Shown here: one piece after another, positions 1-61,939 of the stretch
Layout: each line of letters begins with the position of its first letter
How positions within the stretch are numbered: the first letter of the stretch is position 1
The notes under the pieces: model-generated
What the model saw: only the letters and a program-made list of their open reading frames with translations
The model's database searches: none
Told to the model about the DNA's origin: nothing
Program-made: the position numbers and the translations under genes
NCBI GenBank assembly: GCA_017511945.1
Contig: JAFWHR010000007.1
Span: forward strand, 1 to 61,939
DNA length: 61,939 bases
Reading direction: 5' to 3'
Source: Bacilli bacterium
GTDB taxonomy: Bacteria > Bacillota_I > Bacilli_A > RF39 > UBA660

Positions 1-141
1 TATATTATAACATTTTCACACATAAAAAGCGAGTTATAATGGCCTTAATTTAGTAAAGGTAAGACTTAACTCGCAATTTAATTATAATACATTTTTTTTA
101 AAATGAAAAGACCATTGAACTAATTTGTCAACAGTCTGAAA
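1..141. repeat. Left arm of a 141-bp perfect terminal inverted repeat (right arm 61799..61939)
   Basis: Read directly: bases 1-141 are the exact reverse complement of 61799-61939, and identity stops at 142/61798. Confidence 0.95.
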
Positions 142-148
142 CATCTCG

Positions 149-1837
149 TTAGTGAGATGCTTTTTTTGATCTTTTTTTAATATCCATTATTACTGGAAGT
201 ATTATAGGTTTTCTACCTGTATGAAGTAATATATAATCACTTAAATTTTTTATAATTTCTAATTTTAATTCATTGTATTTAATGCCAGTTTTAATTCTTT
301 CATTTATCTTCTTTTTAACTATATTTTCAAGTTTTTTAAGTAATTCTATATTTTCATTTACTAAGACAAAACCTCTCGTTAGTATATTTGGATTTATGAG
401 TAGTTTATTATCTTTCATATCCATATTTATAATTACAATTACAATACCATCACATGACATTATTTTTCTATCTCTCATAACTTGACTACTAACTTCACCT
501 ATACGGTTACCGTCTACATAAGTATCACCAGCGTGAATATATCCAGCTTTTTTAATTACTCCGTTTTTCATCGATAGAACATCACCATTACCTAAGACAA
601 AAGTGTTTTCTTTAGGTATATCACAACTGACAGCTATATCGGCATGTTTTTTTAGCATTCTATATTCTCCGTGAAATGGCATAAAATATTTTGGATTGAT
701 AAGCCTTATCATCCATTTAAGTTCTTCTTCGTTGGCATGTCCTGATGCATGTATATCTGAAAGTGATGTATTTGTGTATACCGTTATACCTTTTAAATAA
801 AGTCTATTTATAGTTCTAGATATACTAAGAGAGTTGCCAGGTATTGCAGATGATGAGAATATTACTATATCGTCATCTCTGAGTTTAATGTGTTTATGTG
901 TTCCATTTGCAAGTCTGCTTAAAGCAGCAAGTGGTTCTCCCTGCGTTCCTGTACATAATATGCATACCTTACTCGATGGGAGCCTATTGGCCTCATCTGG
1001 AGTTATAAATAAATTTTTATGTTTGATGTACCCACCTTCTATAGATATTTCTATATTGTTTTCCATGCTTCTTCCAAATACGGCAATTTTTCTTCCATGT
1101 CTTTTACAAGTATCTACTATGTGTTTTAGTCTATAGATATTTGATGCAAATGTCGCAATTATGATTCTACTACTATGCTTAGTAAATAATTCATCTAATG
1201 CATCATCTACTTTAGATTCACTGTTACTAATTCCACTGTTCATAGCGTTAGTTGAATCACTCAGTAAAAGTGTCACTCCTTCTGAACCTAATTTGGCAAT
1301 TTTGTGTAGATCGGCAATAGGACCTATAGGAGTTAAGTCAAATTTAAAATCTCCTGTTGTAACTACTGTACCATTTGGGGTTCTAATTACTATACCGTGT
1401 GAATCTGGAATAGAGTGGGTTGTTCTATAAAATTCTACTGTAATTTCTTTAAATTTATATATATTTTTTTCATTATAAACATATAGATTGTTGTATTTTA
1501 CTCCTCTATCATCTAACTTTTTTCTTATAAGTGCGGCCGCTTGATTTGGTGCATAAATTGCAGGTATATTTATTTCAGATAATAAAAATGGTATCGCACC
1601 TATGTGATCTTCATGTCCGTGAGTTATAAACAAAGCTTTAATTTTACTTTCATTTTCTTTTAAGAAAGATACATCTGGAATTACATAATCTATTCCCATT
1701 AACTCTCCGCCCGGGAATATAACTCCGGCATCTGTTATTACTATTTCATTATTGTGCATTACACAGTACATATTTTTTCCTACTTCTCCAAGTCCGCCTA
1801 AGGCGAATATATAAGAAGTATTTTTGTGAAACTTCAT
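149..1837 (-). CDS. rnj: Ribonuclease J (metallo-beta-lactamase/beta-CASP RNase)
   Basis: 562 aa. Has the HGHEDH motif and an N-terminus IFALGGLGEVGKNMY typical of RNase J. RBS aaaggag lies upstream. Confidence 0.9.
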   Translation of the reverse strand: MKFHKNTSYIFALGGLGEVGKNMYCVMHNNEIVITDAGVIFPGGELMGIDYVIPDVSFLKENESKIKALFITHGHEDHIGAIPFLLSEINIPAIYAPNQAAALIRKKLDDRGVKYNNLYVYNEKNIYKFKEITVEFYRTTHSIPDSHGIVIRTPNGTVVTTGDFKFDLTPIGPIADLHKIAKLGSEGVTLLLSDSTNAMNSGISNSESKVDDALDELFTKHSSRIIIATFASNIYRLKHIVDTCKRHGRKIAVFGRSMENNIEISIEGGYIKHKNLFITPDEANRLPSSKVCILCTGTQGEPLAALSRLANGTHKHIKLRDDDIVIFSSSAIPGNSLSISRTINRLYLKGITVYTNTSLSDIHASGHANEEELKWMIRLINPKYFMPFHGEYRMLKKHADIAVSCDIPKENTFVLGNGDVLSMKNGVIKKAGYIHAGDTYVDGNRIGEVSSQVMRDRKIMSCDGIVIVIINMDMKDNKLLINPNILTRGFVLVNENIELLKKLENIVKKKINERIKTGIKYNELKLEIIKNLSDYILLHTGRKPIILPVIMDIKKRSKKASH

Positions 1838-1971
1838 CTCTTTCTCCTTTCTTTTGATAAAGTTAAAACTGACTAATACATTATATCTTTTTTTTTAATT
1901 TTTGGCAAGGTCATGTATTTTATCTTAAATAGCTGCACTACAAAATTTAAATTAACAAAGCTAAAAATATA

Positions 1972-2001
1972 TTGACTAATTTATGGATAATTTGCTATAA
2001 T
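1972..2001 (+). promoter_or_regulatory. Sigma-A type promoter (TTGACT, 18 nt spacer, TATAAT)
   Basis: Hexamers read at 1972-1977 and 1996-2001, upstream of the 2115 ORF. Confidence 0.5.
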
Positions 2002-2114
2002 TTTTATGTATGATAGTAAGATATAAGATGACACTATTTATAAAGAGATAATAGATAGTTACCACTTTACATTTATATGAGATAGTTGTTAAAGTATAGA
2101 AAGAAGGTATAGTC

Positions 2115-2555
2115 ATGAGTAAACTTTTATATAATATTAAACAAAATAAAAAGGTAGTATTAGTTGTACTTTTAGTTATAATAATTATCGGTGTTGTATT
2201 ATTCTCTATTCCTAAAGTAAAAAAGAATATGGTAAAATTAGAGGATAATGGAATATATGCTCATACTGAAGAGGGAATAATAAAAGAGGAAGAGTATGAT
2301 GGTATTAAATTTTCAAATATTTCTATGCTTACCAAAGATGGTTATACTACATTTACTTCTGATATTACTAATACAAGTGATAGTGATATTGAAAAAGAGA
2401 GATTGCATATAATTTTAAAAGACGAAAATGATAAGGAAGCACTTAAGTATTTAGCTTATTTTCCTGGAGGTTTAAAGAAGGGTGAAACTAAAACTATAAC
2501 AGCTACTGCTCATGGCAACTTTACAAATGTAAAAACTAAAATTATAACTGATTAG
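2115..2555 (+). CDS. Hypothetical membrane-anchored protein
   Basis: 146 aa with a single N-terminal TM helix. RBS gaaggt. No family recognised. Confidence 0.6.
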   Translation: MSKLLYNIKQNKKVVLVVLLVIIIIGVVLFSIPKVKKNMVKLEDNGIYAHTEEGIIKEEEYDGIKFSNISMLTKDGYTTFTSDITNTSDSDIEKERLHIILKDENDKEALKYLAYFPGGLKKGETKTITATAHGNFTNVKTKIITD

Positions 2556-2575
2556 TTTAATGTAAATGTTAAAAT

Positions 2576-2636
2576 AAACAGTCATAAATATGTTAAAGTT
2601 AAAAGTCATAACTTTAAAGTGTTTATGACTGTTTTT
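2576..2636 (+). terminator. Rho-independent terminator (13-bp stem, T run)
   Basis: aaacagtcataaa (2576-2588) pairs with tttatgactgttt (2622-2634) and is followed by Ts. Confidence 0.6.
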
Positions 2637-2724
2637 GTTATATTTCGAAGTAAATTTTTTTTAAAATTTTATAGTTACATTTGTTTTAAGTATTTAGATA
2701 AATATATAAAAGTATTCTTTTTTC

Positions 2725-2753
2725 TTGACTTAATTGTAAAAGAAAAATATAAT
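2725..2753 (+). promoter_or_regulatory. Sigma-A type promoter (TTGACT, 17 nt spacer, TATAAT)
   Basis: Consensus hexamers at 2725-2730 and 2748-2753, about 27 nt before the 2780 ORF. Confidence 0.6.
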
Positions 2754-2779
2754 TATATTGTATAGTATAGGGGGAAGTC

Positions 2780-2974
2780 ATGAAAAAAGTCGAAGAATTA
2801 AACAATGATGAATTATACGATTTTTTAAAATCGTTAGATGAGAAGGAAAAAAAGATTTTTATGAAATATTATTTAGAAAATTCTAAAAACATGGAATTTA
2901 GTATGAGACTTATGGAAACAGATAATCTGTTAAAGAAGAATAGAGAAGAATTAGAAGGTAAAAAATATAATTGA
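2780..2974 (+). CDS. Small hypothetical protein
   Basis: 64 aa with strong RBS aggggga. Lies directly upstream of ftsY. Confidence 0.5.
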   Translation: MKKVEELNNDELYDFLKSLDEKEKKIFMKYYLENSKNMEFSMRLMETDNLLKKNREELEGKKYN

Positions 2975-3019
2975 TAATTATTGTTTAGTGGTGTAGAATA
3001 TATAAATGAGGATGATTTT

Positions 3020-3994
3020 ATGGGATTTTTTGATAAATTTAAAAAAGTTTTTAAAAAAGAGGAAAAAGAGGAAATTGAAATATATGATAAAGGACTTGAA
3101 AAGACGAGAGGTAAGTTTTTAAGTCAAATAATTAATCTAAATAAAACGCATAAAGTATTAGATGATGATTATTTTGAAAATTTAGAAGAGATTCTAATCA
3201 TGTCTGATATAGGTGTTAATACGGTAACGAAGATAATAGATAGATTAAAATATAGGGTTAAAAAGGAGAATATTAAAACATCTGAAGAGTTAAAAGACAT
3301 AATAATTGATGAGATGTTTATAATATATGTCGGAAATGACATAATAACCGATAAAATTAATTATGCAGAAAGCGGACCTACTGTAATTTTATTTGTCGGT
3401 GTTAATGGTGCTGGTAAAACTACAACTATTGGTAAGATGGCTTATAAATTTAAAAGTGAAGGTAAGAAGGTTTTAATGGTCGCTGGTGATACTTTTAGGG
3501 CTGGAGCTACTGAGCAGTTAAAAGAGTGGTCTGATAAAATAGACTGTGATATAGTTTACAAGGAAAATGCTGATCCAGTTAGTGTAATGTATGACGGAGT
3601 AGAAAAAGCTAAAAATGAAAACTACGATATAGTTTTAATAGATACCGCTGGAAGACTCCAAAACAAAGTTAATCTAATGAAGGAACTTGAGAAGATAAAT
3701 AAAGTTATCGGTAAGATTATTGAATCATCTCCTCATGAGACTTTACTTGTACTAGATGCGACAACCGGACAAAATGGTATTAGTCAAGCTAAAAATTTTA
3801 AAGAGATAACTGATATTACCGGAATAGTACTTACTAAATTAGATGGTACAGCTAAAGGTGGAATAGTTCTTGCGATTAAAGATGAAGCAAATCTTCCCGT
3901 CAAATATGTTGGATTAGGTGAAAAAAAGGAAGACTTAAGAGTATTTGATATAGAAAAATATATTCACGGTTTATTTAAGGGGATAGATGAATGA
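3020..3994 (+). CDS. ftsY: Signal recognition particle receptor FtsY
   Basis: SRP-GTPase motifs GVNGAGKTTT, DTAGR and TKLDG. Start moved to the ATG at 3020 (MGFFDKFKK) behind RBS gagga. Confidence 0.9.
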   Translation: MGFFDKFKKVFKKEEKEEIEIYDKGLEKTRGKFLSQIINLNKTHKVLDDDYFENLEEILIMSDIGVNTVTKIIDRLKYRVKKENIKTSEELKDIIIDEMFIIYVGNDIITDKINYAESGPTVILFVGVNGAGKTTTIGKMAYKFKSEGKKVLMVAGDTFRAGATEQLKEWSDKIDCDIVYKENADPVSVMYDGVEKAKNENYDIVLIDTAGRLQNKVNLMKELEKINKVIGKIIESSPHETLLVLDATTGQNGISQAKNFKEITDITGIVLTKLDGTAKGGIVLAIKDEANLPVKYVGLGEKKEDLRVFDIEKYIHGLFKGIDE

Positions 3995-4227
3995 ACAGTT
4001 TAAAATTAGAATTAGCATTCATGATAATACTTGTCATATCTTTAATAACATCTTTTTTTACTAAAATATACTCGTATTCTCAGATGATTATGGGGGTGCT
4101 ACTAATCATTATGGGCTATAATAATCAAAAACATTTTAAAAGAAAAAATATGACTTACATCTATTACATATTTGGAGAATTAGTAATTATATTTACTATT
4201 ATAAAATGGATAAAACTGTATATTTAA
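3991..4227 (+). CDS. Small membrane protein (2-3 TM helices)
   Basis: 78 aa and hydrophobic. Its start overlaps the ftsY stop and its end overlaps the ylxM start. Confidence 0.45.
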   Translation: MNSLKLELAFMIILVISLITSFFTKIYSYSQMIMGVLLIIMGYNNQKHFKRKNMTYIYYIFGELVIIFTIIKWIKLYI

Positions 4228-4496
4228 TTAATCTATTTGATTATTATGGAGATTTATTAACTGAAAAGCAAAAAGAGTATTTTAAGGAATACTATTTTAA
4301 CAATTTATCTTTATCTGAGATAAGTGATAATAGTAAAGTTAGTAGAAACGGAGTACACAAAGCTTTAAAAGAAGCAGAAGGTAAGTTAAACTATTATGAA
4401 AATGTATTAAGTGAATATAAAAGGTCTGTTAAAATAAAGAATTTAATAAAAGATTTAGATGATGATATAAAGAAAAAAATAGAAGAATTAATTTAA
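4206..4496 (+). CDS. ylxM: YlxM/UPF0122 helix-turn-helix protein
   Basis: 96 aa. LFDYYGDLLTEKQKEYF...LSLSEISD...SRNGVHKALKEAE matches the YlxM pattern, and it sits in the canonical position after ftsY. Confidence 0.8.
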   Translation: MDKTVYLINLFDYYGDLLTEKQKEYFKEYYFNNLSLSEISDNSKVSRNGVHKALKEAEGKLNYYENVLSEYKRSVKIKNLIKDLDDDIKKKIEELI

Positions 4497-4509
4497 AGGA
4501 GGCTATAAA

Positions 4510-6264
4510 ATGTTTGGAAAGATAGTTTATATTAGTGATACAGAGGCACATGTTGAAGTTCCAAAAGACGGAAGTCTATCTACTAATATTATGAATATGC
4601 ATGTAATATTTGAAGATGAAGGAAGAAAGGTAGTGGGAGAAGTTGAGGACTTAGGTTCTGAGATAATGAAGATAAGATTTTTAGGTGAAATAGAAAATGG
4701 AAAATTCATAGGTGGAGTTATTAGAAAGCCGACATTCCATTCAAATATAAGATTAATTAGTACTGATGAAGTTGGACTACTTTTAGGTGATGATACACCT
4801 TCTACATTTGTAATTGGTGAAAGTCCGTTATATGATAGTAGAAATATAAGCGTCGATATAAATGATCTATTTGACTCACACATGGCCATATTTGGAAATA
4901 GTGGCTCTGGTAAGTCATGTGGTGTTGCAAGACTACTTCAAAATGTATTTCAAAATCCTAAAGTTTTACCTTTTAGATCTAACTTCTTTATATTTGATGC
5001 TTACGGAGAGTATCACAATGCACTGCAAAATATAGATAAGATTAATCCTAATTTAAATTTTAAATTTTATACGACAAACACCATGCAGACTGATGGAGAA
5101 GTTTTAAGTATTCCTCTTTGGCTTTTAGATATCGATGATATGGCGCTACTTCTTAGAGCTGATAAACATTCACAACTTACCATAATTGAGAGGATGCTTA
5201 AGTTAGTTACTATATTTGCATCAGAAGATGAATTGTCTGTAAGATATAAAAATCATTTGATAGCAAAAGCAATTATGACTATTTTATATACTAATCAAAC
5301 TTCTAGTAGTAAGCGAAATGACGTATTTAAAATACTGGCTACTTGCTCAACTAATGAATTTAATTTAGAAGCCCCTGTTCAGGGAATTGGATATACAAGA
5401 AAATTTAGAGAGTGCTTTACTATCGATACTCAGGGGAACTTTCCTGAAAGTATATTGATGACTGAATACGTTACTGGTTTTATAGATGAATCTTTGGATA
5501 CTTATGAACCTAAAGATATAAAATTTTACACTTTAGAAGATTTGGAAAAAGCCTTAGAGTTTACTTTGATAAGTGAGGGACTTTTAAATAATGAAGAGAC
5601 TTATTCTGACGCGATAACTTTAAAAGTAAGACTTCATTCACTTACTATATCTGAAGCTTCTCAGTATTTGAGATACCCTAATTTTATTACGATGGAAAAT
5701 TATATTGCAACTTTAGTTTCTAAAGGTGGAAGAAAAGCTCAAGTTATCAACTTTAATTTAGAAGATGTTGAAGATTGGTTTGCTAAAGTAGTAACTAAAC
5801 TTTATACGAAAATGCTATTTAACTTTAGTAAGAGACTAAAAAATAGAGCATCAATTCCATTTCATATATTTGTAGAAGAAGCTCATAGATATGTTCAAAA
5901 TGATGGAGATTTGGATCTCATAGGCTATAACATATTTGAAAGAGCTGCTAAAGAGGGAAGAAAATACGGACTTATATTCAATTTAATATCTCAAAGACCA
6001 GTTGAAATATCCGAAACAGTTATTTCACAGTGTAGTAACTTTTTAATATTTAAATTAAATCATCCGAGGGATGTAGAATACATTAGAAAAATGCTTCCAA
6101 ACATTTCTGCTGAAATAGTTGAAAAACAAAAATCACTTCAACCTGGAACTTGTATGGCTTTTGGAAAAGCTTTTAAAGTTCCGACGATAGTTAGAATGAA
6201 AATGCCTGATCCTGCTCCTTCTAGTAGCAGCTGTGATGTATACAAAACTTGGCAGGCAAACTAA
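4510..6264 (+). CDS. HerA-like (DUF87) P-loop ATPase with an N-terminal HAS-barrel-like domain
   Basis: 584 aa. Walker A GNSGSGKS, Walker B-like IFVEEAHRY, and GRKYGLIFNLISQRP...SNFLIFKL typical of HerA/FtsK-class ATPases. RBS aaggagg. Confidence 0.65.
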   Translation: MFGKIVYISDTEAHVEVPKDGSLSTNIMNMHVIFEDEGRKVVGEVEDLGSEIMKIRFLGEIENGKFIGGVIRKPTFHSNIRLISTDEVGLLLGDDTPSTFVIGESPLYDSRNISVDINDLFDSHMAIFGNSGSGKSCGVARLLQNVFQNPKVLPFRSNFFIFDAYGEYHNALQNIDKINPNLNFKFYTTNTMQTDGEVLSIPLWLLDIDDMALLLRADKHSQLTIIERMLKLVTIFASEDELSVRYKNHLIAKAIMTILYTNQTSSSKRNDVFKILATCSTNEFNLEAPVQGIGYTRKFRECFTIDTQGNFPESILMTEYVTGFIDESLDTYEPKDIKFYTLEDLEKALEFTLISEGLLNNEETYSDAITLKVRLHSLTISEASQYLRYPNFITMENYIATLVSKGGRKAQVINFNLEDVEDWFAKVVTKLYTKMLFNFSKRLKNRASIPFHIFVEEAHRYVQNDGDLDLIGYNIFERAAKEGRKYGLIFNLISQRPVEISETVISQCSNFLIFKLNHPRDVEYIRKMLPNISAEIVEKQKSLQPGTCMAFGKAFKVPTIVRMKMPDPAPSSSSCDVYKTWQAN

Positions 6265-6288
6265 AAAACTGGCATTAGCTAGTTTTTT
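6265..6288 (+). terminator. Rho-independent terminator
   Basis: aaaactggc/gctagtttt stem (one G-U pair), loop atta, then a T run. It closes the ftsY-ylxM-ATPase unit. Confidence 0.6.
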
Positions 6289-6339
6289 GCTTTAAATATG
6301 TTAAAAAATATTATATAATTGTACTAATGGAGGGATAAA

Positions 6340-6615
6340 ATGGATTTAGAATTCTCATCAGCTGAGGAACTTTACAAAAGATTAATGCCAGCTTTAAGAA
6401 CTAAAAAAAGTGAACTTAAAAAATATGGATATGGTTATTTAAAAATAGAAGATATCTGGAATTATTTAAAAGAAAAGGTATGGAAGAATAGTCATGGACT
6501 ATCATTAAATGACATGGTAAATGATATATTGAATTCTAATGATGAAGCTATAGATTATTACTTTAAAGAAAAGTTAAGTGAAAAAAACAGAGAAGTATAT
6601 TTCGATGGTTTTTAG
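6340..6615 (+). CDS. ComN-like post-transcriptional regulator family protein
   Basis: 91 aa. The LKIEDIWNYLKEKVWKN...LNDMVNDIL pattern resembles ComN/YrzD. Confidence 0.5.
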   Translation: MDLEFSSAEELYKRLMPALRTKKSELKKYGYGYLKIEDIWNYLKEKVWKNSHGLSLNDMVNDILNSNDEAIDYYFKEKLSEKNREVYFDGF

Positions 6616-6631
6616 AAAAAGGTGATGTCTA

Positions 6632-8773
6632 ATGCAAAAGCACAAGAGAGATTTGACATTTGAAAAGCTAGAAAAGAAGATACAATATTTAAACGAAGAA
6701 GAGTTAGAAGTTGTAAAAAAGGCTTATGAATTTGCGAGAAAAAAACACTTTGGACAGTTTAGATTAACTGGTGAGGAATACATAATTCATCCTTTAAATG
6801 TCGCTTATATATTAACTAGTATTAACGCTGATTTTGAAACTCTATCAGCTGCTTTACTTCACGATGTTGCTGAAGACTGCGATGTAAAAATAAGTGAAAT
6901 AGAAGCTCTTTTTGGAAAGAGTATTGCACTTCTTGTAGATGGGGTAACAAAAATAAGTAAACTTAAGTTTTCGAGTGACTCAGAAATTACGATAAACAAT
7001 CAGAGAAAAATACTAGTTGGTCTTTCAGAAGATGTAAGAGTTATTATAGTAAAACTTGCGGATAGACTTAATAACATGCAGACTCTTTATGTTCACAGTC
7101 CTAAAAAGCAGAAGAAAATATCTAGAGAAACATTAGATATACTTACTCCTATTGCTGGAAGACTTGGTATGAATAATATTAAACAGGAACTAGAGGAATA
7201 TTGCCTTAGATATTTAAATCCTGACGAGTATTACGGAATAGTTGAAAAGTTAAATGCGACTAAAGCTGAGAGGGATTTAAGCGTTGCTAAAATGATTGAA
7301 AGTGTATCAGAGCTTTTAAATAAACACGGTATAAAACATAAAATTAAAGGTAGAAGTAAAAGTATATACAGCATATATAAAAAACTTCAAAAAGGTAAGA
7401 GATTTTGTGATATATACGATTTACTTGCCCTTAGAATATTTGTAAACACAGAATCTGAATGTTATGGAGCACTTGGTATAATACACTCAAAATATAGACC
7501 TAAGCCTAAAAGATTTAAAGATTATATAGCTATGCCAAAAACTAATATGTATCAATCTCTACATACTACGGTGTTTGGTATAGATGGACAGTTATTTGAA
7601 ATTCAAATTAGAACATTTGAGATGGATAGAGTTGCTGAATATGGAATTGCATCTCACTGGTCATATAAAGAAAAAGGATCGGTAAAAGCTTTAATGCAAA
7701 ATGAGATGGAACAAAAACTTCAATTTTTTAGAAGTATTATGGATTTAAGAATGGCTGAGGAGAGCGATGAAATATTTGTAAATAGCGTTAAAGAGGAAGT
7801 GTTTAGAAATACTATTTATGTTTTTACTCCACTTGGAGATGTCATAGAACTTCCAAATGGATCAACACCTGTAGATTTTGCCTATAAAGTTCATACTAAT
7901 GTTGGAAATAGAACTGCAGGAGCAATAGTAAACTCTCATATAGTACCACTTGATTATAAACTAAAAAGTGAAGATATAGTTAAAATTATAACTAGTAATA
8001 ATACGCCAGGACCTAATAGAGAATGGTTAAACTTTGTTCAAACTACCCAAGCTAAAACTAAGATTAGAAATTATTTTAATAAAGTTAATAGGGAAGAAAA
8101 TACTAAAAAAGGTGAAGATATTTTATATAGAGAACTTAAGAAAAAGAAAATAGATGTAAAAGACTTTTTTACAGATGACATCATTAAAAAGATATTAAAC
8201 GGTTTAAAAATGAAGTCCATAGTTGAGATATATGCATCTATTGGTAGTGGAAAAACTTCAGTGGATAGCGTATTTTCGTGTTATGAAGATAGAGAATCTA
8301 AAATAATCGAAAAGGCTATTAGCAAAGTTAAACCAGACACAAAACAAGCTGTATCAATAGCTGGAATGGATGATATTAAAGTAAATTTAGCTAAGTGTTG
8401 TAAACCTGTAATAGGTGATAGAATTGTCGGATATATAACTAGAGGTTATGGTGTTAGTGTACATAGGATGGTATGTCCTAATGTATCTGATAGTGATGAG
8501 AGAGTTATTGATGTAAAGTGGAATGATTCAGTAAAGAAACTTCCTACAACCATTTTAATTAGAATAGAAAGTGGGAAAAATGTAATAATAGACATAGTTT
8601 CAAAAGCTAATAACTGCAACATTCCTGTTAAAAGATTTAGTACATCCTATTCTAAAGAGGATGATATCATCAAGATGACTATTCTCGTAGATGGCAAGGA
8701 CAATTTGATTAAATTTATGAATAATATTAAAATGATAGATGAAGTCGTGGATGTTGAAAGAGTGATTGAATGA
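6632..8773 (+). CDS. relA: Bifunctional (p)ppGpp synthetase/hydrolase RelA/SpoT
   Basis: 713 aa. HD domain (HPLNVA...LLHDVAED), synthetase core (YRPKPKRFKDYIAMPKTNMYQSLHTTV), TGS and ACT-like C-terminus. Confidence 0.92.
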   Translation: MQKHKRDLTFEKLEKKIQYLNEEELEVVKKAYEFARKKHFGQFRLTGEEYIIHPLNVAYILTSINADFETLSAALLHDVAEDCDVKISEIEALFGKSIALLVDGVTKISKLKFSSDSEITINNQRKILVGLSEDVRVIIVKLADRLNNMQTLYVHSPKKQKKISRETLDILTPIAGRLGMNNIKQELEEYCLRYLNPDEYYGIVEKLNATKAERDLSVAKMIESVSELLNKHGIKHKIKGRSKSIYSIYKKLQKGKRFCDIYDLLALRIFVNTESECYGALGIIHSKYRPKPKRFKDYIAMPKTNMYQSLHTTVFGIDGQLFEIQIRTFEMDRVAEYGIASHWSYKEKGSVKALMQNEMEQKLQFFRSIMDLRMAEESDEIFVNSVKEEVFRNTIYVFTPLGDVIELPNGSTPVDFAYKVHTNVGNRTAGAIVNSHIVPLDYKLKSEDIVKIITSNNTPGPNREWLNFVQTTQAKTKIRNYFNKVNREENTKKGEDILYRELKKKKIDVKDFFTDDIIKKILNGLKMKSIVEIYASIGSGKTSVDSVFSCYEDRESKIIEKAISKVKPDTKQAVSIAGMDDIKVNLAKCCKPVIGDRIVGYITRGYGVSVHRMVCPNVSDSDERVIDVKWNDSVKKLPTTILIRIESGKNVIIDIVSKANNCNIPVKRFSTSYSKEDDIIKMTILVDGKDNLIKFMNNIKMIDEVVDVERVIE

Positions 8774-9225
8774 GAGTAGTAGTTCAAAGAAGTCTAAAAT
8801 CAAAAGTTAAAGTAGATGGCAAAACTATTGGCAAAATAGATAAAGGACTTACATTACTTGTTGGATTTACATTATTTGATGATGAGAAAATAATAAATTA
8901 TATGGTTAAAAAAATTGTAAATTTAAGAATATTCGATGATGAAGACGGAGTCATGAATAAATCAATTTTAGATGTTAAAGGGGAGATACTAAGCGTTTCA
9001 CAGTTTACTCTATATGCTGATACTGCTAAAGGAAATAGGCCGAGCTACGTTAAGGCGTTAAACTCTAAGAAAGCAGTTAAGTTATATGATCTATTTAATG
9101 AAAAATTAAGTAGATATGTTCCTGTTCAAACTGGGAAATTTGGGGCAGATATGAGTTTAGAAATTACTAATGATGGACCTGTTACGATATGTTTAGAAAA
9201 GGAGGTAGAACATGATAAAAAATAA
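8770..9225 (+). CDS. dtd: D-aminoacyl-tRNA deacylase
   Basis: 151 aa with MRVVVQR...SQFTLYADTAKGNRPSY. Conserved relA-dtd pairing. Confidence 0.9.
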   Translation: MRVVVQRSLKSKVKVDGKTIGKIDKGLTLLVGFTLFDDEKIINYMVKKIVNLRIFDDEDGVMNKSILDVKGEILSVSQFTLYADTAKGNRPSYVKALNSKKAVKLYDLFNEKLSRYVPVQTGKFGADMSLEITNDGPVTICLEKEVEHDKK

Positions 9226-10267
9226 ACTCGATTTTAAAATGATAAATGCGACACTTTTAATCTTTAGTGTTTATCTGATTTATCAGACTAAAGACTTTTG
9301 GATTAATGCTGTATCTTTAATATGGAAAATAATTCTTCCTTTTGTAATTGCTTTTGCAATTGCTTATGCATTATATCCTTTAGTTAGGAAACTTATGAAT
9401 AAAAATGTTCCTAAAGGAGTATCCATAACTATAGTAGTCGGAGGACTTTTGTGTATAATTGGATTTATGTTAATATTATCAGCTCCATTTTTAATAGATC
9501 AAGTAAGAAGTCTATTTAATGGAATAGTTGCCTTTTTAAAACAGTTATCTATCGATTATGGTATTAATTTTAAAACGGTTCAGGATAATTTATCTGGTAA
9601 TTTTAACAATATTTTAAAAATACTTGGAAATTATATATCTAATGGTGCGGTAAGCGTCATAAGTATATCTTTTGACTATTTATCTAAGATATTTATAATA
9701 TTTACATCTTTCGTCTATTTCTTGATAGATATGGATAAAATTAGAAAAGTTTCAAAAGAATTTTTAAAGAGTAAATCAGATAAGATTTACAATTACTTTA
9801 AACTTATAGATGATGAGATGGAAAAGTATTTATCTGGGTTTTTAAAGATAATATTCATATCATTTGTTGAGTATTCAGTATTATACTCTTTAATTGGTCA
9901 TCCTAACTCACTATTGCTTGGAGGTTTAGCTGCCTTTAGTAATTTAATTCCTTATTTTGGTGGTATTATAGTAAACATAATTGCTGCAATTACAGCATTT
10001 GTCATTAGTCCAGAACTGTTTATGAAAACTTGTATAGTATTTATAGTATGTTCTGGTGTAGATGGAAATGTTATTAATCCTTTAGTTTATGGTAAAACAA
10101 ATAAGGTTCATCCGTTAATCGTCATAACTTCGGTATTTGCAGGTGGAATACTATTTGGAGTCATAGGAATTGTTATATCATTACCTCTATCGATAATACT
10201 TATCTCTACCTATAAATATTTTAAAAGTGATTTAATTAAAATTAAAAATAAGAGAATTAAAAAGTAA
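9212..10267 (+). CDS. AI-2E family transporter (PerM/YtvI-like membrane protein)
   Basis: 351 aa, polytopic, with a C-terminal pattern typical of the AI-2E family. Confidence 0.7.
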   Translation: MIKNKLDFKMINATLLIFSVYLIYQTKDFWINAVSLIWKIILPFVIAFAIAYALYPLVRKLMNKNVPKGVSITIVVGGLLCIIGFMLILSAPFLIDQVRSLFNGIVAFLKQLSIDYGINFKTVQDNLSGNFNNILKILGNYISNGAVSVISISFDYLSKIFIIFTSFVYFLIDMDKIRKVSKEFLKSKSDKIYNYFKLIDDEMEKYLSGFLKIIFISFVEYSVLYSLIGHPNSLLLGGLAAFSNLIPYFGGIIVNIIAAITAFVISPELFMKTCIVFIVCSGVDGNVINPLVYGKTNKVHPLIVITSVFAGGILFGVIGIVISLPLSIILISTYKYFKSDLIKIKNKRIKK

Positions 10268-10284
10268 TATTGATTACATAAAAC

Positions 10285-10314
10285 AAACTCTGACATTTTA
10301 TTCAGAGTTTTTTC
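10285..10314 (+). terminator. Rho-independent terminator
   Basis: aaactctga/tcagagttt stem followed by tttttt. Confidence 0.7.
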
Positions 10315-10342
10315 TATATACTTTTTTTGAGGTGAATGATAT

Positions 10343-11107
10343 GTGACAGTTTATGTAGATGGTCTTTTGTTTTTAAACTTTTTCTTTGATTTTATTTTAC
10401 TCGCTGCAACATCTATAGCACTAAAAAAAAACATTAGTATGTTTAGAATTATCTTAGGTGCTTTTATAGGAAGTATATCTATTTTAGTTTTGTTTTTTAA
10501 AGTTAACTCTATAGAACTTTTTATAATTAAAATATATTTAGGATTTTTAATGTGTGTAGTTACATTTGGATTTAAAAATGTCAAATCTTTCTTAAAAATT
10601 CAAGGTACTTTTTACATCATAAGTATTTTACTTGGAGGTTTTCTATACTTTATAAATTTAGAGTTTTCTTATAAACATGATGGATTAATATTTTTTCATA
10701 AAAATGTAAGCCCTAATATAATCTTTTTATGCATAATTTCACCTATTATTTTATACATTTATATAAGGCAGGTTAAAATGTATAAATGTAAGATTTCAAA
10801 AAGTTATAAAGTCAATTTATATATCGGTAAAAGGATAATTAAATTAGATGGTTTTTTAGATACTGGTAATAGTTTAACATTTAAAAATAGACCTGTTATG
10901 ATATGTAATTTAAAGAACAAATTTAAAAAGAAAAAGTACTATATAATGGCTAAAACTGTGAGTGGTAATAGTCTTATAGAGTGCATTAATATTAAAAAGG
11001 TATTAATAGAAGGTCTTGGGGTATATGAGAATGTATATTTGGGCTTTAATAGTAAATTAAAATTTGATGGATTTGACATTTTACTAAATTCAAAAATGGA
11101 GGAATAG
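10343..11107 (+). CDS. spoIIGA: Sigma-E processing peptidase SpoIIGA
   Basis: 254 aa with a GTG start. N-terminus VYVDGLLFLNFFFDFILL, polytopic, then FLDTGN (aspartic protease motif). Directly precedes sigE. Confidence 0.85.
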   Translation: MTVYVDGLLFLNFFFDFILLAATSIALKKNISMFRIILGAFIGSISILVLFFKVNSIELFIIKIYLGFLMCVVTFGFKNVKSFLKIQGTFYIISILLGGFLYFINLEFSYKHDGLIFFHKNVSPNIIFLCIISPIILYIYIRQVKMYKCKISKSYKVNLYIGKRIIKLDGFLDTGNSLTFKNRPVMICNLKNKFKKKKYYIMAKTVSGNSLIECINIKKVLIEGLGVYENVYLGFNSKLKFDGFDILLNSKMEE

Positions 11108-11108
11108 A

Positions 11109-11795
11109 ATGATAAAAAGGATAATTGAATATATAAGAGATTTGTTTAGAAATACTGACGTATTTTATGTTGGAAGTGCGGATAAACTTCCCGCACCTTT
11201 ATCTAAAGAGGAAGAAGTTAAGTATGTAACTTTATCTATGAATGGTGATGAGAGTGCGAGAGCAAAGTTAATTGAACACAATTTGAGATTGGTAGTTTTT
11301 CTCGCTAAAAAGTATGAAAATACTGGTGAGAGTTTAGAGGATTTGGTAAGTATTGGGAGTGTTGGCCTCATTAAAGGTGTTAATACTTATAAGTTAAGTA
11401 AAAACATTAAACTTGCAACTTATGCTTCTAGATGTATAGATAATGAGATACTTATGTTTTTAAGGAAAAATAAGAAAAGAAGAGGTGAGATAAGTTTTGA
11501 GGACAGTTTGAGTTATGACTCTGAGGGAAATGAACTACACTTAGAAGATGTTTTAGGCACTGATAGTGATATAGTCACAAGAGGACTTGATGAAAAAACT
11601 GATAAGAATTTATTATATACTGAGATTAACAAATTAAATGAAAGAGATAAGCAAATAATGATTATGAGGTATGGTCTATACGAAAGTGATGAGATGACTC
11701 AGAAAGATGTCGCAAGTATTCTAGGAATAAGTCAGTCATATATATCTAGAATAGAAAAGAAAGTTATAAGAAAGCTTAAACAATTAAATAAATAA
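11109..11795 (+). CDS. sigE: Sporulation sigma factor SigE (pro-sigma-E)
   Basis: 228 aa. Pro-sequence then YVGSADKLPAPLSKEEE, LIEHNLRLVVFLAKKYENTG and KLATYASRCIDNEILMFLR. Adjacent to spoIIGA. Confidence 0.88.
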   Translation: MIKRIIEYIRDLFRNTDVFYVGSADKLPAPLSKEEEVKYVTLSMNGDESARAKLIEHNLRLVVFLAKKYENTGESLEDLVSIGSVGLIKGVNTYKLSKNIKLATYASRCIDNEILMFLRKNKKRRGEISFEDSLSYDSEGNELHLEDVLGTDSDIVTRGLDEKTDKNLLYTEINKLNERDKQIMIMRYGLYESDEMTQKDVASILGISQSYISRIEKKVIRKLKQLNK

Positions 11796-11815
11796 TATAT
11801 TCTTAAATTTTATAA

Positions 11816-12907
11816 ATGCATATAATTAAATATGGTGATGTTAGTTTGAAAATTTACGTCTATGCGATATGTAAAAATGAAGAGAAATTTGTTAAAAGGT
11901 GGTATGAAAGTGTAAGTGAAGCTGATGGGGTGTATGTACTTGATACCGGGTCAGATGATAATACAGTAAAAATACTTAAAGAATTAGGTGTTAATGTTAA
12001 AAGAGAGATAATTAGTCCTTGGAGATTTGATATAGCAAGGAATAAATCTTTAGATATGGTTCCTAAAGATGCCGATGTGTGTATTTGTCTAGATTTAGAT
12101 GAAGTAATTGAAAAAGGTTTTAGAGAAAAAATTGAAAAGGTATGGAAGAGTGATACAACTAGAATGAGTTATACATATAACTGGAAGATAGTTGGTGACA
12201 TTCCTACTGTAAGTTTTTATTTAGATAAGATTCACAGAAGAGAGGGATATAGATGGGTTCATCCTGTTCATGAAGTGTTATCTTATGAGGGAAAAGAAAA
12301 TAGAGTATTTGATGAAAGCTTAATAATAAATCATTATCCTGATGAAGGTAAATCTCGAAGTTCATATTTGCCTTTGTTAGAACTTTCAGTAAAAGAAGAT
12401 CCATTTGATGATAGAAATATGCATTATCTTGGAAGAGAGTATATGTACTACGGAAGATATAATGATGCAATCGATACACTTTATAGACATTTAAATTTAA
12501 AGAGTTCTACTTGGAAAGATGAGAGAGCAGCTTCAATGAGATTTATCGGAAGGTGTTATAGAAATTTAAAAAGGCCTTTAGAGTCTGAAATGTGGTATAA
12601 AATGGCGATAAAAGAAGCGCCTCATTTAAAAGAAGGATATGCTGAAGAGGGAATTTTACTATTTGAAATGGGAAAGTATAAAGAGGCTAAAGATTTATTT
12701 TTAAAAGCACTTCAAATTAAAAAAGGGTATAAGAGTTATATTACAGAGTTTTTTACAACTGATTTTTATTTATATGATGTATTATCGGTATGTGATTACT
12801 ATTTAGAAGATTATAACTCTGCCTTAAAATATGTTAATAAGGCTTTAGAAATAAAGGAAGATAAGAGAATTAATAATAATAAAAAATTAATTATGGATAA
12901 ACTATAG
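11816..12907 (+). CDS. Glycosyltransferase-like domain fused to TPR repeats
   Basis: 363 aa. GT-A-like N-terminus (VLDTGSDDNT, CLDLDE) and a TPR-like C-terminal half. An alternative TTG start at 11846 sits behind ggtga. Confidence 0.6.
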   Translation: MHIIKYGDVSLKIYVYAICKNEEKFVKRWYESVSEADGVYVLDTGSDDNTVKILKELGVNVKREIISPWRFDIARNKSLDMVPKDADVCICLDLDEVIEKGFREKIEKVWKSDTTRMSYTYNWKIVGDIPTVSFYLDKIHRREGYRWVHPVHEVLSYEGKENRVFDESLIINHYPDEGKSRSSYLPLLELSVKEDPFDDRNMHYLGREYMYYGRYNDAIDTLYRHLNLKSSTWKDERAASMRFIGRCYRNLKRPLESEMWYKMAIKEAPHLKEGYAEEGILLFEMGKYKEAKDLFLKALQIKKGYKSYITEFFTTDFYLYDVLSVCDYYLEDYNSALKYVNKALEIKEDKRINNNKKLIMDKL

Positions 12908-12966
12908 TTAATTTTTTCTTTTATTTGATAAGAAAATATATTATAATAAAGTAGGGAGGAGAAAGG

Positions 12967-13827
12967 ATGAAGGATTTATTTGATTATAAACTAATATATT
13001 CACTTTTAATTATTACAATTGGATGTGTGATTGCTTCGGCTTCTTTAGAACTTATATTAATACCCAATATGATGATAGATGGGGGAATTAACGGTATATC
13101 CATAATTATCAATAAGATAATAGGTGGACCATTAGGTTTAATAGTTTTTGCTTTAAATTTTCCATTTTTGTTTTTAGGATACAATTTAATAGGTAAAAAG
13201 TATTTAATTAAAGCAGGATATGGTATGGCACTTTTTAGTATTTTACTTGAAGTGTTTGGTAGGTTTGATCCTATTATTGATGATACTCTTCTTGCGACAG
13301 TTTACGGCGGGATAGCCCTCGGTATTGGAGTTGGAATGATTATAAAACAAGGTGGATCGTTAGATGGGACTGAGACAGTTGCAATTCTCGTTAGTAGAAA
13401 ACAAAGTTTATCAGTTGGTCAGGTAGTATTTATATTTAACATATTCATATATGGTAGTGCGATATTTGTGTTTGGAGCAGAAAGAGCCCTTTATTCTTTG
13501 CTTACATATTTTGTGTCTTATAAGGTAATCGACTTTGTGTCTGACGGTTTAAATAGTGCGAAAGCTGTATTTATTATTACTGATAATGATAAAGATATAT
13601 CTAAACAGATATTAAAAAGACTTGGAAGAACTGTAACCTCTATATCTGGAGAAGGTTTTATTTCTAAGGATGATAAAAAGGTATTATATACTGTAGTTAC
13701 TAGGTTTGAAGTATCTATTATAAAGGATATATTAGATGAGACTAATTCTTCATCTTTTGTTACTGTAATGGACGTTTCTGAAATAATAGGAACCCATATT
13801 AAGAAACTTCCAGGTGAAAGTATATGA
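12967..13827 (+). CDS. YitT family membrane protein (DUF2179 C-terminal domain)
   Basis: 286 aa, polytopic, with a soluble C-terminal domain. RBS gggagga. Confidence 0.7.
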   Translation: MKDLFDYKLIYSLLIITIGCVIASASLELILIPNMMIDGGINGISIIINKIIGGPLGLIVFALNFPFLFLGYNLIGKKYLIKAGYGMALFSILLEVFGRFDPIIDDTLLATVYGGIALGIGVGMIIKQGGSLDGTETVAILVSRKQSLSVGQVVFIFNIFIYGSAIFVFGAERALYSLLTYFVSYKVIDFVSDGLNSAKAVFIITDNDKDISKQILKRLGRTVTSISGEGFISKDDKKVLYTVVTRFEVSIIKDILDETNSSSFVTVMDVSEIIGTHIKKLPGESI

Positions 13828-14423
13828 AAAGGTGGGTAATATTCAGTTTATCACTTATTTTATTTTTAATAATTTCGTATTTAGTTTCTAGAGGGGTAAC
13901 TACATCTTTTGATATGAACATTTATAAAATAATTACATTTAGTAACAATAACATATTTACATCTTTTTTAAAGTTTGTAACTTTTTTCGGGGGAGAGTAT
14001 GCAATTATACTTGTAATTGTACTGTCTTTTATTTTAATTAAAAATAAGAGATATAGTTTTTGTATATTATTAGATGGGGTTTTTATCGTTTTATTAAATT
14101 ACATTGTTAAAAATTTATTTATGAGAGATAGACCTTTTGATCTGATGATTATCAAGGAAGATGGATACAGTTTTCCAAGTGGTCATTCTATGGTATCAGC
14201 TGGTATATATGGATTTTTGATTTACTTAATTTGGAAGAGTAATTTTAGTAAAAAAATTAAAATTATCTTTACTGTATGTCTTTTAACTTTGATTCTTTTA
14301 ATAGGTATAAGTAGAATTTATCTAGGAGTTCACTTTCCAACTGATGTATTAGCTGGATACCTTTTTTCCATTTCATTTTTAATAGTATTCACTTTTATTA
14401 TAGAAAAGAGGAAGGTAATATGA
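13824..14423 (+). CDS. PAP2 family phosphatase (undecaprenyl-diphosphatase-like)
   Basis: Motifs RDRPF, SFPSGHS and SRIYLGVHFPTDV. Confidence 0.8.
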   Translation: MKRWVIFSLSLILFLIISYLVSRGVTTSFDMNIYKIITFSNNNIFTSFLKFVTFFGGEYAIILVIVLSFILIKNKRYSFCILLDGVFIVLLNYIVKNLFMRDRPFDLMIIKEDGYSFPSGHSMVSAGIYGFLIYLIWKSNFSKKIKIIFTVCLLTLILLIGISRIYLGVHFPTDVLAGYLFSISFLIVFTFIIEKRKVI

Positions 14424-14872
14424 TTTTTATCAATGCATTTATTTTAGGAATTTTTAATTTACTATATAAATATGAAATTGTACAAAACATGCAAGAATCA
14501 TATGAAAGTAATACTTCTTTTTTGTCATCTTATTTAACTAAGTCTAATGTAGAAACTCCTTATTTAAAAATATTTTTACTTTCTACTTTTATATCTTTAA
14601 TTATATATTTTATCATGGTTTTAGTTTTAGGTAGAGTGTGTAAGAAAGAAGTAATAGATGTTATTAAAAAACTCAATAATTATATATTTACCTTGGGTAT
14701 TATTGTATCTATTTTATCTCTATTTTTAAATGTTATTTTAGGTTTAGTTTTATTGGTCATCTCATTTATTTATTATTTTATAGTTATGTATAGAAAGTTC
14801 GGTAAAAAGATTATAATTATAGTTTTATTTAATATGGTTTTATTTTTAACATTGTATTTTATTTCATTATAA
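14420..14872 (+). CDS. Hypothetical polytopic membrane protein
   Basis: 150 aa. Start overlaps the stop of the upstream gene. Confidence 0.5.
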   Translation: MIFINAFILGIFNLLYKYEIVQNMQESYESNTSFLSSYLTKSNVETPYLKIFLLSTFISLIIYFIMVLVLGRVCKKEVIDVIKKLNNYIFTLGIIVSILSLFLNVILGLVLLVISFIYYFIVMYRKFGKKIIIIVLFNMVLFLTLYFISL

Positions 14873-14896
14873 AAAAAGCCTACCATAAGGCAGGCT
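14871..14896. terminator. Hairpin terminator between convergent genes
   Basis: agcctacc/ggcaggct stem (one mismatch) flanked by an A run, which is a T run on the minus strand. Confidence 0.55.
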
Positions 14897-14905
14897 AAAT
14901 AGTAA

Positions 14906-17020
14906 TTATTCCATAACACCAGTTGAATGTAATTCTTTTCCGAGTTTTTCTTTAGTTTTAGAGGTCATTTTACCTATTACAAGACCTATAATTAAAGGTA
15001 ATATCATATGACATATTAGTATAAACATGTACATTATATAATCACTACCATAGAATCCTCCAATAGTTTCTCTTGCAGCACTCATTGCTGGATAAAATGG
15101 CATAAACGGTTGTAAGATTTGGAATCCTCTAGGAAGTAGTTCAACAGGGAATGTTCCTCCTGATCCGGCAACTTGAAGTACCATGATTACAATTGAAAGA
15201 GCTTGACCAACTTTTCCAAATGTATATGTTAGTGAATATATTATTAACATAAACGTTAAACTTGAAGTCATAAGTGTTAGTAAGAATAATGGTGTATTTA
15301 CTGTTTGAATTCCTAAGAATAAATCTCCAAGACCTATCATTAATCCTTGTGTGACTGCTAGAGAGCCAAATAGCATAAATCTTCCAAAGAATATTTGATA
15401 TTTTTTAGCATCTTTTGTTATCTTTGACTTTTTAATATCTATTTTAAATATTGATGTAAGTAAAGTACATCCTACCCAGCAGGCAAGAACTGAATAAAAT
15501 GGAGTCATTTTTGAACCATATGTTTTAATTTCATATAGATCTATTTCATTAGTTTCTACTGGTGTAGATAGAAAGTCTGCTACTTCTTCAGGTTTGTTTT
15601 TTAATAAATTTAAAGCTTTACCAAACATTTCGTTTTTCTTAACTTCATTTATAACATTAATCATTTTATCTATGTCTGTCTCAAAACCTATTAACAATGT
15701 ATCTATGTTTGCAGAAAGTTCTCCACCGTTAGCAAGAGCACTTATCATATATCCCATTGCTGTGTCTACATTATCTAAAGAGACGTTTAAATTGAGAATT
15801 GAATCTGTCATATTGTTAATAGAATCTGATGCTGTTTTATACATTTTACTAAGTTCTGGTTTTAAAGATGTTTGATATTCATTTTTTAAATTAGTAAATG
15901 AATCATACGCCTCATTTGCTTTTTCTTTTATTCCATCTATGTTGTTAATTGCTTCAGTAGTGTTTACAAACATATTTTTAATTTTTTCCAATTTTGTAAT
16001 CTGATCTGAAACTTTACCTTCTATTATTTGAACTGCTTTTAGGTCAAACAGATTGTTTATCGCATTAAGAGTACTATCTAATCTTTTTAAGACAACTAAA
16101 GCTTTATCAATTTTTTGAGTTATATTATTTATGTTATCTCTAATATTACCTGAATTTAATTTATTAACTGTATCTAATATTTCTTTGATGTCAGATTCAG
16201 CAACGTCGACTATTGAAGTAACATCTTTTTCAATACTATCAGAAGTGGCGGCAATTTTTTTAGCCGCATTTTTCATATCAGAAATATCCTGTTTTGTCGC
16301 ATTTGAAATATCTGACATTTTTGGAAGTAAGTTTCTGATTGCAGAAAGTGATTTACTTGTAGAATCTGCAGCTAAATTTGTAGTATGTACTATAGTTCTT
16401 AACTGTCCAATTTTTTCTTTGGCATTATTTAATTTTTCAATTATAGCGTTTGATGTCTCTTCATTTTTAAGTGCGATATCAATACCATCAGCTTTTTCTA
16501 CAAATTTGTAGATTATTTCATTTACAAAAGCTTGGTTTACACTAGTTTGAATTGTTCCAACTGCTTTATTAACTATTATAGGAGCAATGGCATTCTTTTT
16601 GTTATTTACGTAGAAATCAAATTTAGGTTTTATAACTTTACCATCTTCCATAATAGTTGTAATGTTTTTACTAAAGTTTTTTGGAATTATGATAGCCCCA
16701 TAGTATTTTCCTTCTTTAGTATTTTTTTTGGCATTCTTTTCATTTGTGAAAATCCATTTCATGGCTTTGTTTTCTTTTAAACTATCTTCAATCTTATCTC
16801 CGACATTTACTTCTTGCCCTAGTATAGAAACACCTTCGTCTTTATTTACTATAGCTAGTGGAAGATTTCCTGTATTGTCATATGGGCCCCAGTTTGAATC
16901 GATATTAAGCCAGGCGTAAATTCCTGGAATTATGATAATACCGATAATTATCATAATTGCCATCTTACTTTTTGTAAGATTTTTTAAATCATTCTTAAAT
17001 ATTTCAATTATTTTTTTCAT
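14906..17020 (-). CDS. YhgE/Pip domain membrane protein
   Basis: About 704 aa. N-terminal TM, a long coiled extracellular region and a C-terminal cluster of TM helices. Start set at MKKIIEIF behind RBS aaggggga. Confidence 0.75.
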   Translation of the reverse strand: MKKIIEIFKNDLKNLTKSKMAIMIIIGIIIIPGIYAWLNIDSNWGPYDNTGNLPLAIVNKDEGVSILGQEVNVGDKIEDSLKENKAMKWIFTNEKNAKKNTKEGKYYGAIIIPKNFSKNITTIMEDGKVIKPKFDFYVNNKKNAIAPIIVNKAVGTIQTSVNQAFVNEIIYKFVEKADGIDIALKNEETSNAIIEKLNNAKEKIGQLRTIVHTTNLAADSTSKSLSAIRNLLPKMSDISNATKQDISDMKNAAKKIAATSDSIEKDVTSIVDVAESDIKEILDTVNKLNSGNIRDNINNITQKIDKALVVLKRLDSTLNAINNLFDLKAVQIIEGKVSDQITKLEKIKNMFVNTTEAINNIDGIKEKANEAYDSFTNLKNEYQTSLKPELSKMYKTASDSINNMTDSILNLNVSLDNVDTAMGYMISALANGGELSANIDTLLIGFETDIDKMINVINEVKKNEMFGKALNLLKNKPEEVADFLSTPVETNEIDLYEIKTYGSKMTPFYSVLACWVGCTLLTSIFKIDIKKSKITKDAKKYQIFFGRFMLFGSLAVTQGLMIGLGDLFLGIQTVNTPLFLLTLMTSSLTFMLIIYSLTYTFGKVGQALSIVIMVLQVAGSGGTFPVELLPRGFQILQPFMPFYPAMSAARETIGGFYGSDYIMYMFILICHMILPLIIGLVIGKMTSKTKEKLGKELHSTGVME

Positions 17021-17194
17021 ACTTTCCCCCTTAAAAACCAATTTGTGAATTATTATATATTAATATTATTTTTTGTCAAATTGACAATAATTAATTGCAA
17101 TATATTTTAATTAAAATAAAAGGTGTATTAGTTAATATTTTTGTGCTATAATATTTCCCATATTTGTTAATATTTTTTAAGGGGGAAGAGAAAT

Positions 17195-19849
17195 ATGGAT
17201 GACGGTATAGAATCTTTATTATATAGTTTACCAGAACATTTAAGAGAATCAGCTAAAACTACATTAGGTATTAATGATGACAATGATAATTATAGGGATG
17301 GAGAATTATCAGATGAAGTTAATAAAAAATATGAATCAATTTTAGAAAAGCGAGATTTTTTGAATAGTATTATTGCAAACGGACTTAATTTAAATAAAGC
17401 AACAATATCACAAAAAAGTGATGAGAGATTTATTTTAACCGCACTTAATTCTAATCCGAATTCTTTAGAGTTCGCAACCAGCGTTTATCAGGATAGAGAA
17501 GATATCGTTTTTTCGTTTGTTGATAAAGATCCAAGCATTTATAAGTTTGTTAGTCCTAGATTAAAAAAGATAAAAGAATTAGTAATTCAAACATTAAAAA
17601 TTAACGGACTTGTATTAGAATATATCTCAGATGATTTAAAAAATGATTTTGATGTAGTATATGAAGCTGTTAAGAATAATGGTATGGCTTTAAAATATGC
17701 CTCGTATAATATGCGGTTAGATAGAAATATTGTTAAGAAGGCAGTAGAAGAAAATGGCACGGCAATAAGGTATGCAAACAGTAAATTAAGTAGTTGCGAT
17801 AAGGAGTTAATACTAATTGCCTTAAAGACTCCAGGTGCTAGATTATATATACATGATATAGATGACGAATTAAAAAATGATTTAGATTTTATTATTGAAT
17901 GTTGTAAAATTGAACCTAAGTTTTTTTCACATGCTTCTAATTATGTAAAAGATATATTGAGAGTGCAGTATGTTAAAAGTTATGTAGAAACATTATTTGA
18001 TGGCAAACTTATGGAAATTAGTAAATCATCTAGAGAGGATAGTTCTACTTATATTTCAATAAGAGATAAAAAAAATATAGAATATTATGAATTTGATAAA
18101 AAGAAAAATAAATTTATTACAGAAGTTAAAAAATATTATTTAAATGATAGTATAAATAGAGATTTATTATATGAGATATTAAGAAATAAAATTAATTATG
18201 AAATCGATTTATCTATTTCTAGCATTGTATATCCAATTACAGATTTTAATAAACAGTTTGATATGTTTAAAAAAAGTATATCTAATACGTATGACTTTTT
18301 TGTTAATTTATATTGTAATGAGTATAATTTACCTAATTCTGTTTTTTTAAATAATATCAATTATGATGCATTACCTGATAATTTCTATAATCAGTTAGTT
18401 ATTTTAAAAGATAATATCTGCAAAAAAAGAGATAGTTTTAAAGATAAGTTATTAGAGTTAAGAGAAAAATTTTTATTCAGTAGTGAACACAGTATATTTA
18501 TGGACTTTATCGATAGAGAAATAGGTAAATATATTGATGAATATGATGGTAGTTATGATATTGAATCTGAACTAAAAAAGTTTAATAAATTCTTGGATAA
18601 AATAGAACGAATAATGAGTGATATTAATACATTATGGAATATTTTTTATAGTATTGATAGAGGAACTATTTCTGATTTAGAATTAAAATATTATAAAGAT
18701 AATTTATCAATAGAAGGTATAAAAAGAGATTTGGAAAGTTTAGATTTAGATAATTATGAATTAAAGCTTAAACAATTAAAAAGAGAATTAAGTTTATATG
18801 ATAATGATGATAAAAGTTCAGATAATATTTATAATATATATCAATTGGTATTGGATGAATATTACAATACTATTATATTATCTGAAGATCCAGGTTTTAA
18901 TGATGATAATTTTTTTGGTGTTATTAGTGATGTGTTTTTTGATTTCTATGATTGTTATTCTAAAATATTTAGAAAAAGTGACTGTTCTGCAAAAGATATT
19001 TGTGATTTAAAAGCATATATTTATGAATTTCAAGATAGAATACATAACTATAGAAATAGTGAAAAATATGCTTTTCATATAGCTATGTTTTTGAGTTTAT
19101 ATCAAAACCATAAAAATAGTATTAATAATTTGGATTATAAAGAGGCATTGGATGAGTTATTAGAAAGCAAATATCATTTTATTTTGAATGAATACATTGA
19201 GAAATTAAGTGATTTAAGATTAGTAAATAAGAAGAATATATTAAAAGCATATACTAAAAAAATGGCTATAGCGTATAATATTTATCTATCATATAAATAT
19301 GGGAATAAAAACTTTGAAGAAGTAATAGATAAATTTAATGAGCTTGATTTTGATAATATTATTTTAATCGATGATATTAGAGTAGGATTACCTTTAAATG
19401 ATGAATTTAGTGGCAATTATTATTATACTGTTAATGATTTTTCCGAGGGTGAATCAGAAATAATATTGACTACTTCAGATGGAGAGCATGTTTGTAAATG
19501 TCTTAGTTATGATTATGAAAAAACAATACCTTTAAGAGAATTTATAGAGGATATGGAATATGCTGGTGTTTGGGATATGGGAGTTTTAGGAATAAGACAT
19601 ATTATTTATAAAAATAATGAGTATTGTCTTGCTATACAAGAAGATATTTTTGATAATAATTATTTTGAAGTATTGCCTGTTTCAAGACTAAATGATAGGC
19701 TTATGTCTTATAGTGATGACATTGAAGAAGAGTATAGGGAATATGCTTCTAAAGAAAAATTCATGAATGATTTTGAAAAAATATTAGAAGATAGATACCT
19801 TGAAAGTATTAATAAAAAAGAAAAGAAAAGGAAATTAAATTTAGGTTAA
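17195..19849 (+). CDS. Large hypothetical protein with DUF4116-like repeats
   Basis: 884 aa. N-terminal repeats of the form D.E.V..AV..NG.AL.YAS at about residues 80-200. The remainder is Asn/Tyr/Asp-rich. No signal peptide. Confidence 0.55.
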   Translation: MDDGIESLLYSLPEHLRESAKTTLGINDDNDNYRDGELSDEVNKKYESILEKRDFLNSIIANGLNLNKATISQKSDERFILTALNSNPNSLEFATSVYQDREDIVFSFVDKDPSIYKFVSPRLKKIKELVIQTLKINGLVLEYISDDLKNDFDVVYEAVKNNGMALKYASYNMRLDRNIVKKAVEENGTAIRYANSKLSSCDKELILIALKTPGARLYIHDIDDELKNDLDFIIECCKIEPKFFSHASNYVKDILRVQYVKSYVETLFDGKLMEISKSSREDSSTYISIRDKKNIEYYEFDKKKNKFITEVKKYYLNDSINRDLLYEILRNKINYEIDLSISSIVYPITDFNKQFDMFKKSISNTYDFFVNLYCNEYNLPNSVFLNNINYDALPDNFYNQLVILKDNICKKRDSFKDKLLELREKFLFSSEHSIFMDFIDREIGKYIDEYDGSYDIESELKKFNKFLDKIERIMSDINTLWNIFYSIDRGTISDLELKYYKDNLSIEGIKRDLESLDLDNYELKLKQLKRELSLYDNDDKSSDNIYNIYQLVLDEYYNTIILSEDPGFNDDNFFGVISDVFFDFYDCYSKIFRKSDCSAKDICDLKAYIYEFQDRIHNYRNSEKYAFHIAMFLSLYQNHKNSINNLDYKEALDELLESKYHFILNEYIEKLSDLRLVNKKNILKAYTKKMAIAYNIYLSYKYGNKNFEEVIDKFNELDFDNIILIDDIRVGLPLNDEFSGNYYYTVNDFSEGESEIILTTSDGEHVCKCLSYDYEKTIPLREFIEDMEYAGVWDMGVLGIRHIIYKNNEYCLAIQEDIFDNNYFEVLPVSRLNDRLMSYSDDIEEEYREYASKEKFMNDFEKILEDRYLESINKKEKKRKLNLG

Positions 19850-19941
19850 GTCCAATTTTTAGATGATAATTAATTTGAAAAAATATAGACATTACAATTT
19901 CAATATTATATAATTAATTTATAAGAAAGGATTTGATGAAA

Positions 19942-20823
19942 ATGTCAAAAGTATATTTTACAAAAGAAATAACACCAGAGAGTTTACAAAGGATTTATGA
20001 AGCTTTAGGAGTTGAGTTAAAAGGAAAGGTAGGCGTTAAAGTATCTACTGGAGAGGCTGGTTCAAAAGGATATTTAAAAGCTGATTTAATTGGACCATTT
20101 GTCAAAGGGTTAAATGGAACTATAATCGAATGTAATACAGCTTATCCTGGAAAGAGAAATACTGCTGAAGAACATATTAAAGTTGCAGAAGATCATGGAT
20201 TTACAACATTTGCAGATGTAGATATTATGGATGCAGAAGGAGAATTTAAAATACCGGTTAAAGATGGAAAGCATTTAGAGTATGATATTATTGGTGAGAA
20301 TTTTAAGAATTATGATTCAATAGTTAATCTTGCTCACGGTAAGGGACATGCAATGGGAGGATTTGGAGCTAATCTTAAAAATCAATCTATTGGAATTGCA
20401 TCTAGAAATGGTAAAGCTTATATCCACTCATGCGGACAAACTATGGACCCTGATAAGTGCTGGAGTGTTAAATATCAGCAAAAGGATTTCATAGAATCTA
20501 TGGCTGAAGCTGCTAAAGCAGTATCTGATTATATAAAGGAGAATAATAAACAAATAATTTACATCACAGTTATGAATGCTATATCAGTTGACTGTGACTG
20601 TGATGCACATCAAGGTGATCCTGTAATGGATGATTTAGGTATAATCGCATCTTTAGATCCAGTTGCCAATGATCAGGCATTTATCGATATGCTTTGGAAT
20701 AGTTCTGACCCAGGACATGCTTTAATGATGGAGAGGGTAGATAGACAGGAAGGAAGACATATTACAGAGTACGCTGAAGAAATAGGTTTAGGTAGTACTA
20801 AATATGAACTTATAGAAATCTAA
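19942..20823 (+). CDS. DUF362 domain protein
   Basis: Begins MSKVYFTKE and has the CDCDAH Cys/His cluster. Start chosen at the third in-frame Met for RBS spacing. Confidence 0.6.
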   Translation: MSKVYFTKEITPESLQRIYEALGVELKGKVGVKVSTGEAGSKGYLKADLIGPFVKGLNGTIIECNTAYPGKRNTAEEHIKVAEDHGFTTFADVDIMDAEGEFKIPVKDGKHLEYDIIGENFKNYDSIVNLAHGKGHAMGGFGANLKNQSIGIASRNGKAYIHSCGQTMDPDKCWSVKYQQKDFIESMAEAAKAVSDYIKENNKQIIYITVMNAISVDCDCDAHQGDPVMDDLGIIASLDPVANDQAFIDMLWNSSDPGHALMMERVDRQEGRHITEYAEEIGLGSTKYELIEI

Positions 20824-20851
20824 AACTTACTATTTATTTTGGAGGCTTGTT

Positions 20852-21592
20852 ATGGATGTTAAAAAGATAAAAAAAGAATTAATAGAACAGAAAAAATCTA
20901 AATTTAAAGGAAATATATATCATTATTCGCAGGTAAATTTTGCGTATAATTCAAATAAGATTGAAGGTAGTAAATTAACCTCGGATGAGACAGAGGAAAT
21001 TTTTGAGACAGATTCTTTTATTCCTAAGTCTGATGATGCAATAAAGTTAGATGATTTGATTGAAATGAAAAATCATTTTAGATTATTTGATTATACCTTA
21101 GATATGGTTGATGAAAAATTATCTAAAGATATAATGATTAAAATGAATAAGATTTTAAAGCGAAATACCACTGATGAGGCAAATCCAAGATATAATGTTG
21201 GTGGGTTTAAAGTTGTTCCGAATAAAGTAGGACTTATAAATGTTATAAATACATCTGAGCCTAAAAATGTAGAAAAGGATATTGATGATTTATTAAGTTG
21301 GTATGAAAAAATTAATTGTATTTCTATCGAAGATATAATTGAGTTTCATGTCAGATTTGAACGAATTCATCCATTTGGAGATGGCAATGGTAGAGTTGGT
21401 AGAATGATTATGTTTAAAGAATGCTTAAAAAATAGTATATTACCTTTTATTATTTTAGATGATGATAAACCTTATTATATGCGTGGATTAAAGGAATATG
21501 ATAATGATAAGATGTTTTTAATAGATACAATCAAAAATGAGCAAGATAGATTCGAAGAGGTTTGTAAAGAATTATTAAATTTTAATATTTAA
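20852..21592 (+). CDS. Fic family protein (probable AMPylase)
   Basis: Core motif HPFGDGNGRVGR. N-terminal SNKIEG fits the (S/T)xxxE(G/N) inhibitory motif. Confidence 0.85.
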   Translation: MDVKKIKKELIEQKKSKFKGNIYHYSQVNFAYNSNKIEGSKLTSDETEEIFETDSFIPKSDDAIKLDDLIEMKNHFRLFDYTLDMVDEKLSKDIMIKMNKILKRNTTDEANPRYNVGGFKVVPNKVGLINVINTSEPKNVEKDIDDLLSWYEKINCISIEDIIEFHVRFERIHPFGDGNGRVGRMIMFKECLKNSILPFIILDDDKPYYMRGLKEYDNDKMFLIDTIKNEQDRFEEVCKELLNFNI

Positions 21593-21634
21593 TGTGTTTG
21601 TGTTAATTGTATCCATTTGGTAGCATTTGTAATT

Positions 21635-22039
21635 AATCTTAAAAATCAATCAAATTAAATTGCTTCTAGAAGTGGTAAAGCTTATATTCATTCATTCGGA
21701 AAGATTATGGATCCTGATGAGTGCTGGAGAATTAAATATCAGCAAAGAGATTTTATTGGATCCATGTCTGAAGCTTTTAAAACAGTATCAGATTATTTAA
21801 AAGATAATAAACAAATAATTTACATCACAGTTATGAATGCCATATCAGTTGACTGTGACTGTGATGCACATCAAGGTGATCCTGTAATGGATGATTTAGG
21901 TATAATTGCATCTTTAGATCCAGTTGCAAACGATCAGGCATTTATCGATATGCTTTGGAATTCTACTGACCCAGGACATGCTTTAATGATGGAGAATGCA
22001 TTAAAATGTATAAAATTTATCGATTCTAAAGAGGTATAA
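21635..22039 (+). pseudogene. Truncated 3-prime copy of the DUF362 gene
   Basis: 21635-21995 aligns with 20371-20734 (a 3-nt indel; the 3-prime part is near identical). In the parental frame it hits TAA after NLKNQSN. The 21707 ATG corresponds to an internal Met of the parent. Confidence 0.75.
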
Positions 22040-22040
22040 T

Positions 22041-22478
22041 ATGGAAAAGACCAGTGAAAATAATTTATTTTTTGTCTGTAGTTTAATAGAATATATTGCA
22101 AGAAAAACAAAAAATACCAAGAAATATATTGTTCAAAAATTAGGTAAAGATAAAGTTAGCAAAATATATGATTTAGCCGAAGTATATCATAGTGAAAATA
22201 TTGATAAGGTGACTGATGAACTTATAAAAGAATTAAATATAGATGAAGGTAGCTATGTACTTAATATAAAAAATGGTAAACCCACATTTTGGGAACTTGG
22301 AAGAATTTATCAAAGATTGATATTAAAAAAAGATAAAAATCCTGATATGTTTATCGACAATCTTATAATTATTTTAACTTCATTTATAATACCGAAGCTT
22401 GATAATTATGATAGTAGTCTCTATTATGAAAATATTGATTATTTATATGAGTGTTTAATAAGTGGCAAGGTTCTTTAA
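22041..22478 (+). CDS. Hypothetical protein (N-terminal part resembles DUF3791)
   Basis: 145 aa, RBS agaggt. The family call is weak pattern recognition only. Confidence 0.4.
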   Translation: MEKTSENNLFFVCSLIEYIARKTKNTKKYIVQKLGKDKVSKIYDLAEVYHSENIDKVTDELIKELNIDEGSYVLNIKNGKPTFWELGRIYQRLILKKDKNPDMFIDNLIIILTSFIIPKLDNYDSSLYYENIDYLYECLISGKVL

Positions 22479-22558
22479 ATTTTTATTTAATTTTACTAAC
22501 TTTAGAAAAATTTATAAAAAAACATGATTTAGTGCTATACTAAATATAGAAGGTGATT

Positions 22559-22909
22559 ATGAAGTTATTAAAAAGGTATTGTTTATATTTATTAAGGTGG
22601 CAACTGAGTACTCCAATTCTAGCTATAGTACTCAAACTTTTATCAAAAATGAGTACTTTAAGTGCGACAATAATTGCTAATTTTATAGGCGGACTCATTT
22701 TCTTTTGGGTAGATAAACTTATATTTAAGAAAAAGTCTGATGTTCCTCTTTGGGAGATTAAAGACGATGTTAAGTGCTATGACTGCCATAAAAAAACTAC
22801 CGGCTATAGAATTGTCCAGTGGGGTAATTATGACAAAAGTGATGATCAGAATCCGCAGTATAGATGTAAGAAGTGTAGCATAAAAAAAATGGAAACAATC
22901 ACAAAGTAG
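22559..22909 (+). CDS. Small membrane protein with a C-terminal CxxC...CxxC zinc ribbon
   Basis: Two TM helices, then CYDC...CKKC. Confidence 0.45.
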   Translation: MKLLKRYCLYLLRWQLSTPILAIVLKLLSKMSTLSATIIANFIGGLIFFWVDKLIFKKKSDVPLWEIKDDVKCYDCHKKTTGYRIVQWGNYDKSDDQNPQYRCKKCSIKKMETITK

Positions 22910-22953
22910 ATCTTTAATGATTTGCTTTTTTAACATAGAGGTAGGGAAATAAT

Positions 22954-23673
22954 ATGAAGATAATGACTTTTAATATGAAAAATGATGGCATTAATCCGTT
23001 TGGTCATTGGAAACAGAGAGTAATTGGATTTAAAGAGCTCATTAAAAAAGAAAAACCTGACATCATTGGAACTCAGGAGATGAACATAAAGGCAAAGATA
23101 TTATTAGATAATCTTTTAAAAGAAAATAATTTATATTATACGTTTTATGGAGAGAGTAGAAAGAGGGATAACAGTATATATGATGAGTATAACTGTATAC
23201 TTGTAAAAGATAGTATTAAAGTTATAGACTTTAGTACATATTCTTTATCTAATACGCCGCACGTTCCAAGATCTAAGTTTAAAGATGACGTTTTTCCTAG
23301 AATTATAACTCATATTGAAACTGATAAATATCACATCTATAATACTCATCTTTCAGCTAAAATACTTAAAAATAAACTATTACAATTAGATTGCATAACT
23401 TCTTTATTAAAATGGGATAAACCTGTAATACTACTTGGAGATTTTAATTTAGGAATGAAAAGATTAAGCCCTTTTATGAGAAAAAATGGATTAACTGATG
23501 CTACTGAAGAGGTAGGTAATACTTTCAGTACGAAAAAAGATTTATTCCATCTAGATCACATATTAATCGATAACAGATTAAAATATGATAATAGTGTTAA
23601 AATTTTATTTAAATATAATGGCAGATACTTAAGTGATCACTTTCCAATAATTACCGAAATTGAAAAGATTTAA
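22954..23673 (+). CDS. Endonuclease/exonuclease/phosphatase (EEP) family protein
   Basis: 239 aa with MTFNMK...GTQE...LLGDFN...SDHFPI. Confidence 0.8.
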   Translation: MKIMTFNMKNDGINPFGHWKQRVIGFKELIKKEKPDIIGTQEMNIKAKILLDNLLKENNLYYTFYGESRKRDNSIYDEYNCILVKDSIKVIDFSTYSLSNTPHVPRSKFKDDVFPRIITHIETDKYHIYNTHLSAKILKNKLLQLDCITSLLKWDKPVILLGDFNLGMKRLSPFMRKNGLTDATEEVGNTFSTKKDLFHLDHILIDNRLKYDNSVKILFKYNGRYLSDHFPIITEIEKI

Positions 23674-23726
23674 AATTTTACTTATTTTAAAAAAAGAGTA
23701 TAATTTATCTTTGGGAAGTGATTAAA

Positions 23727-24455
23727 ATGAAATATTGTGCTTACTGTAAGGTTTTAAATGAAGAAGGCTCAAAGGTATGTAAAATTTGCGGAAGAAAACT
23801 TAATGAGACTGTTTATACTAAAGAATCTAAAGTAAAATATAAACCTAAAACTAAACATAAAACAAAACATAAAACTAAATATAAAAAAGTATATAAAGAT
23901 AGAAGAGAAAAAGGGAAGATGAGTTTTTTTCAAAAGTTTATGATGTTTATTTTGATAAATTTATGTATAGCTTTAATGGGTGTGTGTGCTTATATGGGCT
24001 ATCACATATACACTTCTGAAAATATAGATGTTCCAAATGTCATAGGTTATACTTTTGAAGATGGAGAAAGCATTTTAAAAGAAAACAAATTAGAAGTTTT
24101 AAAAGTCGATAAAAAAGTATCTTCTCTTGAAGAGGTGGGAATAATACTTGATCAAAGCAAAAAAGGAAAAGCTAAAGAAAATCAGACAGTTAAACTATAT
24201 GTTGGGGTTTTAGATGATAAAATTATTGTTCCAAATGTTATAGATTTAGATATTGATAAAGCCATAGAAAAGTTAAAAAGTTTAGATATCTCTTATAAAT
24301 TAGAATATGAAGATGGGGATGAAGATGGAGTTGTTTTAAATCAAAGTATAAAAGGAGGAAGTAAGATAGAGAAAAAAGATGTGATTACTTTAAAAGTATC
24401 TAAAAAACAAAGTAAAACTGAAGATGAAGTTACAAAAGATGAGGTAGGAAATTAA
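23727..24455 (+). CDS. Zinc-ribbon / TM / double PASTA domain protein
   Basis: CAYC...CKIC, a basic KTKHKTKHKTKYKK tract, one TM, and two VPNVIG/VPNVID-initiated PASTA-like units. Confidence 0.6.
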   Translation: MKYCAYCKVLNEEGSKVCKICGRKLNETVYTKESKVKYKPKTKHKTKHKTKYKKVYKDRREKGKMSFFQKFMMFILINLCIALMGVCAYMGYHIYTSENIDVPNVIGYTFEDGESILKENKLEVLKVDKKVSSLEEVGIILDQSKKGKAKENQTVKLYVGVLDDKIIVPNVIDLDIDKAIEKLKSLDISYKLEYEDGDEDGVVLNQSIKGGSKIEKKDVITLKVSKKQSKTEDEVTKDEVGN

Positions 24456-24468
24456 TTTCCTACTTTTT
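24444..24468 (+). terminator. Rho-independent terminator
   Basis: gtaggaaa/tttcctac stem, loop ttaa, then ttttt. Confidence 0.65.
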
Positions 24469-24519
24469 ATGTCTTGTTATTAAGTTAAAAATAGTATAAA
24501 ATGATATATAGGTGATAGG

Positions 24520-24909
24520 ATGAAAAAGGGTTTTACATTGGTTGAACTTCTCGGAATACTCATGATACTTGGAGTTATAACTTTAATTGCTGCACCAGCA
24601 ATAGTATCTACCAATAAGAAGTCTATAGATAACGATTATGTGGAATTTAAAAAGACGATTGAAAATGCAGCTGAAGTATACGTGGAAACTCATTTGGATG
24701 ATATAGATGTTATTAACTTAAAAAATAATGGATCATCTATGGATATAGATGTATCAACTTTGATATCTTCTGGACTTATTAATGGGGGAATGAAAAATCC
24801 TAACGTTAAACAAGATGTTAATGGAAATGAAAAAATAGCAAATCAACAAATATCTGTAACTGCAAGTAAAGAGGGTAATGTAATAAAATATACCTATAGT
24901 GGACCATAA
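24520..24909 (+). CDS. Type IV pilin / pseudopilin-like protein
   Basis: Prepilin leader MKKG|FTLVELL followed by a hydrophobic helix. 129 aa. Confidence 0.8.
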   Translation: MKKGFTLVELLGILMILGVITLIAAPAIVSTNKKSIDNDYVEFKKTIENAAEVYVETHLDDIDVINLKNNGSSMDIDVSTLISSGLINGGMKNPNVKQDVNGNEKIANQQISVTASKEGNVIKYTYSGP

Positions 24910-24933
24910 TATTTGAAAGGAATGATACTTCAT

Positions 24934-26112
24934 ATGAAAAAGACTATAAGAGATTATGATATAAAAGGAAAAAGAGTAATAATAAGATGTGATTTTAATG
25001 TCCCTATTGAAAATGGTGAAATAAAAGATCTAACCAGAATCAAAAAAAGTTTAAGGACGATTAGATATGCTAGAAAAAATGGAGCAAAAGTTATTTTACT
25101 TTCTCATATGGGAAGAGTTAAAACTGATGAAGATAAGAAATATACATTAAAATGTCTAGTAGATCCTCTATCTAAAATGCTTAGAAAAAAAGTTAAATTT
25201 ATACCACTTACAAGAGGTGAAGAAGTTTTAAATGCAGTAAAGCAAATGAAGGATAGAGATGTCCTATTAATTGAAAATACTAGGTTTGAAGATTTAAATG
25301 GAAAGAAAGAGAGCTCAAATGATAAAGAACTTGGAAAATACTGGGCAAGTTTAGGAGATATATTTATAAATGATGCTTTTGGAACTATTCACAGATCTCA
25401 TGCATCAAATGCCGGAATAGAGAAAAATCTTCCTAGTGGAATTGGATTTTTAGTTGAAAAGGAGATAAAATGTTTAGATAAATTAAATAATCCTAAAAGA
25501 CCTTATACAATCGTACTTGGGGGCTCTAAGATATCAGATAAAATAGGTCTTGTAGAAAAGTTAACTTTAAAGGCTGATTACATTTTAATAGGTGGAGCAA
25601 TGGCTTTTACATTTTTAAAAGCGGCTGGTTTTTCTATAGGCTCTTCACTTTTCGAAAAAGATCAATTACCTTTCTGCACAAATCTATTAAATAAATATCC
25701 AGATAAAATAATTCTTCCAATAGATATAATAACAGCTAAAGAAATTAAGGATAATGTTAAAACTAAAGAGAGATTTTTAGGTGAAATTAGAGAAGATGAA
25801 ATTGGACTTGATATAGGTAAAAAGAGTTTAGAAGTGTTTAAACAGTATATAGATGACAGTAAAACCATATTTTGGAATGGACCTATGGGTTATTTTGAAT
25901 TAGACACATTTTCAAATGGAACTAGAGAAATATGTAAGATGATAGCTGAATCAAAATCATATAAGGTTATAGGTGGAGGAGATACCGCACGTGCAGTAAA
26001 TGAAATGGGCTTTGAAAAAAATATGGATCACATATCTACTGGTGGAGGAGCAGCTTTAACATATATAGAAGGAGTTAGCCTTAAGGCTTTAAAATTGATA
26101 GATGAAAAATAG
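24934..26112 (+). CDS. pgk: Phosphoglycerate kinase
   Basis: KGKRVIIRCDFNVP, SHMGR and GGGDTA motifs. Start set at MKKTIRDYD. Confidence 0.9.
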   Translation: MKKTIRDYDIKGKRVIIRCDFNVPIENGEIKDLTRIKKSLRTIRYARKNGAKVILLSHMGRVKTDEDKKYTLKCLVDPLSKMLRKKVKFIPLTRGEEVLNAVKQMKDRDVLLIENTRFEDLNGKKESSNDKELGKYWASLGDIFINDAFGTIHRSHASNAGIEKNLPSGIGFLVEKEIKCLDKLNNPKRPYTIVLGGSKISDKIGLVEKLTLKADYILIGGAMAFTFLKAAGFSIGSSLFEKDQLPFCTNLLNKYPDKIILPIDIITAKEIKDNVKTKERFLGEIREDEIGLDIGKKSLEVFKQYIDDSKTIFWNGPMGYFELDTFSNGTREICKMIAESKSYKVIGGGDTARAVNEMGFEKNMDHISTGGGAALTYIEGVSLKALKLIDEK

Positions 26113-27106
26113 AAAGAGAAACATTTTTATAATACTATTAATATCTTTAGTAGTTTTGTATTTTGTTTTTAAAGATGATCCAGTAGAGAAAATAAAATGT
26201 CTATTTTCATTAAATCCAATCTGGCTTTTAGTTTCATTTTCTTTAATGTTTGTCTATTGGATTTTAAAAGGAATTGTACTATATTATATAACTAGAAAAA
26301 TAGATAAAACTTTTACTATTAAAGATGGAATTAAACTGATGATTTCAACTCAGTTATTTCACTCAATAACTCCATTCGCATCAGGTGGACAGCCTTGGCA
26401 GATTTATAAACTTAAAAAAAGAGGAGTTCCAGTAGGAGAGAGTACGAATATGGTGATAGAGGATTTTATCGCATATCAAATAGCTCTAATACTACTTGGA
26501 GTTTTAGCAGTCTTATTAAATCACTTTTTAAATATAATACCAAATACATCACATTTAAGATATTTGGTTTTAATCGGCTTTTCAATGAATATGCTTGTTA
26601 TCATTTTACTATTTATAGTAGCTTTCAGTAAAAAGTGGAATAAAAAGATAATAGATTTTACGATAAAAGTATTATATAAGATAAAAATAATTAAAGATAA
26701 GAAGAAAATGCTAAAAAAATCTGAGAAATTTATCAACAATTTCCACGGTGGAGCTGAGATCTTATTTAGTGATAAGATGAATTTTATAAGAATTATATTA
26801 TTAAATTTTGCTGCTTTAACATTTCAATATCTAGTTCCATTCACACTTATGCTTGGACTTGGAGTGTTTGTAAATCCAGTTTACGTTGTGACGTGCTCTG
26901 CATATGTAATGCTTATAGATTCGATGATACCAACTCCAGGTTCTACCGGTGGACTTGAGTATGGGTTTATGTCATTTTTTAAGACGTTTATTAAAGGTTC
27001 TAAACTATCTGCTGTAATGATAGTTTGGAGAGTTATTACTTACTACTTTGGAATAATTATGGGATTTATATTTATAAATGTTAAAGATAAGGAGGTAGGA
27101 ACTTGA
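26102..27106 (+). CDS. Flippase-like / lysylphosphatidylglycerol-synthase TM-region family membrane protein (UPF0104)
   Basis: 334 aa, polytopic. Overlaps the pgk stop by 11 nt. Confidence 0.55.
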   Translation: MKNRKRNIFIILLISLVVLYFVFKDDPVEKIKCLFSLNPIWLLVSFSLMFVYWILKGIVLYYITRKIDKTFTIKDGIKLMISTQLFHSITPFASGGQPWQIYKLKKRGVPVGESTNMVIEDFIAYQIALILLGVLAVLLNHFLNIIPNTSHLRYLVLIGFSMNMLVIILLFIVAFSKKWNKKIIDFTIKVLYKIKIIKDKKKMLKKSEKFINNFHGGAEILFSDKMNFIRIILLNFAALTFQYLVPFTLMLGLGVFVNPVYVVTCSAYVMLIDSMIPTPGSTGGLEYGFMSFFKTFIKGSKLSAVMIVWRVITYYFGIIMGFIFINVKDKEVGT

Positions 27107-28335
27107 GGATAGGTATTTTTACAGAGACGTATTCTCCTTATATTAGTGGACTTGTAACCAGTGAAGTGATGCTTAAAAAAGCTTTAGAAAAATTAGGTCA
27201 TAAGGTATACGTAGTTACGGCCAATTTAGAAAGCTTTCATTATCAATATGAAGAAGAAGAAAGGGTACTAAAAATTCCTGGAATTCCTACTGGAATATAT
27301 GATTCAAGACTTACTAGTATTTATCCAATTAAAGCTATTAATATGATCAAATCTTGGAATTTAGATGTAATTCATTCACAAACAGAATTTGCAATCGGTT
27401 CATTTGCAAGGTTATTTGCTAAACAGTATAACATACCGATAGTTCATACTTATCATACGATGTATGAGGATTATGTTCACTATATTACTAAAGGGCATTT
27501 TAGTAAGTCTTCTAAAAAATTAGTTGGTTATTTAACAAAATTTTACTGTGATAAGACCATTACAGAACTTATCGTTCCAACTAAAAAAGCGTATGATTTA
27601 TTTAAAGAAAAATACAGTGTTAAAAGAAATATTCATATCATCCCAACTGGAATAGAAATAGATAGATTTTATAGAGAAAATACGGGTAGTAAAAAGTTGT
27701 CATCACTAAAAAAGAAGTATAATATTAAGAAAAATGATTTTGTCTTAGTGTTTGTTGGTAGAATCGCTGAGGAGAAAAACGTTCCGTTTATAATCGACGT
27801 TATGAGTCAAATGATAAGTACATATCACAGTTTAAAGATGTTAATTATTGGTGATGGACCTGATAAAGAAAATTATGAAAAATATTCTAAGAGTAAAGGG
27901 TGTGACAAAAATATAGTTTTTACTGGCAAAGTTCCGTGGGATGAAATTCCTCTTTATTACGCTCTAGGTAGTGCCTTTATATCAGCATCTACTACAGAGA
28001 CCCAAGGGTTAACAATAATTGAAGCTATGGCATCATCTCTTCCAGCCGTGACAATTGACGATGAGAGTTTTTCAGGTACTGTTATAGATGAGTTAAATGG
28101 TTTTTTATTTAAAGATGAAAAAGAATGCATTAAAGCAATTGAAAGACTAATTAATGATAAAGAATTATATAAAAGGCTTTGTAATGGAGCGAGAAATAGT
28201 GCAGATTCACATTCTTCGAAATATTTTGCCCAAAGGGTAATAGATGTATACGAAATAGCTATCTCTAAAAGAAAACCAGGCTATAAAGAGAAAATAAAAG
28301 ATTTTATCAGTAAGGTGGTATCATGGAAAGATTAG
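27103..28335 (+). CDS. Family 4 glycosyltransferase (diacylglycerol glycosyltransferase-like)
   Basis: MRIGIFTETYSPYISG N-terminus and a C-terminal E...E GT-B signature (TETQGLTIIEAMAS). TTG start behind aaggagg. Confidence 0.75.
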   Translation: MRIGIFTETYSPYISGLVTSEVMLKKALEKLGHKVYVVTANLESFHYQYEEEERVLKIPGIPTGIYDSRLTSIYPIKAINMIKSWNLDVIHSQTEFAIGSFARLFAKQYNIPIVHTYHTMYEDYVHYITKGHFSKSSKKLVGYLTKFYCDKTITELIVPTKKAYDLFKEKYSVKRNIHIIPTGIEIDRFYRENTGSKKLSSLKKKYNIKKNDFVLVFVGRIAEEKNVPFIIDVMSQMISTYHSLKMLIIGDGPDKENYEKYSKSKGCDKNIVFTGKVPWDEIPLYYALGSAFISASTTETQGLTIIEAMASSLPAVTIDDESFSGTVIDELNGFLFKDEKECIKAIERLINDKELYKRLCNGARNSADSHSSKYFAQRVIDVYEIAISKRKPGYKEKIKDFISKVVSWKD

Positions 28336-28997
28336 TATTAAATCAAAAAGCATATTTTACTTCACTAAAAGAAATAGAAGAGTTTCAAAATAAAATAGAT
28401 AAATATAAAAATAGTGTCATTGTAATCCCTTCTAATATATATTTAGAAAATTATATTAAAAAAGGTTATAAAGTAGGATGTCAAGATGTATCTGATTATA
28501 AATCAGGACCTCATACTGGTGAAGTGTGTGCGAAGGCTTTAAAAGACTTAGGTGTTAGCTATGTTTTAGTCGGTCATTCTGAACTTAGAGAAAAATACAA
28601 ATTATCTCAAGATGTAATTGTCAGTAAAACTCGTAGATGTTTAGAAGAGGGATTAAATGTGATTTTGTGTATTGGAGAATCTTTAAAGGAAAAAGAACAG
28701 ATGCAAATATTTAAGGTTATAGATGATGAGTTAAAAGGAGTAGATAAAAGCATCATAATTTCATATGAGCCTATATGGTCGATTGGGAGTGATTTAATTC
28801 CTTCTTTTGAAGAGATAATGGATATTATCAGTTATATAAAATCAAAAGGTTTTAAAAAAGTTTTGTATGGTGGTAGCATTAATGAGCGAACTATTAATGA
28901 ATTAAAAGATATGAAGGGGTTAGATGGATTTTTAGTTGGAAGTGCATCTGTAAGTTTTGAAAATGTTATTAAGATGATAGAAGTTTTATCAGAGTGA
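28323..28997 (+). CDS. tpiA: Triosephosphate isomerase (short, divergent)
   Basis: LNQK (for NWK), GPHTGE, VGHSELR and YEPIWSIGS. 224 aa. Confidence 0.7.
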   Translation: MERLVLNQKAYFTSLKEIEEFQNKIDKYKNSVIVIPSNIYLENYIKKGYKVGCQDVSDYKSGPHTGEVCAKALKDLGVSYVLVGHSELREKYKLSQDVIVSKTRRCLEEGLNVILCIGESLKEKEQMQIFKVIDDELKGVDKSIIISYEPIWSIGSDLIPSFEEIMDIISYIKSKGFKKVLYGGSINERTINELKDMKGLDGFLVGSASVSFENVIKMIEVLSE

Positions 28998-29009
28998 AGC
29001 TTCTATTTT

Positions 29010-29016
29010 TTCGACA
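29010..29016 (+). promoter_or_regulatory. Candidate Spo0A box (TTCGACA, the reverse complement of TGTCGAA)
   Basis: Exact 7-mer about 45 nt upstream of the TGTATAAT extended -10 (TATAAT at 29060-29065) preceding spo0A. Confidence 0.4.
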
Positions 29017-29087
29017 AAACTAGATATTTTTTACTCTAGAAAATGTATGATGTATATTGTATAATTTTTATGGTAAGGGAGAGAAAT

Positions 29088-29846
29088 ATGAAAACTAATA
29101 TTTTAATGATTGATGACAATACAAATCTAATTAACATGGTTAAAGAGTATTTTAGTGATAGTGATGTACGTATTATGTTTGAGGCTAAAGATGGTGAAGA
29201 AGGTTTAGAGGTTATTGAAAATCATAAAGATGAAATTGATCTTATAATTCTAGATTTGATAATGCCTGGCAAAGATGGGATGTACGTTTTATCAGAGCTT
29301 AAAAAAAGAGGTATTGATAAAAAGATAATTGTTGCGACAAGTTATAATGCCTCTGAAGTAATTAGAGAAGTGTCAGAGTTTGGTGTAAGTTATTATGTTT
29401 TGAAACCTTTCGATTTAAATGTTTTGGAAAAGAGAATAAAGGAAATTACAAATAAAAAAGAGGAAAATAGTTCAATTGATTTTTATTCAAGTAATTTAAA
29501 TATATCAATAACTAAAATGCTTCATGAGCTTGGTATTCCTTCGCATATTAAAGGGTATCAGTATATAAGGGAAGGAGCTAAAATAATATTTGAAAGGCCT
29601 GAGGTAATAGGAGGCATTACAAAAGAATTATATCCGGAACTTGCTAAAAAGTTTAATACAACCGTTTCTAGAGTTGAGAGGGCTATTAGACATGCTATTG
29701 AGGTTAGTTGGAATAGAGGTAATTTAGATTTTATGGAAGAATTATTTGGGTTTAGTGTAGATATTGATAGAGCTAAACCGACTAATTCTGAATTTATGGT
29801 TACAGTAGCTGATAAACTTAGACTAGATTTTCATAAAGTTAACTAG
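29088..29846 (+). CDS. spo0A: Sporulation master regulator Spo0A
   Basis: Receiver domain (DLIMPGKDG) plus the Spo0A-specific C-terminus [18 protein letters not shown]-type helix and [15 protein letters not shown]. Start at 29088 behind RBS aagggag. Confidence 0.92.
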
Positions 29847-29893
29847 TCTTTTTTTTTAATGTGTGGTAAAATAGTTATAGAAGGTAGGGTAAT

Positions 29894-30247
29894 ATGAAAA
29901 AAGGATTTACTTTAGTTGAACTTTTAGGAAGTATTGTCATTTTAGCTATAATTGCTTTAATTGCTTTTCCTACTGTTTTAAATTTACTTACTTCATCACA
30001 AAATAAAATAGATGATGGTTTAAAGAATTATGTGGAAGAAGCGGCGAGAAGTTATGTAAGTGATCACGTAAATGATTATCCTAAAGATAGTAGTGATCGT
30101 AAAATAGATGTTTTTACTCTTAAAGATGATGGATATATAAGTGAAACTAATTTTGAAAATAATAAATCTATTCAAAGTGGATGTGTAAAAGTTTCGGTGA
30201 AAAACAATAATTATGTATTTTCATTTTCAAAAGAAGAGTGTAATTAA
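29894..30247 (+). CDS. Type IV pilin / pseudopilin-like protein
   Basis: Leader MKKG|FTLVELLGSIVILAIIALIAFP. 117 aa. Confidence 0.8.
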   Translation: MKKGFTLVELLGSIVILAIIALIAFPTVLNLLTSSQNKIDDGLKNYVEEAARSYVSDHVNDYPKDSSDRKIDVFTLKDDGYISETNFENNKSIQSGCVKVSVKNNNYVFSFSKEECN

Positions 30248-30266
30248 AGAAAGAGAAGGTAATGAT

Positions 30267-32558
30267 ATGAATAAAAAAGCATTCACATTAGCAGAAATAC
30301 TTGGAGTGATAGTTATAATAGGGTTATTAGCAGTAATAATAACTCCGCTTGTAGTAAATAGATTAAAAGGAAATAGTGATATAGTATCAACTGCAAGTGA
30401 TGATTTGATATTTGCATCAGCAGACGAATATATAAAGGATAATATAGAGAATTATCCACCAGGAAAAAACTACTGCATAAAGGTTAAAGCATTAATAGAT
30501 TCAGGCTATCTTTCAGAAAAGACTAAAGATATAATTACAGGTAATCCTTTAGATAATTATTATGTATCAGCTAATATATATGGAGTTGGTAACGTAGATT
30601 ACAATCTTTATAATTCAGAATATGAATGTAATAAAGTTAAATCGCTTCCTGTAATTACATTTACAGTATTAAATGGATGGGGAGGTTCGAAAGAAGTAAA
30701 AATTAATTATCCTTCAGTAGAAAATGAAATGTATCCAGAAAAAGGATTTGAATGGAATTATAAAATTAATAATGGAAGTAAAAATGATGTAGGGGATAAT
30801 ACAAATGATTCAAAAAATCCACCTAAGCCGACAATAACATTTACAGAAAATGGTACGCTATACGCAGAAATGAAATATGGAGATAGAATTATAAGTAATA
30901 GTGTTAAAATAGACATGATAGATAAAGATGCACCTAGTGATATAAAAATAGGTTCATTTCCTACGCAAACAAATAGTGATATAACTACTAATTGTAATGA
31001 TTTGAATAATGTGACAATTACTATGAGTGATGTGGGTGGTAGTAAATTAGATAAATATATTATTACGGAAACAAGTGGCAAACCTGATAATAATTCAAAT
31101 TGGATTGATATAAGAGATGCGAGTAATATGAAAGTTAGTAAGGCAACAGTAAAATTTAAAGTAGATTACCCTTCAACTTTAGAAGAAAAAAAATATTATG
31201 TTCATGTCTTGGATACAGCAAATCAATATTCTTCACAATCTTTTAAAGCGTCGATATATCACACATTAACACTTAATTATAATTATTCTGGACGTGCAAA
31301 TGATAATCAAATTGTTAAAAATGGTGAAACGTTTAATTTACCATCCCCAAAGAGAGATGGTTATACATTTCAAGGTTGGTATAAGGATTCTAAATTTACT
31401 GAAAGTAGCAAAGTTAATACAGGCGACCGAGTATGTCTTGGTAACAATTTAACTTTGTATGCTAAATGGAAAGCAAATACATATGTTGTTAGTTTTGTTA
31501 GCAATATTAGTGGAGCAACAGGATCGACAAGTAATGTAACTTGCACATATGATCAAAATTGTACATTGACAAAAAATGGTTTCTCAAAAACAGGATATAC
31601 ATTTCAAGGTTGGGCTACTACAGCAAGTGGTAATAAAGTTTATAATAATTCACAAGTTGTAAAAAATTTAGCTACATCTGGAACTGTAAAGCTATATGGT
31701 AAGTGGACAGCAAATACATATGTCATTAGTTTTGTTGGAAACATAAGTGGAGTAACAGGAACGACAAGTAATGTAACTTGTACGTATGACCAAAACTGTA
31801 CATTGACAAAAAATGGTTTTTCAAAAAGCAATTATGTTTTTGAGGGATGGGCTACTACAGCAAGTGGCAATAAAGTTTATAATAATTCACAAGTTGTAAG
31901 AAATTTAGCTGCATCTGGAACTGTAAAATTATATGCTAAATGGATAGAGGCTTGTTCAAGTGTTAAATATGTTGATGGAACTACCTGCACTAAAAAATGT
32001 GGGGGCGGCACATATAATCAATTAGCTTATTCTACATATAATAATCAGAGATGTTCAGATAAAGATAAAACATCCGGCGGAGCATCTTGTAATAATCAGC
32101 CTTGTTATAAGGTATTAGCAACTGGTGCCCATGTGTGCCCAACAGATAGTAGTCTTGATGGATGGGATAGAGATTGTCACACTGATACACATTTTAATAC
32201 AATGGAGATAAGTAGCGTTAGTATTACAGGATCAAATCTAAAATTTCATATAAAAGTGAGGGCAAACACACAATATAACAATATTTTTAGGGGTACAATA
32301 ACTGGTAAAGTGTGTTTATCGACTGGTTCAAGTTGTACTTATACAGTAAAAAATAATATAGATATGTCTAATTGGTATAATTTGAGTGGAGTTGTTATAA
32401 ATAGTACATTAGAATATGATCTCAGTGATAATAATGTATCAAAAGGAAAATACTATGTGATATTTAAGTCAACTGGTTCTGATGGTGGACCTTATGCAAG
32501 TTTTACCCAAAATCCTTCGAAAAGTGGAAACAAGCAAATTTTTGAAGTACTATATTGA
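30267..32558 (+). CDS. Giant pilin-like protein: prepilin N-terminus, three Listeria-Bacteroides (Flg_new) repeats, a TSP1-like Cys module and a C-terminal domain
   Basis: MNKKA|FTLAEILGVIVIIGLL leader. Repeats ending LTLYAKW, VKLYGKW and VKLYAKW, each with GYTFQGW/YVFEGW. CTKKCGGGTY...CNNQPC. Confidence 0.8.
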   Translation: MNKKAFTLAEILGVIVIIGLLAVIITPLVVNRLKGNSDIVSTASDDLIFASADEYIKDNIENYPPGKNYCIKVKALIDSGYLSEKTKDIITGNPLDNYYVSANIYGVGNVDYNLYNSEYECNKVKSLPVITFTVLNGWGGSKEVKINYPSVENEMYPEKGFEWNYKINNGSKNDVGDNTNDSKNPPKPTITFTENGTLYAEMKYGDRIISNSVKIDMIDKDAPSDIKIGSFPTQTNSDITTNCNDLNNVTITMSDVGGSKLDKYIITETSGKPDNNSNWIDIRDASNMKVSKATVKFKVDYPSTLEEKKYYVHVLDTANQYSSQSFKASIYHTLTLNYNYSGRANDNQIVKNGETFNLPSPKRDGYTFQGWYKDSKFTESSKVNTGDRVCLGNNLTLYAKWKANTYVVSFVSNISGATGSTSNVTCTYDQNCTLTKNGFSKTGYTFQGWATTASGNKVYNNSQVVKNLATSGTVKLYGKWTANTYVISFVGNISGVTGTTSNVTCTYDQNCTLTKNGFSKSNYVFEGWATTASGNKVYNNSQVVRNLAASGTVKLYAKWIEACSSVKYVDGTTCTKKCGGGTYNQLAYSTYNNQRCSDKDKTSGGASCNNQPCYKVLATGAHVCPTDSSLDGWDRDCHTDTHFNTMEISSVSITGSNLKFHIKVRANTQYNNIFRGTITGKVCLSTGSSCTYTVKNNIDMSNWYNLSGVVINSTLEYDLSDNNVSKGKYYVIFKSTGSDGGPYASFTQNPSKSGNKQIFEVLY
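31473..31946 (+). repeat. Two tandem 237-bp (79-codon) near-identical repeats inside the giant pilin gene
   Basis: The unit starting gcaaatacatatgt recurs at 31473 and 31710 with only scattered substitutions. Confidence 0.85.
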
Positions 32559-32588
32559 TGAACAATTAAAAAGATAAATATTTGATTT

Positions 32589-32613
32589 AAAAAGCAGATT
32601 ATTACTGCTTTTT
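32589..32613 (+). terminator. Rho-independent terminator
   Basis: aaaaagcag/ctgcttttt stem, loop attatta. Confidence 0.7.
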
Positions 32614-32678
32614 ATCTTTTCCTTGATTAATTATTTAATGTAATATATAATTAATACAGAATTTTTGTGGTGATATGT

Positions 32679-33638
32679 ATGAATATTGGAAATGTTAAAA
32701 TAAAGGGAAAAGCCTTTTTGTCTCCCATGGCGGGTACTTCAAATTCCGCATACATGAAAATATGTGAGGAAATGGATGTAGGATATGCCGTTACAGAACT
32801 CATTAGTTCTGAGGCTATAACTAGAGGAAACAAAAAAACATTTGATATGCTTAATGGTTATGATAAATTGAATATACCTGTAGCAGTTCAGTTATTTGGC
32901 TCTAATTCTAAAGTGATGGGAGAAGCAGCAAGAATAATAGATGATATGAAACTGTTTGATGTAATCGATATTAACATGGGCTGTCCAGTTACTAAAATTG
33001 CAGTATCATCTTCTTCTGGAAGTGCTTTGCTTAAAGATCCTGAAAAAGTTGGAAATATTGTCTCTTCTGTTGTGAGCAGTGTAAAAGTTCCAGTTACAGT
33101 TAAAATAAGAAGTGGATGGGATCATAAATCTATAAATGCCTGTGAAATCGCTAGAATATGTGAAGAAAATGGCGCAAGTGCAATTACAATACATGGCAGA
33201 ACGAGGTCTGATGGTTATGGCGGCAAAGTAGATTTAGATATTATAAAAAAAGTAAAAGAAAGTGTAAGTATTCCAGTAATTGGAAATGGCGACATTAAAA
33301 ATGGCAAAGATGCTGAGAATATGATGAACTACACCAAATGTGATGCTATTATGGTAGGAAGAGCTGCTTTAGGAAATCCTTGGGTGTTTAAAAATATAAA
33401 TAATTATTTTTCAGGTATAGATGAATATATACCAACGCTTAATGATAGAGTAGATATGATAAAAAGACATCTTGATTATCTACTTGAAATTAAACCAGAG
33501 AGAACAGCCATTTTAGAGATGAGAACAAATGCTTCTTATTATTTGAAAGGAATAAGTGGAACTAAGGACATAAAAGAGAAAATATTTAAATGTAAAACTA
33601 AAAATGAATTTATAAAAGTAATAGAAAGCGTGATATAA
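32679..33638 (+). CDS. dusB: tRNA-dihydrouridine synthase
   Basis: LSPMAGTSNSAY, INMGCPV and TIHGRTR motifs. Confidence 0.88.
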   Translation: MNIGNVKIKGKAFLSPMAGTSNSAYMKICEEMDVGYAVTELISSEAITRGNKKTFDMLNGYDKLNIPVAVQLFGSNSKVMGEAARIIDDMKLFDVIDINMGCPVTKIAVSSSSGSALLKDPEKVGNIVSSVVSSVKVPVTVKIRSGWDHKSINACEIARICEENGASAITIHGRTRSDGYGGKVDLDIIKKVKESVSIPVIGNGDIKNGKDAENMMNYTKCDAIMVGRAALGNPWVFKNINNYFSGIDEYIPTLNDRVDMIKRHLDYLLEIKPERTAILEMRTNASYYLKGISGTKDIKEKIFKCKTKNEFIKVIESVI

Positions 33639-33639
33639 T

Positions 33640-34617
33640 ATGTTTTTAAATAATAATATTTATAAGCAGATATATAATAAAATTAATAAATTTGAAACTA
33701 TAGTTATTGCAAGACATGTTGGACCTGATCCTGATGCTTTGGGAAGTAGTTTGGGACTTAAACAGATAATTATAGATAATTTTCCTAATAAGAAGGTATA
33801 TACTATAGGTAAACCTGCTAAAAGATTTAAATATATGGGTGATTTAGATATTCTTCCAGAAGATACAACAAATGATAAAACTCTGTTAATAGTTACAGAT
33901 ACTCCTGATCATAGAAGAGTTGATGGTGTTGATCCTAGAAATTTTGTAAACTCTATAAAGATAGATCATCATCCATTTATAGAAAAAACGTGTGATATTG
34001 AGTGGATTGATGACACTTCTTCAAGTGCCTGTCAAATGATTTTAGAGTTTGCACTAAATTTAGATTTAAAATTATCTAGTGAAGCTTGTGAAAAACTATA
34101 TACTGGGATTGTTGCGGATACCAATAGATTTTTATTTACATATACTTCTGTTAAAACTTTTATTCTAGTAGGAAAAATGCTGAAAAAAACAAATATAGAT
34201 ATCAATAAAGTATATGAAAATCTATATTTGAGAAGTTATAATGAGATTAAGTTTCAGGGTTATATGTCTTTAAATTTTAATGTAACTAAAGGTGGAGTCG
34301 GATATATTATAATTGATGATGAAGTTTTAAAAAAATATGATGTTGATCCTGCTACTCCTGGTAATATGATTAATAACTTTAACTATATTGAAGATTTTAA
34401 AATATGGCTTACAGCCACATTAGATAGAGATTTGGGAACGTATAGAATATCTGTAAGGTCTAGGGGTCCTATTATCAATAAAACTTTAGAAAAACACGGT
34501 GGTGGTGGACATATATTCGCATCTGGGACAAGATTAAAATCTAAAGAAGATATTATGAAATTGATAGATGATTTGAATATTGTCTTAATGGAATATGAAG
34601 AAGAATATGATGGATGA
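33640..34617 (+). CDS. nrnA: DHH/DHHA1 phosphoesterase (NrnA-type oligoribonuclease/pAp phosphatase)
   Basis: HVGPDPDALGS, DHH and GGGH motifs. Confidence 0.8.
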   Translation: MFLNNNIYKQIYNKINKFETIVIARHVGPDPDALGSSLGLKQIIIDNFPNKKVYTIGKPAKRFKYMGDLDILPEDTTNDKTLLIVTDTPDHRRVDGVDPRNFVNSIKIDHHPFIEKTCDIEWIDDTSSSACQMILEFALNLDLKLSSEACEKLYTGIVADTNRFLFTYTSVKTFILVGKMLKKTNIDINKVYENLYLRSYNEIKFQGYMSLNFNVTKGGVGYIIIDDEVLKKYDVDPATPGNMINNFNYIEDFKIWLTATLDRDLGTYRISVRSRGPIINKTLEKHGGGGHIFASGTRLKSKEDIMKLIDDLNIVLMEYEEEYDG

Positions 34618-34785
34618 GATATTTGTTTAATGCTTTTTAAAACAAGCTGTAGTCCAATTAAATTTAGATAATGGGTAGTTCACGTAAAACAGGGCGATTT
34701 TTTAACCGATGATGAATTGTAAATGACAAAACTTGGAATTATGACTGGATGTATTTTAATAAGTGATGTAGAAAAAGTGAAAAAG

Positions 34786-34815
34786 AAAAGACTCTAGTAA
34801 ATGTTAGAGTCTTTT
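34786..34815. terminator. Bidirectional hairpin terminator
   Basis: aaaagactcta/tagagtctttt 11-bp stem. Confidence 0.7.
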
Positions 34816-35002
34816 ATCTGTAGTAATATGGACCATAGTAATAGGGGTAATAATTAGGGTAAAAAGGCCTATTGTTATAGAAAATAGGTGATATTAATCC
34901 TCCTGTTAAACCACCTAATAAAAATGGTCCCCAAAATCCTGATTGATTATTTCCTATCGGTCTTGGTCCAAATACTGGTCTTGGTCTAAAACCTTGATTC
35001 AT
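34814..35002 (-). CDS. Small Tyr/Pro/Gly-rich protein (spore-coat-like composition)
   Basis: 62 aa from MNQGFRPRP behind RBS aaagggga. Ends YPYYYGPYYYR. Confidence 0.55.
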   Translation of the reverse strand: MNQGFRPRPVFGPRPIGNNQSGFWGPFLLGGLTGGLISPIFYNNRPFYPNYYPYYYGPYYYR

Positions 35003-35102
35003 TATAATTCCCCTTTCATAATTATCATATGAAACATTTAAAAAATTGATAATCATATCATTTTTATATTATAAAATCATATAATTTTTTAGGTGAATAA
35101 GC

Positions 35103-35945
35103 GTGAAAAAAATTTTCCAAATTGTCGGTATAACTACTTTAATGATAGGAAGTTTTCTATTTACATATAAGGTTCAGACTGCTTCAAAAATGACAGATGA
35201 ACTGTTAAATGAAATTAAAAGTAAAAAGGATGGTTATAAAGAAAATCCTATAGAACCATACATAAAGGACAAAACAATTGTTCCTGGAATAAATGGAAGA
35301 GAAGTAGATGTTTTGAAAAGTTATAAAAAAATGAGTGAAGTAGGATATTTTGATGATAGTCTTTTTGAGTATAAAGCTATTTACGTTGAAAAAAAATTAG
35401 ATAAAAATAAAGATAAGTATATAATTGGGCTAAATGGAAGAAATATGAATGTTTCTTTAATATTTAAAATTGATGATTCAGATGATATAACTAATTTAGT
35501 TAAGAAATTAGATAATAATAATATGAAAGTAAGTTTTTTTATAACTAGTAAATACCTTGAAAAGCACCATAATCAAATAATTAAACTAGTTCAAAATGGA
35601 TATACCATAGGTAATTTGAGTAATAATGAAAACTATGAAGATAGCGATTTTGTATGGATGAAAACTATAATAACTAATATAGGAAACCAAAAATACAATT
35701 ACTGTTTTACAAATAAAGAGAATAACAAAATTATGAAAATGTGTAAATTACAAGATTCATATACTATTATGAGTGATGTAATAAAATCAAATCCACTACT
35801 TAATATAAAAAAAACTCTTTCACCAGGAAAAATTATAGTATTAGATTATAACAGTGAACTTTCACGTGAGATAGATACAGTTTTAGATTACATAAAATCT
35901 AAAGGATATAGTTTAATTTCATTAGAAGAAGGGTTAAAAGAGTAA
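35103..35945 (+). CDS. NodB-fold polysaccharide-deacetylase-like protein, probably catalytically degenerate
   Basis: N-terminal TM, VPGINGREVD, and IFKIDDSDD...VSFFITSKYL...GYTIGNLS, which follows the NodB pattern but lacks the His residues. Confidence 0.5.
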   Translation: MKKIFQIVGITTLMIGSFLFTYKVQTASKMTDELLNEIKSKKDGYKENPIEPYIKDKTIVPGINGREVDVLKSYKKMSEVGYFDDSLFEYKAIYVEKKLDKNKDKYIIGLNGRNMNVSLIFKIDDSDDITNLVKKLDNNNMKVSFFITSKYLEKHHNQIIKLVQNGYTIGNLSNNENYEDSDFVWMKTIITNIGNQKYNYCFTNKENNKIMKMCKLQDSYTIMSDVIKSNPLLNIKKTLSPGKIIVLDYNSELSREIDTVLDYIKSKGYSLISLEEGLKE

Positions 35946-36004
35946 TTTGACAAGATAAAACATTTGTGCTAGTATATACTCCATATTCAAAGGGGGAAAT
36001 GGAT

Positions 36005-36877
36005 ATGTATACTGAGAATAATACAAAATCTTTAAGATCTGTATTTATTAAAATAGTACTTGTAGTTGTGATACTTTTCATTTTAATGATGTTATTTCCA
36101 ACTAAAGGTTTTATAACTAATCTATTTAAATCTTCAAAAGAAGTTGATAAAAATTTCAATAGTAATTTAATTGCTATTGCGACAGCGGGAAGTGGATATT
36201 ATACTTCATCTAGATTGCCTCAAAATGAGTCAGAAGAAGTTAAAATGACACTTAAAGAGATGTTAGATAAAAAGTTAATTGTAAGATTTACTGATAGTAA
36301 TGGAGTAACTTGTAGTACAAAGAAATCATATGTCTTAGTCAAAAGGGAAACAGATGAATATACAATGAAGGTTAATCTTTCATGTACTGATAAAACAGAT
36401 TACATAATTTTACACATGGGTCTAGATGGAAAACAGTTTCCCAGTACCAGCACCGCAAGGTGCACTTTCGTAAAAAATCTTGACGATACTTTGACCTATG
36501 GAGAATGGTCAAGTTGGGGTACTGATAGAATTATTGAAGATGGTACCAATCAAGTTGAGGTAACCACAAAAACAGTTCAAAGTGGAACTAAAAATGTTAC
36601 AAGAAATCAGCAAGAACAAGCACTTGCTAATAGATATACGTTCTCATCTACAGGAAATGTATATTACGCATGTTCAAGTAAATATGATAACGCGGGCGTT
36701 TATAATGAGCCAGTTATGTGTACAAAAAACATTACAGTTTATGCAACTGAACCAAATTATACGACAGTTACATATTACAGATACAGAACTAAAAGTATGA
36801 CAAATAATACAGTTACGAAAGAATCTGACTGTGATGATAATTCACTAGTTGCTGAAGGATATACTAAAATTAACTAG
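36005..36877 (+). CDS. Hypothetical membrane-anchored extracellular protein
   Basis: TM helix near the N-terminus and a Cys-containing ectodomain. Start uncertain (35999 or 36005). Confidence 0.5.
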   Translation: MYTENNTKSLRSVFIKIVLVVVILFILMMLFPTKGFITNLFKSSKEVDKNFNSNLIAIATAGSGYYTSSRLPQNESEEVKMTLKEMLDKKLIVRFTDSNGVTCSTKKSYVLVKRETDEYTMKVNLSCTDKTDYIILHMGLDGKQFPSTSTARCTFVKNLDDTLTYGEWSSWGTDRIIEDGTNQVEVTTKTVQSGTKNVTRNQQEQALANRYTFSSTGNVYYACSSKYDNAGVYNEPVMCTKNITVYATEPNYTTVTYYRYRTKSMTNNTVTKESDCDDNSLVAEGYTKIN

Positions 36878-36894
36878 ATAATTCTAGTTTTTTT
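36872..36894 (+). terminator. Rho-independent terminator
   Basis: aactaga/tctagtt stem followed by ttttt. Confidence 0.6.
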
Positions 36895-37008
36895 GATGAA
36901 GGCGACAAATCAATGTCAATTTTAATTAAAAAAGTGAAAATCATTTGATTATTCTAAAAGGATGTGATACTATAATAATAAGGATGACCATAGGAAAGGG
37001 CTGATTTT

Positions 37009-37425
37009 ATGAAAGAAAAATATATGTTTGGATATGACAATGAAAATGAGTTTCGAAAGTTAGAAAGTGCACTTAAAAAGTACAATATGCTAGCTTTTAA
37101 AAAATTGTGTTTTGATTATTATCCTAAATTAAAATCAGGTGAATTTTTAGGCTCTTTGGTTAAGGAAGATGATGGAACAAAATACTATGAGGTTAAACTT
37201 CCTACAGATGCTATATTTGTCAAAGTCCATGGTGAAGTTAGACTTCATTATAGAGTTGTCAATAATAAAAATTTAGTTATTTTAGAAAAAATATCACCAG
37301 AAGAAATACTTAGAGAAGGACATAAATCTGAACTTGTCGCTTATAAAGGGGTAATGGTTTCTAAAGAACACGCAGATAAGGATAAATTTAAGATAAATCT
37401 TTTAAATATGATAAATAAAAATTAG
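37009..37425 (+). CDS. Hypothetical protein
   Basis: 138 aa with no confident family. Confidence 0.5.
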   Translation: MKEKYMFGYDNENEFRKLESALKKYNMLAFKKLCFDYYPKLKSGEFLGSLVKEDDGTKYYEVKLPTDAIFVKVHGEVRLHYRVVNNKNLVILEKISPEEILREGHKSELVAYKGVMVSKEHADKDKFKINLLNMINKN

Positions 37426-37501
37426 TCACTTTTGTAGTGGCTTTTAATTTAGTTAATTTGTAAATAAACTAAATATCTGTTAAACTTGTATTGGTGGTAA
37501 T

Positions 37502-38125
37502 ATGAAAACATTAATAGAAAAGAGAAATTATATCATTATATTTATAATTGCCTTTTTATTATTTTTTATTTTTATGGGTAAAAATGAAGTATATGTAGAT
37601 ACGTTTAAATTTGATAAAAACATAATAACTGTTATGATATACGATAGGATAGATAAGAATAATGTAAAAAAAAACATAAAAGATATCTGCCGAAAGGATT
37701 ATAGAAAAAATGTTAAAAAAATAGCTGATAATTATGATTTATATGGTGGCTATATTTCTATGAAAATAAAAGAGTATTTTAAGAGTAAAAAAATAGATAA
37801 ATATATAATAAATGAAAACGGAGATATTACTACCGGAAAAAGGTATAATGATACAGCATATAAAATTAGTATAAATGATTCAGATAATAAGGTTTTAAAG
37901 ATAGTTAACTTAGTAAATGAAAACATTTCGACTATTAGAGATGGTGAAGATAGTATTAGCGTTATTGGAAAAGATATAGTTAAAAACAAAATATATAAAT
38001 ACATGTTAAATGACGTAAGTACTGATGAAGGTAAAGAGATTATTAAAGATAAAGATATAGCTGTTTTGTGGTATAGAGATGGTAATATAACGATGAGTGA
38101 CAATTTTGAAAAATATGTAAAATAA
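37502..38125 (+). CDS. Hypothetical membrane-anchored protein
   Basis: 207 aa with an N-terminal TM. Confidence 0.5.
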   Translation: MKTLIEKRNYIIIFIIAFLLFFIFMGKNEVYVDTFKFDKNIITVMIYDRIDKNNVKKNIKDICRKDYRKNVKKIADNYDLYGGYISMKIKEYFKSKKIDKYIINENGDITTGKRYNDTAYKISINDSDNKVLKIVNLVNENISTIRDGEDSISVIGKDIVKNKIYKYMLNDVSTDEGKEIIKDKDIAVLWYRDGNITMSDNFEKYVK

Positions 38126-38218
38126 TTTTTTTGTTAAAATTCTCTTGAGAAGATATGTTAATATGTGGTAATATGGATATAGATAAGATAAGATTATTTA
38201 TTTTTTGGAGTGAGAATT

Positions 38219-38929
38219 ATGAATATATTATTTGAAATATCTGATAAACTTTTAATTATAATTGGATTAATAGTTATTTTACTAATTACGATTGGTGTTA
38301 TCGTTTTTAAAGCTTTAAATAGAAAAAAGATTAAGCCAATAGAGGAAGACGAGAGATACGACATTGACGTAGATGACAATTTTGATTCTCTTTCAATCGA
38401 CGATTTTTTTAATGAAGAAAGAGAAATACCAAAAGAAGAACTTACTGATGAACAAATTGAAGCTAAAGAAGAACTTCAAAGAGTATATGAAATGATGAGT
38501 GAAGATTTAGAAAATGATAATGAAAAAAAGGATGAAATTGATGAGTTTGAGAGAAGACAAGAGGAAGATGCGATAATAAGTTACCAAGAACTTATGAAAA
38601 GAGCTGACGAATTAAAATTAGAGGCTAATAATTATGAAGAAGTGTATGAAAAAAGTGCGGATATGAGTGTTGAAGATATTTTAAATTCTTATGAGAAAGA
38701 TATTCATGTTAATAGAGATTATTCTTCTAAAAAGTTTAAAAATTCAGAAATAGTTTCTCCTATTTATGGTGTTCAAAGTAATAAAGATATGGTTAGAATG
38801 AAAAAAAGGAAGCCAAATGTTAAAAAAAGTGATATAATATCAAAGGCTTATGAAGAGGACTTTGATGAAGAAAAAACACAAAATTTAGAATTTTTAAAAT
38901 CTCTTAGAGAGTTTAGAAAAAATTTATAA
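38219..38929 (+). CDS. Hypothetical N-terminally anchored, highly acidic protein
   Basis: TM helix followed by a Glu/Asp-rich region. Confidence 0.5.
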   Translation: MNILFEISDKLLIIIGLIVILLITIGVIVFKALNRKKIKPIEEDERYDIDVDDNFDSLSIDDFFNEEREIPKEELTDEQIEAKEELQRVYEMMSEDLENDNEKKDEIDEFERRQEEDAIISYQELMKRADELKLEANNYEEVYEKSADMSVEDILNSYEKDIHVNRDYSSKKFKNSEIVSPIYGVQSNKDMVRMKKRKPNVKKSDIISKAYEEDFDEEKTQNLEFLKSLREFRKNL

Positions 38930-38962
38930 GCCGATTTTAAGGCTTATTTTTGGTGGTGAAAT

Positions 38963-40216
38963 ATGAAATATAAAGTGTATACGCTTGGATGTAAGGTAAA
39001 TGAATACGAAAGTGAAGTAATGGAAAGTTTGCTTGATAATCATGGATATATTAAATCTGATGATCCTGACATAGCAATTGTTAATACGTGTACGGTAACT
39101 AATAATGCAGATAGTAAATCTAGAAAAATGATTAGAAGTATAAGAAAGAAATATCCAGATGCAATTTTAGTTGTATGTGGTTGTATGATTCAAAATAAAA
39201 AGGATAAAAATATCGATGCAGATATAATAATTGGAAATGAAGGGAAAAGTGAAATTGTAAACTATATTAAAGAGTATAAAAATAAAAAAATATATGATGT
39301 AAAGGATATATTTAAATCTAGTTTTGAAGATATGACACTTTCTGATTTTGATAGAGTTAGAGCTTACATTAAAATTCAAGATGGCTGTGACAATTACTGT
39401 TCATTTTGTATAATACCTTTTGTAAGAGGTCATGTGAGATGTAAAAGAAAAGAAGATATATTAAGTGAGGCTAGGTCTTTAGTTAAAAGTGGACATAGTG
39501 AGATAGTATTAACCGGAATACATACAGGAAATTATCATGATGGAAATTATAGTTTTTCTAATTTAATTGAGGATTTAGTTAAAATAGCTGGAATTAAAAG
39601 ACTTAGAATTTCGTCTGTAGAGATTACCGAGTTAAATAAAAATGTTCTAAATGTAATTAATAAGAACAATGTTTTAGTTGATCATATGCATATACCATTA
39701 CAGTCTGGATCTGATAGAATATTAAATCTCATGAATAGAAAATATGATGTTAACTATTATATTAATAAAATTCGTGAGATAAGAAAAATAAGACCTGACA
39801 TTTCCATAACTACTGATATTATAGTAGGTTTTCCATCGGAGAGAGAAGAAGATTTTAAAGAAACTTTAAATACTATAGAAAGAGTTAAATTTACAAAAAT
39901 ACACGTATTTCCATATTCCGATAGAGATGGCACTAAAGCAAGTAAAATGTGTGATAAAGTAAATGGAAATGTAAAAAGAGAGAGGGTAAAGAAACTTTTA
40001 GAAATATCTAAAAATTTAGAAATTGATTACATGAAAAAATATTTAAATAGAAAAGTTCTATTCATTCCAGAAGTATATAAAGAAGGATATTTATATGGTC
40101 ATACTGGTAATTACTTATATGTTAAAGTTAAAGGTAGAAAAGATATGATTGGAAGAGAAATGGAAGTTTTGATTAATGATATAGAATATCCTTATGTAAT
40201 ATGTAGAGAGTGTTAG
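38963..40216 (+). CDS. mtaB: Radical SAM tRNA methylthiotransferase, MtaB-like
   Basis: N-terminal Cys triad (GCKVN, NTCTVT, CGC), radical SAM CDNYCSFC and a TRAM-like C-terminus. Confidence 0.85.
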   Translation: MKYKVYTLGCKVNEYESEVMESLLDNHGYIKSDDPDIAIVNTCTVTNNADSKSRKMIRSIRKKYPDAILVVCGCMIQNKKDKNIDADIIIGNEGKSEIVNYIKEYKNKKIYDVKDIFKSSFEDMTLSDFDRVRAYIKIQDGCDNYCSFCIIPFVRGHVRCKRKEDILSEARSLVKSGHSEIVLTGIHTGNYHDGNYSFSNLIEDLVKIAGIKRLRISSVEITELNKNVLNVINKNNVLVDHMHIPLQSGSDRILNLMNRKYDVNYYINKIREIRKIRPDISITTDIIVGFPSEREEDFKETLNTIERVKFTKIHVFPYSDRDGTKASKMCDKVNGNVKRERVKKLLEISKNLEIDYMKKYLNRKVLFIPEVYKEGYLYGHTGNYLYVKVKGRKDMIGREMEVLINDIEYPYVICREC

Positions 40217-40237
40217 AAAGTATTCAGGGGGGATGTT

Positions 40238-41320
40238 ATGAGTACTAAGATATCTCAATTAGATGATATTAGTAAAAAAGATATAATTAAAAAAGCATTA
40301 AATCATAAATTGAAATATAGAACTAAAATAGGACTTTCTAAAAAAATTAAATTTGGAATTGAGATAGAAGCACTTGGAAACAGTTTTATGGATGTACTTC
40401 AAAAGCATAAAGATGTTTTTTACTATAAAGATAATCCAATGAGAAAGCCTAGGAATATTTATTCTAATAATAAGTGGATATTATACCATGAGTCTACTTT
40501 ATTTGACGATAGTGGAAGAGGTGTCTATCCTTCTTTTTCAAAACTAAGAAAAAATTACATAAATAATATAGTTGATTGGGAAACTGTTATGTTACCTTTT
40601 TATGAAGGTGGTGAAATCACTAGTCCCATTTTAATTGACGATGTATATTGTTGGGAAGATATTAAAAATATGCTTAAATATATGAAAGATAATATAATTA
40701 ATTTGAGAGTAAATGACAGCTGTTCATGTCATACACACTTTGATATAGGTATTTTCGATAATGATCCATTGACGCTATACAGTTTCATTATATTGCTTGC
40801 TGAATGTGAAACTGTACTTTCTAGATTTTACTCTGGTGAGTTTATAAATTTGAGATCAGCAGTAAATGAGTGGGCTAAACCTATAAAATCGCTAATTAGA
40901 TGTGGGATAGATTTAGATATGGACATTTCATCTTATAAATCTTTGATTAGATCTATATATTTAGGAGATCCTATAATGAAAGAGTATTCCTTTGATTTTT
41001 GGGAAATTTACAACAATTATTATGTAAATCTATCTTCAACATTTGAAAATAGACTTCCAAATGGGACTTTAGAAGAAACAATTATTCAAAATAATGTTAT
41101 GTTAATGGGATATTTAATGGAATATGTGTCAAAAGGAAAATATGATGTAGAAAAAGGTAAATACAATTTAAAAAAAATGAATAAAATAGAAGACCCATTT
41201 TATGTAGCCGATATGCTTCCAAAAGATGATTTTAAATTTGATTTTTTAACTCAATATTATAAGGATGGAAAGTATACTAAATCTAAAGAATTAGTTAGAA
41301 GTAAAAGGATTTTCTACTGA
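40238..41320 (+). CDS. Putative amidoligase (Amidoligase_2, glutamine-synthetase-like fold)
   Basis: FGIEIEA, GGEITSPIL, CHTHFD and FENRLPNGTLEE follow the family order of conserved elements as I recall it. Confidence 0.45.
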   Translation: MSTKISQLDDISKKDIIKKALNHKLKYRTKIGLSKKIKFGIEIEALGNSFMDVLQKHKDVFYYKDNPMRKPRNIYSNNKWILYHESTLFDDSGRGVYPSFSKLRKNYINNIVDWETVMLPFYEGGEITSPILIDDVYCWEDIKNMLKYMKDNIINLRVNDSCSCHTHFDIGIFDNDPLTLYSFIILLAECETVLSRFYSGEFINLRSAVNEWAKPIKSLIRCGIDLDMDISSYKSLIRSIYLGDPIMKEYSFDFWEIYNNYYVNLSSTFENRLPNGTLEETIIQNNVMLMGYLMEYVSKGKYDVEKGKYNLKKMNKIEDPFYVADMLPKDDFKFDFLTQYYKDGKYTKSKELVRSKRIFY

Positions 41321-41375
41321 GCATAGGTTGACAATTAAACCTTCTGTGTGTTAAATTATTGTTGGAGGATTGAAA

Positions 41376-41825
41376 ATGAATGAAAATTATGATGATTATA
41401 AATTACATTTAGTTGGTGAGCAAACTTCAAGGGATGCGATTAGACATTATAGACCTGAAGAGTTTAAAGCGAGAAGTTTTAGAACTTCTAAAAAGATGGA
41501 AAATCCCAAATTATCACCTAGTGACATAGTAAAAAAGGCACTAGTTACTGCAAGTATAATTTCAGTAATTGGGGGAGGAGTAGCAGTTATTAATAATGTT
41601 CAAGATAATAATATTAGCAATGAACAGATAGTTTTTTCTGTTGAAATTCCTTCTCAAATTGCTAATAAGACAGGCGTCAAAGTGGAAGTTGATTCAAATG
41701 GGAATGCAACTATTGTAGATGAGAATGGAAAATATGGTTCACTCAATAATATTTCTGCTATGGAGTATGCTTCAATGCTTGGTTATAACGCTAATATCAA
41801 CTCTAATAATCAAATTGTTAGATGA
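41376..41825 (+). CDS. Hypothetical single-pass membrane protein
   Basis: 149 aa, RBS ggagga. Confidence 0.5.
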   Translation: MNENYDDYKLHLVGEQTSRDAIRHYRPEEFKARSFRTSKKMENPKLSPSDIVKKALVTASIISVIGGGVAVINNVQDNNISNEQIVFSVEIPSQIANKTGVKVEVDSNGNATIVDENGKYGSLNNISAMEYASMLGYNANINSNNQIVR

Positions 41826-41880
41826 TGAAACTCTAGAAATGGAGTTTTTTTCGTGATATAATTTAGTGAGTGGTGGTTTA

Positions 41881-44088
41881 ATGGAAAAGTATGTTAAGGG
41901 AAATTATAGAAAAAGTATATATTCATCAGATAGAGGATATCTAATAGGTCTTTTTAAAGTTAGAGAAACTAATGATGAAAATATGAAAGATTATGTTAAT
42001 AGAACTATTACATTTACAGGATATTTCTACGAATTAAATGAAGATGATACATATATTTTATATGGTGAGGCCAGTAATCATCCGAGATATGGTTTTCAAT
42101 ATAATGTAGATAATTATGAAAAGGTTAAACCTACTGATAAAGATGGTATTATAGAATTTTTATCTAGTGATCTTTTTCCGGGAGTCGGTGAGAAACTTGC
42201 ACAATCTATAGCAGAAACTTTAGGTGATAATGCCTTAGATAATATTATAAGTGATCCATCTTGTTTAAGTTTAGTTCCTCGTCTTTCAGAAAAACTGGCA
42301 AATAGAATTGTAAGTATTTTAAAAAAATACGAAGAGAGTCATGAGATGATAGTGTATTTAACTGATATCGGATTTACTACTAAAGATGCTTTAAGTATAT
42401 ATAACAAATATAAAAGCGCGACAATGAGAACATTAGAATATAATATCTATCAGATTACCTATGATTTAGAAGATATTACATTTTCTAAAGTAGACTCTGC
42501 GGCTTTAAATAGCGGTATTGATAGAAAAGATATTAGAAGATTAGAGGCTTTAACATATAGAGTGATGAAAAAGATAACTTATCAAAATGGTGATACATTT
42601 TTAGATAAAGATACTATTATTAATGGTATAAAAAGTTCAACGGGTATGAATTTAGAAGATGTATTTGATGAGATATCTTTAAATTTAACAGATAAAGATA
42701 AAATTGTTATTAAAGATAATGACTATTATCTAAAAGAGTTATATGATTCAGAGGATTTTATAGTAAACTTTGTATATAATATGTGTAAAAGAGATATAAA
42801 GATTGATAAAAAGGTAGATGATTTACTGCTTTCTATGGAAAAAGCATATAATATTAAATATAATTCAAAACAAAAAGAAGCAGTAAAAAAAGCATTAGAA
42901 AACAACTTTTCAATAATAACCGGTGGTCCAGGAACTGGAAAGACTACTATTATAAAAGCGATCACCGAGATATACCAAAAAATTCATAAGTTGGATTATG
43001 ATGAATTAAATGATATTCTCGCTTTGCTTGCACCAACTGGAAGAGCTTCTAAAAGAATGAGTGAATCTACATTACTTCCCGCATCTACTATTCACAGATT
43101 TCTAAAATGGAATAAAGACTCATCTGAATTTATGATTAATGAATATAATAAATCAAATGTTAAAATTGTGATTGTAGATGAGGCAAGTATGATAGATATA
43201 AGTCTTTTTTATTCATTGCTTAAAGGATTAAAATCAAATGTTAAAATGATTTTAGTTGGAGATTATAATCAACTACCAAGTGTCGGTCCAGGAACTCTTT
43301 TAAAGGATTTTATTTTGTCTAATTGTCTTCCAGTTGTTCATTTAAATTTACTCTATAGACAAGATGAAAACTCTTACATTAATTCACTAGCATCTGATAT
43401 TAAAGATGAAAATGTTAAAGATACATTTTTAAATACGTACTGTGATTATACATTTTTAAAGTGTTCATCACAGCATATTAGAAAAAATTTAAAAAATATT
43501 TGTATGAAGATTAAAGAAAAAGGGTATGATTATAAAAGGGTTCAACTATTGGCTCCTATGTATAAAGGTGAAAATGGAATTGATCTATTGAATAAAGAAC
43601 TTCAAGAAGTTTTTAATCCTTCTAAAAAATCGAAAAAGGAAATAAAATATGGTGATGTAGTATTTAGGGAAAATGATAAGGTACTTCAGCTTGTAAATAT
43701 GCCTGATGAAAACATATTTAATGGAGACATAGGTCAGATTAAATTTATTAAAACTTCTAAAGGACAAAAAGAAATACACGTTGATTTTGATGGTAACATA
43801 GTTAAATATACTCCTAAAAACTTTGCTTCTATAAAACATGGATATATTATAAGCATTCATAAAAGTCAGGGAAGTGAATTTGAACTTGTAATAATTCCCA
43901 TTTCTCATTCGTATAATAGAATGCTTTATAAAAAATTAATTTATACAGCAATTACAAGAGCCAAAAGAAAACTAATACTTATAGGAGAACCAGAAGCTTT
44001 TCTATCTTCTGTATATAATAAAAATGAGTATATTAGAAAATCTCATTTACTTGAAAAAATTAAGTATAAATTCGAAAATACAAGATAA
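41881..44088 (+). CDS. recD2: RecD2-type SF1 DNA helicase
   Basis: GGPGTGKTT, VDEASM, GDYNQLPSVGPG, SIHKSQGSEF and YTAITRAK. Confidence 0.88.
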   Translation: MEKYVKGNYRKSIYSSDRGYLIGLFKVRETNDENMKDYVNRTITFTGYFYELNEDDTYILYGEASNHPRYGFQYNVDNYEKVKPTDKDGIIEFLSSDLFPGVGEKLAQSIAETLGDNALDNIISDPSCLSLVPRLSEKLANRIVSILKKYEESHEMIVYLTDIGFTTKDALSIYNKYKSATMRTLEYNIYQITYDLEDITFSKVDSAALNSGIDRKDIRRLEALTYRVMKKITYQNGDTFLDKDTIINGIKSSTGMNLEDVFDEISLNLTDKDKIVIKDNDYYLKELYDSEDFIVNFVYNMCKRDIKIDKKVDDLLLSMEKAYNIKYNSKQKEAVKKALENNFSIITGGPGTGKTTIIKAITEIYQKIHKLDYDELNDILALLAPTGRASKRMSESTLLPASTIHRFLKWNKDSSEFMINEYNKSNVKIVIVDEASMIDISLFYSLLKGLKSNVKMILVGDYNQLPSVGPGTLLKDFILSNCLPVVHLNLLYRQDENSYINSLASDIKDENVKDTFLNTYCDYTFLKCSSQHIRKNLKNICMKIKEKGYDYKRVQLLAPMYKGENGIDLLNKELQEVFNPSKKSKKEIKYGDVVFRENDKVLQLVNMPDENIFNGDIGQIKFIKTSKGQKEIHVDFDGNIVKYTPKNFASIKHGYIISIHKSQGSEFELVIIPISHSYNRMLYKKLIYTAITRAKRKLILIGEPEAFLSSVYNKNEYIRKSHLLEKIKYKFENTR

Positions 44089-44133
44089 TATATAAATGTA
44101 TGCATACAAACATCGTATTAGGTAGGTGATTTA

Positions 44134-44283
44134 ATGAAAATGAGAGATATGGCCATGATTGCCGTGGGAAGTATGGCAACTATAGCTTATCAAAAGTACA
44201 ATAAAAAAATGATGAAAGCTATGAAAAATACTTTTAGCGGAGCTATGGAGAAAATGGATGAAACTTTAGATAATATGATGTAA
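44134..44283 (+). CDS. Small hypothetical protein (49 aa), not in the ORF track
   Basis: The ATG follows RBS aggtgat, and a hairpin plus T run follows at 44285-44310. Confidence 0.4.
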   Translation: MKMRDMAMIAVGSMATIAYQKYNKKMMKAMKNTFSGAMEKMDETLDNMM

Positions 44284-44341
44284 TGGTGTCACTTATGTGA
44301 TGCCTTTTTATATAGAAAAAAATCCGGTTAAAGGATTTTAA

Positions 44342-44857
44342 TTATTTTTTTACATTTATTTTAGTTTTTAGACTTTTAATATCATTATTTAAAGATTGAA
44401 TAACTTCACGAATTATATGTCTGTTTTTGTTAACGTAGTCATTTATTACGATATGTGGTTTTATTTTAGAAAATATGTTGGAATTTTCATTGTTGTATCT
44501 AAGGACGATATTATCGTTTTCATATGATTCATTATATCTTGATTCATATCTGATGTTAAATGGATAATCCATCTCATTATTAGTGGAAAATACGATTTTT
44601 TCGTTATGTGATGGAGTTAAATTGATATGTGGCGAAAGAAGATCGTATTTTATTTTGTATGTTATTTCACTCATATCATCGTTAATAGATACACCGACAT
44701 ATAATAGTGTAGGTAGAAATTCTAAATTATTACTTTTTATCTTTTTCCACTGTCCATCTTTTGAGAGATATTCCAATCTTTCTACTTCAATTAAAGCTTG
44801 ATGTTCATGCAAGTTTTCTAAAAGATTGATTTTACTTATAAAATCATCTTGCTTCAT
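44342..44857 (-). CDS. Hypothetical protein
   Basis: 171 aa with a very strong RBS agggaggaa. Confidence 0.6.
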   Translation of the reverse strand: MKQDDFISKINLLENLHEHQALIEVERLEYLSKDGQWKKIKSNNLEFLPTLLYVGVSINDDMSEITYKIKYDLLSPHINLTPSHNEKIVFSTNNEMDYPFNIRYESRYNESYENDNIVLRYNNENSNIFSKIKPHIVINDYVNKNRHIIREVIQSLNNDIKSLKTKINVKK

Positions 44858-44961
44858 ATGTTTCCTCCCTTAAGTAAGATGTATTTTACTACATTATAAA
44901 TGGACTGTCAAATTTGAATAAAGTATTTCTATTTATTCATAATAATAAATGGTGATTATGT

Positions 44962-45726
44962 ATGAAAACTATTTTAATAACTGGCGGTAGAAGTGGAATA
45001 ATTAAAAACGTTATTTCAAAAGTTAAAGATAACTATAATATATATATTACAGTCCATACAAATTCTGAACTTAAAGCAGTTAAAAAACTTTATGGGAAGT
45101 ATAATAATATAAAATGTTTTAAATTAGATGTTACTGATCATAACGATTTAAATAAATTAAGTAAATTAAAAATAGATATACTAATATGTAATGCCGCAGT
45201 TATGGAAAGTGGAAGTATATTAGATATTCCTTTTGAAAACGTTAAAAGATGTTTTGAAACTAATTATTTTAGTGTAATTAAAATTGTAAGAAAAGTAATA
45301 AAAGATGATTTAAAGATAATTGTCATGTCTTCACTCGCAAGTTCAATTCCAATTCCCTTTGATGGAGTATACTCATCATCTAAAGCAGCTTTATCTCATG
45401 TTATGAGGTGTTTTAATTTAGAGTGTAAACTTACTGAAAAAAAAGTAAGTGTAACTGTAATAGAGCCAGGACTTTACATGACAGGATTTAATGAATACGG
45501 ATTTGAAAAGAAGTATGAATTTATGGATATAGAATCATTTTTTAAAGATAAAATAGATATGATAAAAAGATATGATAATATAGTTTTAAAGATTCTTCAG
45601 AGTAAAAGATTTAATTCAATTACTAAAAAAATAGTAAAAGCTATAGAATCTGAAAACCCAAAGATGTTTTACCGTGCACCATTTATACAAGTTTTATTCG
45701 CAAAATTATATATTTTTTTCTCTTAA
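44962..45726 (+). CDS. Short-chain dehydrogenase/reductase family protein
   Basis: TGGRSGIG-like N-terminus, NAAV and YSSSK catalytic motif. Confidence 0.8.
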   Translation: MKTILITGGRSGIIKNVISKVKDNYNIYITVHTNSELKAVKKLYGKYNNIKCFKLDVTDHNDLNKLSKLKIDILICNAAVMESGSILDIPFENVKRCFETNYFSVIKIVRKVIKDDLKIIVMSSLASSIPIPFDGVYSSSKAALSHVMRCFNLECKLTEKKVSVTVIEPGLYMTGFNEYGFEKKYEFMDIESFFKDKIDMIKRYDNIVLKILQSKRFNSITKKIVKAIESENPKMFYRAPFIQVLFAKLYIFFS

Positions 45727-45759
45727 TTAGTGTATAATACTTTATAAGAGGTGAAAAAA

Positions 45760-47340
45760 ATGACTGATATTGAAATTGCACATTTATGTAAACTAAAACC
45801 AGTAAAAGATATATTTAATGATGCCGACTTTTTAGAATGCTTTGGTAAATATAAAGCAAAGATCGATTTAAATGTCATTAAGGGTAAAAAGAGAAAAGGA
45901 AAATTAATACTAGTTACATCTATAAATCCTACTCCATATGGTGAGGGAAAAACTACTATGTCTATAGGAATATATGATGCTTTTAAAAAACTTAAGAAAA
46001 ATGCTCTTTTATGTTTAAGAGAGCCTTCATTAGGACCTGTATTTGGAATTAAAGGTGGAGCAACTGGAGGAGGTAAGGCTCAAGTTGTACCTATGGAGGA
46101 TATAAACTTACACTTTACTGGAGATATTCATGCAATAACATCGGCAAATAACTTACTTTGTGCGGCAATAGATAATCATATATTTCAAGGTAATAAACTA
46201 AATATAGATAAGGTTACTTTTAACAGATGTATGGATGTAAATGATAGAGCTTTAAGGAATGTAACAGTTAAAACTAGTAGAACTTCTAGAGGTGACAGTT
46301 TTAACATTACTGCTGCCTCTGAAGTTATGGCTATTTTATGCCTTTCTAAGAATTTAGAGGATTTAAAAAGAAGACTTGGAAATATTATTGTAGGATTTAA
46401 CATAGATAATAAACCAGTGTATGCTAAAGATTTAAAGATAGAAAATGCTATGACAATTTTACTTAAAGATGCCATTAAACCTAATTTGGTACAGACATTG
46501 GAAAACAATCCGGTGATTATTCACGGTGGACCTTTTGCCAATATTGCTCATGGATGTAATAGTATAATCGCAACGGATTTAGCTTTGAGACTTTCTGATT
46601 ATGTAATAACTGAAGCAGGCTTTGGTGCTGATTTAGGGGCAGAGAAGTTTTTAGATGTAAAATGTCGTAGTTATGATTTTAAACCTGATGCAATTATGAT
46701 AAATGTAACAATTAGAAGTTTAAAGTATGATATTGATAATAAAGATAAATCAGATATAAATAGAGGGCTTAAACATTTAAAAATACATATAGAGAATATG
46801 AAAAAATATTTAGATAATGTACATGTTTGTTTAAATAAATTTGACGATGATTTAGAAGAAGACATTTCTATAGTAAGAAGAGCGTGTGAAGAGATGGATG
46901 TTACTTTTACATTATGTGATGCATATTCTAAAGGCTCTGATGGTGCTTTAGAGACAGCTAAATGTCTAATTGATTCATTGGATAAGAATTATAAGTTTAA
47001 TTATTTATATGATATAGATGATAGTATTGAAGAAAAAATTGAAAAAGTTATTAAAAAAATGTATAGAGCAAAAGAAGTATATTATACAGATGACTCTATA
47101 GATAAAATTAAATATTTAGAGAAAAACAAATTAGATAAATATCCAATTGTAATAGCTAAAACTCCATATGTTTTAGGGGTTGATAAGATAATGACTGTTA
47201 AAGATATCAAACTAAACTCAGGAGCTGAATTTATAACTGTATATTTAGATGACATAATGACCATGCCAGGTCTTTCTAAAAATCCAGCATATATTAATAT
47301 GCATATAGACAAAAATGGAAATATTGAAGGTATTTTTTAA
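45760..47340 (+). CDS. fhs: Formate-tetrahydrofolate ligase
   Basis: TDIEIA, INPTPYGEGKTT, EPSLGPVFGIKGGA and GGPFANIAHG. Confidence 0.9.
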   Translation: MTDIEIAHLCKLKPVKDIFNDADFLECFGKYKAKIDLNVIKGKKRKGKLILVTSINPTPYGEGKTTMSIGIYDAFKKLKKNALLCLREPSLGPVFGIKGGATGGGKAQVVPMEDINLHFTGDIHAITSANNLLCAAIDNHIFQGNKLNIDKVTFNRCMDVNDRALRNVTVKTSRTSRGDSFNITAASEVMAILCLSKNLEDLKRRLGNIIVGFNIDNKPVYAKDLKIENAMTILLKDAIKPNLVQTLENNPVIIHGGPFANIAHGCNSIIATDLALRLSDYVITEAGFGADLGAEKFLDVKCRSYDFKPDAIMINVTIRSLKYDIDNKDKSDINRGLKHLKIHIENMKKYLDNVHVCLNKFDDDLEEDISIVRRACEEMDVTFTLCDAYSKGSDGALETAKCLIDSLDKNYKFNYLYDIDDSIEEKIEKVIKKMYRAKEVYYTDDSIDKIKYLEKNKLDKYPIVIAKTPYVLGVDKIMTVKDIKLNSGAEFITVYLDDIMTMPGLSKNPAYINMHIDKNGNIEGIF

Positions 47341-47452
47341 AAATTATTAAAGTTAAGCACACGTAATTACATCAATTGTATATGTTGGTGTGCTGGCTTT
47401 TTTTTTATATTTAGTGTATAATTTTTATAGAAAAAGTAAAAGGTGATTTAAG

Positions 47453-50392
47453 ATGTATTTAAAGAAAATAGTTGCAAAAGGATTTAAATCTTTTGCAGAC
47501 AACATAGTTTTTAATTTTGACAGAGGTATTAATGGAATAGTTGGACCAAACGGTTCTGGAAAGAGTAATGTTGTAGATGCAATCAGATGGGTTTTAGGAG
47601 AGCAATCAGTAAAATCATTAAGAGGTGAAGGGAACATGACTGATGTCATATTTTCTGGTAGTAAATCTAGAAGATCTATGAATATGGCATCTGTAGCAAT
47701 TACTTTTGATAACTCCGATAAATACTTTCCTTTAGAATATGATGAGATTGAAATAAAGAGAAGAGTTTATAAAGATGGGTCTAATGAATATTTTATTAAT
47801 GGTGAAAAAGTTAGGCTAAAAGATGTTACCAATTTACTATTAGATAGTGGTATTGCTAAAGAGAGTTTTAATATTATCTCTCAGGGACAGATTGAAGCTA
47901 TTATTATGAGCAAACCAGAAAATAGAAGAGTTATATTTGAAGAGGCGTCAGGAGTTCTTAAATATAAAAGAAGAAAGTTAGAAGCTATTAAAAAGTTAGA
48001 AAAAACTCACGATAATAAAAACAGAATTAATGACATAATTAATGAGATAGAAGATAGAATTGAACCTTTAAAACTAGAGACTCAAAAGGCACTTGAATAT
48101 GAAGATGCAAAAGACAAACTAGAAAATTTAGATATAGCTTTAATAACTGAAGATATAACTTCTTTAAATTACAAGTATAATGATTCAAAAGAAAGGCTAG
48201 AAAAATTAAATAGAGAAGTTGCTTCTATGATGAGTAGTACTTCATCTAATGAGGCTAAAATAGAAAAATATAAAGTTAATATTGCTGAAATCGATGATAA
48301 AATAAACAATATGCAAGAAAAGGTGATAGAGTTAACTGAAAAGTCGGAAAATCTAAATAGTAGAAGAATAGTTATATCTGAAAGAAGAAAATATGAAGTT
48401 GACGATGCTAGAGTTCATGATAACATTGTCTTATTAAAAGAAAAAGAACTGACTCTATCTAATGAAATAGACAGTTTAAATGAGGAAATAAAGTATTTAA
48501 AAGTACAGATAGATGATATAGACGAGAAGTTAGCAAAAGAGAGAGATAATTTAAATAATATTAAGAAAGATAAGTTAACTGTTCAAAGTAAACTTACTGA
48601 AATGGTTAGAGAAAATCAAAACTTAGATATTAAAATTGAATCTTTAAAAGAAAATATTGAAAATGGAGGACCTTTACCATTTGCAGTTAAAAGTGTTTTA
48701 TCTAATCCTCATTTACCTGGAATTCACAATGCGGTTGGAAGTTTAATTGAAATTGATGAGGAGTATTCTCTAGCTATATTAGTTGCTCTTGGAAATGTTG
48801 TAAATAATGTAGTAACAGATGATGAAGACTGTGCTAAAAAAGCTATTAAATATTTAAAAAATGTAGGAAGGGCAACTTTTCTTCCTTTGAATATTATTAA
48901 ATCAAAATATATAGATAATAGCATATTAAGTGTTATATCTTCTACTAAGGGTTTTATAAATATTGCAAGTAACTTAGTTAAATGTGAAAATAAATATAAG
49001 AATATAATTGAATATGCTCTTGGAAATATAATAGTAACAGACGATATAGATAGTGCGGTAAACATCGGTAAAAAAATAAAAAACAGATATAAAATAGTTA
49101 CTTTAGATGGGCAGATTATAAATGCTGGTGGATCTATGACTGGAGGGAAAAATAAAAAACCTAGAAATATCATATCCGACAAATACGATTTGGAAAATAA
49201 TTTAAAAATGAAAGAAAAAATTCTCAGAGAAATTGCTGAATATGAAAATAAGGTAAATGAACTTGATTACAGTATATCTGTGTTTGAAGATAAGATATAC
49301 CTTTTAGATAAAGATAGATTGCTAAAAAATGATGACATAGATAATAAAAGAAAAAGTGCGAGTGAAAAAGCAAAGGAAAAAATAAAAATTGTTCAAGATA
49401 TTAAGAGTACTGAAAACTTATTAAATGGAGTTTTGTCTAAAGAGGAAGAAGAAATTATTGAAAAGTATTATTCATCTTTAAAGAAAAAAGATGAGGCAAA
49501 TAAGAAGTTAAAAAGTCTAATACGGCAAAAAGATGATTTAAATTCATCATTAGAAGAATATGAAATATCTTTAAAAAAGGAAAATAGTTTATATTCCTCT
49601 AAAACAGGAGAACTTAAAGATTTAGAAATTGAAGTAAACAGGCTAGATGTTAAGTTAGATAATTTACTTTCAAATTTAACTGAGAGTTATTCTATGACTT
49701 ATGATAAAGCTAGAGAAAACTATAAACTTGAAATAAATTATGATGAGGCAAAAAGAGAAGTTAACAGTTTAAAAAGAAAGATAAAGGAAATTGGAATAGT
49801 TAACTTAACTGCTCCAGAAGAGTACAAAAAAGTAAGTGAAAGGTATGAATTTTTATCAAATCAAATAAGAGATTTAAATGATGCAGAAAACACTCTTCTG
49901 GAGATAATAGATGATATGGACAAGGTTATGATTAAACAGTTTAAGGAGAGATTTGATATAATAAACTCTTATTTCAAGGAGACTTTTAAAGAAATGTTTA
50001 ACGGAGGAAATGCTGAGTTAAAACTTACAGATCCAAATAACTTATTAGAAACAGGGGTTGATATTACTTGCTCACCACCAGGCAAAAGACTTAAAAACAT
50101 CTCTCTTTTATCAGGTGGAGAGAAAACACTAACTGCAATCAGTTTACTATTTGCTATTATAAAATCTAAAACATCACCATTTTGTGTATTAGATGAGGTT
50201 GAGGCAGCTTTAGATGAGGCTAATGTAGACATTTTTGGAAAGTATTTGGTTAAGTTAAAAGAAAAATCTCAATTTATAGTAATTACTCATAAAAAGAAAA
50301 CGATGGAGTATGCAAATATATTATATGGAATTACTATGCAGGAGTCTGGCATAAGTAAACTTGTTTCAGTTAAGTTAGAAGATATAGAATAG
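47453..50392 (+). CDS. smc: Chromosome partition protein Smc (short, 979 aa)
   Basis: N-terminal GPNGSGKSN, a hinge region near residue 430-560, C-terminal LSGGEKTL and LDEVEAALD. Confidence 0.88.
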   Translation: MYLKKIVAKGFKSFADNIVFNFDRGINGIVGPNGSGKSNVVDAIRWVLGEQSVKSLRGEGNMTDVIFSGSKSRRSMNMASVAITFDNSDKYFPLEYDEIEIKRRVYKDGSNEYFINGEKVRLKDVTNLLLDSGIAKESFNIISQGQIEAIIMSKPENRRVIFEEASGVLKYKRRKLEAIKKLEKTHDNKNRINDIINEIEDRIEPLKLETQKALEYEDAKDKLENLDIALITEDITSLNYKYNDSKERLEKLNREVASMMSSTSSNEAKIEKYKVNIAEIDDKINNMQEKVIELTEKSENLNSRRIVISERRKYEVDDARVHDNIVLLKEKELTLSNEIDSLNEEIKYLKVQIDDIDEKLAKERDNLNNIKKDKLTVQSKLTEMVRENQNLDIKIESLKENIENGGPLPFAVKSVLSNPHLPGIHNAVGSLIEIDEEYSLAILVALGNVVNNVVTDDEDCAKKAIKYLKNVGRATFLPLNIIKSKYIDNSILSVISSTKGFINIASNLVKCENKYKNIIEYALGNIIVTDDIDSAVNIGKKIKNRYKIVTLDGQIINAGGSMTGGKNKKPRNIISDKYDLENNLKMKEKILREIAEYENKVNELDYSISVFEDKIYLLDKDRLLKNDDIDNKRKSASEKAKEKIKIVQDIKSTENLLNGVLSKEEEEIIEKYYSSLKKKDEANKKLKSLIRQKDDLNSSLEEYEISLKKENSLYSSKTGELKDLEIEVNRLDVKLDNLLSNLTESYSMTYDKARENYKLEINYDEAKREVNSLKRKIKEIGIVNLTAPEEYKKVSERYEFLSNQIRDLNDAENTLLEIIDDMDKVMIKQFKERFDIINSYFKETFKEMFNGGNAELKLTDPNNLLETGVDITCSPPGKRLKNISLLSGGEKTLTAISLLFAIIKSKTSPFCVLDEVEAALDEANVDIFGKYLVKLKEKSQFIVITHKKKTMEYANILYGITMQESGISKLVSVKLEDIE

Positions 50393-50399
50393 TTTAAGT

Positions 50400-50428
50400 T
50401 TGCAAAAAACAAAAAAAAGTGTTATTAT
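50400..50428 (+). promoter_or_regulatory. Sigma-A promoter (TTGCAA, 17 nt spacer, TGtTATTAT)
   Basis: Hexamers read at 50400-50405 and 50423-50428. Confidence 0.5.
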
Positions 50429-50459
50429 ATGTAGGCGCTTAGATGAAAGGAGGGCTAAT

Positions 50460-50615
50460 ATGATGATACTTGATAGAAAAGGAAGCAAAAAGACAAAAAT
50501 ATGTATTTATACAAAAAAAGCAAACAATAATAAAGTGATGTCACGAAAAACACTCATTAAAAGGTTTTGTGATTCAGACTATACACCACTTTATGAAAAT
50601 AGATATGTTAGATAA
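50460..50615 (+). CDS. Small basic ORF (51 aa) upstream of the ABC-F gene; possible leader peptide
   Basis: The ATG follows the strongest RBS in the region (aaaggaggg). A hairpin starts at its stop codon. Confidence 0.4.
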   Translation: MMILDRKGSKKTKICIYTKKANNNKVMSRKTLIKRFCDSDYTPLYENRYVR

Positions 50616-50642
50616 TCACTTGTTTAAGTGATTATTTCTTTA
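50612..50642 (+). terminator. Hairpin (10-bp stem) plus T-rich tail between the small ORF and the ABC-F gene
   Basis: ataatcactt/aagtgattat, loop gttt, then ttctttat. Confidence 0.55.
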
Positions 50643-50672
50643 TATAATTTAAGTTACAAAAGAGGTGAGAAA

Positions 50673-52265
50673 ATGTTGCAAGTTAAAAATATAAGTTTAA
50701 GATATGGAAAAAGAGTTCTATTTGAAAATGTCAATTTAGAATTTACTGAAGGTAATTGCTTTGGCGTTATAGGAGCAAATGGAGCAGGGAAATCTACGTT
50801 TTTAAAAATTCTATCCGGTGAAATAGAACCATCTACTGGTGAAATTGTAAAAGATAAATCAGAGAGGATTTCATATTTAAAACAGAATCACAATATATTT
50901 GATGAAAATGCAGTTATAGATACAGTTATTATGGGAAATGAAAGATTATATAAGGTCATGAAAGAGAAAGAAAGACTTTATATGAAAGAGAACTTTACTG
51001 ATGAAGATGGACTTGAAGTTGCCCTATTAGAATCAGAATTCGAGAGTTTAAACGGCTGGGAAGCTGAGAGTAATGCAGCTACTTTATTATCAGGTCTTGG
51101 GGTTGCAAATGATCTACACTATAAAAAAATGAAGGAATTAAGTGATAAAATAAAGGTAAAAGTATTACTCGCATCTGCACTTTTTGGTTCGCCTGATAAT
51201 TTACTTTTAGATGAGCCGACAAATGGACTTGATATTAAAAGTAAGTTATGGCTTGAAAATTTTCTTCTTGATTTTAAAGGAACAATAATACTCGTATCAC
51301 ATGATAGACATTTTTTAAATAAAGTTTGTACTCATATGGTAGATATAGATAGAGAAAGTATAAAAATGAGTATAGGTAATTATGACTTTTGGTATCAATC
51401 TAATGAACTTATGTTAAAACAGTTAAAGAATTCTAATAAAAAGAAAGAAGAAAAAATTAAAGATCTCGAAAAGTTTATAGCTAGGTTCTCAGCTAACGCC
51501 TCTAAATCAAAGCAGGCAACATCTAGAAAAAAACTTTTAGAAAAGATAAAGATAGATGAACTTAAACCTTCCACAAGAAAATATCCGTATATAAATTTTG
51601 AGATTGAAAAAAGACTTGGAAAGCAGGTCATTACATTAAGTAAAATTTCTATTTTAAATGGTGATGATTTTATCATAAAAAATGTGAATTTAAATATAAA
51701 AAATGATGATAAAATAGCTTTAATAGGTGAAAATGAAATAGCTAAAACTGCACTACTTGAAGTACTATCTGGAGGTAAAACTCCTGATAGTGGAGAAGTT
51801 AAAGTTGGAAGTAGTGTAGTAATATCTTATTTTCCTAAAAAATATGATGAACACTTTAAAAGTAATATTACACTTATCGATTTTTTGAGAAAATACTCTG
51901 ATAACAAAGATGATTCTTTTGTAAGAGGTTTTTTAGGAAGGATGTTATTTTCTGGTGAGGAATCTTTGAAATGCGTGAACGTTTTATCAGGAGGAGAAAA
52001 AGTTAGATGTATGTTATCTAAGATGATGCTTAATAAAGGTAATTTATTACTATTAGATGAACCTACTAATCATTTAGATATAGAATCTATAACTTCTCTT
52101 AATAATGGACTTAAAAGTTTTAAAGGTCCAATAGTCTTTTCCAGTTTTGATACGCAATTGATAAGTACAATTGCAAATAGGATTATTTATTTTAAAGAGG
52201 ATGGATCTTATATTGATAAGCAGATGAATTATGAAGATTTTTTATCAAAGTATAATTTAGATTAA
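50673..52265 (+). CDS. ABC-F family ATPase (two NBDs, no TM domain)
   Basis: GANGAGKST and a second, degenerate P-loop region, two LSGGE signatures and an inter-domain linker. Confidence 0.85.
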   Translation: MLQVKNISLRYGKRVLFENVNLEFTEGNCFGVIGANGAGKSTFLKILSGEIEPSTGEIVKDKSERISYLKQNHNIFDENAVIDTVIMGNERLYKVMKEKERLYMKENFTDEDGLEVALLESEFESLNGWEAESNAATLLSGLGVANDLHYKKMKELSDKIKVKVLLASALFGSPDNLLLDEPTNGLDIKSKLWLENFLLDFKGTIILVSHDRHFLNKVCTHMVDIDRESIKMSIGNYDFWYQSNELMLKQLKNSNKKKEEKIKDLEKFIARFSANASKSKQATSRKKLLEKIKIDELKPSTRKYPYINFEIEKRLGKQVITLSKISILNGDDFIIKNVNLNIKNDDKIALIGENEIAKTALLEVLSGGKTPDSGEVKVGSSVVISYFPKKYDEHFKSNITLIDFLRKYSDNKDDSFVRGFLGRMLFSGEESLKCVNVLSGGEKVRCMLSKMMLNKGNLLLLDEPTNHLDIESITSLNNGLKSFKGPIVFSSFDTQLISTIANRIIYFKEDGSYIDKQMNYEDFLSKYNLD

Positions 52266-52271
52266 ATAATT

Positions 52272-52300
52272 AAAAAGCGGAGAATTAATCCGCTTTATTT
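52272..52300. terminator. Bidirectional hairpin terminator
   Basis: aaagcgga/tccgcttt stem between convergent genes. Confidence 0.7.
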
Positions 52301-53926
52301 AAATGTTACATATTTATATAGTTTATAAACTTCACCATTTATATTAAAATATATGTAATACTTTCCTTTGATTCCATCTTCATTTATGTATCTAGAAGAT
52401 GCAGTATCATTAGTTATCAATTTATATGCTTTTTTATCAAGTACATTATCTAATATAATTTCAACCTTATCTTTTTTAGAAAAATTACCGCTTACTTTAA
52501 GGCCATATACATCTTTATACAGTTTAATATTATATTTATCAATTATTTTAGTATTATCATTTGTCTTTAAAAGCAGGTAATCTTTTATAGTTTCAGATAT
52601 TCCGAGTTTCCCTAATCTAACTCCACGATCTAATGTGTATAGGTCATTTGCATATAGCGGTAGGTTCTTACAATTATAAACTTGTCTGTCAAATATAATA
52701 CTAAAATTATCTTTTTCTACAGTTTCATCTTTTACTGTTACATCACTTACTGAAGCATTTTCATATTTTCCTATTTTTATACTATCAATTACATCATATG
52801 TATGTGCACCATAGTTTACTTTATATGTCATTAGATATTTTGTTCCATCTATTTCATTTACAAAAGAAAACTTTCCATCATCAAGTGAATTTATGGATTC
52901 AGGTTTATTAATACTATCATCTTTTAATAAAAATTCATCTTGTTTATTTATAGTATCTTTTCCAATTATGTAATTTAGTTCTAAAGAGTAGTAATCAACA
53001 CTTATAATTTTATTGTCATCGGTTATACTCATTAGTATAGAATTAGTTTTAGAATCGTAATCTATACTTGTGATTTCTGCTGAAATACCTAAATTCTTTA
53101 ATTTAAATTCTTTAACAATTTCTCCATTTTTTCTATCTATTTCAACTATAGAGTTATCCAAACTTCCAGGCAAACTTGTTATTAGTAAAATGTTTCCATT
53201 TGTAAGTTCTACATTATCGTGATGATATCCTCCAGGAATGGCATATTCAAAATAAACTTTACCAAGCAAATCAATTTCAGATAAACTTACACTATAATTC
53301 TTATTAATTGTTTTATTACTTCCTAGTAATAGATGTCCATTGTTAAGTCTTTGTACATCCCAGTTATAATCTTTATCTAAGTACCATCTAACTTCCCCGT
53401 ATGAATCGTATGCAGCTGTATATTTACTATTTTTAAAACTTGTAAAGAAAAATTCGTCTATGTCATCTTTTTTTACTTCACTAATTTTAGGAAAATCAGT
53501 TGGCAATTTATCAGTTTTAATAGTTATTTCCTTTTTTTTCTCACTAGCTTCAATTATTACTTTGTTTTCATAGTCTGAATATAGTCCATATATAGGCAGA
53601 ATGTGAAGTTTAGATGGAGTAAATGTGTGAACTAAATCATTTCCATTTTTACCTTTTAAAGTAATAGTAGGGGTGGTTAAATCATTTGTCTCAAATACTA
53701 CTAAGGCACTTAGTGGACTATTACCGTATGGGTTTAATATTATGTTTGGATTATCTATAGTATAAGATGTGTTTTTTAAAAACTCCTTTTCTTTTTCTTC
53801 TTGAATTTTTAATACATCACTTTCATTTTCTATCGGTTTAAAAGATTCTATATAGTTGTATATTAGAATTGAGATAAAAAAAGTTAAAACAATTAGAAAC
53901 AAGTATTTAAATAATAATTTTTTCAT
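52295..53926 (-). CDS. Arylsulfotransferase (ASST)-like beta-propeller protein with an N-terminal anchor
   Basis: 543 aa. NPYGNSPLSALVVFET is typical of the ASST N-terminal region. Confidence 0.6.
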   Translation of the reverse strand: MKKLLFKYLFLIVLTFFISILIYNYIESFKPIENESDVLKIQEEKEKEFLKNTSYTIDNPNIILNPYGNSPLSALVVFETNDLTTPTITLKGKNGNDLVHTFTPSKLHILPIYGLYSDYENKVIIEASEKKKEITIKTDKLPTDFPKISEVKKDDIDEFFFTSFKNSKYTAAYDSYGEVRWYLDKDYNWDVQRLNNGHLLLGSNKTINKNYSVSLSEIDLLGKVYFEYAIPGGYHHDNVELTNGNILLITSLPGSLDNSIVEIDRKNGEIVKEFKLKNLGISAEITSIDYDSKTNSILMSITDDNKIISVDYYSLELNYIIGKDTINKQDEFLLKDDSINKPESINSLDDGKFSFVNEIDGTKYLMTYKVNYGAHTYDVIDSIKIGKYENASVSDVTVKDETVEKDNFSIIFDRQVYNCKNLPLYANDLYTLDRGVRLGKLGISETIKDYLLLKTNDNTKIIDKYNIKLYKDVYGLKVSGNFSKKDKVEIILDNVLDKKAYKLITNDTASSRYINEDGIKGKYYIYFNINGEVYKLYKYVTFK

Positions 53927-53934
53927 ATATCCTC

Positions 53935-54483
53935 CTATATAAGTCTTATTTCATTCTCGTTAAAAAATGGTTTTTTCTTATTAATTTTGTCATAAAATAG
54001 TATTCCGTTTAAGTGATCAATTTCGTGTTGGAGAGCAATTGATAAATCTTCTCTAGCTCTAATTGATATCTCATTTCCGTCTTCATCAAGTCCAACAACT
54101 TTAACTCTTGCGTATCTAGGTACGTGACCTTCAACCTCTCTATTCACGCTTAGACATCCTTCACCTGTTTCTAAAGCTATGATTTCTTCAGAGTGACTGA
54201 TAATCTTAGGGTTTACAACTACGTAATTTTTAAATTTTCCTTCTTCATATTCATGGACAATGACTATGATTCTTTTAAGCATTCCAAGCTGAGGAAATGC
54301 AAGTCCCATTCCAGGTCTTAGGTTATATTTTTCCGCTTTTTTTTCTATCTGCGAATACTTTAAATGTTTAATAATATTTTCAATGGTAATTTTATCTTCA
54401 TCAGATAAAGGTGTATTAACCTCTTTACTTATTTTTCTCAATATTTTATGTCTATCATCTAATATATTTAAAGGTTTAAACAT
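53935..54483 (-). CDS. def: Peptide deformylase
   Basis: GMGLAFPQ, EGCLS and HEIDHLNG. Confidence 0.9.
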   Translation of the reverse strand: MFKPLNILDDRHKILRKISKEVNTPLSDEDKITIENIIKHLKYSQIEKKAEKYNLRPGMGLAFPQLGMLKRIIVIVHEYEEGKFKNYVVVNPKIISHSEEIIALETGEGCLSVNREVEGHVPRYARVKVVGLDEDGNEISIRAREDLSIALQHEIDHLNGILFYDKINKKKPFFNENEIRLI

Positions 54484-54784
54484 GTATACTTCAACTCCTT
54501 TTATATTTTAGCACATTTCTAATTAAAAAAAACATTTTTTATAAATTCGTTTCTATCTGCAGTATATTATATATTTGCTGCAGATTTATGTCAAATCTAC
54601 CTGAATATTTATTATTAAATTTCAAATCATCATTATGTTTTATTATTTTGTTATTTTAACTGAATATAAGTTATAATATTTTTATTCACATTCAGAAGAT
54701 AATAATAAGCATTAGTTCTATTTTTTTTAGTATTATATTAATTGAAATATTTGTGTAAAGACATTTTTATATTAGACATTTTTT

Positions 54785-55427
54785 TTGCTAAAATATGTTA
54801 TAATGTAATTGTATTAAAATGATACGAGGTGAATAGAATGAGTGAAATACAAAAAATAAACTTAAACGATATTGATTTTAAATGGGATAAGGTATCTACG
54901 ACTGCGGCAGGAGCAGCAAGTGGTAAAGGCTTTTTAAATGAAAGTAACATTATAAAGGATGCTTGGGCTGATGAGTTAGAAATGGAAAAAGTTGATGATG
55001 CTTACTTGCTTTCTCAAGATGGAACACCTATGGGATTCATAGATTCTAAAACGGCTGAAGATTATATGAATTCAGAAAAAGCAGCTCACGAACAGTCTAA
55101 TAAGGATGTTGATAATGGCAATAATAATATTGAAAGAAAACCTTTAACAGATGCATTAAAAGAAAAAGGCGTACTTTCAGATCCAGCTGAAAAGAAAGTA
55201 GAGATAACTGAAACAATAAAAAATAGTTTAAATGTAGCTGAAACAAATTCTAATCAAATTGAAAATACTAAGAATAATTCAAATAAACCTTTAATAGATG
55301 CGTTAAGGGAAAAAGGTTTACTTTTAGATCCAAATAAAGAAAAAGTAGATATAACTGAAAATTTAATAAAAAACTTAAAAATAGATGATAATGAATCAAA
55401 AATATCACCAGTGGTCGATGATTCAAC
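54785..55427 (+). repeat. Copy 1 of a 643-bp direct repeat (promoter, RBS and about 197 codons); copy 2 is at 57473..58115
   Basis: Constant offset of 2688 bp with no indels and only scattered substitutions. Includes an extended -10 TGTTATAAT at 54796-54804. Confidence 0.9.
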
Positions 55428-55971
55428 AGCAAATGATAAAATTGTACAAAAAGAATTAACTAAAGTTCAGGTTGACAAAATGCTAGAAATAGCTGAAAGT
55501 CAGTGTGGAGTAAGATATAATAGTATGAATTATGGCCCAGCAGAAGAAGGGGGCGATGGTTTTGGATGTGCAATGTTAGTTTCTTATATATATAATAATA
55601 TACTATTTAACGGAGTAAGAGGAGATTCTATGGATACACCTGGTTTTTATGGGAGTACATATGAATATTGGGGTAATGTTACAAGAGATGGTTATGATCC
55701 TCACAATAAGGGGTTTATAGAAGTGCCCGCAGAAGAGGCTCAGCCAGGAGATGTTGTAGCTTATACAGAAGGATATGATCCTTATGAAAGTGCCCAGTCT
55801 TGTGGGCATGTAGCATTATATATAGGCGATGGAGAAGTAATAGGAGCCAACGGAACTGGTAGTGGTGATGCTGCGGTTGGCCAAGTTGAAGTAACTAGTG
55901 TTGAAGCACAAGCTTATGGTAGAGATGCTCATTATTTACATTATGTTGGCGTCGACGATGGTAACAAGTAA
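54838..55971 (+). CDS. Modular protein: shared N-terminal module plus a C-terminal NlpC/P60 (CHAP-like) peptidase domain
   Basis: GFGCAMLVSYIY (Cys) and CGHVALYIGDGEVIG (His). No signal peptide seen. Confidence 0.75.
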   Translation: MSEIQKINLNDIDFKWDKVSTTAAGAASGKGFLNESNIIKDAWADELEMEKVDDAYLLSQDGTPMGFIDSKTAEDYMNSEKAAHEQSNKDVDNGNNNIERKPLTDALKEKGVLSDPAEKKVEITETIKNSLNVAETNSNQIENTKNNSNKPLIDALREKGLLLDPNKEKVDITENLIKNLKIDDNESKISPVVDDSTANDKIVQKELTKVQVDKMLEIAESQCGVRYNSMNYGPAEEGGDGFGCAMLVSYIYNNILFNGVRGDSMDTPGFYGSTYEYWGNVTRDGYDPHNKGFIEVPAEEAQPGDVVAYTEGYDPYESAQSCGHVALYIGDGEVIGANGTGSGDAAVGQVEVTSVEAQAYGRDAHYLHYVGVDDGNK

Positions 55972-56010
55972 TATGTTATTTTGTTAAAAACTTAAATAAG
56001 GGTGAAATAT

Positions 56011-57366
56011 ATGAAAGAGTATAGACAAGTGTTAAATTTTACTTATAAAAACCAAGAATATGTTATGTATTTAGATAACGATAACAAAAGATTTTTTTTA
56101 AAAGTTATTGATGGTCAATTTGCATATTTAACAGATAAAGAATTTGCAGAACTTACCATATTTTTTGCTTCTAATCCGAAAATTATGAAAGTAGTAGGGA
56201 AAAAAAAGATTAAACTTATTCCTTCTATAGTTTCTGGAGGTATTACAACTATTCTGTCTTTTTCAGTTTTAACAGGTTGTTTTAAATCTTCTGAGATTCA
56301 AGTTGATAATTTGTTTCCGTCAAGAGCTACTAGTGAAATTGTTACAGACGTAGAAGATTTTAAGAATATTATGTCTCTTTCTGATTCTCATACTTTAGAT
56401 AGTGAAAATGATACATATGAATATAAAGATAATACTCTGTATATTTATGATAAAGATTTTTTAGACTTAGTTATGGAAAAGGAAAATATCACTTATGACA
56501 TGCTTTGTAGACAAATAGATAGGAATAATTGTATTCCTCCTGAGTTTAAGAGTGTATTATACGATTACTGTCTAGCTTTAACTACTAAGCATCCAAATGT
56601 TGATTTAAGAGTTTTTTATAACAATTTAAAGACATTAGAGGTTGAAACATGTACAAGTGAGGAAATAGAGGTTAAAACAGGAATATCTGGTTCTTATGGG
56701 TGTTATGATAGTAGTAAAAATGAAATATATGTTATTAAAAATTATGATTATAATAATGATTTGTGGGCTCATCAAGTAATATTTCATGAACTTACTCATT
56801 GTGCAATAATTGGAAATTATGAAATAGATGGACTTAAAGTTAAAGTTCAGCCAGAGGGACCCAAATTTAATAACGAAATTACCTCTGAAGCACTTACGAC
56901 TTTGTTTACTGTTAGTTTATTTGATTATGAAGAAAATGGATTGGCGTATCAACTTCAAAGTAATTATCATAAAATAATGCTTGATTGTTTAGGCGATAAT
57001 TATAGTTTAGATGATTATTTTAATCACAGTTTAAGTTATTTTGAAAATGCATTGAACAAATATAATGGTAATGATGATTCTGCAGTTATATTAGAATTAA
57101 TTCAAACGCAATTCAAAGATTATCATAGTACCTTGATAAATGTGTCTAAAGAAGAGTATTATCCAATAATTGGGTATGTTTGTGATATGTATTATAAAAG
57201 CCATATCAGTCCTTATATGGAATATGATGAGATGATTGATGTAGCAGAAACATTATATAGTAAAGTAAGTCGATATGTTCCTAATGAGTATAAAATAGAA
57301 AAAAAACAGTTTTATGATCATTTAGATAATTATTTACAGTATGTAAATAAAGATAGAACGAGATAA
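56011..57366 (+). CDS. Single-pass membrane protein with an HExxH metallopeptidase-like ectodomain
   Basis: TM LIPSIVSGGITTILSFSVLTGCF and motif VIFHELTHC. Confidence 0.6.
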   Translation: MKEYRQVLNFTYKNQEYVMYLDNDNKRFFLKVIDGQFAYLTDKEFAELTIFFASNPKIMKVVGKKKIKLIPSIVSGGITTILSFSVLTGCFKSSEIQVDNLFPSRATSEIVTDVEDFKNIMSLSDSHTLDSENDTYEYKDNTLYIYDKDFLDLVMEKENITYDMLCRQIDRNNCIPPEFKSVLYDYCLALTTKHPNVDLRVFYNNLKTLEVETCTSEEIEVKTGISGSYGCYDSSKNEIYVIKNYDYNNDLWAHQVIFHELTHCAIIGNYEIDGLKVKVQPEGPKFNNEITSEALTTLFTVSLFDYEENGLAYQLQSNYHKIMLDCLGDNYSLDDYFNHSLSYFENALNKYNGNDDSAVILELIQTQFKDYHSTLINVSKEEYYPIIGYVCDMYYKSHISPYMEYDEMIDVAETLYSKVSRYVPNEYKIEKKQFYDHLDNYLQYVNKDRTR

Positions 57367-57472
57367 TTATATTATTACAAATACTTTACTTTTAAAAACA
57401 ATGTATATGTTAATATATAACTGATAATGATTATTAAAAATAGATAGTGTCATTTATCGAATTAAATAATAC

Positions 57473-58115
57473 TTGATAAAATATGTTATAATGTAATTGT
57501 ATTAAAATGGTATGGAGGGAAGATAATGAGTGAAATACAAAAAATAAACTTAAACGATATTGATTTTAAATGGGATAAGGTATCTACGACTGCGGCAGGA
57601 GCAGCAAGTGGTAAAGGATTTTTAAATGAAAGTAACATTATAAAGGATGCTTGGGCTGATGAGTTAGAATTGGAAAAAGTTGATGATGCTTACTTACTTT
57701 CCCAAGATGGAACACCTATGGGATTCATAGATTCTAAAACGGCCGAAGATTATATGAATTCAGAAAAAGCAGCTCACAAACAGTCTAATAAGGCTGTTGA
57801 TAATGGCAATAATAATATTGAAAAAAAACCTTTAACAGATGCATTAAAAGAAAAAGGCGTACTTTCAGATCCAGCTGAAAAGAAAGCGGAGATAGCTGAA
57901 ACAATAAACAATAATTTAAAAGTAGATGAAACAAATTCTAATCAAATTGAAAATACTAAGAATAATTTAAATAAATCTTTAATAGATGCGTTAAGGGAAA
58001 AAGGTTTACTTTTAGATCCAAATAAAGAAAAAGTAGATATAACTGAAAATTTAATGAAAAACTTAAAAATAGATGATAATGAATCAAAAATATCACCAGT
58101 GGTTGATGATTCAAC
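57473..58115 (+). repeat. Copy 2 of the 643-bp direct repeat
   Basis: See copy 1. The -10 TATAAT is at 57487-57492. Confidence 0.9.
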
Positions 58116-58821
58116 TATAAATATACCTTCGATAGAAAATGTTGATGTTAAGACAACACGTTATGCTGATTCTACAGTTTGGTATGCTGTTATCCCTAAA
58201 GAATTAAAACCAAAATTGGCTATAGCTAATGATAATTATGACGAATTAACTGTAGAAGCTCCTAGTGAAATTGCTAAAAGAAAAAACGCTAAAATAGCTA
58301 TTAATTTTGGACTTACTGGGGATCCAGCTGGACTTATGTATGCAGATGGAAAGTTCATAGGGTCAGTTAATGATTGTGATCAAACCTTATATATGGACCA
58401 AGATGGGACATTAAATTGTATTAGAAATGAGGAAGAAGCAGATCTTGCACAAAAAATAATAGATATTAATCCTGTATGGGCTTCAAAAGGATTTTATGCA
58501 ATTGCTGAAGATGGCAATTATGTTGATGAAAATTATATAGATCCTAGTCTATCACGTAATAAAGAACCAAGAACTTTTATAGGACAAGATTATGATGGCA
58601 ACTATATTATTGGTGTTTGTGATGGGCGAAGCGAAAATGAGGCTGGTATGACTTTGAAAGAAGTGTACGATTTTGTTAATACAGAAGTTACTGATAATCT
58701 TCGATTCTTATTTAATGGAGATGGTGGAGGTTCAAGTGCTATTATGTATGACGGACAGAAACTTAATCCAGATATTGACGGAAGCGAAAGAGAACGTCCA
58801 GACTTAATTTATTGGAATTAA
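57526..58821 (+). CDS. Modular protein: shared N-terminal module plus a C-terminal phosphodiester glycosidase (NAGPA/DUF2233) domain
   Basis: EPRTFIGQDYDGNYIIGVCDGRSENEAGMTLKEVYDFV and FNGDGGGSSAIMYDG. Confidence 0.75.
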   Translation: MSEIQKINLNDIDFKWDKVSTTAAGAASGKGFLNESNIIKDAWADELELEKVDDAYLLSQDGTPMGFIDSKTAEDYMNSEKAAHKQSNKAVDNGNNNIEKKPLTDALKEKGVLSDPAEKKAEIAETINNNLKVDETNSNQIENTKNNLNKSLIDALREKGLLLDPNKEKVDITENLMKNLKIDDNESKISPVVDDSTINIPSIENVDVKTTRYADSTVWYAVIPKELKPKLAIANDNYDELTVEAPSEIAKRKNAKIAINFGLTGDPAGLMYADGKFIGSVNDCDQTLYMDQDGTLNCIRNEEEADLAQKIIDINPVWASKGFYAIAEDGNYVDENYIDPSLSRNKEPRTFIGQDYDGNYIIGVCDGRSENEAGMTLKEVYDFVNTEVTDNLRFLFNGDGGGSSAIMYDGQKLNPDIDGSERERPDLIYWN

Positions 58822-58869
58822 AAAAATTTTTGATACAATTAATCTTGTGATACATAAATAATTTATTTA

Positions 58870-58903
58870 AAATAAACCAAAAAAGGACCTTTAAAAGTCC
58901 TTT
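58870..58903 (+). repeat. Copy 1 of a 34-bp direct repeat containing a terminator hairpin (copy 2 at 61768..61801)
   Basis: aaataaaccaaaaaaggacctttaaaagtccttt is identical at both sites. Confidence 0.9.
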
Positions 58904-58908
58904 TAAAA

Positions 58909-59091
58909 TTAGTTTCCAAAAGCTCTAGTTACGATTATGATTACAAGTAAGATAAACAAAACTAAAATAATAGATTCACCATATCAAGAGCCATATCCTC
59001 CGCCGTAGCCACCGCAGCAAGGATTACAGCCATACCCTGAACGACCCTTATAAGTCCAAAATGAAACGCCGAAAATGTTCTTATATTTCAA
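58909..59091 (-). pseudogene. YjcZ-like small sporulation protein gene interrupted by an in-frame TGA
   Basis: Minus-strand reading gives (TTG) KYKNIFGVSFWTYKGRSGYGCNPCCGGYGGGYGS*YGESIILVLFILLVIIIVTRAFGN*. The internal stop is at 58984-58986. Confidence 0.5.
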
Positions 59092-59348
59092 GGTAAATTA
59101 AGGTTTTTTCAAAAAATGAAAAACAGGAAAACTCGAATTTTTTATAAAAAACATAATTTTTTATTAAATTTTTTACATAGCTGTCTTATTAATTTAAGGT
59201 AGTATTTTTATGATGGAAAGAGAGGCAAAAAAAAGAAAATAAATTGTTAAAAATAACAATTAAATTTTTCTACTATATGTTTCCAAACTGAAGAAATATT
59301 GTTATAATAATGTAAAGAAAAAATATTGATGAAAGGAGTTAATTATTT

Positions 59349-60341
59349 ATGATAGAAGATGAGTTTAGTAAAATAATTAGGCTTATTGAAAAAAGAAAGA
59401 AAAATGCTTATTTTAAGGTTAACGAAGAAATGATTTTGTTGTATTTAGATGTTGGAAAGTTTTTGTTTGAATTGCAGCAAAAAAGTAAATATGGTGATAA
59501 AATAACAATAAAAGCATCAGAATTTATGAAAAAGAATTATCCCACTATTAAAGGTTTTACTAAAAGGAACATTGAACGAATGATTCAATTTTATAAGACA
59601 TATAAAGATGATGAAATTGCGACACCACTGGTGACGCAATTGTCTTGGACTAATAATTTACTTATTATTAGTGGGTCTAAATCAATAGAAGAAAGGCACT
59701 TCTATTTAAAACTAGCAATTAAAAATAACTATTCAAAAAGAGAGTTAGATAGACAAATATCTTCTGCCTATTATGAACGTTATATGCTGTCAGGTGGAAA
59801 ACAATTACCAACAATTAAAAAAACTATTGATGAAAATGATTATCCAAACACAAGAATTTTAGATACATATAGTTTAGAATTTTTGGACTTACCAAACGTT
59901 TTTTCAGAAGGTGATTTTAAAAAAGCAATTATTAGTAATATTAAAGACTTCATTTTAGAAGTTGGCAAGGATTTTACTTTTATAGGTGATGAATATAGAG
60001 TGCAGGTAGGTAATCATGATTTTTTCATTGATTTATTGTTTTACAATAGAGAATTATCATGTTTAGCAGCATTTGAGTTAAAATTAGGTGAATTTAAAGC
60101 AGAATATCTTGGAAAAATGAATTTATATCTTGAAGCACTAGATCGAAATGTCAAAAAAGAAAAGGAAAATCCAAGTGTCGGTGTTATACTATGTAGTTCC
60201 AAAGATAATGATGTAGTTGAATATTCTATTAGTAAAAATATGTCACAAACTATGATTTCTGAATATAAATTAAAATTAATTGATAAAAAACTATTGGAAA
60301 ATAAACTAAAAGAGGTTAAAAGTTTAATAGAGACGAAATAA
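59349..60341 (+). CDS. PDDEXK nuclease, DUF1016 (E. coli YhcG-like) family
   Basis: 330 aa. N-terminal helical region with QLSWTNN, and C-terminal DLLFYNREL...AFELKLGEF. Confidence 0.75.
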   Translation: MIEDEFSKIIRLIEKRKKNAYFKVNEEMILLYLDVGKFLFELQQKSKYGDKITIKASEFMKKNYPTIKGFTKRNIERMIQFYKTYKDDEIATPLVTQLSWTNNLLIISGSKSIEERHFYLKLAIKNNYSKRELDRQISSAYYERYMLSGGKQLPTIKKTIDENDYPNTRILDTYSLEFLDLPNVFSEGDFKKAIISNIKDFILEVGKDFTFIGDEYRVQVGNHDFFIDLLFYNRELSCLAAFELKLGEFKAEYLGKMNLYLEALDRNVKKEKENPSVGVILCSSKDNDVVEYSISKNMSQTMISEYKLKLIDKKLLENKLKEVKSLIETK

Positions 60342-60386
60342 TTGTTAAAGATTTAAATATTAGTATGCAAAAGGAAGAAGTTTGAT

Positions 60387-61523
60387 ATGATGAAGAAGAA
60401 CTCAAATTTAATTTTAAAGACATTAAAAAATAGCTTATTAAGTGGAATAAATTTCGATGATAAAATATTAGATTTTTTAGAGATAAATAATGTATTTTCA
60501 GATAAAAGTAAAAAATGTAAGCTATGCAATAAAAACTTTAGCGGAAATAATAAAGCTTATGGCAACTCATGTCTTAAAAATTTGTATGACAAAAGTGGTA
60601 TGAGCTACTTTAAAGAAATAGAAGATAAGGAACTATTCTTGTATACTGCTATTGCTGTTAAATCAAACCAAGATTTTATTAATAAAGAGCAAGTATATTA
60701 TTTATGTGAATCATATTTATCAAAATTATATATTGAAAAAATTAATAATACCAAGAAACTTCAAAACGAATTAAATAAATGTATAGAAAACAATAAAAAA
60801 CCAATCATGAAATTAAATACTGCATATAGAATTAGTAAAATAGTAAAAAGAAATAAAAAGATATTAGATGTTAATAATATTAATAAAATAATTGATGAAA
60901 ATTTATTAAAATTCTTTAAAACATATTTTAGTATAAACAAAATAACTAATCCACGATTTTATGAGGTATATTATTATATGCAGTTCATTCTTTGGGAGGG
61001 TGTTGTGAAAGGTGGAGAATATAAAAAACTGAAATTATCTTCGAAATGTTTATCTCATTCATTAAGTGTTTTGAATTCGAAACCAAAGGATATTAAGTTT
61101 AATGATAAGGATAAATATGTTATTGACTTGATTAAGGGAGAAGATGGTTTTAAAAACAAAATAAAAGAGTTAATAGATAAATATTATAAAAAAGATAAAA
61201 TAATATTTAATGACTCAACACCTAAAGATTCTGAAGAATTATATTATAGTTTTGAAAATGACGATCTATTTTATTCGCTTCATTCTGTCAAAATTAACTT
61301 TGACGGATACAAAAAAGATAATAAATGGCATCTTAATATTGAACTCACAGATACTTATGATTTTACTGAAATACTATCTAATGATAAATATAAAGATAGT
61401 AAGAGAAAATATTTAACAAAAGGAAACGTTTTGAATGACTTTGCAGCTATTTCTAGTCAGTATGGTGTTATTAAACCATATAAAATAATTATTGATTTTA
61501 AATGGAGTGATTTTGATGTATAA
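60387..61523 (+). CDS. Hypothetical protein (CxxC near the N-terminus; no family recognised)
   Basis: 378 aa, Lys/Asn-rich. The stop overlaps the start of the next ORF (ATGTATAA). Confidence 0.55.
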   Translation: MMKKNSNLILKTLKNSLLSGINFDDKILDFLEINNVFSDKSKKCKLCNKNFSGNNKAYGNSCLKNLYDKSGMSYFKEIEDKELFLYTAIAVKSNQDFINKEQVYYLCESYLSKLYIEKINNTKKLQNELNKCIENNKKPIMKLNTAYRISKIVKRNKKILDVNNINKIIDENLLKFFKTYFSINKITNPRFYEVYYYMQFILWEGVVKGGEYKKLKLSSKCLSHSLSVLNSKPKDIKFNDKDKYVIDLIKGEDGFKNKIKELIDKYYKKDKIIFNDSTPKDSEELYYSFENDDLFYSLHSVKINFDGYKKDNKWHLNIELTDTYDFTEILSNDKYKDSKRKYLTKGNVLNDFAAISSQYGVIKPYKIIIDFKWSDFDV

Positions 61524-61752
61524 AAAAATAGATAACATGATATTATGGTTAAAAAGATTTTTAAATACTGATTTTAAAAAAATATTTCTTTTGATTATTA
61601 TCAGTATATTGATAATTATATCTATATACCTTTTTGGATTCTTTATGGCAATTGGTCTTATAAAAGAAGGAGAGGAGAGAAGAAATGAAATAGATAAACT
61701 ATACAAAAAAGGAATATGTAATTATGAAAAACCTTGTGATTATCCATATTAA
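61516..61752 (+). CDS. Small single-pass membrane protein
   Basis: 78 aa from MYKKIDN with TM IFLLIIISILIIISIYLFGFFMAIGLI. Translationally coupled to the upstream ORF. Confidence 0.5.
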   Translation: MYKKIDNMILWLKRFLNTDFKKIFLLIIISILIIISIYLFGFFMAIGLIKEGEERRNEIDKLYKKGICNYEKPCDYPY

Positions 61753-61767
61753 ATCTATATAAAATTT

Positions 61768-61801
61768 AAATAAACCAAAAAAGGACCTTTAAAAGTCCTT
61801 T
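61768..61801 (+). repeat. Copy 2 of the 34-bp direct repeat / terminator hairpin
   Basis: Identical to 58870-58903 and directly abuts the terminal inverted repeat. Confidence 0.9.
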
Positions 61802-61939
61802 CAGACTGTTGACAAATTAGTTCAATGGTCTTTTCATTTTAAAAAAAATGTATTATAATTAAATTGCGAGTTAAGTCTTACCTTTACTAAATTAAGGCCA
61901 TTATAACTCGCTTTTTATGTGTGAAAATGTTATAATATA
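61799..61939. repeat. Right arm of the 141-bp perfect terminal inverted repeat
   Basis: Exact reverse complement of 1-141. Confidence 0.95.

Follow-up and report, generated by a model that had tools for sequence, protein, structure and literature searches.

In the window, the 61,939-nucleotide stretch of DNA from an RF39-type member of the Bacilli that was analysed here, two pilin genes follow one another on the forward strand downstream of spo0A, an order that was already apparent in the initial annotation and that is borne out by the Response_reg and Spo0A_C domains identifying spo0A. The first is a small pilin gene (P0002; 29894..30247, +) coding for a 117-aa protein, whose scores (N_methyl 29.3 bits; TIGR02532 26 bits) agree with its earlier description as a normal-sized pilin directly upstream of the longer gene. 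The second (ORF 30267-32558, +) codes for a 763-aa product of 83 kDa with 18 cysteines, whose N-terminus reads MNKKAFTLAEILGVIVIIGLLAVII. Its ATG at 30267 is preceded at a distance of 7 nt by a ribosome-binding site read from the sequence (GAGAAGG; 30253..30259, +), and in a second metagenome a gene 99% identical to it, with the same neighbours on its flanks, was independently called from this start. A longer ORF of 781 aa from the ATG at 30213 was ruled out: it is without a ribosome-binding site, would push the pilin motif 18 residues further into the protein, and is contradicted by the independent gene call at 30267. The overlap of the two pilin genes that was initially described has to be given up along with it, for only this in-frame ATG would produce an overlap; at the real start the genes are separated by a 19-nt gap, and they probably form a two-gene pilin operon with P0002 as the first gene. 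The two 99%-identical alleles differ at 5 synonymous and 5 non-synonymous positions, too few for a selection test.

Between spo0A and P0002 lie 47 nt that include an extended −10-like promoter element (TGGTAAAAT; 29864..29872, +), recognized only as a match to the consensus, and a TGnTAtAAT-like element is found at the equivalent position in many loci of the same genus. Where spo0A ends there is no more than a weak hairpin (−7 kcal/mol, z −1.1), and the conserved extended −10-like element comes after it; the pilin genes may be co-transcribed with spo0A or have a promoter of their own, and we do not claim control by Spo0A. Downstream of the 763-aa gene, a hairpin with a T-rich tail (32588..32614, +), again only a consensus match, is the sole terminator-like site within 28900-32800. 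The P0002 orthologue comes after spo0A in most genomes of the genus. As a separate observation, the synteny of spo0A with a pilin gene is kept genus-wide.

Domain anatomy of the 763-aa protein

The product begins with a predicted class III leader peptide, MNKKA (30267..30281, +), with prepilin peptidase cleavage predicted after Ala5. We applied the PilFind rules by hand ([GAS]-x4-[DE], then at least 14 uncharged residues; PMC3244431) and found the class III signal to conform to them: the leader is followed by F, Ala at −1 fits the [GAS] position, and 21 uncharged residues follow E5. The leader had been described as canonical; the class III signal is indeed present, but with Ala at −1 it is better termed near-canonical, and this residue alternates between Gly and Ala among related pilins. 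The succeeding pilin module (residues 6-127; 30282..30647, +) comprises a hydrophobic α1 helix with F1, E5, G14 and P22 (the last two being the kink residues of type IVa-like pilins), a predicted small β-sheet, and the pair Cys70/Cys121. In an alignment of 29 family members F6, T7, L8, E10, L12, G13, P27, C70 and C121 are invariant and G19 is nearly so; in mature numbering, where F1 is residue 6, these columns include F1, T2, L3, E5, G14 and P22. All the type IV pilin sequence features are present in what was first noted as a pilin-like head, and they are conserved across the family.

The protein scores below threshold with both PF07963 (N_methyl; 17.1 bits vs a cut-off of 21.2) and TIGR02532 (14.3 bits vs a cut-off of 16.3), which appears to reflect the alanines at −1 and +4; some other Flg_new-bearing proteins, including the family member P0030, have precomputed PF07963 matches. 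Among NCBIfam models, the N-terminus weakly matches GspG and ComGC. A profile of the pilin module recovered solved pilins, namely Geobacter PilA-N (3e-6), Streptococcus sanguinis PilE1 (6.6e-5) and GspG (1.6e-4), as well as MshA and Myxococcus PilA; these matches span α1 only, with the mature F1 aligned to residue 6. Pilins fold as a long N-terminal helix packed on an antiparallel β-sheet, in many cases with a disulfide near the C-terminus. The AF2 model, of moderate confidence in the pilin module (pLDDT about 50-87), has a helix spanning residues 8-58, strands between residues 68 and 115, and thereafter a chain of β domains.

The middle region of ~200 aa that was delineated initially exists, but it is not a single unit: in the AF2 model (pLDDT 51-93 by 10-residue block) it resolves into two Ig/FnIII-like β-sandwich domains, one of residues 128-222 and one of residues 223-331 (30648..31259, +), probably parts of a stalk, for which the Foldseek matches are FnIII/Ig tandems. 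As phmmer matches cover residues 1-335, both domains are conserved across the family. Next come three InlB-type B-repeats (residues 332-404, 405-483 and 484-562; 31260..31952, +), first noticed as Listeria-Bacteroides (Flg_new) repeats. The Pfam search confirmed them as three stretches above threshold (PF09479, E 3.9e-28, 97.8 bits vs a cut-off of 27), TIGR02543 gave 77 bits, and Foldseek matched them to the InlB B-repeat fold (7pv9) with a probability of 1.0. Repeats 2 and 3 correspond to a tandem duplication of 237 bp (TRF: period 237, 2.1 copies, 86% matches) and are identical at 65 of 79 residues. With the full-length model as query, Foldseek recovered nothing beyond generic Ig/FnIII tandems and the InlB B-repeat, and it was uninformative on the pilin head and the tail.

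The Cys-rich module that had been pointed out earlier is found at residues 563-615 (31953..32111, +), where a profile with homologous modules points to a degenerate TSP1-like module with six cysteines. A TSP1 domain is characterized by the six-Cys framework, a CSxxCGxG core, a Trp/Arg ladder and an HMM match above threshold (PF00090/PF19028/PF19030); here the six cysteines and a CTKKCGGG core are present, the Trp/Arg ladder is absent, and the module alone scores below threshold (PF19030, E 0.18, 12.5 vs 23.8 bits). A profile of this module with its homologs matches the TSRs of thrombospondin-1 and complement C6 (E 3e-6 to 1e-5), 12 of the 17 aligned modules match TSP1 Pfam families, and its sister modules, carried by related pilins, have the canonical form. 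We read it as a derived TSP1 relative, not as a demonstrated member.

The protein ends, at the stop codon, in a β-sandwich of about 148 aa (32112..32558, +), smaller than the ~170 aa originally allotted to it, with four invariant cysteines (624, 637, 683 and 690; AF2 pLDDT 79.6, pTM 0.81). Other pilin-headed proteins carry the same four-Cys sandwich at their very C-terminal end. It has no Pfam match and no Foldseek match at E≤0.001, likenesses to CBM21, C2 and ML-domains being weak; a CBM21 assignment was rejected, the best match (7qf7) reaching only E 2.7e-3 and TM 0.39-0.45, and we treat the domain as an unclassified β-sandwich. Its position and the weak CBM21 fold similarity of the model nonetheless mark it as a candidate ligand-binding tip. 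In a presumably anaerobic host, the 18 cysteines pose a question as to the route of disulfide formation.

A family of pilin-headed proteins and the assembly genes

The N-terminal module is shared with 197 representative proteins at E<1e-10, forming a family of pilin-headed proteins mostly of 460-1,300 aa (many of 400-2,700 aa; the longest match has 2,693 aa) from gut Bacilli with reduced genomes (Candidatus Coprosoma, RF39). The first ~335 residues are common to the family and the C-terminal modules vary, including ChW, ricin, TSP1 and others; the same N-terminal module is also found in small pilins of 120-135 aa. Long pilin-headed ORFs are present in at least 15 of 24 genomes of the genus, some of them in tandem and even in triplets. 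Elsewhere in the genome under study, contig C5 carries a pseudogene remnant that retains only the conserved N-terminus and has four stops; a role for it as a silent cassette was considered and set aside, nothing beyond the existence of the remnant supporting it.

Profile searches of the contig bearing the 763-aa pilin gene returned no match to an A24 peptidase, T2SSE or T2SSF, in keeping with the earlier remark that assembly genes are absent from the window. The initial annotation had also named the lack of a prepilin peptidase or assembly genes in the entire genome as grounds for refuting its reading. This check does not refute it, as PilD-, PilC- and PilB-like genes are found on other contigs: the only A24 peptidase of the genome (C9:12892-13695; A24_N_bact and Peptidase_A24), a PilC-like platform protein (C9:11319-12932; two T2SSF domains, 167 bits), and a PilB/GspE-like ATPase (C24:36210-37493; T2SSE, 419 bits). 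The ATPase is without the N-terminal domains of PilB/GspE, scores 478/471 bits with GspE/PilB vs 263 bits with ComGA, and is adjoined by a gene for a 403-aa ComGD/ComGE-like pilin; the platform protein scores 278/239 bits with GspF/PilC vs 140 bits with ComGB. About a dozen pilin genes are scattered through the genome among housekeeping genes. PilM/N/O and PilT were not found in this genome, which is 85% complete, so that missing parts may simply be unassembled; the best PilM_2 match (15.5 bits) is sub-threshold, probably FtsA-like, and was discarded as a PilM candidate. We also observed that the ~1 Mb genome of this spore-former holds three type IV filament gene sets, with two Tad-like loci among its gene content.

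A putative adhesin on a type IV filament

We consider it likely that the 763-aa protein is a modular type IV minor pilin displaying a putative adhesin on a type IV filament. The initial proposal of a pilin-anchored adhesin, in which a prepilin leader is fused to adhesin-type domains, is thus supported, because the pilin features are conserved family-wide and genes for the peptidase, platform and ATPase are present; from these we infer cleavage of the leader, incorporation into a filament and binding of a ligand. The prepilin would enter the membrane, where the C9 A24 peptidase would remove MNKKA and probably methylate Phe1, and the α1 helix (Glu5, Gly14, Pro22) would dock the subunit into a filament built by the C24 ATPase and the C9 platform from one of the dozen or so small pilins. 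Since ~640 residues of bulky domains come after the pilin module, the subunit would most likely reside at the filament tip or be incorporated in low abundance. The two Ig-like domains, the three InlB B-repeats and the TSP1-like knot would together make up a stalk, and the disulfide-stabilised C-terminal β-sandwich would be the likely binding head, possibly for carbohydrate.

Three other readings have to be weighed against this. In Sulfolobus, sugar-binding proteins carry class III signals, which provides the model for a bindosome-like structure. By analogy, the protein might be assembled at the cell surface into something short that resembles a pseudopilus or bindosome, or be retained at the wall, as could be argued from the minimal machinery (a truncated ATPase, platform and peptidase, with PilM/N/O and PilT not found) and the dispersal of the pilin genes; we regard this as unlikely, given that monoderm Com-type systems make real pili with an equally minimal set (PMC3244431, Table 1) and that the absent parts may lie in the unassembled portion of the genome. 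Quite improbable, too, is a plain surface protein whose hydrophobic N-terminus is an uncleaved type II signal anchor and whose stalk projects the head without any filament. While the sub-threshold N_methyl score, the Ala at −1, the location of the assembly genes away from and unlinked to the pilin gene, and the many Flg_new proteins that are ordinary cell-surface proteins are what one would expect of it, a mere anchor would not hold F1, T2, L3, E5, G14, P22 and the Cys pair invariant at 25-60% identity, nor does it sit well with a module identical in kind in the 120-135-aa pilins and a genome that retains a PilD/PilB/PilC set and its complement of pilins. A third reading, in which the protein is a competence (Com) minor pilin whose C-terminal modules capture DNA instead of mediating adhesion, like ComZ in Thermus, would account for the weak ComGC and GspG matches and for the ComGD/ComGE-like pilin beside the ATPase, but is highly improbable in view of the far higher GspE/PilB and GspF/PilC than ComGA/ComGB scores, of InlB B-repeat, TSP1 and β-sandwich modules without a known DNA-binding role, and of the ricin-lectin and ChW modules in family members, which are typical of glycan or cell-wall binding.

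Known modular pilins and attachment in RF39-type Bacilli

Modular pilins, in which domains not specific to type IV pilus biology are grafted onto a pilin module, are a published concept (PMC8179133), and the 763-aa protein has this organization, with Ig-like domains, three Flg_new repeats, a TSP1-like module and a terminal β-sandwich after its pilin module. It adds a member to a catalogued design and is less unusual than was held initially. Modular type IV minor pilins were defined by two S. sanguinis proteins, PilB with its vWA module and PilC with its lectin module (PMC8179133; PMC9934059). Like the 763-aa pilin, these belong to a monoderm and combine a class III signal and a small pilin module with grafted non-pilin modules; an adhesive role is predicted for the modules of both, and a tip location has been proposed for PilB/PilC. 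Unlike them, the protein described here has seven added modules (two Ig-like, three B-repeats, TSP1-like and terminal β-sandwich) instead of one, shows no detectable relationship to them beyond α1, and is known from sequence alone, its gene lying outside any pil locus. We take IPR013378 to be the Listeria-Bacteroides/InlB B-repeat entry. Dataset S1 of Raynaud et al. (2021; PMC8179133) contains architectures that join the N-methyl motif to the same types of graft, i.e., to IPR013378 (IPR012902-IPR013378-IPR013378, in 9 proteins) or to TSP1 repeats (IPR012902-IPR000884-IPR000884, in 1 protein). In contrast to these entries, the 763-aa pilin unites both graft types with a conserved Ig-like region of ~200 aa and an unannotated terminal domain. 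CofB of ETEC type IVb pili and ComZ of Thermus, both large minor pilins for which a tip location and ligand contact have been proposed or shown (PMC8179133), also have β-rich extra domains after the pilin module, but their hosts are diderms, their pili are of other classes, and the domains they add are not related to those found here. Listeria monocytogenes InlB (7pv9) has the B-repeat fold and the Flg_new match in common with our protein; however, InlB combines its repeats with a GW-module anchor and an LRR head, whereas here they sit in a pilin, probably as stalk spacers.

For pilus biology there is little new in principle, the design having been predicted and catalogued in 2021. Because its N_methyl score lies below the cut-off, motif-based surveys would miss the 763-aa pilin, and surveys relying on such thresholds under-count modular pilins. 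The C-terminal 200 residues offer an expressible candidate for ligand screening. RF39-type Bacilli are common, uncultured and genome-reduced in animal and human guts; that a ~1 Mb genome retains about a dozen pilins, a minimal type IV pilus set, an 83-kDa modular pilin and a pair of Tad-like loci suggests that filament adhesins matter to them. It is conceivable, though we advance this only as speculation, that filaments with swappable modular tip pilins are the main organelle by which Candidatus Coprosoma/RF39 (~1-1.5 Mb, spore-forming) attach to hosts or partners. One pilin with an Ig-like 'handle' may then bear heads as different as the four-Cys sandwich, ChW, ricin lectins and TSP1 arrays. 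Cassettes would be exchanged at, among other sites, the conserved spo0A-dus slot immediately after spo0A, turnover would have left its traces in the C5 remnant and in the tandem triplets of relatives, and pilin expression would possibly be tied to the Spo0A-controlled life cycle.

The predicted modular pilin gene, its start and its pilin-type head

The predicted modular pilin is encoded by an uninterrupted forward-strand ORF of 763 aa (30267-32558; ORF listing and translation), with GAGAAGG 7 nt ahead of the ATG at 30267, which on sequence grounds we take to be the biologically sensible start. A 99%-identical gene from an independent ENA metagenome assembly has the same start call and the same neighbors, the order common to both assemblies being LPG_synthase_TM, GT4, TIM, Spo0A, the 117-aa pilin, the modular pilin, Dus, and DHH. 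The product begins MNKKA/FTLAEILGVIVIIGLLAVIITPLVV, and its mature form, from a presumed anaerobe, would be ~83 kDa with 18 cysteines. As the initial annotation had it, the gene directly upstream (29894-30247) codes for an ordinary pilin (117 aa; N_methyl 29.3 bits); the proposed overlap between the two genes did not hold, there being a 19-nt gap at the real start. The domain content expected from the same annotation was recovered by profile searches for the repeats (Pfam Flg_new in three stretches, E 3.9e-28) and fell short for N_methyl (17.1 bits, under the gathering score of 21.2). Among NCBIfam models, TIGR02543 matched, GspG and ComGC matched weakly at the N-terminus, and TIGR02532 scored 14.3 vs the 16.3 cut-off.

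The pilin identity of the N-terminus is supported by several other comparisons. Applied by hand, all the PilFind rules, namely [GAS]-x4-[DE] followed by at least 14 uncharged residues, with the motif no more than 35 residues from the start (Imam et al., PMC3244431), are satisfied. PilD cuts at Gly or Ala (Imam et al., PMC3244431), and Ala at −1 recurs in family members P0011, P0110, and L031, while among the orthologous small pilins of the genus this position varies between Gly and Ala; hence, as judged from these sequences, it is no peculiarity of this gene. A profile of residues 1-128 matched solved pilins (Geobacter PilA-N, MshA, Myxococcus PilA, Streptococcus sanguinis PilE1, GspG, and Thermus PilA4/5), with their mature Phe1 aligned to residue 6, and the same module is present in many pilins of 120-135 aa. 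AlphaFold2 modeled the head with moderate confidence only. The feature is real, and its reading as a putative prepilin leader joined to adhesin-type domains is correct.

Domain architecture

Family alignments (A1-A3), two AlphaFold2 models, and repeat analysis define the layout. The leader (residues 1-5, MNKKA) is followed by the pilin module (6-127), comprising a modeled helix (8-58), a small modeled sheet, and the invariant Cys70 and Cys121, with mature F1, T2, L3, E5, G14, and P22 conserved across A1-A3. Next come two β-sandwich domains conserved family-wide (128-222 and 223-331) and three InlB-type B-repeats (332-562; pLDDT about 90) that match InlB 7pv9 with probability 1.0 in Foldseek; the entry IPR013378 is presumably that of the InlB B-repeat. 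A 237-bp duplication accounts for repeats 2 and 3 (DNA 86% identical; 65 of 79 residues the same). The six-Cys module (563-615), whose best score alone was to PF19030 (E 0.18), aligns with modules of related pilins, some bearing canonical WSxW...CSxxCGGG...RTR repeats; 12 of the 17 aligned modules match thrombospondin type 1 (TSP1) Pfam families, and their joint profile matches the thrombospondin-1 and complement C6 TSRs (3e-6 to 1e-5). We accordingly read it as a putative derived, degenerate TSP1-type knot without the Trp/Arg ladder. The terminal domain (616-763) is a 148-aa β-sandwich with four invariant cysteines, also found at the extreme C-terminus of the pilin-headed proteins P0009, P0136, P0152, P0248, and P0278/9. 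Its model (pLDDT 79.6, pTM 0.81; AlphaFold2, six-sequence alignment) had no significant structural neighbor in Foldseek, the top match being CBM21 (E 2.7e-3, TM about 0.4).

Family distribution and the spo0A neighborhood

A phmmer search with residues 1-335 against 1.84 billion representatives yielded 1,491 matches at E<=1e-3, of which 197 reached E<=1e-10 and 15 reached E<=1e-30; many of the matched proteins are 400-2,700 aa long. Tails differ among named members (ChW, ricin lectin, TSP1 arrays, Cys-rich ends), and among the GTDB species representatives those with the family are uncultured gut Bacilli of sheep, chicken, rumen, and other hosts. Two coincidences of coordinates assign the window to the genus Candidatus Coprosoma (GTDB CAG-822, order RF39): G023:C40 matches DVFV01000048.1 of Candidatus Coprosoma intestinipullorum, and G008:C1 matches OZ007022.1. 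Within this genus, at least 15 of 24 genomes carry one or more long pilin-headed ORFs, with a tandem run of three in one complete genome. In this triplet (locus L040, OZ007022.1:1049877-1065031, G008:C1; 693-714 aa) the N-termini are identical (MNKKGFTLAEILGVIVVISLLLLLIM), which suggests recent duplication with head diversification. The source assembly also holds a remnant (C5:36130-36408 (−)) of 94 codons, 84% identical to the modular pilin N-terminus and with four stop codons, which is a decayed paralogue; unrelated genes come after it. A wider pilin-headed set (P0278-P0292, e.g., P0282, P0286, P0281; 620-1,300 aa), with N_methyl above threshold, displays TSP1 arrays mixing canonical WSxW/RxR repeats with a derived YKDGTxC...CGGGTYNQLAYS type; bacterial pilins with such arrays seem under-described. 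Two contigs from records titled 'uncultured Muribaculaceae' (L037 and L049; Bacteroidota MAGs) carry spo0A with this Bacilli-type family and are probably mis-binned.

Of 29 genomes of the genus, about 23 have the 117-aa pilin orthologue directly after spo0A (window 29043-30247; loci L051-L079). The usual order thereafter is a second pilin of a different type (149-170 aa) and then dus; in the window genome this second slot holds the 763-aa modular pilin. A modular pilin lies directly after spo0A in G004, another species, and on the more distant contig L037. The 42-78-nt spacer 3′ of spo0A contains a T-run and a conserved TGnTAtAAT-like (extended −10-like) element, and the spo0A 3′-end hairpin is weak, so that the pilin genes downstream may be transcribed separately. 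A terminator-like hairpin lies 3′ of the modular pilin gene. Genes for SpoIVA (358 bits) and SpoIIGA (117 bits) (C19:10478-11185 (−); window 10346-10912 (+)) accompany spo0A, so that this ~1-Mb organism appears to be a true endospore former, which is notable in an RF39-type lineage with so small a genome.

Assembly machinery and a proposed model for the modular pilin

The initial annotation had staked its pilus reading on prepilin peptidase and assembly genes elsewhere in the genome (0.91 Mb, 28 contigs, 85% complete, 28% GC; the window is C23), and these were found on C9 and C24. Contig C9 encodes a PilC-like platform (T2SSF twice, 167 bits) and, in an overlapping gene, a prepilin peptidase in which the A24_N_bact and Peptidase_A24 domains are both present. 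Contig C24 encodes a 427-aa T2SSE ATPase (GspE/PilB 478/471 bits, far above ComGA at 263), divergent from a 403-aa ComGD/ComGE-like pilin and a 156-aa pilin. The former (C24:37587-38798 (+)) begins MKMNNKGFLLVESL and has one Flg_new repeat at its end; the core machinery may thus include it as a second modular minor pilin of smaller size. PilM and PilT were not found in this 85%-complete genome. Two separate Tad-like loci (C16:18051-22229 and C18:10495-15452) code for CpaF-like ATPases, TadB/C-like proteins, and TadE-like pseudopilins, so that with the split PilB (C24)/PilC+PilD (C9) set this ~0.9-1 Mb genome has three type IV filament gene sets. A motif scan located roughly a dozen small pilin genes of the GFTLxE type, scattered over nine contigs. 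A third small pilin gene in the window (24520-24909; 129 aa; N_methyl 21.1 bits, slightly below cut-off) lies directly 5′ of pgk with no pilus genes near.

We propose that the modular pilin would be cut after Ala5 by the C9 peptidase and enter the filament of one small pilin via α-1 through the PilB/PilC-like machinery, its bulk favoring placement at the tip or only sparse incorporation. A stalk would be formed by the Ig-like domains, B-repeats, and TSP1-like knot, while the terminal four-Cys sandwich would contact the ligand, which may be a glycan. The same scheme was put forward for PilB and PilC of S. sanguinis and generalized by Raynaud et al., 2021 (PMC8179133), who reported >1,200 modular pilins with 264 different architectures. 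Dataset S1 of that study includes IPR012902-IPR013378-IPR013378 (9 proteins) and IPR012902-IPR000884-IPR000884 (1 protein); thus, the kind is already known and these graft types are catalogued. Specific here are the seven-module combination, the conserved 335-aa 'handle', the unannotated terminal domain, and the RF39-type host.

Follow-up and report, generated by a model that had tools for sequence, protein, structure and literature searches.

Leaderless effectors of type VII secretion offer one close comparison for the locus described here. In the LXG/WXG100 effectors of the T7SSb (TelC, EsaD and YxiD among them), a constant N-terminus is joined to interchangeable enzymatic heads that act as nucleases, NADases or pore formers, no Sec signal is present, paralogues recombine, and the genes are tied to essC, esaB and WXG genes. 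Known T7SS substrates of the WXG100 and LXG kinds are helical hairpins. Wall hydrolases also enter T7SS biology by another door, since the T7SSb of S. aureus recruits the CHAP hydrolase EssH via the N-terminal domain of that protein; EssH consists of a Sec signal peptide, the N-terminal domain and the CHAP domain, and is a single housekeeping component (PMC13059805). On the membrane side, the actinobacterial T7SSa has mycosin (MycP), a C-terminally anchored, single-pass subtilisin whose protease-like domain is extracytoplasmic and whose gene adjoins that of the EccC/EssC ATPase. The T7SS subtypes c to j combine TsxC (EssC), TsxB (YukD-like), WXG100 and lineage-specific membrane components (PMC11217815), with an HExxH membrane component in none of them according to Garrett, Higginson and Palmer (2024), whose RefSeq survey was drawn without the uncultured Bacilli considered here (PMC11217815). 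Finally, modular Gram-positive autolysins and endolysins pair a catalytic head with wall-binding repeats, and in them NlpC/P60, CHAP, GH25 and further heads are shuffled while the non-catalytic module is shared.

The locus lies in a 61,939-nt stretch of DNA from an uncultured gut member of the Bacilli (hereafter the window) and encodes two hydrolases, p1 and p3, with a membrane protein, p2, between them. We regard it, at about even confidence, as a set of tagged, leaderless wall hydrolases tied to their membrane partner, a T7SS-associated zincin, and presumably exported by a T7SS. Its features, in order of position, are as follows.

54785..55427, plus strand: repeat copy 1 (promoter, RBS and p1 codons 1-197), 95.8% identical to copy 2, with abrupt ends
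54790..54810, plus strand: 21-mer AAAATATGTTATAATGTAATT with a TGnTATAAT extended -10, found identically at 57478-57498
54838..55101, plus strand: p1 residues 1-88, the signature MSEIQKINLND and an orphan alpha/beta domain, conserved in P0003-P0005 and the L022 proteins
55102..55428, plus strand: p1 residues 89-197, a predicted disordered linker of ~110 aa with 2 x 49-aa repeat (pLDDT <50)
55429..55971, plus strand: p1 head, a predicted NlpC/P60 (CHAP-like) papain-fold wall peptidase (PF00877, PDB 3h41)
56011..57366, plus strand: p2, a predicted 451-aa bitopic membrane protein with a single TM segment and HELTH
57473..58115, plus strand: repeat copy 2 (promoter, RBS and p3 codons 1-197), whose coding part trades sequence with that of copy 1 in other strains
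57526..58116, plus strand: p3 residues 1-197, the N-terminal unit as in p1 (13 aa differences)
58117..58821, plus strand: p3 head, a predicted NAGPA-type phosphodiester glycosidase (PF09992, PDB 6pky)
58881..58904, no strand assigned: palindromic, G+C-rich hairpin with T runs on either side, a terminator-like end of the unit, seen in the sequence

Like the LXG/WXG100 effectors, p1 and p3 lack a Sec signal and recombine, and they share the tie to essC, esaB and WXG genes, which here runs via p2 and one locus, L022. In contrast, their common unit matches neither LXG nor WXG and has a predicted beta-rich structure rather than that of a helical hairpin, their heads are wall hydrolases, and the window has no adjacent immunity gene, small helical partner genes or nearby essC. 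EssH is similar in being a papain-fold hydrolase, with a non-catalytic N-terminal domain needed for association with the T7SS membrane complex and with later protease control (PMC13059805), but p1 and p3 are leaderless, multiple and variable between strains and species, and their N-terminal sequence is unrelated. Mycosin provides an analogy for p2, which is instead N-terminally anchored, carries an HExxH...E pattern and has no detectable homology to MycP, its roles as protease and in secretion being putative. The loci of p2 relatives resemble the T7SS subtypes c to j in their gene content. Unlike that of the modular autolysins, the common module here is N-terminal, orphan and leaderless, bears a conserved signature at its extreme N-terminus and shows strict linkage to p2.

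Front ends and catalytic heads of p1 and p3

The repeat had been described from the sequence as 643 bp long with a constant offset of 2688 and no indels, covering an extended -10, the RBS and about 197 codons and stopping at VVDDST, and this description is accurate throughout. The copies differ by 27 mismatches and no indels, and within ~10 nt of either edge identity is at background (~5-8 matches per 20 nt). The extended -10, TGTTATAAT, lies at 54796-54804 and 57484-57492; the surrounding 21-mer is also found directly 5' of p2 in a sister species (L088), and the module genes of L001, L003 and L022 have TGnTATAAT-like elements ahead of them. Judged by consensus, the p1 and p3 genes would start with the same sigma-A-type extended -10 promoter. 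Translation is placed at ATG 54838 for p1, in preference to a GTG at 54829 that was considered and rejected, and at ATG 57526 for p3, and the common part ends at VVDDST (55411-55428 and 58099-58116).

The near identity of the two copies appears to be maintained rather than inherited from a recent event. Over 17 kb, strain L004 differs from the window at 17 positions, all inside one tract (54930-55288) in which its copy 1 carries copy-2 alleles. Strain L084 has private alleles common to both copies, P0118 has a type-1 module on a NAGPA head, and P0002 has a type-2 module on an NlpC head. This mosaic exchange across strains argues for gene conversion and indicates that the front ends are probably kept nearly identical by an ongoing process confined to the coding part, the alleles being those of short-read metagenome assemblies, in which a 643-bp repeat can be mis-phased. 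The 96% identity was also considered as a sign of recent gene assembly, a reading that we rejected because it reflects conversion between two resident genes.

The shared N-terminal unit opens with a 12-residue signature (M-x-x-I-K-K-[IV]-x-[IV]), which is followed by an orphan alpha/beta domain of ~75 aa and then by a disordered linker. AlphaFold2 (AF2) gives a pLDDT of 60-82 to p1 residues 8-84 and models the module as a three-stranded sheet with short helices, at low confidence (pLDDT 54). The linker does contain the internal duplication reported earlier, although the size given, ~30 aa, applies to its conserved core: the period is 49 aa (147 nt), and 55122-55241 and 55269-55388 are 76% identical in nucleotides. 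This linker is not conserved in P0003-P0005. Neither p1 nor p3 has a hydrophobic N-terminus or TM segment (maximum 19-residue Kyte-Doolittle scores of 1.16 and 0.67), as the sequence-only reading had held for the shared module.

That reading had also considered the module unlike LXG, WXG, Rhs or any carrier it recognised. Searches of Pfam, NCBIfam, PHROG, PDB sequences, PDB folds and BFVD folds bear this out, returning no match for the unit, whether to those families or to known wall-binding or lysin families, whose presence would have told against a new delivery module; Pfam likewise showed no similarity to spore-targeting domains (LysM, SafA and SpoVID regions). The best PDB fold match, a Listeria putative autolysin (5jqc), is non-significant (E=0.3). 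The module is rare, with only 5 clusters among 1.84 billion representatives searched exhaustively with phmmer. Its makeup is composite: the signature is short, the 75-aa domain is optional and in some cases duplicated, and the disordered linker evolves fast. The signature is present even on relatives that lack the rest of the module, and a regular-expression search for it in ORFs of at least 150 aa from 32 low-GC sequences matched tagged hydrolase family proteins only. Such retention where the 75-aa domain is absent is more in keeping with a recognition signal than with a binding fold.

Beyond VVDDST the two proteins diverge into the heads that had been proposed for them. Residues 241-341 of p1 match PF00877 NlpC/P60 (30.3 bits against a cut-off of 23, E=4e-7), with 3h41 as a relative in the PDB (E=2.4e-4). 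Candidate catalytic residues are Cys244 (GFGCAMLV, 55558-55581) and His324 (CGHVALYIG, 55801-55827), which fit the CHAP/NlpC type; in the phmmer alignment with 3h41, the canonical DCSGF lies opposite MDTPGF. The p3 head matches PF09992 NAGPA (63.1 bits against a cut-off of 25, E=5e-17) over profile positions 3-166 of 169, includes the DGGGSS motif (NGDGGGSS at aa 397, 58714-58737) and has 6pky as its PDB relative (E=5e-5); P0003 is orthologue-like, with 48% identity across the head. The C-terminal domains had been judged by eye to be richer in G/C codons than their surroundings, which would fit recent acquisition. Their overall G+C is indeed higher, up to 0.46, but the increase falls entirely on codon positions 1 and 2 and is thus a matter of amino-acid composition. 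GC3 is 0.183 for the NlpC/P60 head and 0.154 for the NAGPA head, against 0.178 +/- 0.023 for 48 window genes, so codon usage gives no sign of recent foreign origin.

The membrane protein p2 and its neighbours

The middle gene conforms to its initial description as a single-pass membrane protein with an HExxH ectodomain. Its only TM segment spans aa 69-91 (56215-56283; Kyte-Doolittle score 1.77) and separates a small cytoplasmic beta domain (aa 1-55) from a predicted extracytoplasmic, helical, zincin-like domain, in which HELTH (aa 259-263, 56785-56799) is followed by Glu293. H259, E260, H263 and E293 are invariant in 39 p2-family sequences that are 25-85% identical to the window p2, a conservation pattern that makes p2 zincin-like and, putatively, protease-like. 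For p2 itself there is no match over cut-off in Pfam or NCBIfam, and searching the PDB with a profile gave no match either. Sub-threshold MPTase-PolyVal matches occur in 8 of the 39, and Foldseek with the p2 model gives a best E of 0.23, which is not significant, with anthrax lethal factor at E ~0.5-3.

Comparison with relatives reveals that the tag is not bound to one fixed pairing of N- and C-termini, just as a constant module with swapped heads would predict. At least five head types occur on it: NAGPA (P0001 and P0003), NlpC/P60 (P0002), CHAP-like, GH25+NlpC/P60 and Peptidase_C39_2 (P0004), with P0005 carrying an unknown head. Locus L022 holds an array of tagged hydrolases that includes a CHAP/NlpC-headed protein, a 1442-aa protein with two tandem modules, GH25 and NlpC/P60, and signature-only proteins with NlpC/P60-like (no Pfam match) and C39_2 heads. 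A p2 homologue is always adjacent to the tagged hydrolase genes of relatives. It lies 14 bp 5' of P0004 in L002 (54% identity), adjoins the C39_2 genes of L005 and L006, and is embedded in the array of L022. This neighbourhood evidence makes the HExxH membrane protein a conserved partner of the hydrolases, not a bystander. The reverse does not hold: in sister species L088 and L089 the same 21-nt promoter is followed by p2 (85% aa identity), and both p1/p3-type hydrolase genes are missing; the hydrolases behave as a cassette. A conserved 220-aa gene lies downstream of the C39_2 genes of L002 and L022 only.

The p2 family itself is larger (>100 clusters), and its commonest neighbour is essC. An EssC-like gene of 1518 aa lies beside p2 in 17 fetched loci and an EssC fragment in an eighteenth (L054); by our own count over these 17 + 1 loci, p2 homologues directly adjoin bona fide essC in ~13 lineages. 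The two genes are arranged divergently or co-directionally, followed by an EsaB-like gene and two WXG-like genes. In L007, EssC scores 939.6 bits on TIGR03928 (cut-off 778.4) and is accompanied by an 84-aa EsaB-like protein and by WXG100 matches that are weak (E=0.003-0.006) with the WxG motif visible. In the relatives, not in the window, an EssC equivalog is thus clustered with a YukD/EsaB-like protein and WXG100-like proteins; no EssB, EsaA or EssA was detected by name in that T7SSb-like locus. As far as gene order can tell, the placement of p2-family genes beside essC, esaB and WXG100-like genes is conserved in the T7SSb-like loci of uncultured low-G+C Bacilli.

In the p2 tree, the hydrolase-adjacent proteins form one clade nested among EssC-adjacent ones. 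No tagged hydrolase is within reach in the EssC-adjacent p2 loci, and no essC, esaB or WXG gene is found in the window or within 10 kb downstream in strain L084. The hydrolases are linked to T7SS only via p2 and via one locus, L022, in which the first module gene has an EsaB homologue directly 5' of it. With p2 relatives next to essC, the earlier idea of a delivery module gains a concrete candidate machine.

Proposed export of the tagged hydrolases and other explanations

Should the N-terminal unit serve as a tag for recruitment or export, it would bring the leaderless enzymes to a p2-containing, type VII-like apparatus and they would be exported by the EssC machine. By analogy with mycosin, p2 might then dock the exported enzymes, use its outer zincin domain to cleave them within the long flexible linker, or both, and the freed heads could cut cross-links in peptidoglycan and phosphodiester-linked glycopolymers of the wall. 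The predicted beta-rich character of the module speaks against a T7SS tag, and tandem duplication within one protein is more typical of a binding domain.

Modularity is common among wall hydrolases, and p1 and p3 might be ordinary autolysins whose unit is a new wall-binding or surface-anchoring domain and whose genes arose by local partial duplication, with p2 a separate, co-located wall-remodelling metallopeptidase and export non-classical or by lysis instead of by a T7SS. The tandem 75-aa domains of the 1442-aa protein, arranged as binding repeats often are, the lack of T7SS genes in the window, the absence of immunity genes and the non-significant resemblance to the Listeria autolysin all fit such a scheme, yet we consider it rather unlikely. 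No signal peptide is present in any of the more than ten family members, though all their heads act outside the membrane; the unit resembles no known wall-binding family; the extreme N-terminal signature is conserved even without the domain; and linkage is strict to p2, whose family has essC as its commonest neighbour. Leaderless wall hydrolases are also typical of mother-cell expression in B. subtilis, and the CwlC, CwlH, CwlJ and SleL-type enzymes of Bacillus are a model for reading p1 and p3 as sporulation enzymes, the unit targeting the forespore surface, cortex or coat, or serving mother-cell lysis, and p2 residing in the outer forespore membrane. The organism may well sporulate, given that the window encodes Spo0A (29043-29846) and SpoIIGA (10343-11107), the latter with a likely sigma-E gene after it. 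Even so, a sporulation role seems improbable: upstream of the genes lies a textbook extended -10 of the sigma-A type, conserved across species, not a sigma-E or sigma-K -10; p2 relatives are found in T7SS loci, not sporulation loci; a syntenic sister species without both hydrolases is unexpected for core spore enzymes; and the unit bears no likeness to LysM, SafA or SpoVID regions.

That the hydrolases are degenerate phage lysins or tail-associated lysins, with the shared region a phage structural adaptor, is very improbable. It would account for the matches of the NlpC/P60 head to PHROG 329 'minor tail protein' (E=3.5e-11) and of the NAGPA head to PHROG 14029, but PHROG matches are restricted to the catalytic heads, neither locus nor module matches phage DNA or protein, no relative is on a viral contig, BFVD yields no fold match, and the locus lies among housekeeping genes (def, ABC-F, SMC) whose synteny is conserved in a sister species. 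With no prophage setting and no whole-protein phage similarity, membership among phage endolysins or tail lysins was rejected.

For the tagged hydrolases as T7SS-linked enzymes, we lean slightly towards an accessory, competitive role, attack on neighbouring Gram-positive walls, over an EssH-like opening of the cell's own wall for the secretion apparatus, because there are many heads, they are found in arrays, and sister species differ in whether they have them. Possibly this locus of an uncultured gut bacterium points to an undescribed export route. Of the features of polymorphic toxins (Zhang, Aravind et al.), the conserved N-terminus with varied C-termini is present, and the suggestion of a polymorphic effector family stands to that extent. 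No cognate immunity gene lies immediately 3' of p1 or p3, p1 being followed by p2 and p3 by the terminator, so the term in its toxin-immunity sense is unproven. The terminator-like hairpin is also the first part of a ~365-bp element with further copies elsewhere.

A repeated front end on two different heads

The sequence-only reading described a gap-free direct repeat covering a promoter, a ribosome-binding site and some 197 codons, and this description holds up well. The 643-bp repeat (54785-55427 and 57473-58115) has a constant offset of 2688 bp, no indels and 27 mismatches (95.8% identity), seven of which fall in the RBS region, and resemblance between the copies stops abruptly, with identity at background level some 10 nt past either end. 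It ends with codons 1-197 of two genes, p1 and p3, which flank a third, p2:

54796-54804 and 57484-57492: extended -10 element TGTTATAAT, within the 21-nt stretch AAAATATGTTATAATGTAATT present in each repeat copy
54838-55971: p1, 377 aa, NlpC/P60-headed hydrolase
56011-57366: p2, 451 aa, membrane protein encoded between p1 and p3
57526-58821: p3, 431 aa, NAGPA-headed hydrolase

Homologues place the start of p1 at ATG 54838 and not at GTG 54829. The shared parts of p1 and p3 differ at 13 of 197 residues, and divergence is complete past VVDDST, the point at which identity had been said to stop in both copies. An internal duplication in the shared unit is also real, though its period is 49 aa and not the roughly 30 aa first proposed. 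TGnTATAAT-like elements and similar 5' leaders lie upstream of genes with the same front end in three loci (L001, L003 and L022); an Rfam search of the window found no RNA family.

Pfam assigns the two proteins the different wall-active heads that had been expected, NlpC/P60 on p1 (PF00877, 30.3 bits against a cut-off of 23; PDB relative 3h41) and NAGPA on p3 (PF09992, 63.1 bits against a cut-off of 25; PDB relative 6pky). Neither a hydrophobic N-terminus nor a transmembrane (TM) segment was found in p1 or p3, in agreement with the earlier view that the shared module lacks both signal peptide and TM helix. The heads had further been judged richer in G/C codons, which would have fitted recent domain acquisition. 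Overall G+C is indeed higher in both heads than in their surroundings, but the excess sits at the first two codon positions and stems from a composition rich in Gly, Ala, Asp and Glu. Because GC3 (0.183 for NlpC/P60 and 0.154 for NAGPA) matches that of 48 window genes (0.178 +/- 0.023), codon usage gives no sign of a recent foreign origin of the heads, and acquisition as judged from G+C was rejected.

The N-terminal unit is unlike known carriers, as had been suspected: it had no match in Pfam, NCBIfam, PHROGs, PDB sequences, PDB folds or BFVD folds. An AlphaFold model from a five-sequence alignment (without the L022 copies) shows, with moderate confidence, a small alpha/beta domain at residues 8-84, ordered as a short strand, short helices, a three-stranded sheet and a helix, with residues 85-197 disordered; at a mean pLDDT of 54 the model gave no structural identification. 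When phmmer was run exhaustively against 1.84 billion representative proteins, only five clusters came back, two of them the window's own p1 and p3. The others join the module to a NAGPA head (P0003, whose linker also has an internal repeat), a Peptidase_C39_2 head (P0004) and an unassigned low-complexity tail (P0005). Conservation among the five is confined to the first ~85 residues, and the linkers are unrelated. Estimates of the module's rarity rest on this search and on the fetched loci, word-index homology searches, a tool insensitive for this family, having returned nothing or only a 93-aa fragment. Module patterns scanned in GTDB genomes, JGI metagenomes and IMG/VR found no relative.

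A search for the same N-terminus on other C-termini had been suggested, and relatives do carry such combinations. In addition to the heads named above, metagenome locus L022 encodes a 483-aa protein with the module on a CHAP/NlpC-like head and a 1442-aa protein with two tandem 75-aa domains followed by GH25 and NlpC/P60. Three more L022 proteins have the extreme N-terminal signature without the 75-aa domain: one of 299 aa, NlpC/P60-like by inspection with no Pfam match, one of 262 aa that is C39_2 by Pfam, and one of 394 aa that is C39-like by tblastn, its ORF truncated where the locus stops. L005 likewise has a signature-only C39_2 protein. Together with the five clusters, these architectures indicate a composite module, in which the N-terminal signature is universal, the domain optional and repeatable, and the linker fast-evolving. 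When every ORF of 150 aa or more in 32 low-GC sequences was scanned with the signature, written M-x(1-5)-[IVT]-x-[KRE]-[IV]-x-[IV]-[DNKSGY], only proteins of the tagged family matched; since the pattern was built from the family itself, this result measures specificity, not discovery. At the level of sequence, the family is established as one of leaderless, modular, predicted wall hydrolases that have an orphan, recombining front end in common.

Probable gene conversion in the repeat and cassette-like behaviour of the genes

Three further assemblies of the window's species are 99.5-99.9% identical to the window. All 17 differences between L004 and the window over 17 kb lie inside one tract, 54930-55288, where copy 1 of L004 carries the window's copy-2 alleles between flanking markers that are still those of copy 1. 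The two copies of L084 are identical across the coding part and have two private alleles in common. Among protein variants, P0118 joins a type-1 module to a NAGPA head, P0002 joins a type-2 module to an NlpC head, and a hybrid module is found on both heads (P0116 and P0119). Eight sites of the upstream/RBS region (54788-54836) are nevertheless copy-specific in every assembly. This pattern points to repeated gene conversion confined to the coding module, read from assemblies of a kind (short-read metagenome) that can mis-phase a repeat. The window copies differ at 7 synonymous and 13 non-synonymous sites (dN/dS 0.44).

Both hydrolase genes are missing from a sister species with conserved gene order (L088 and L089; 87-88% nucleotide identity), where p2 is retained at 85% amino acid identity, directly 3' of the same 21-nt promoter. 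The sister species has 109 bp where the window has 54600-55991, and 518 bp with an unrelated 151-aa gene where the window has 57378-58867. This solitary p2, with the TGnTATAAT elements and leaders of L001, L003 and L022, suggests that the hydrolase genes behave as cassettes around a conserved p2, promoter, leader and tag moving together.

An intergenic element of ~365 bp, beginning with a palindromic terminator hairpin, recurs in copies 83-88% identical:

58867-59231 and 61765-61801: element copies in the window
15753-16124 and 20827-21085: element copies in L084
11049-11400: element copy in L088
11092-11274, minus strand: Gly/Cys-rich 60-aa peptide ORF inside the L088 element
58984-59091, minus strand: 35-aa remnant of that ORF in the window
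59349-61752: block of a YhcG/DUF1016 PDDEXK nuclease (330 aa), a 378-aa protein and an 86-aa membrane peptide

The element lies after p3, after the YhcG block and further downstream in L084; it brackets gene blocks that differ between the two species and behaves like a cassette boundary. The YhcG block, which is absent from this position in the sister species, sits between two copies and has a further TGTTATAAT upstream (59300-59308); its 378-aa protein has no family match. The L088 peptide, MKYKFFFGVSF...CNPCCGGYGGGYGSGYGASIILVLFILLVIIIG, has a hydrophobic C-terminal tail and presumably resembles the tiny YjcZ-like membrane peptides of Bacillus.

The membrane partner p2 and type VII loci

The gene between p1 and p3 encodes the HExxH membrane protein described earlier, with a single TM segment at aa 69-91 and the HELTH motif at residues 259-263. 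It has no match in Pfam or NCBIfam. The p2 family comprises at least 108 clusters, some from MAGs labelled 'Bacilli bacterium' or 'Tenericutes bacterium'; H259, E260, H263 and E293 are invariant in 39 members, eight of which give sub-threshold zincin-family matches. A good AlphaFold model (pLDDT 81.8), with a four-stranded cytoplasmic N-domain plus helix, the TM segment and a helical outer domain, has no significant neighbour in the PDB. Homology of the N-domain to the module was rejected (hhalign probability 0.1%), as was a plasmid origin of p2. An anti-sigma (RsgI-like) role, raised because p2 joins a small beta N-domain to a TM segment, was likewise rejected: there is no Pfam match, and a sigma-factor neighbour is absent from all loci.

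A p2 homologue adjoins every tagged hydrolase gene that has enough flanking DNA. In L002 it is 54% identical and separated by a 14-bp gap, and further cases occur in L005, L006, L014 and L022; the linkage of the predicted hydrolases to p2 is strict. In 17 loci, drawn from 73 metagenome loci fetched for their p2 homologues and others added by exact look-ups, the immediate neighbour of p2 is an FtsK/SpoIIIE protein of ~1520 aa, and in L054 it is an EssC fragment, making about 13 lineages by our count. L007 encodes an EssC equivalog, which scores 939.6 bits on TIGR03928 where the cut-off is 778.4. The genes for p2 and its large neighbour point apart in some loci and the same way in others; next come an 84-aa EsaB/YukD-like protein and two WXG-like ones, of which one contains WVGQSAEQF. 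In L022 the first tagged hydrolase has an EsaB homologue immediately upstream, and p2 follows 7.9 kb downstream within that array. A neighbour-joining tree places the hydrolase-adjacent p2 proteins (window, L088, L002, L005, L014 and L022) in one clade nested inside the EssC-adjacent ones. As judged from gene order, the p2 family is linked to essC loci. Within the 62-kb window, HMMs for EssC, EsaB and WXG-like proteins had no match, and 10 kb further downstream in strain L084 holds nothing relevant to type VII secretion (T7SS).

Two variants of the p2 context deserve mention. L025 has two tandem p2 paralogues (8610-9986 and 10001-11428; 34% identity) upstream of essC, the first seemingly without a TM segment, which suggests that some T7SS loci may have both soluble and membrane forms of the zincin-like protein. 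Some 35 near-identical human-gut loci (L029-L079) of a higher-G+C organism that is common in such samples encode a shorter homologue (37% identity, limited to residues 62-441) in an unrelated, metabolic neighbourhood without essC; the zincin-like domain therefore occurs outside T7SS and hydrolase contexts too.

Explanations and neighbouring genes

The idea of a constant delivery module with swapped heads stands in part, shorn of its G/C-codon argument and sharpened by the p2-essC link. On evidence that is comparative throughout, we propose that the front end would recruit the enzymes for export through a type VII-like apparatus that contains p2, that p2 may dock them or process them within the flexible linker, and that the heads would then cleave peptidoglycan and phosphodiester-linked wall polymers. 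The bacteria themselves are walled, as follows from a PASTA-domain protein (peptidoglycan-related) in the window and, judged from sequences only, MurD- and FemX-like genes next to p2 in relatives. Mycosin, a membrane protease encoded beside EccC, is a precedent for p2, whose family is encoded next to essC. The T7SSb substrates characterised so far are, to our knowledge, all helical proteins of the WXG100 or LXG type, and we know of no T7SS membrane core outside Actinobacteria that includes a protease. With mycosin, the closest functional precedent is EssH, a CHAP hydrolase that the S. aureus T7SSb recruits through the enzyme's N-terminal domain (PMC13059805); EssH is Sec-dependent, whereas p1 and p3 are leaderless. 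None of the T7SS subtypes b-j of Garrett et al. 2024 has a p2-like component (PMC11217815).

Ordinary autolysins with a new wall-binding module would explain why the 75-aa domain is duplicated in tandem and why the window has no T7SS genes; such enzymes would not be expected to lack signal peptides throughout the family, to carry a free-standing N-terminal signature or to have a partner linked to essC, and we consider this account unlikely. A role in sporulation has some local appeal, since the window encodes core regulators:

10343-11107: SpoIIGA (Peptidase_U4)
11109-11795: 228-aa ORF directly after SpoIIGA, candidate sigma-E
29043-29846: Spo0A (receiver domain and Spo0A_C)

With these three genes, this 27% G+C lineage appears to retain core sporulation regulators. 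Yet the promoter is conserved and sigma-A-like, the sister species lacks both hydrolase genes and the relatives of p2 are located in T7SS loci, which makes sporulation enzymes quite improbable. Phage remnants, with neither phage context nor phage match, are scarcely credible, and a phage origin was rejected.

Among roles for the enzymes, we favour an accessory, competitive one over housekeeping, because the heads are many and variable and the sister species lacks them; the absence of immunity genes argues against it. We rate the system as a putative family of modular, exported effectors or hydrolases that has a new tag and, associated with T7SS, a new membrane component. It is possible, and offered tentatively, that uncultured low-G+C gut Bacilli have an undescribed T7SS subtype, with the zincin-like p2 in its membrane core as a functional analogue of mycosin, and new non-helical substrates, marked by M-x-x-I-K-K-[IV]-x-[IV] and a small beta-rich domain, that would turn swappable wall-degrading heads on neighbours without dedicated immunity genes. 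Export by a p2-containing T7SS would mean a new targeting signal for type VII secretion, a new core or accessory component and wall hydrolases as a new effector class, in abundant rumen and gut Bacilli that are uncultured and whose interactions are little known. Whatever the mechanism, the locus offers a clean natural case of gene conversion homogenising a promoter-proximal coding module of two differently headed genes, and defines two orphan families worth describing, that of the tag domain and that of the p2 zincin.

Two further genes of the window were noted:

17195-19849: 884-aa DUF4116-repeat protein (E=1e-47)
30213-32558: 781-aa protein with Listeria-Bacteroides repeat domains (PF09479)

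A 293-aa protein with a weak DUF4116 match directly follows a tagged hydrolase in L022 (3695-4576), and DUF4116 proteins could possibly be tied to the hydrolase system, for example as immunity or partner proteins. In two distant loci (L002 9150-9818 and L022 12158-12820; 42% identity) the tagged Peptidase_C39_2 gene is followed by one for a conserved cytoplasmic protein of 220 aa that matches no family, a candidate for an immunity or chaperone role tied to the C39_2 head. Window positions 1-138 are the exact reverse complement of 61802-61939, and L084 continues differently past 61801, with the 365-bp element; the terminal match could be a genuine inverted repeat or could have arisen in assembly at the contig ends. 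The 781-aa protein has a weak prepilin-type N-terminal methylation motif and is predicted to be a large pilin-like surface protein.
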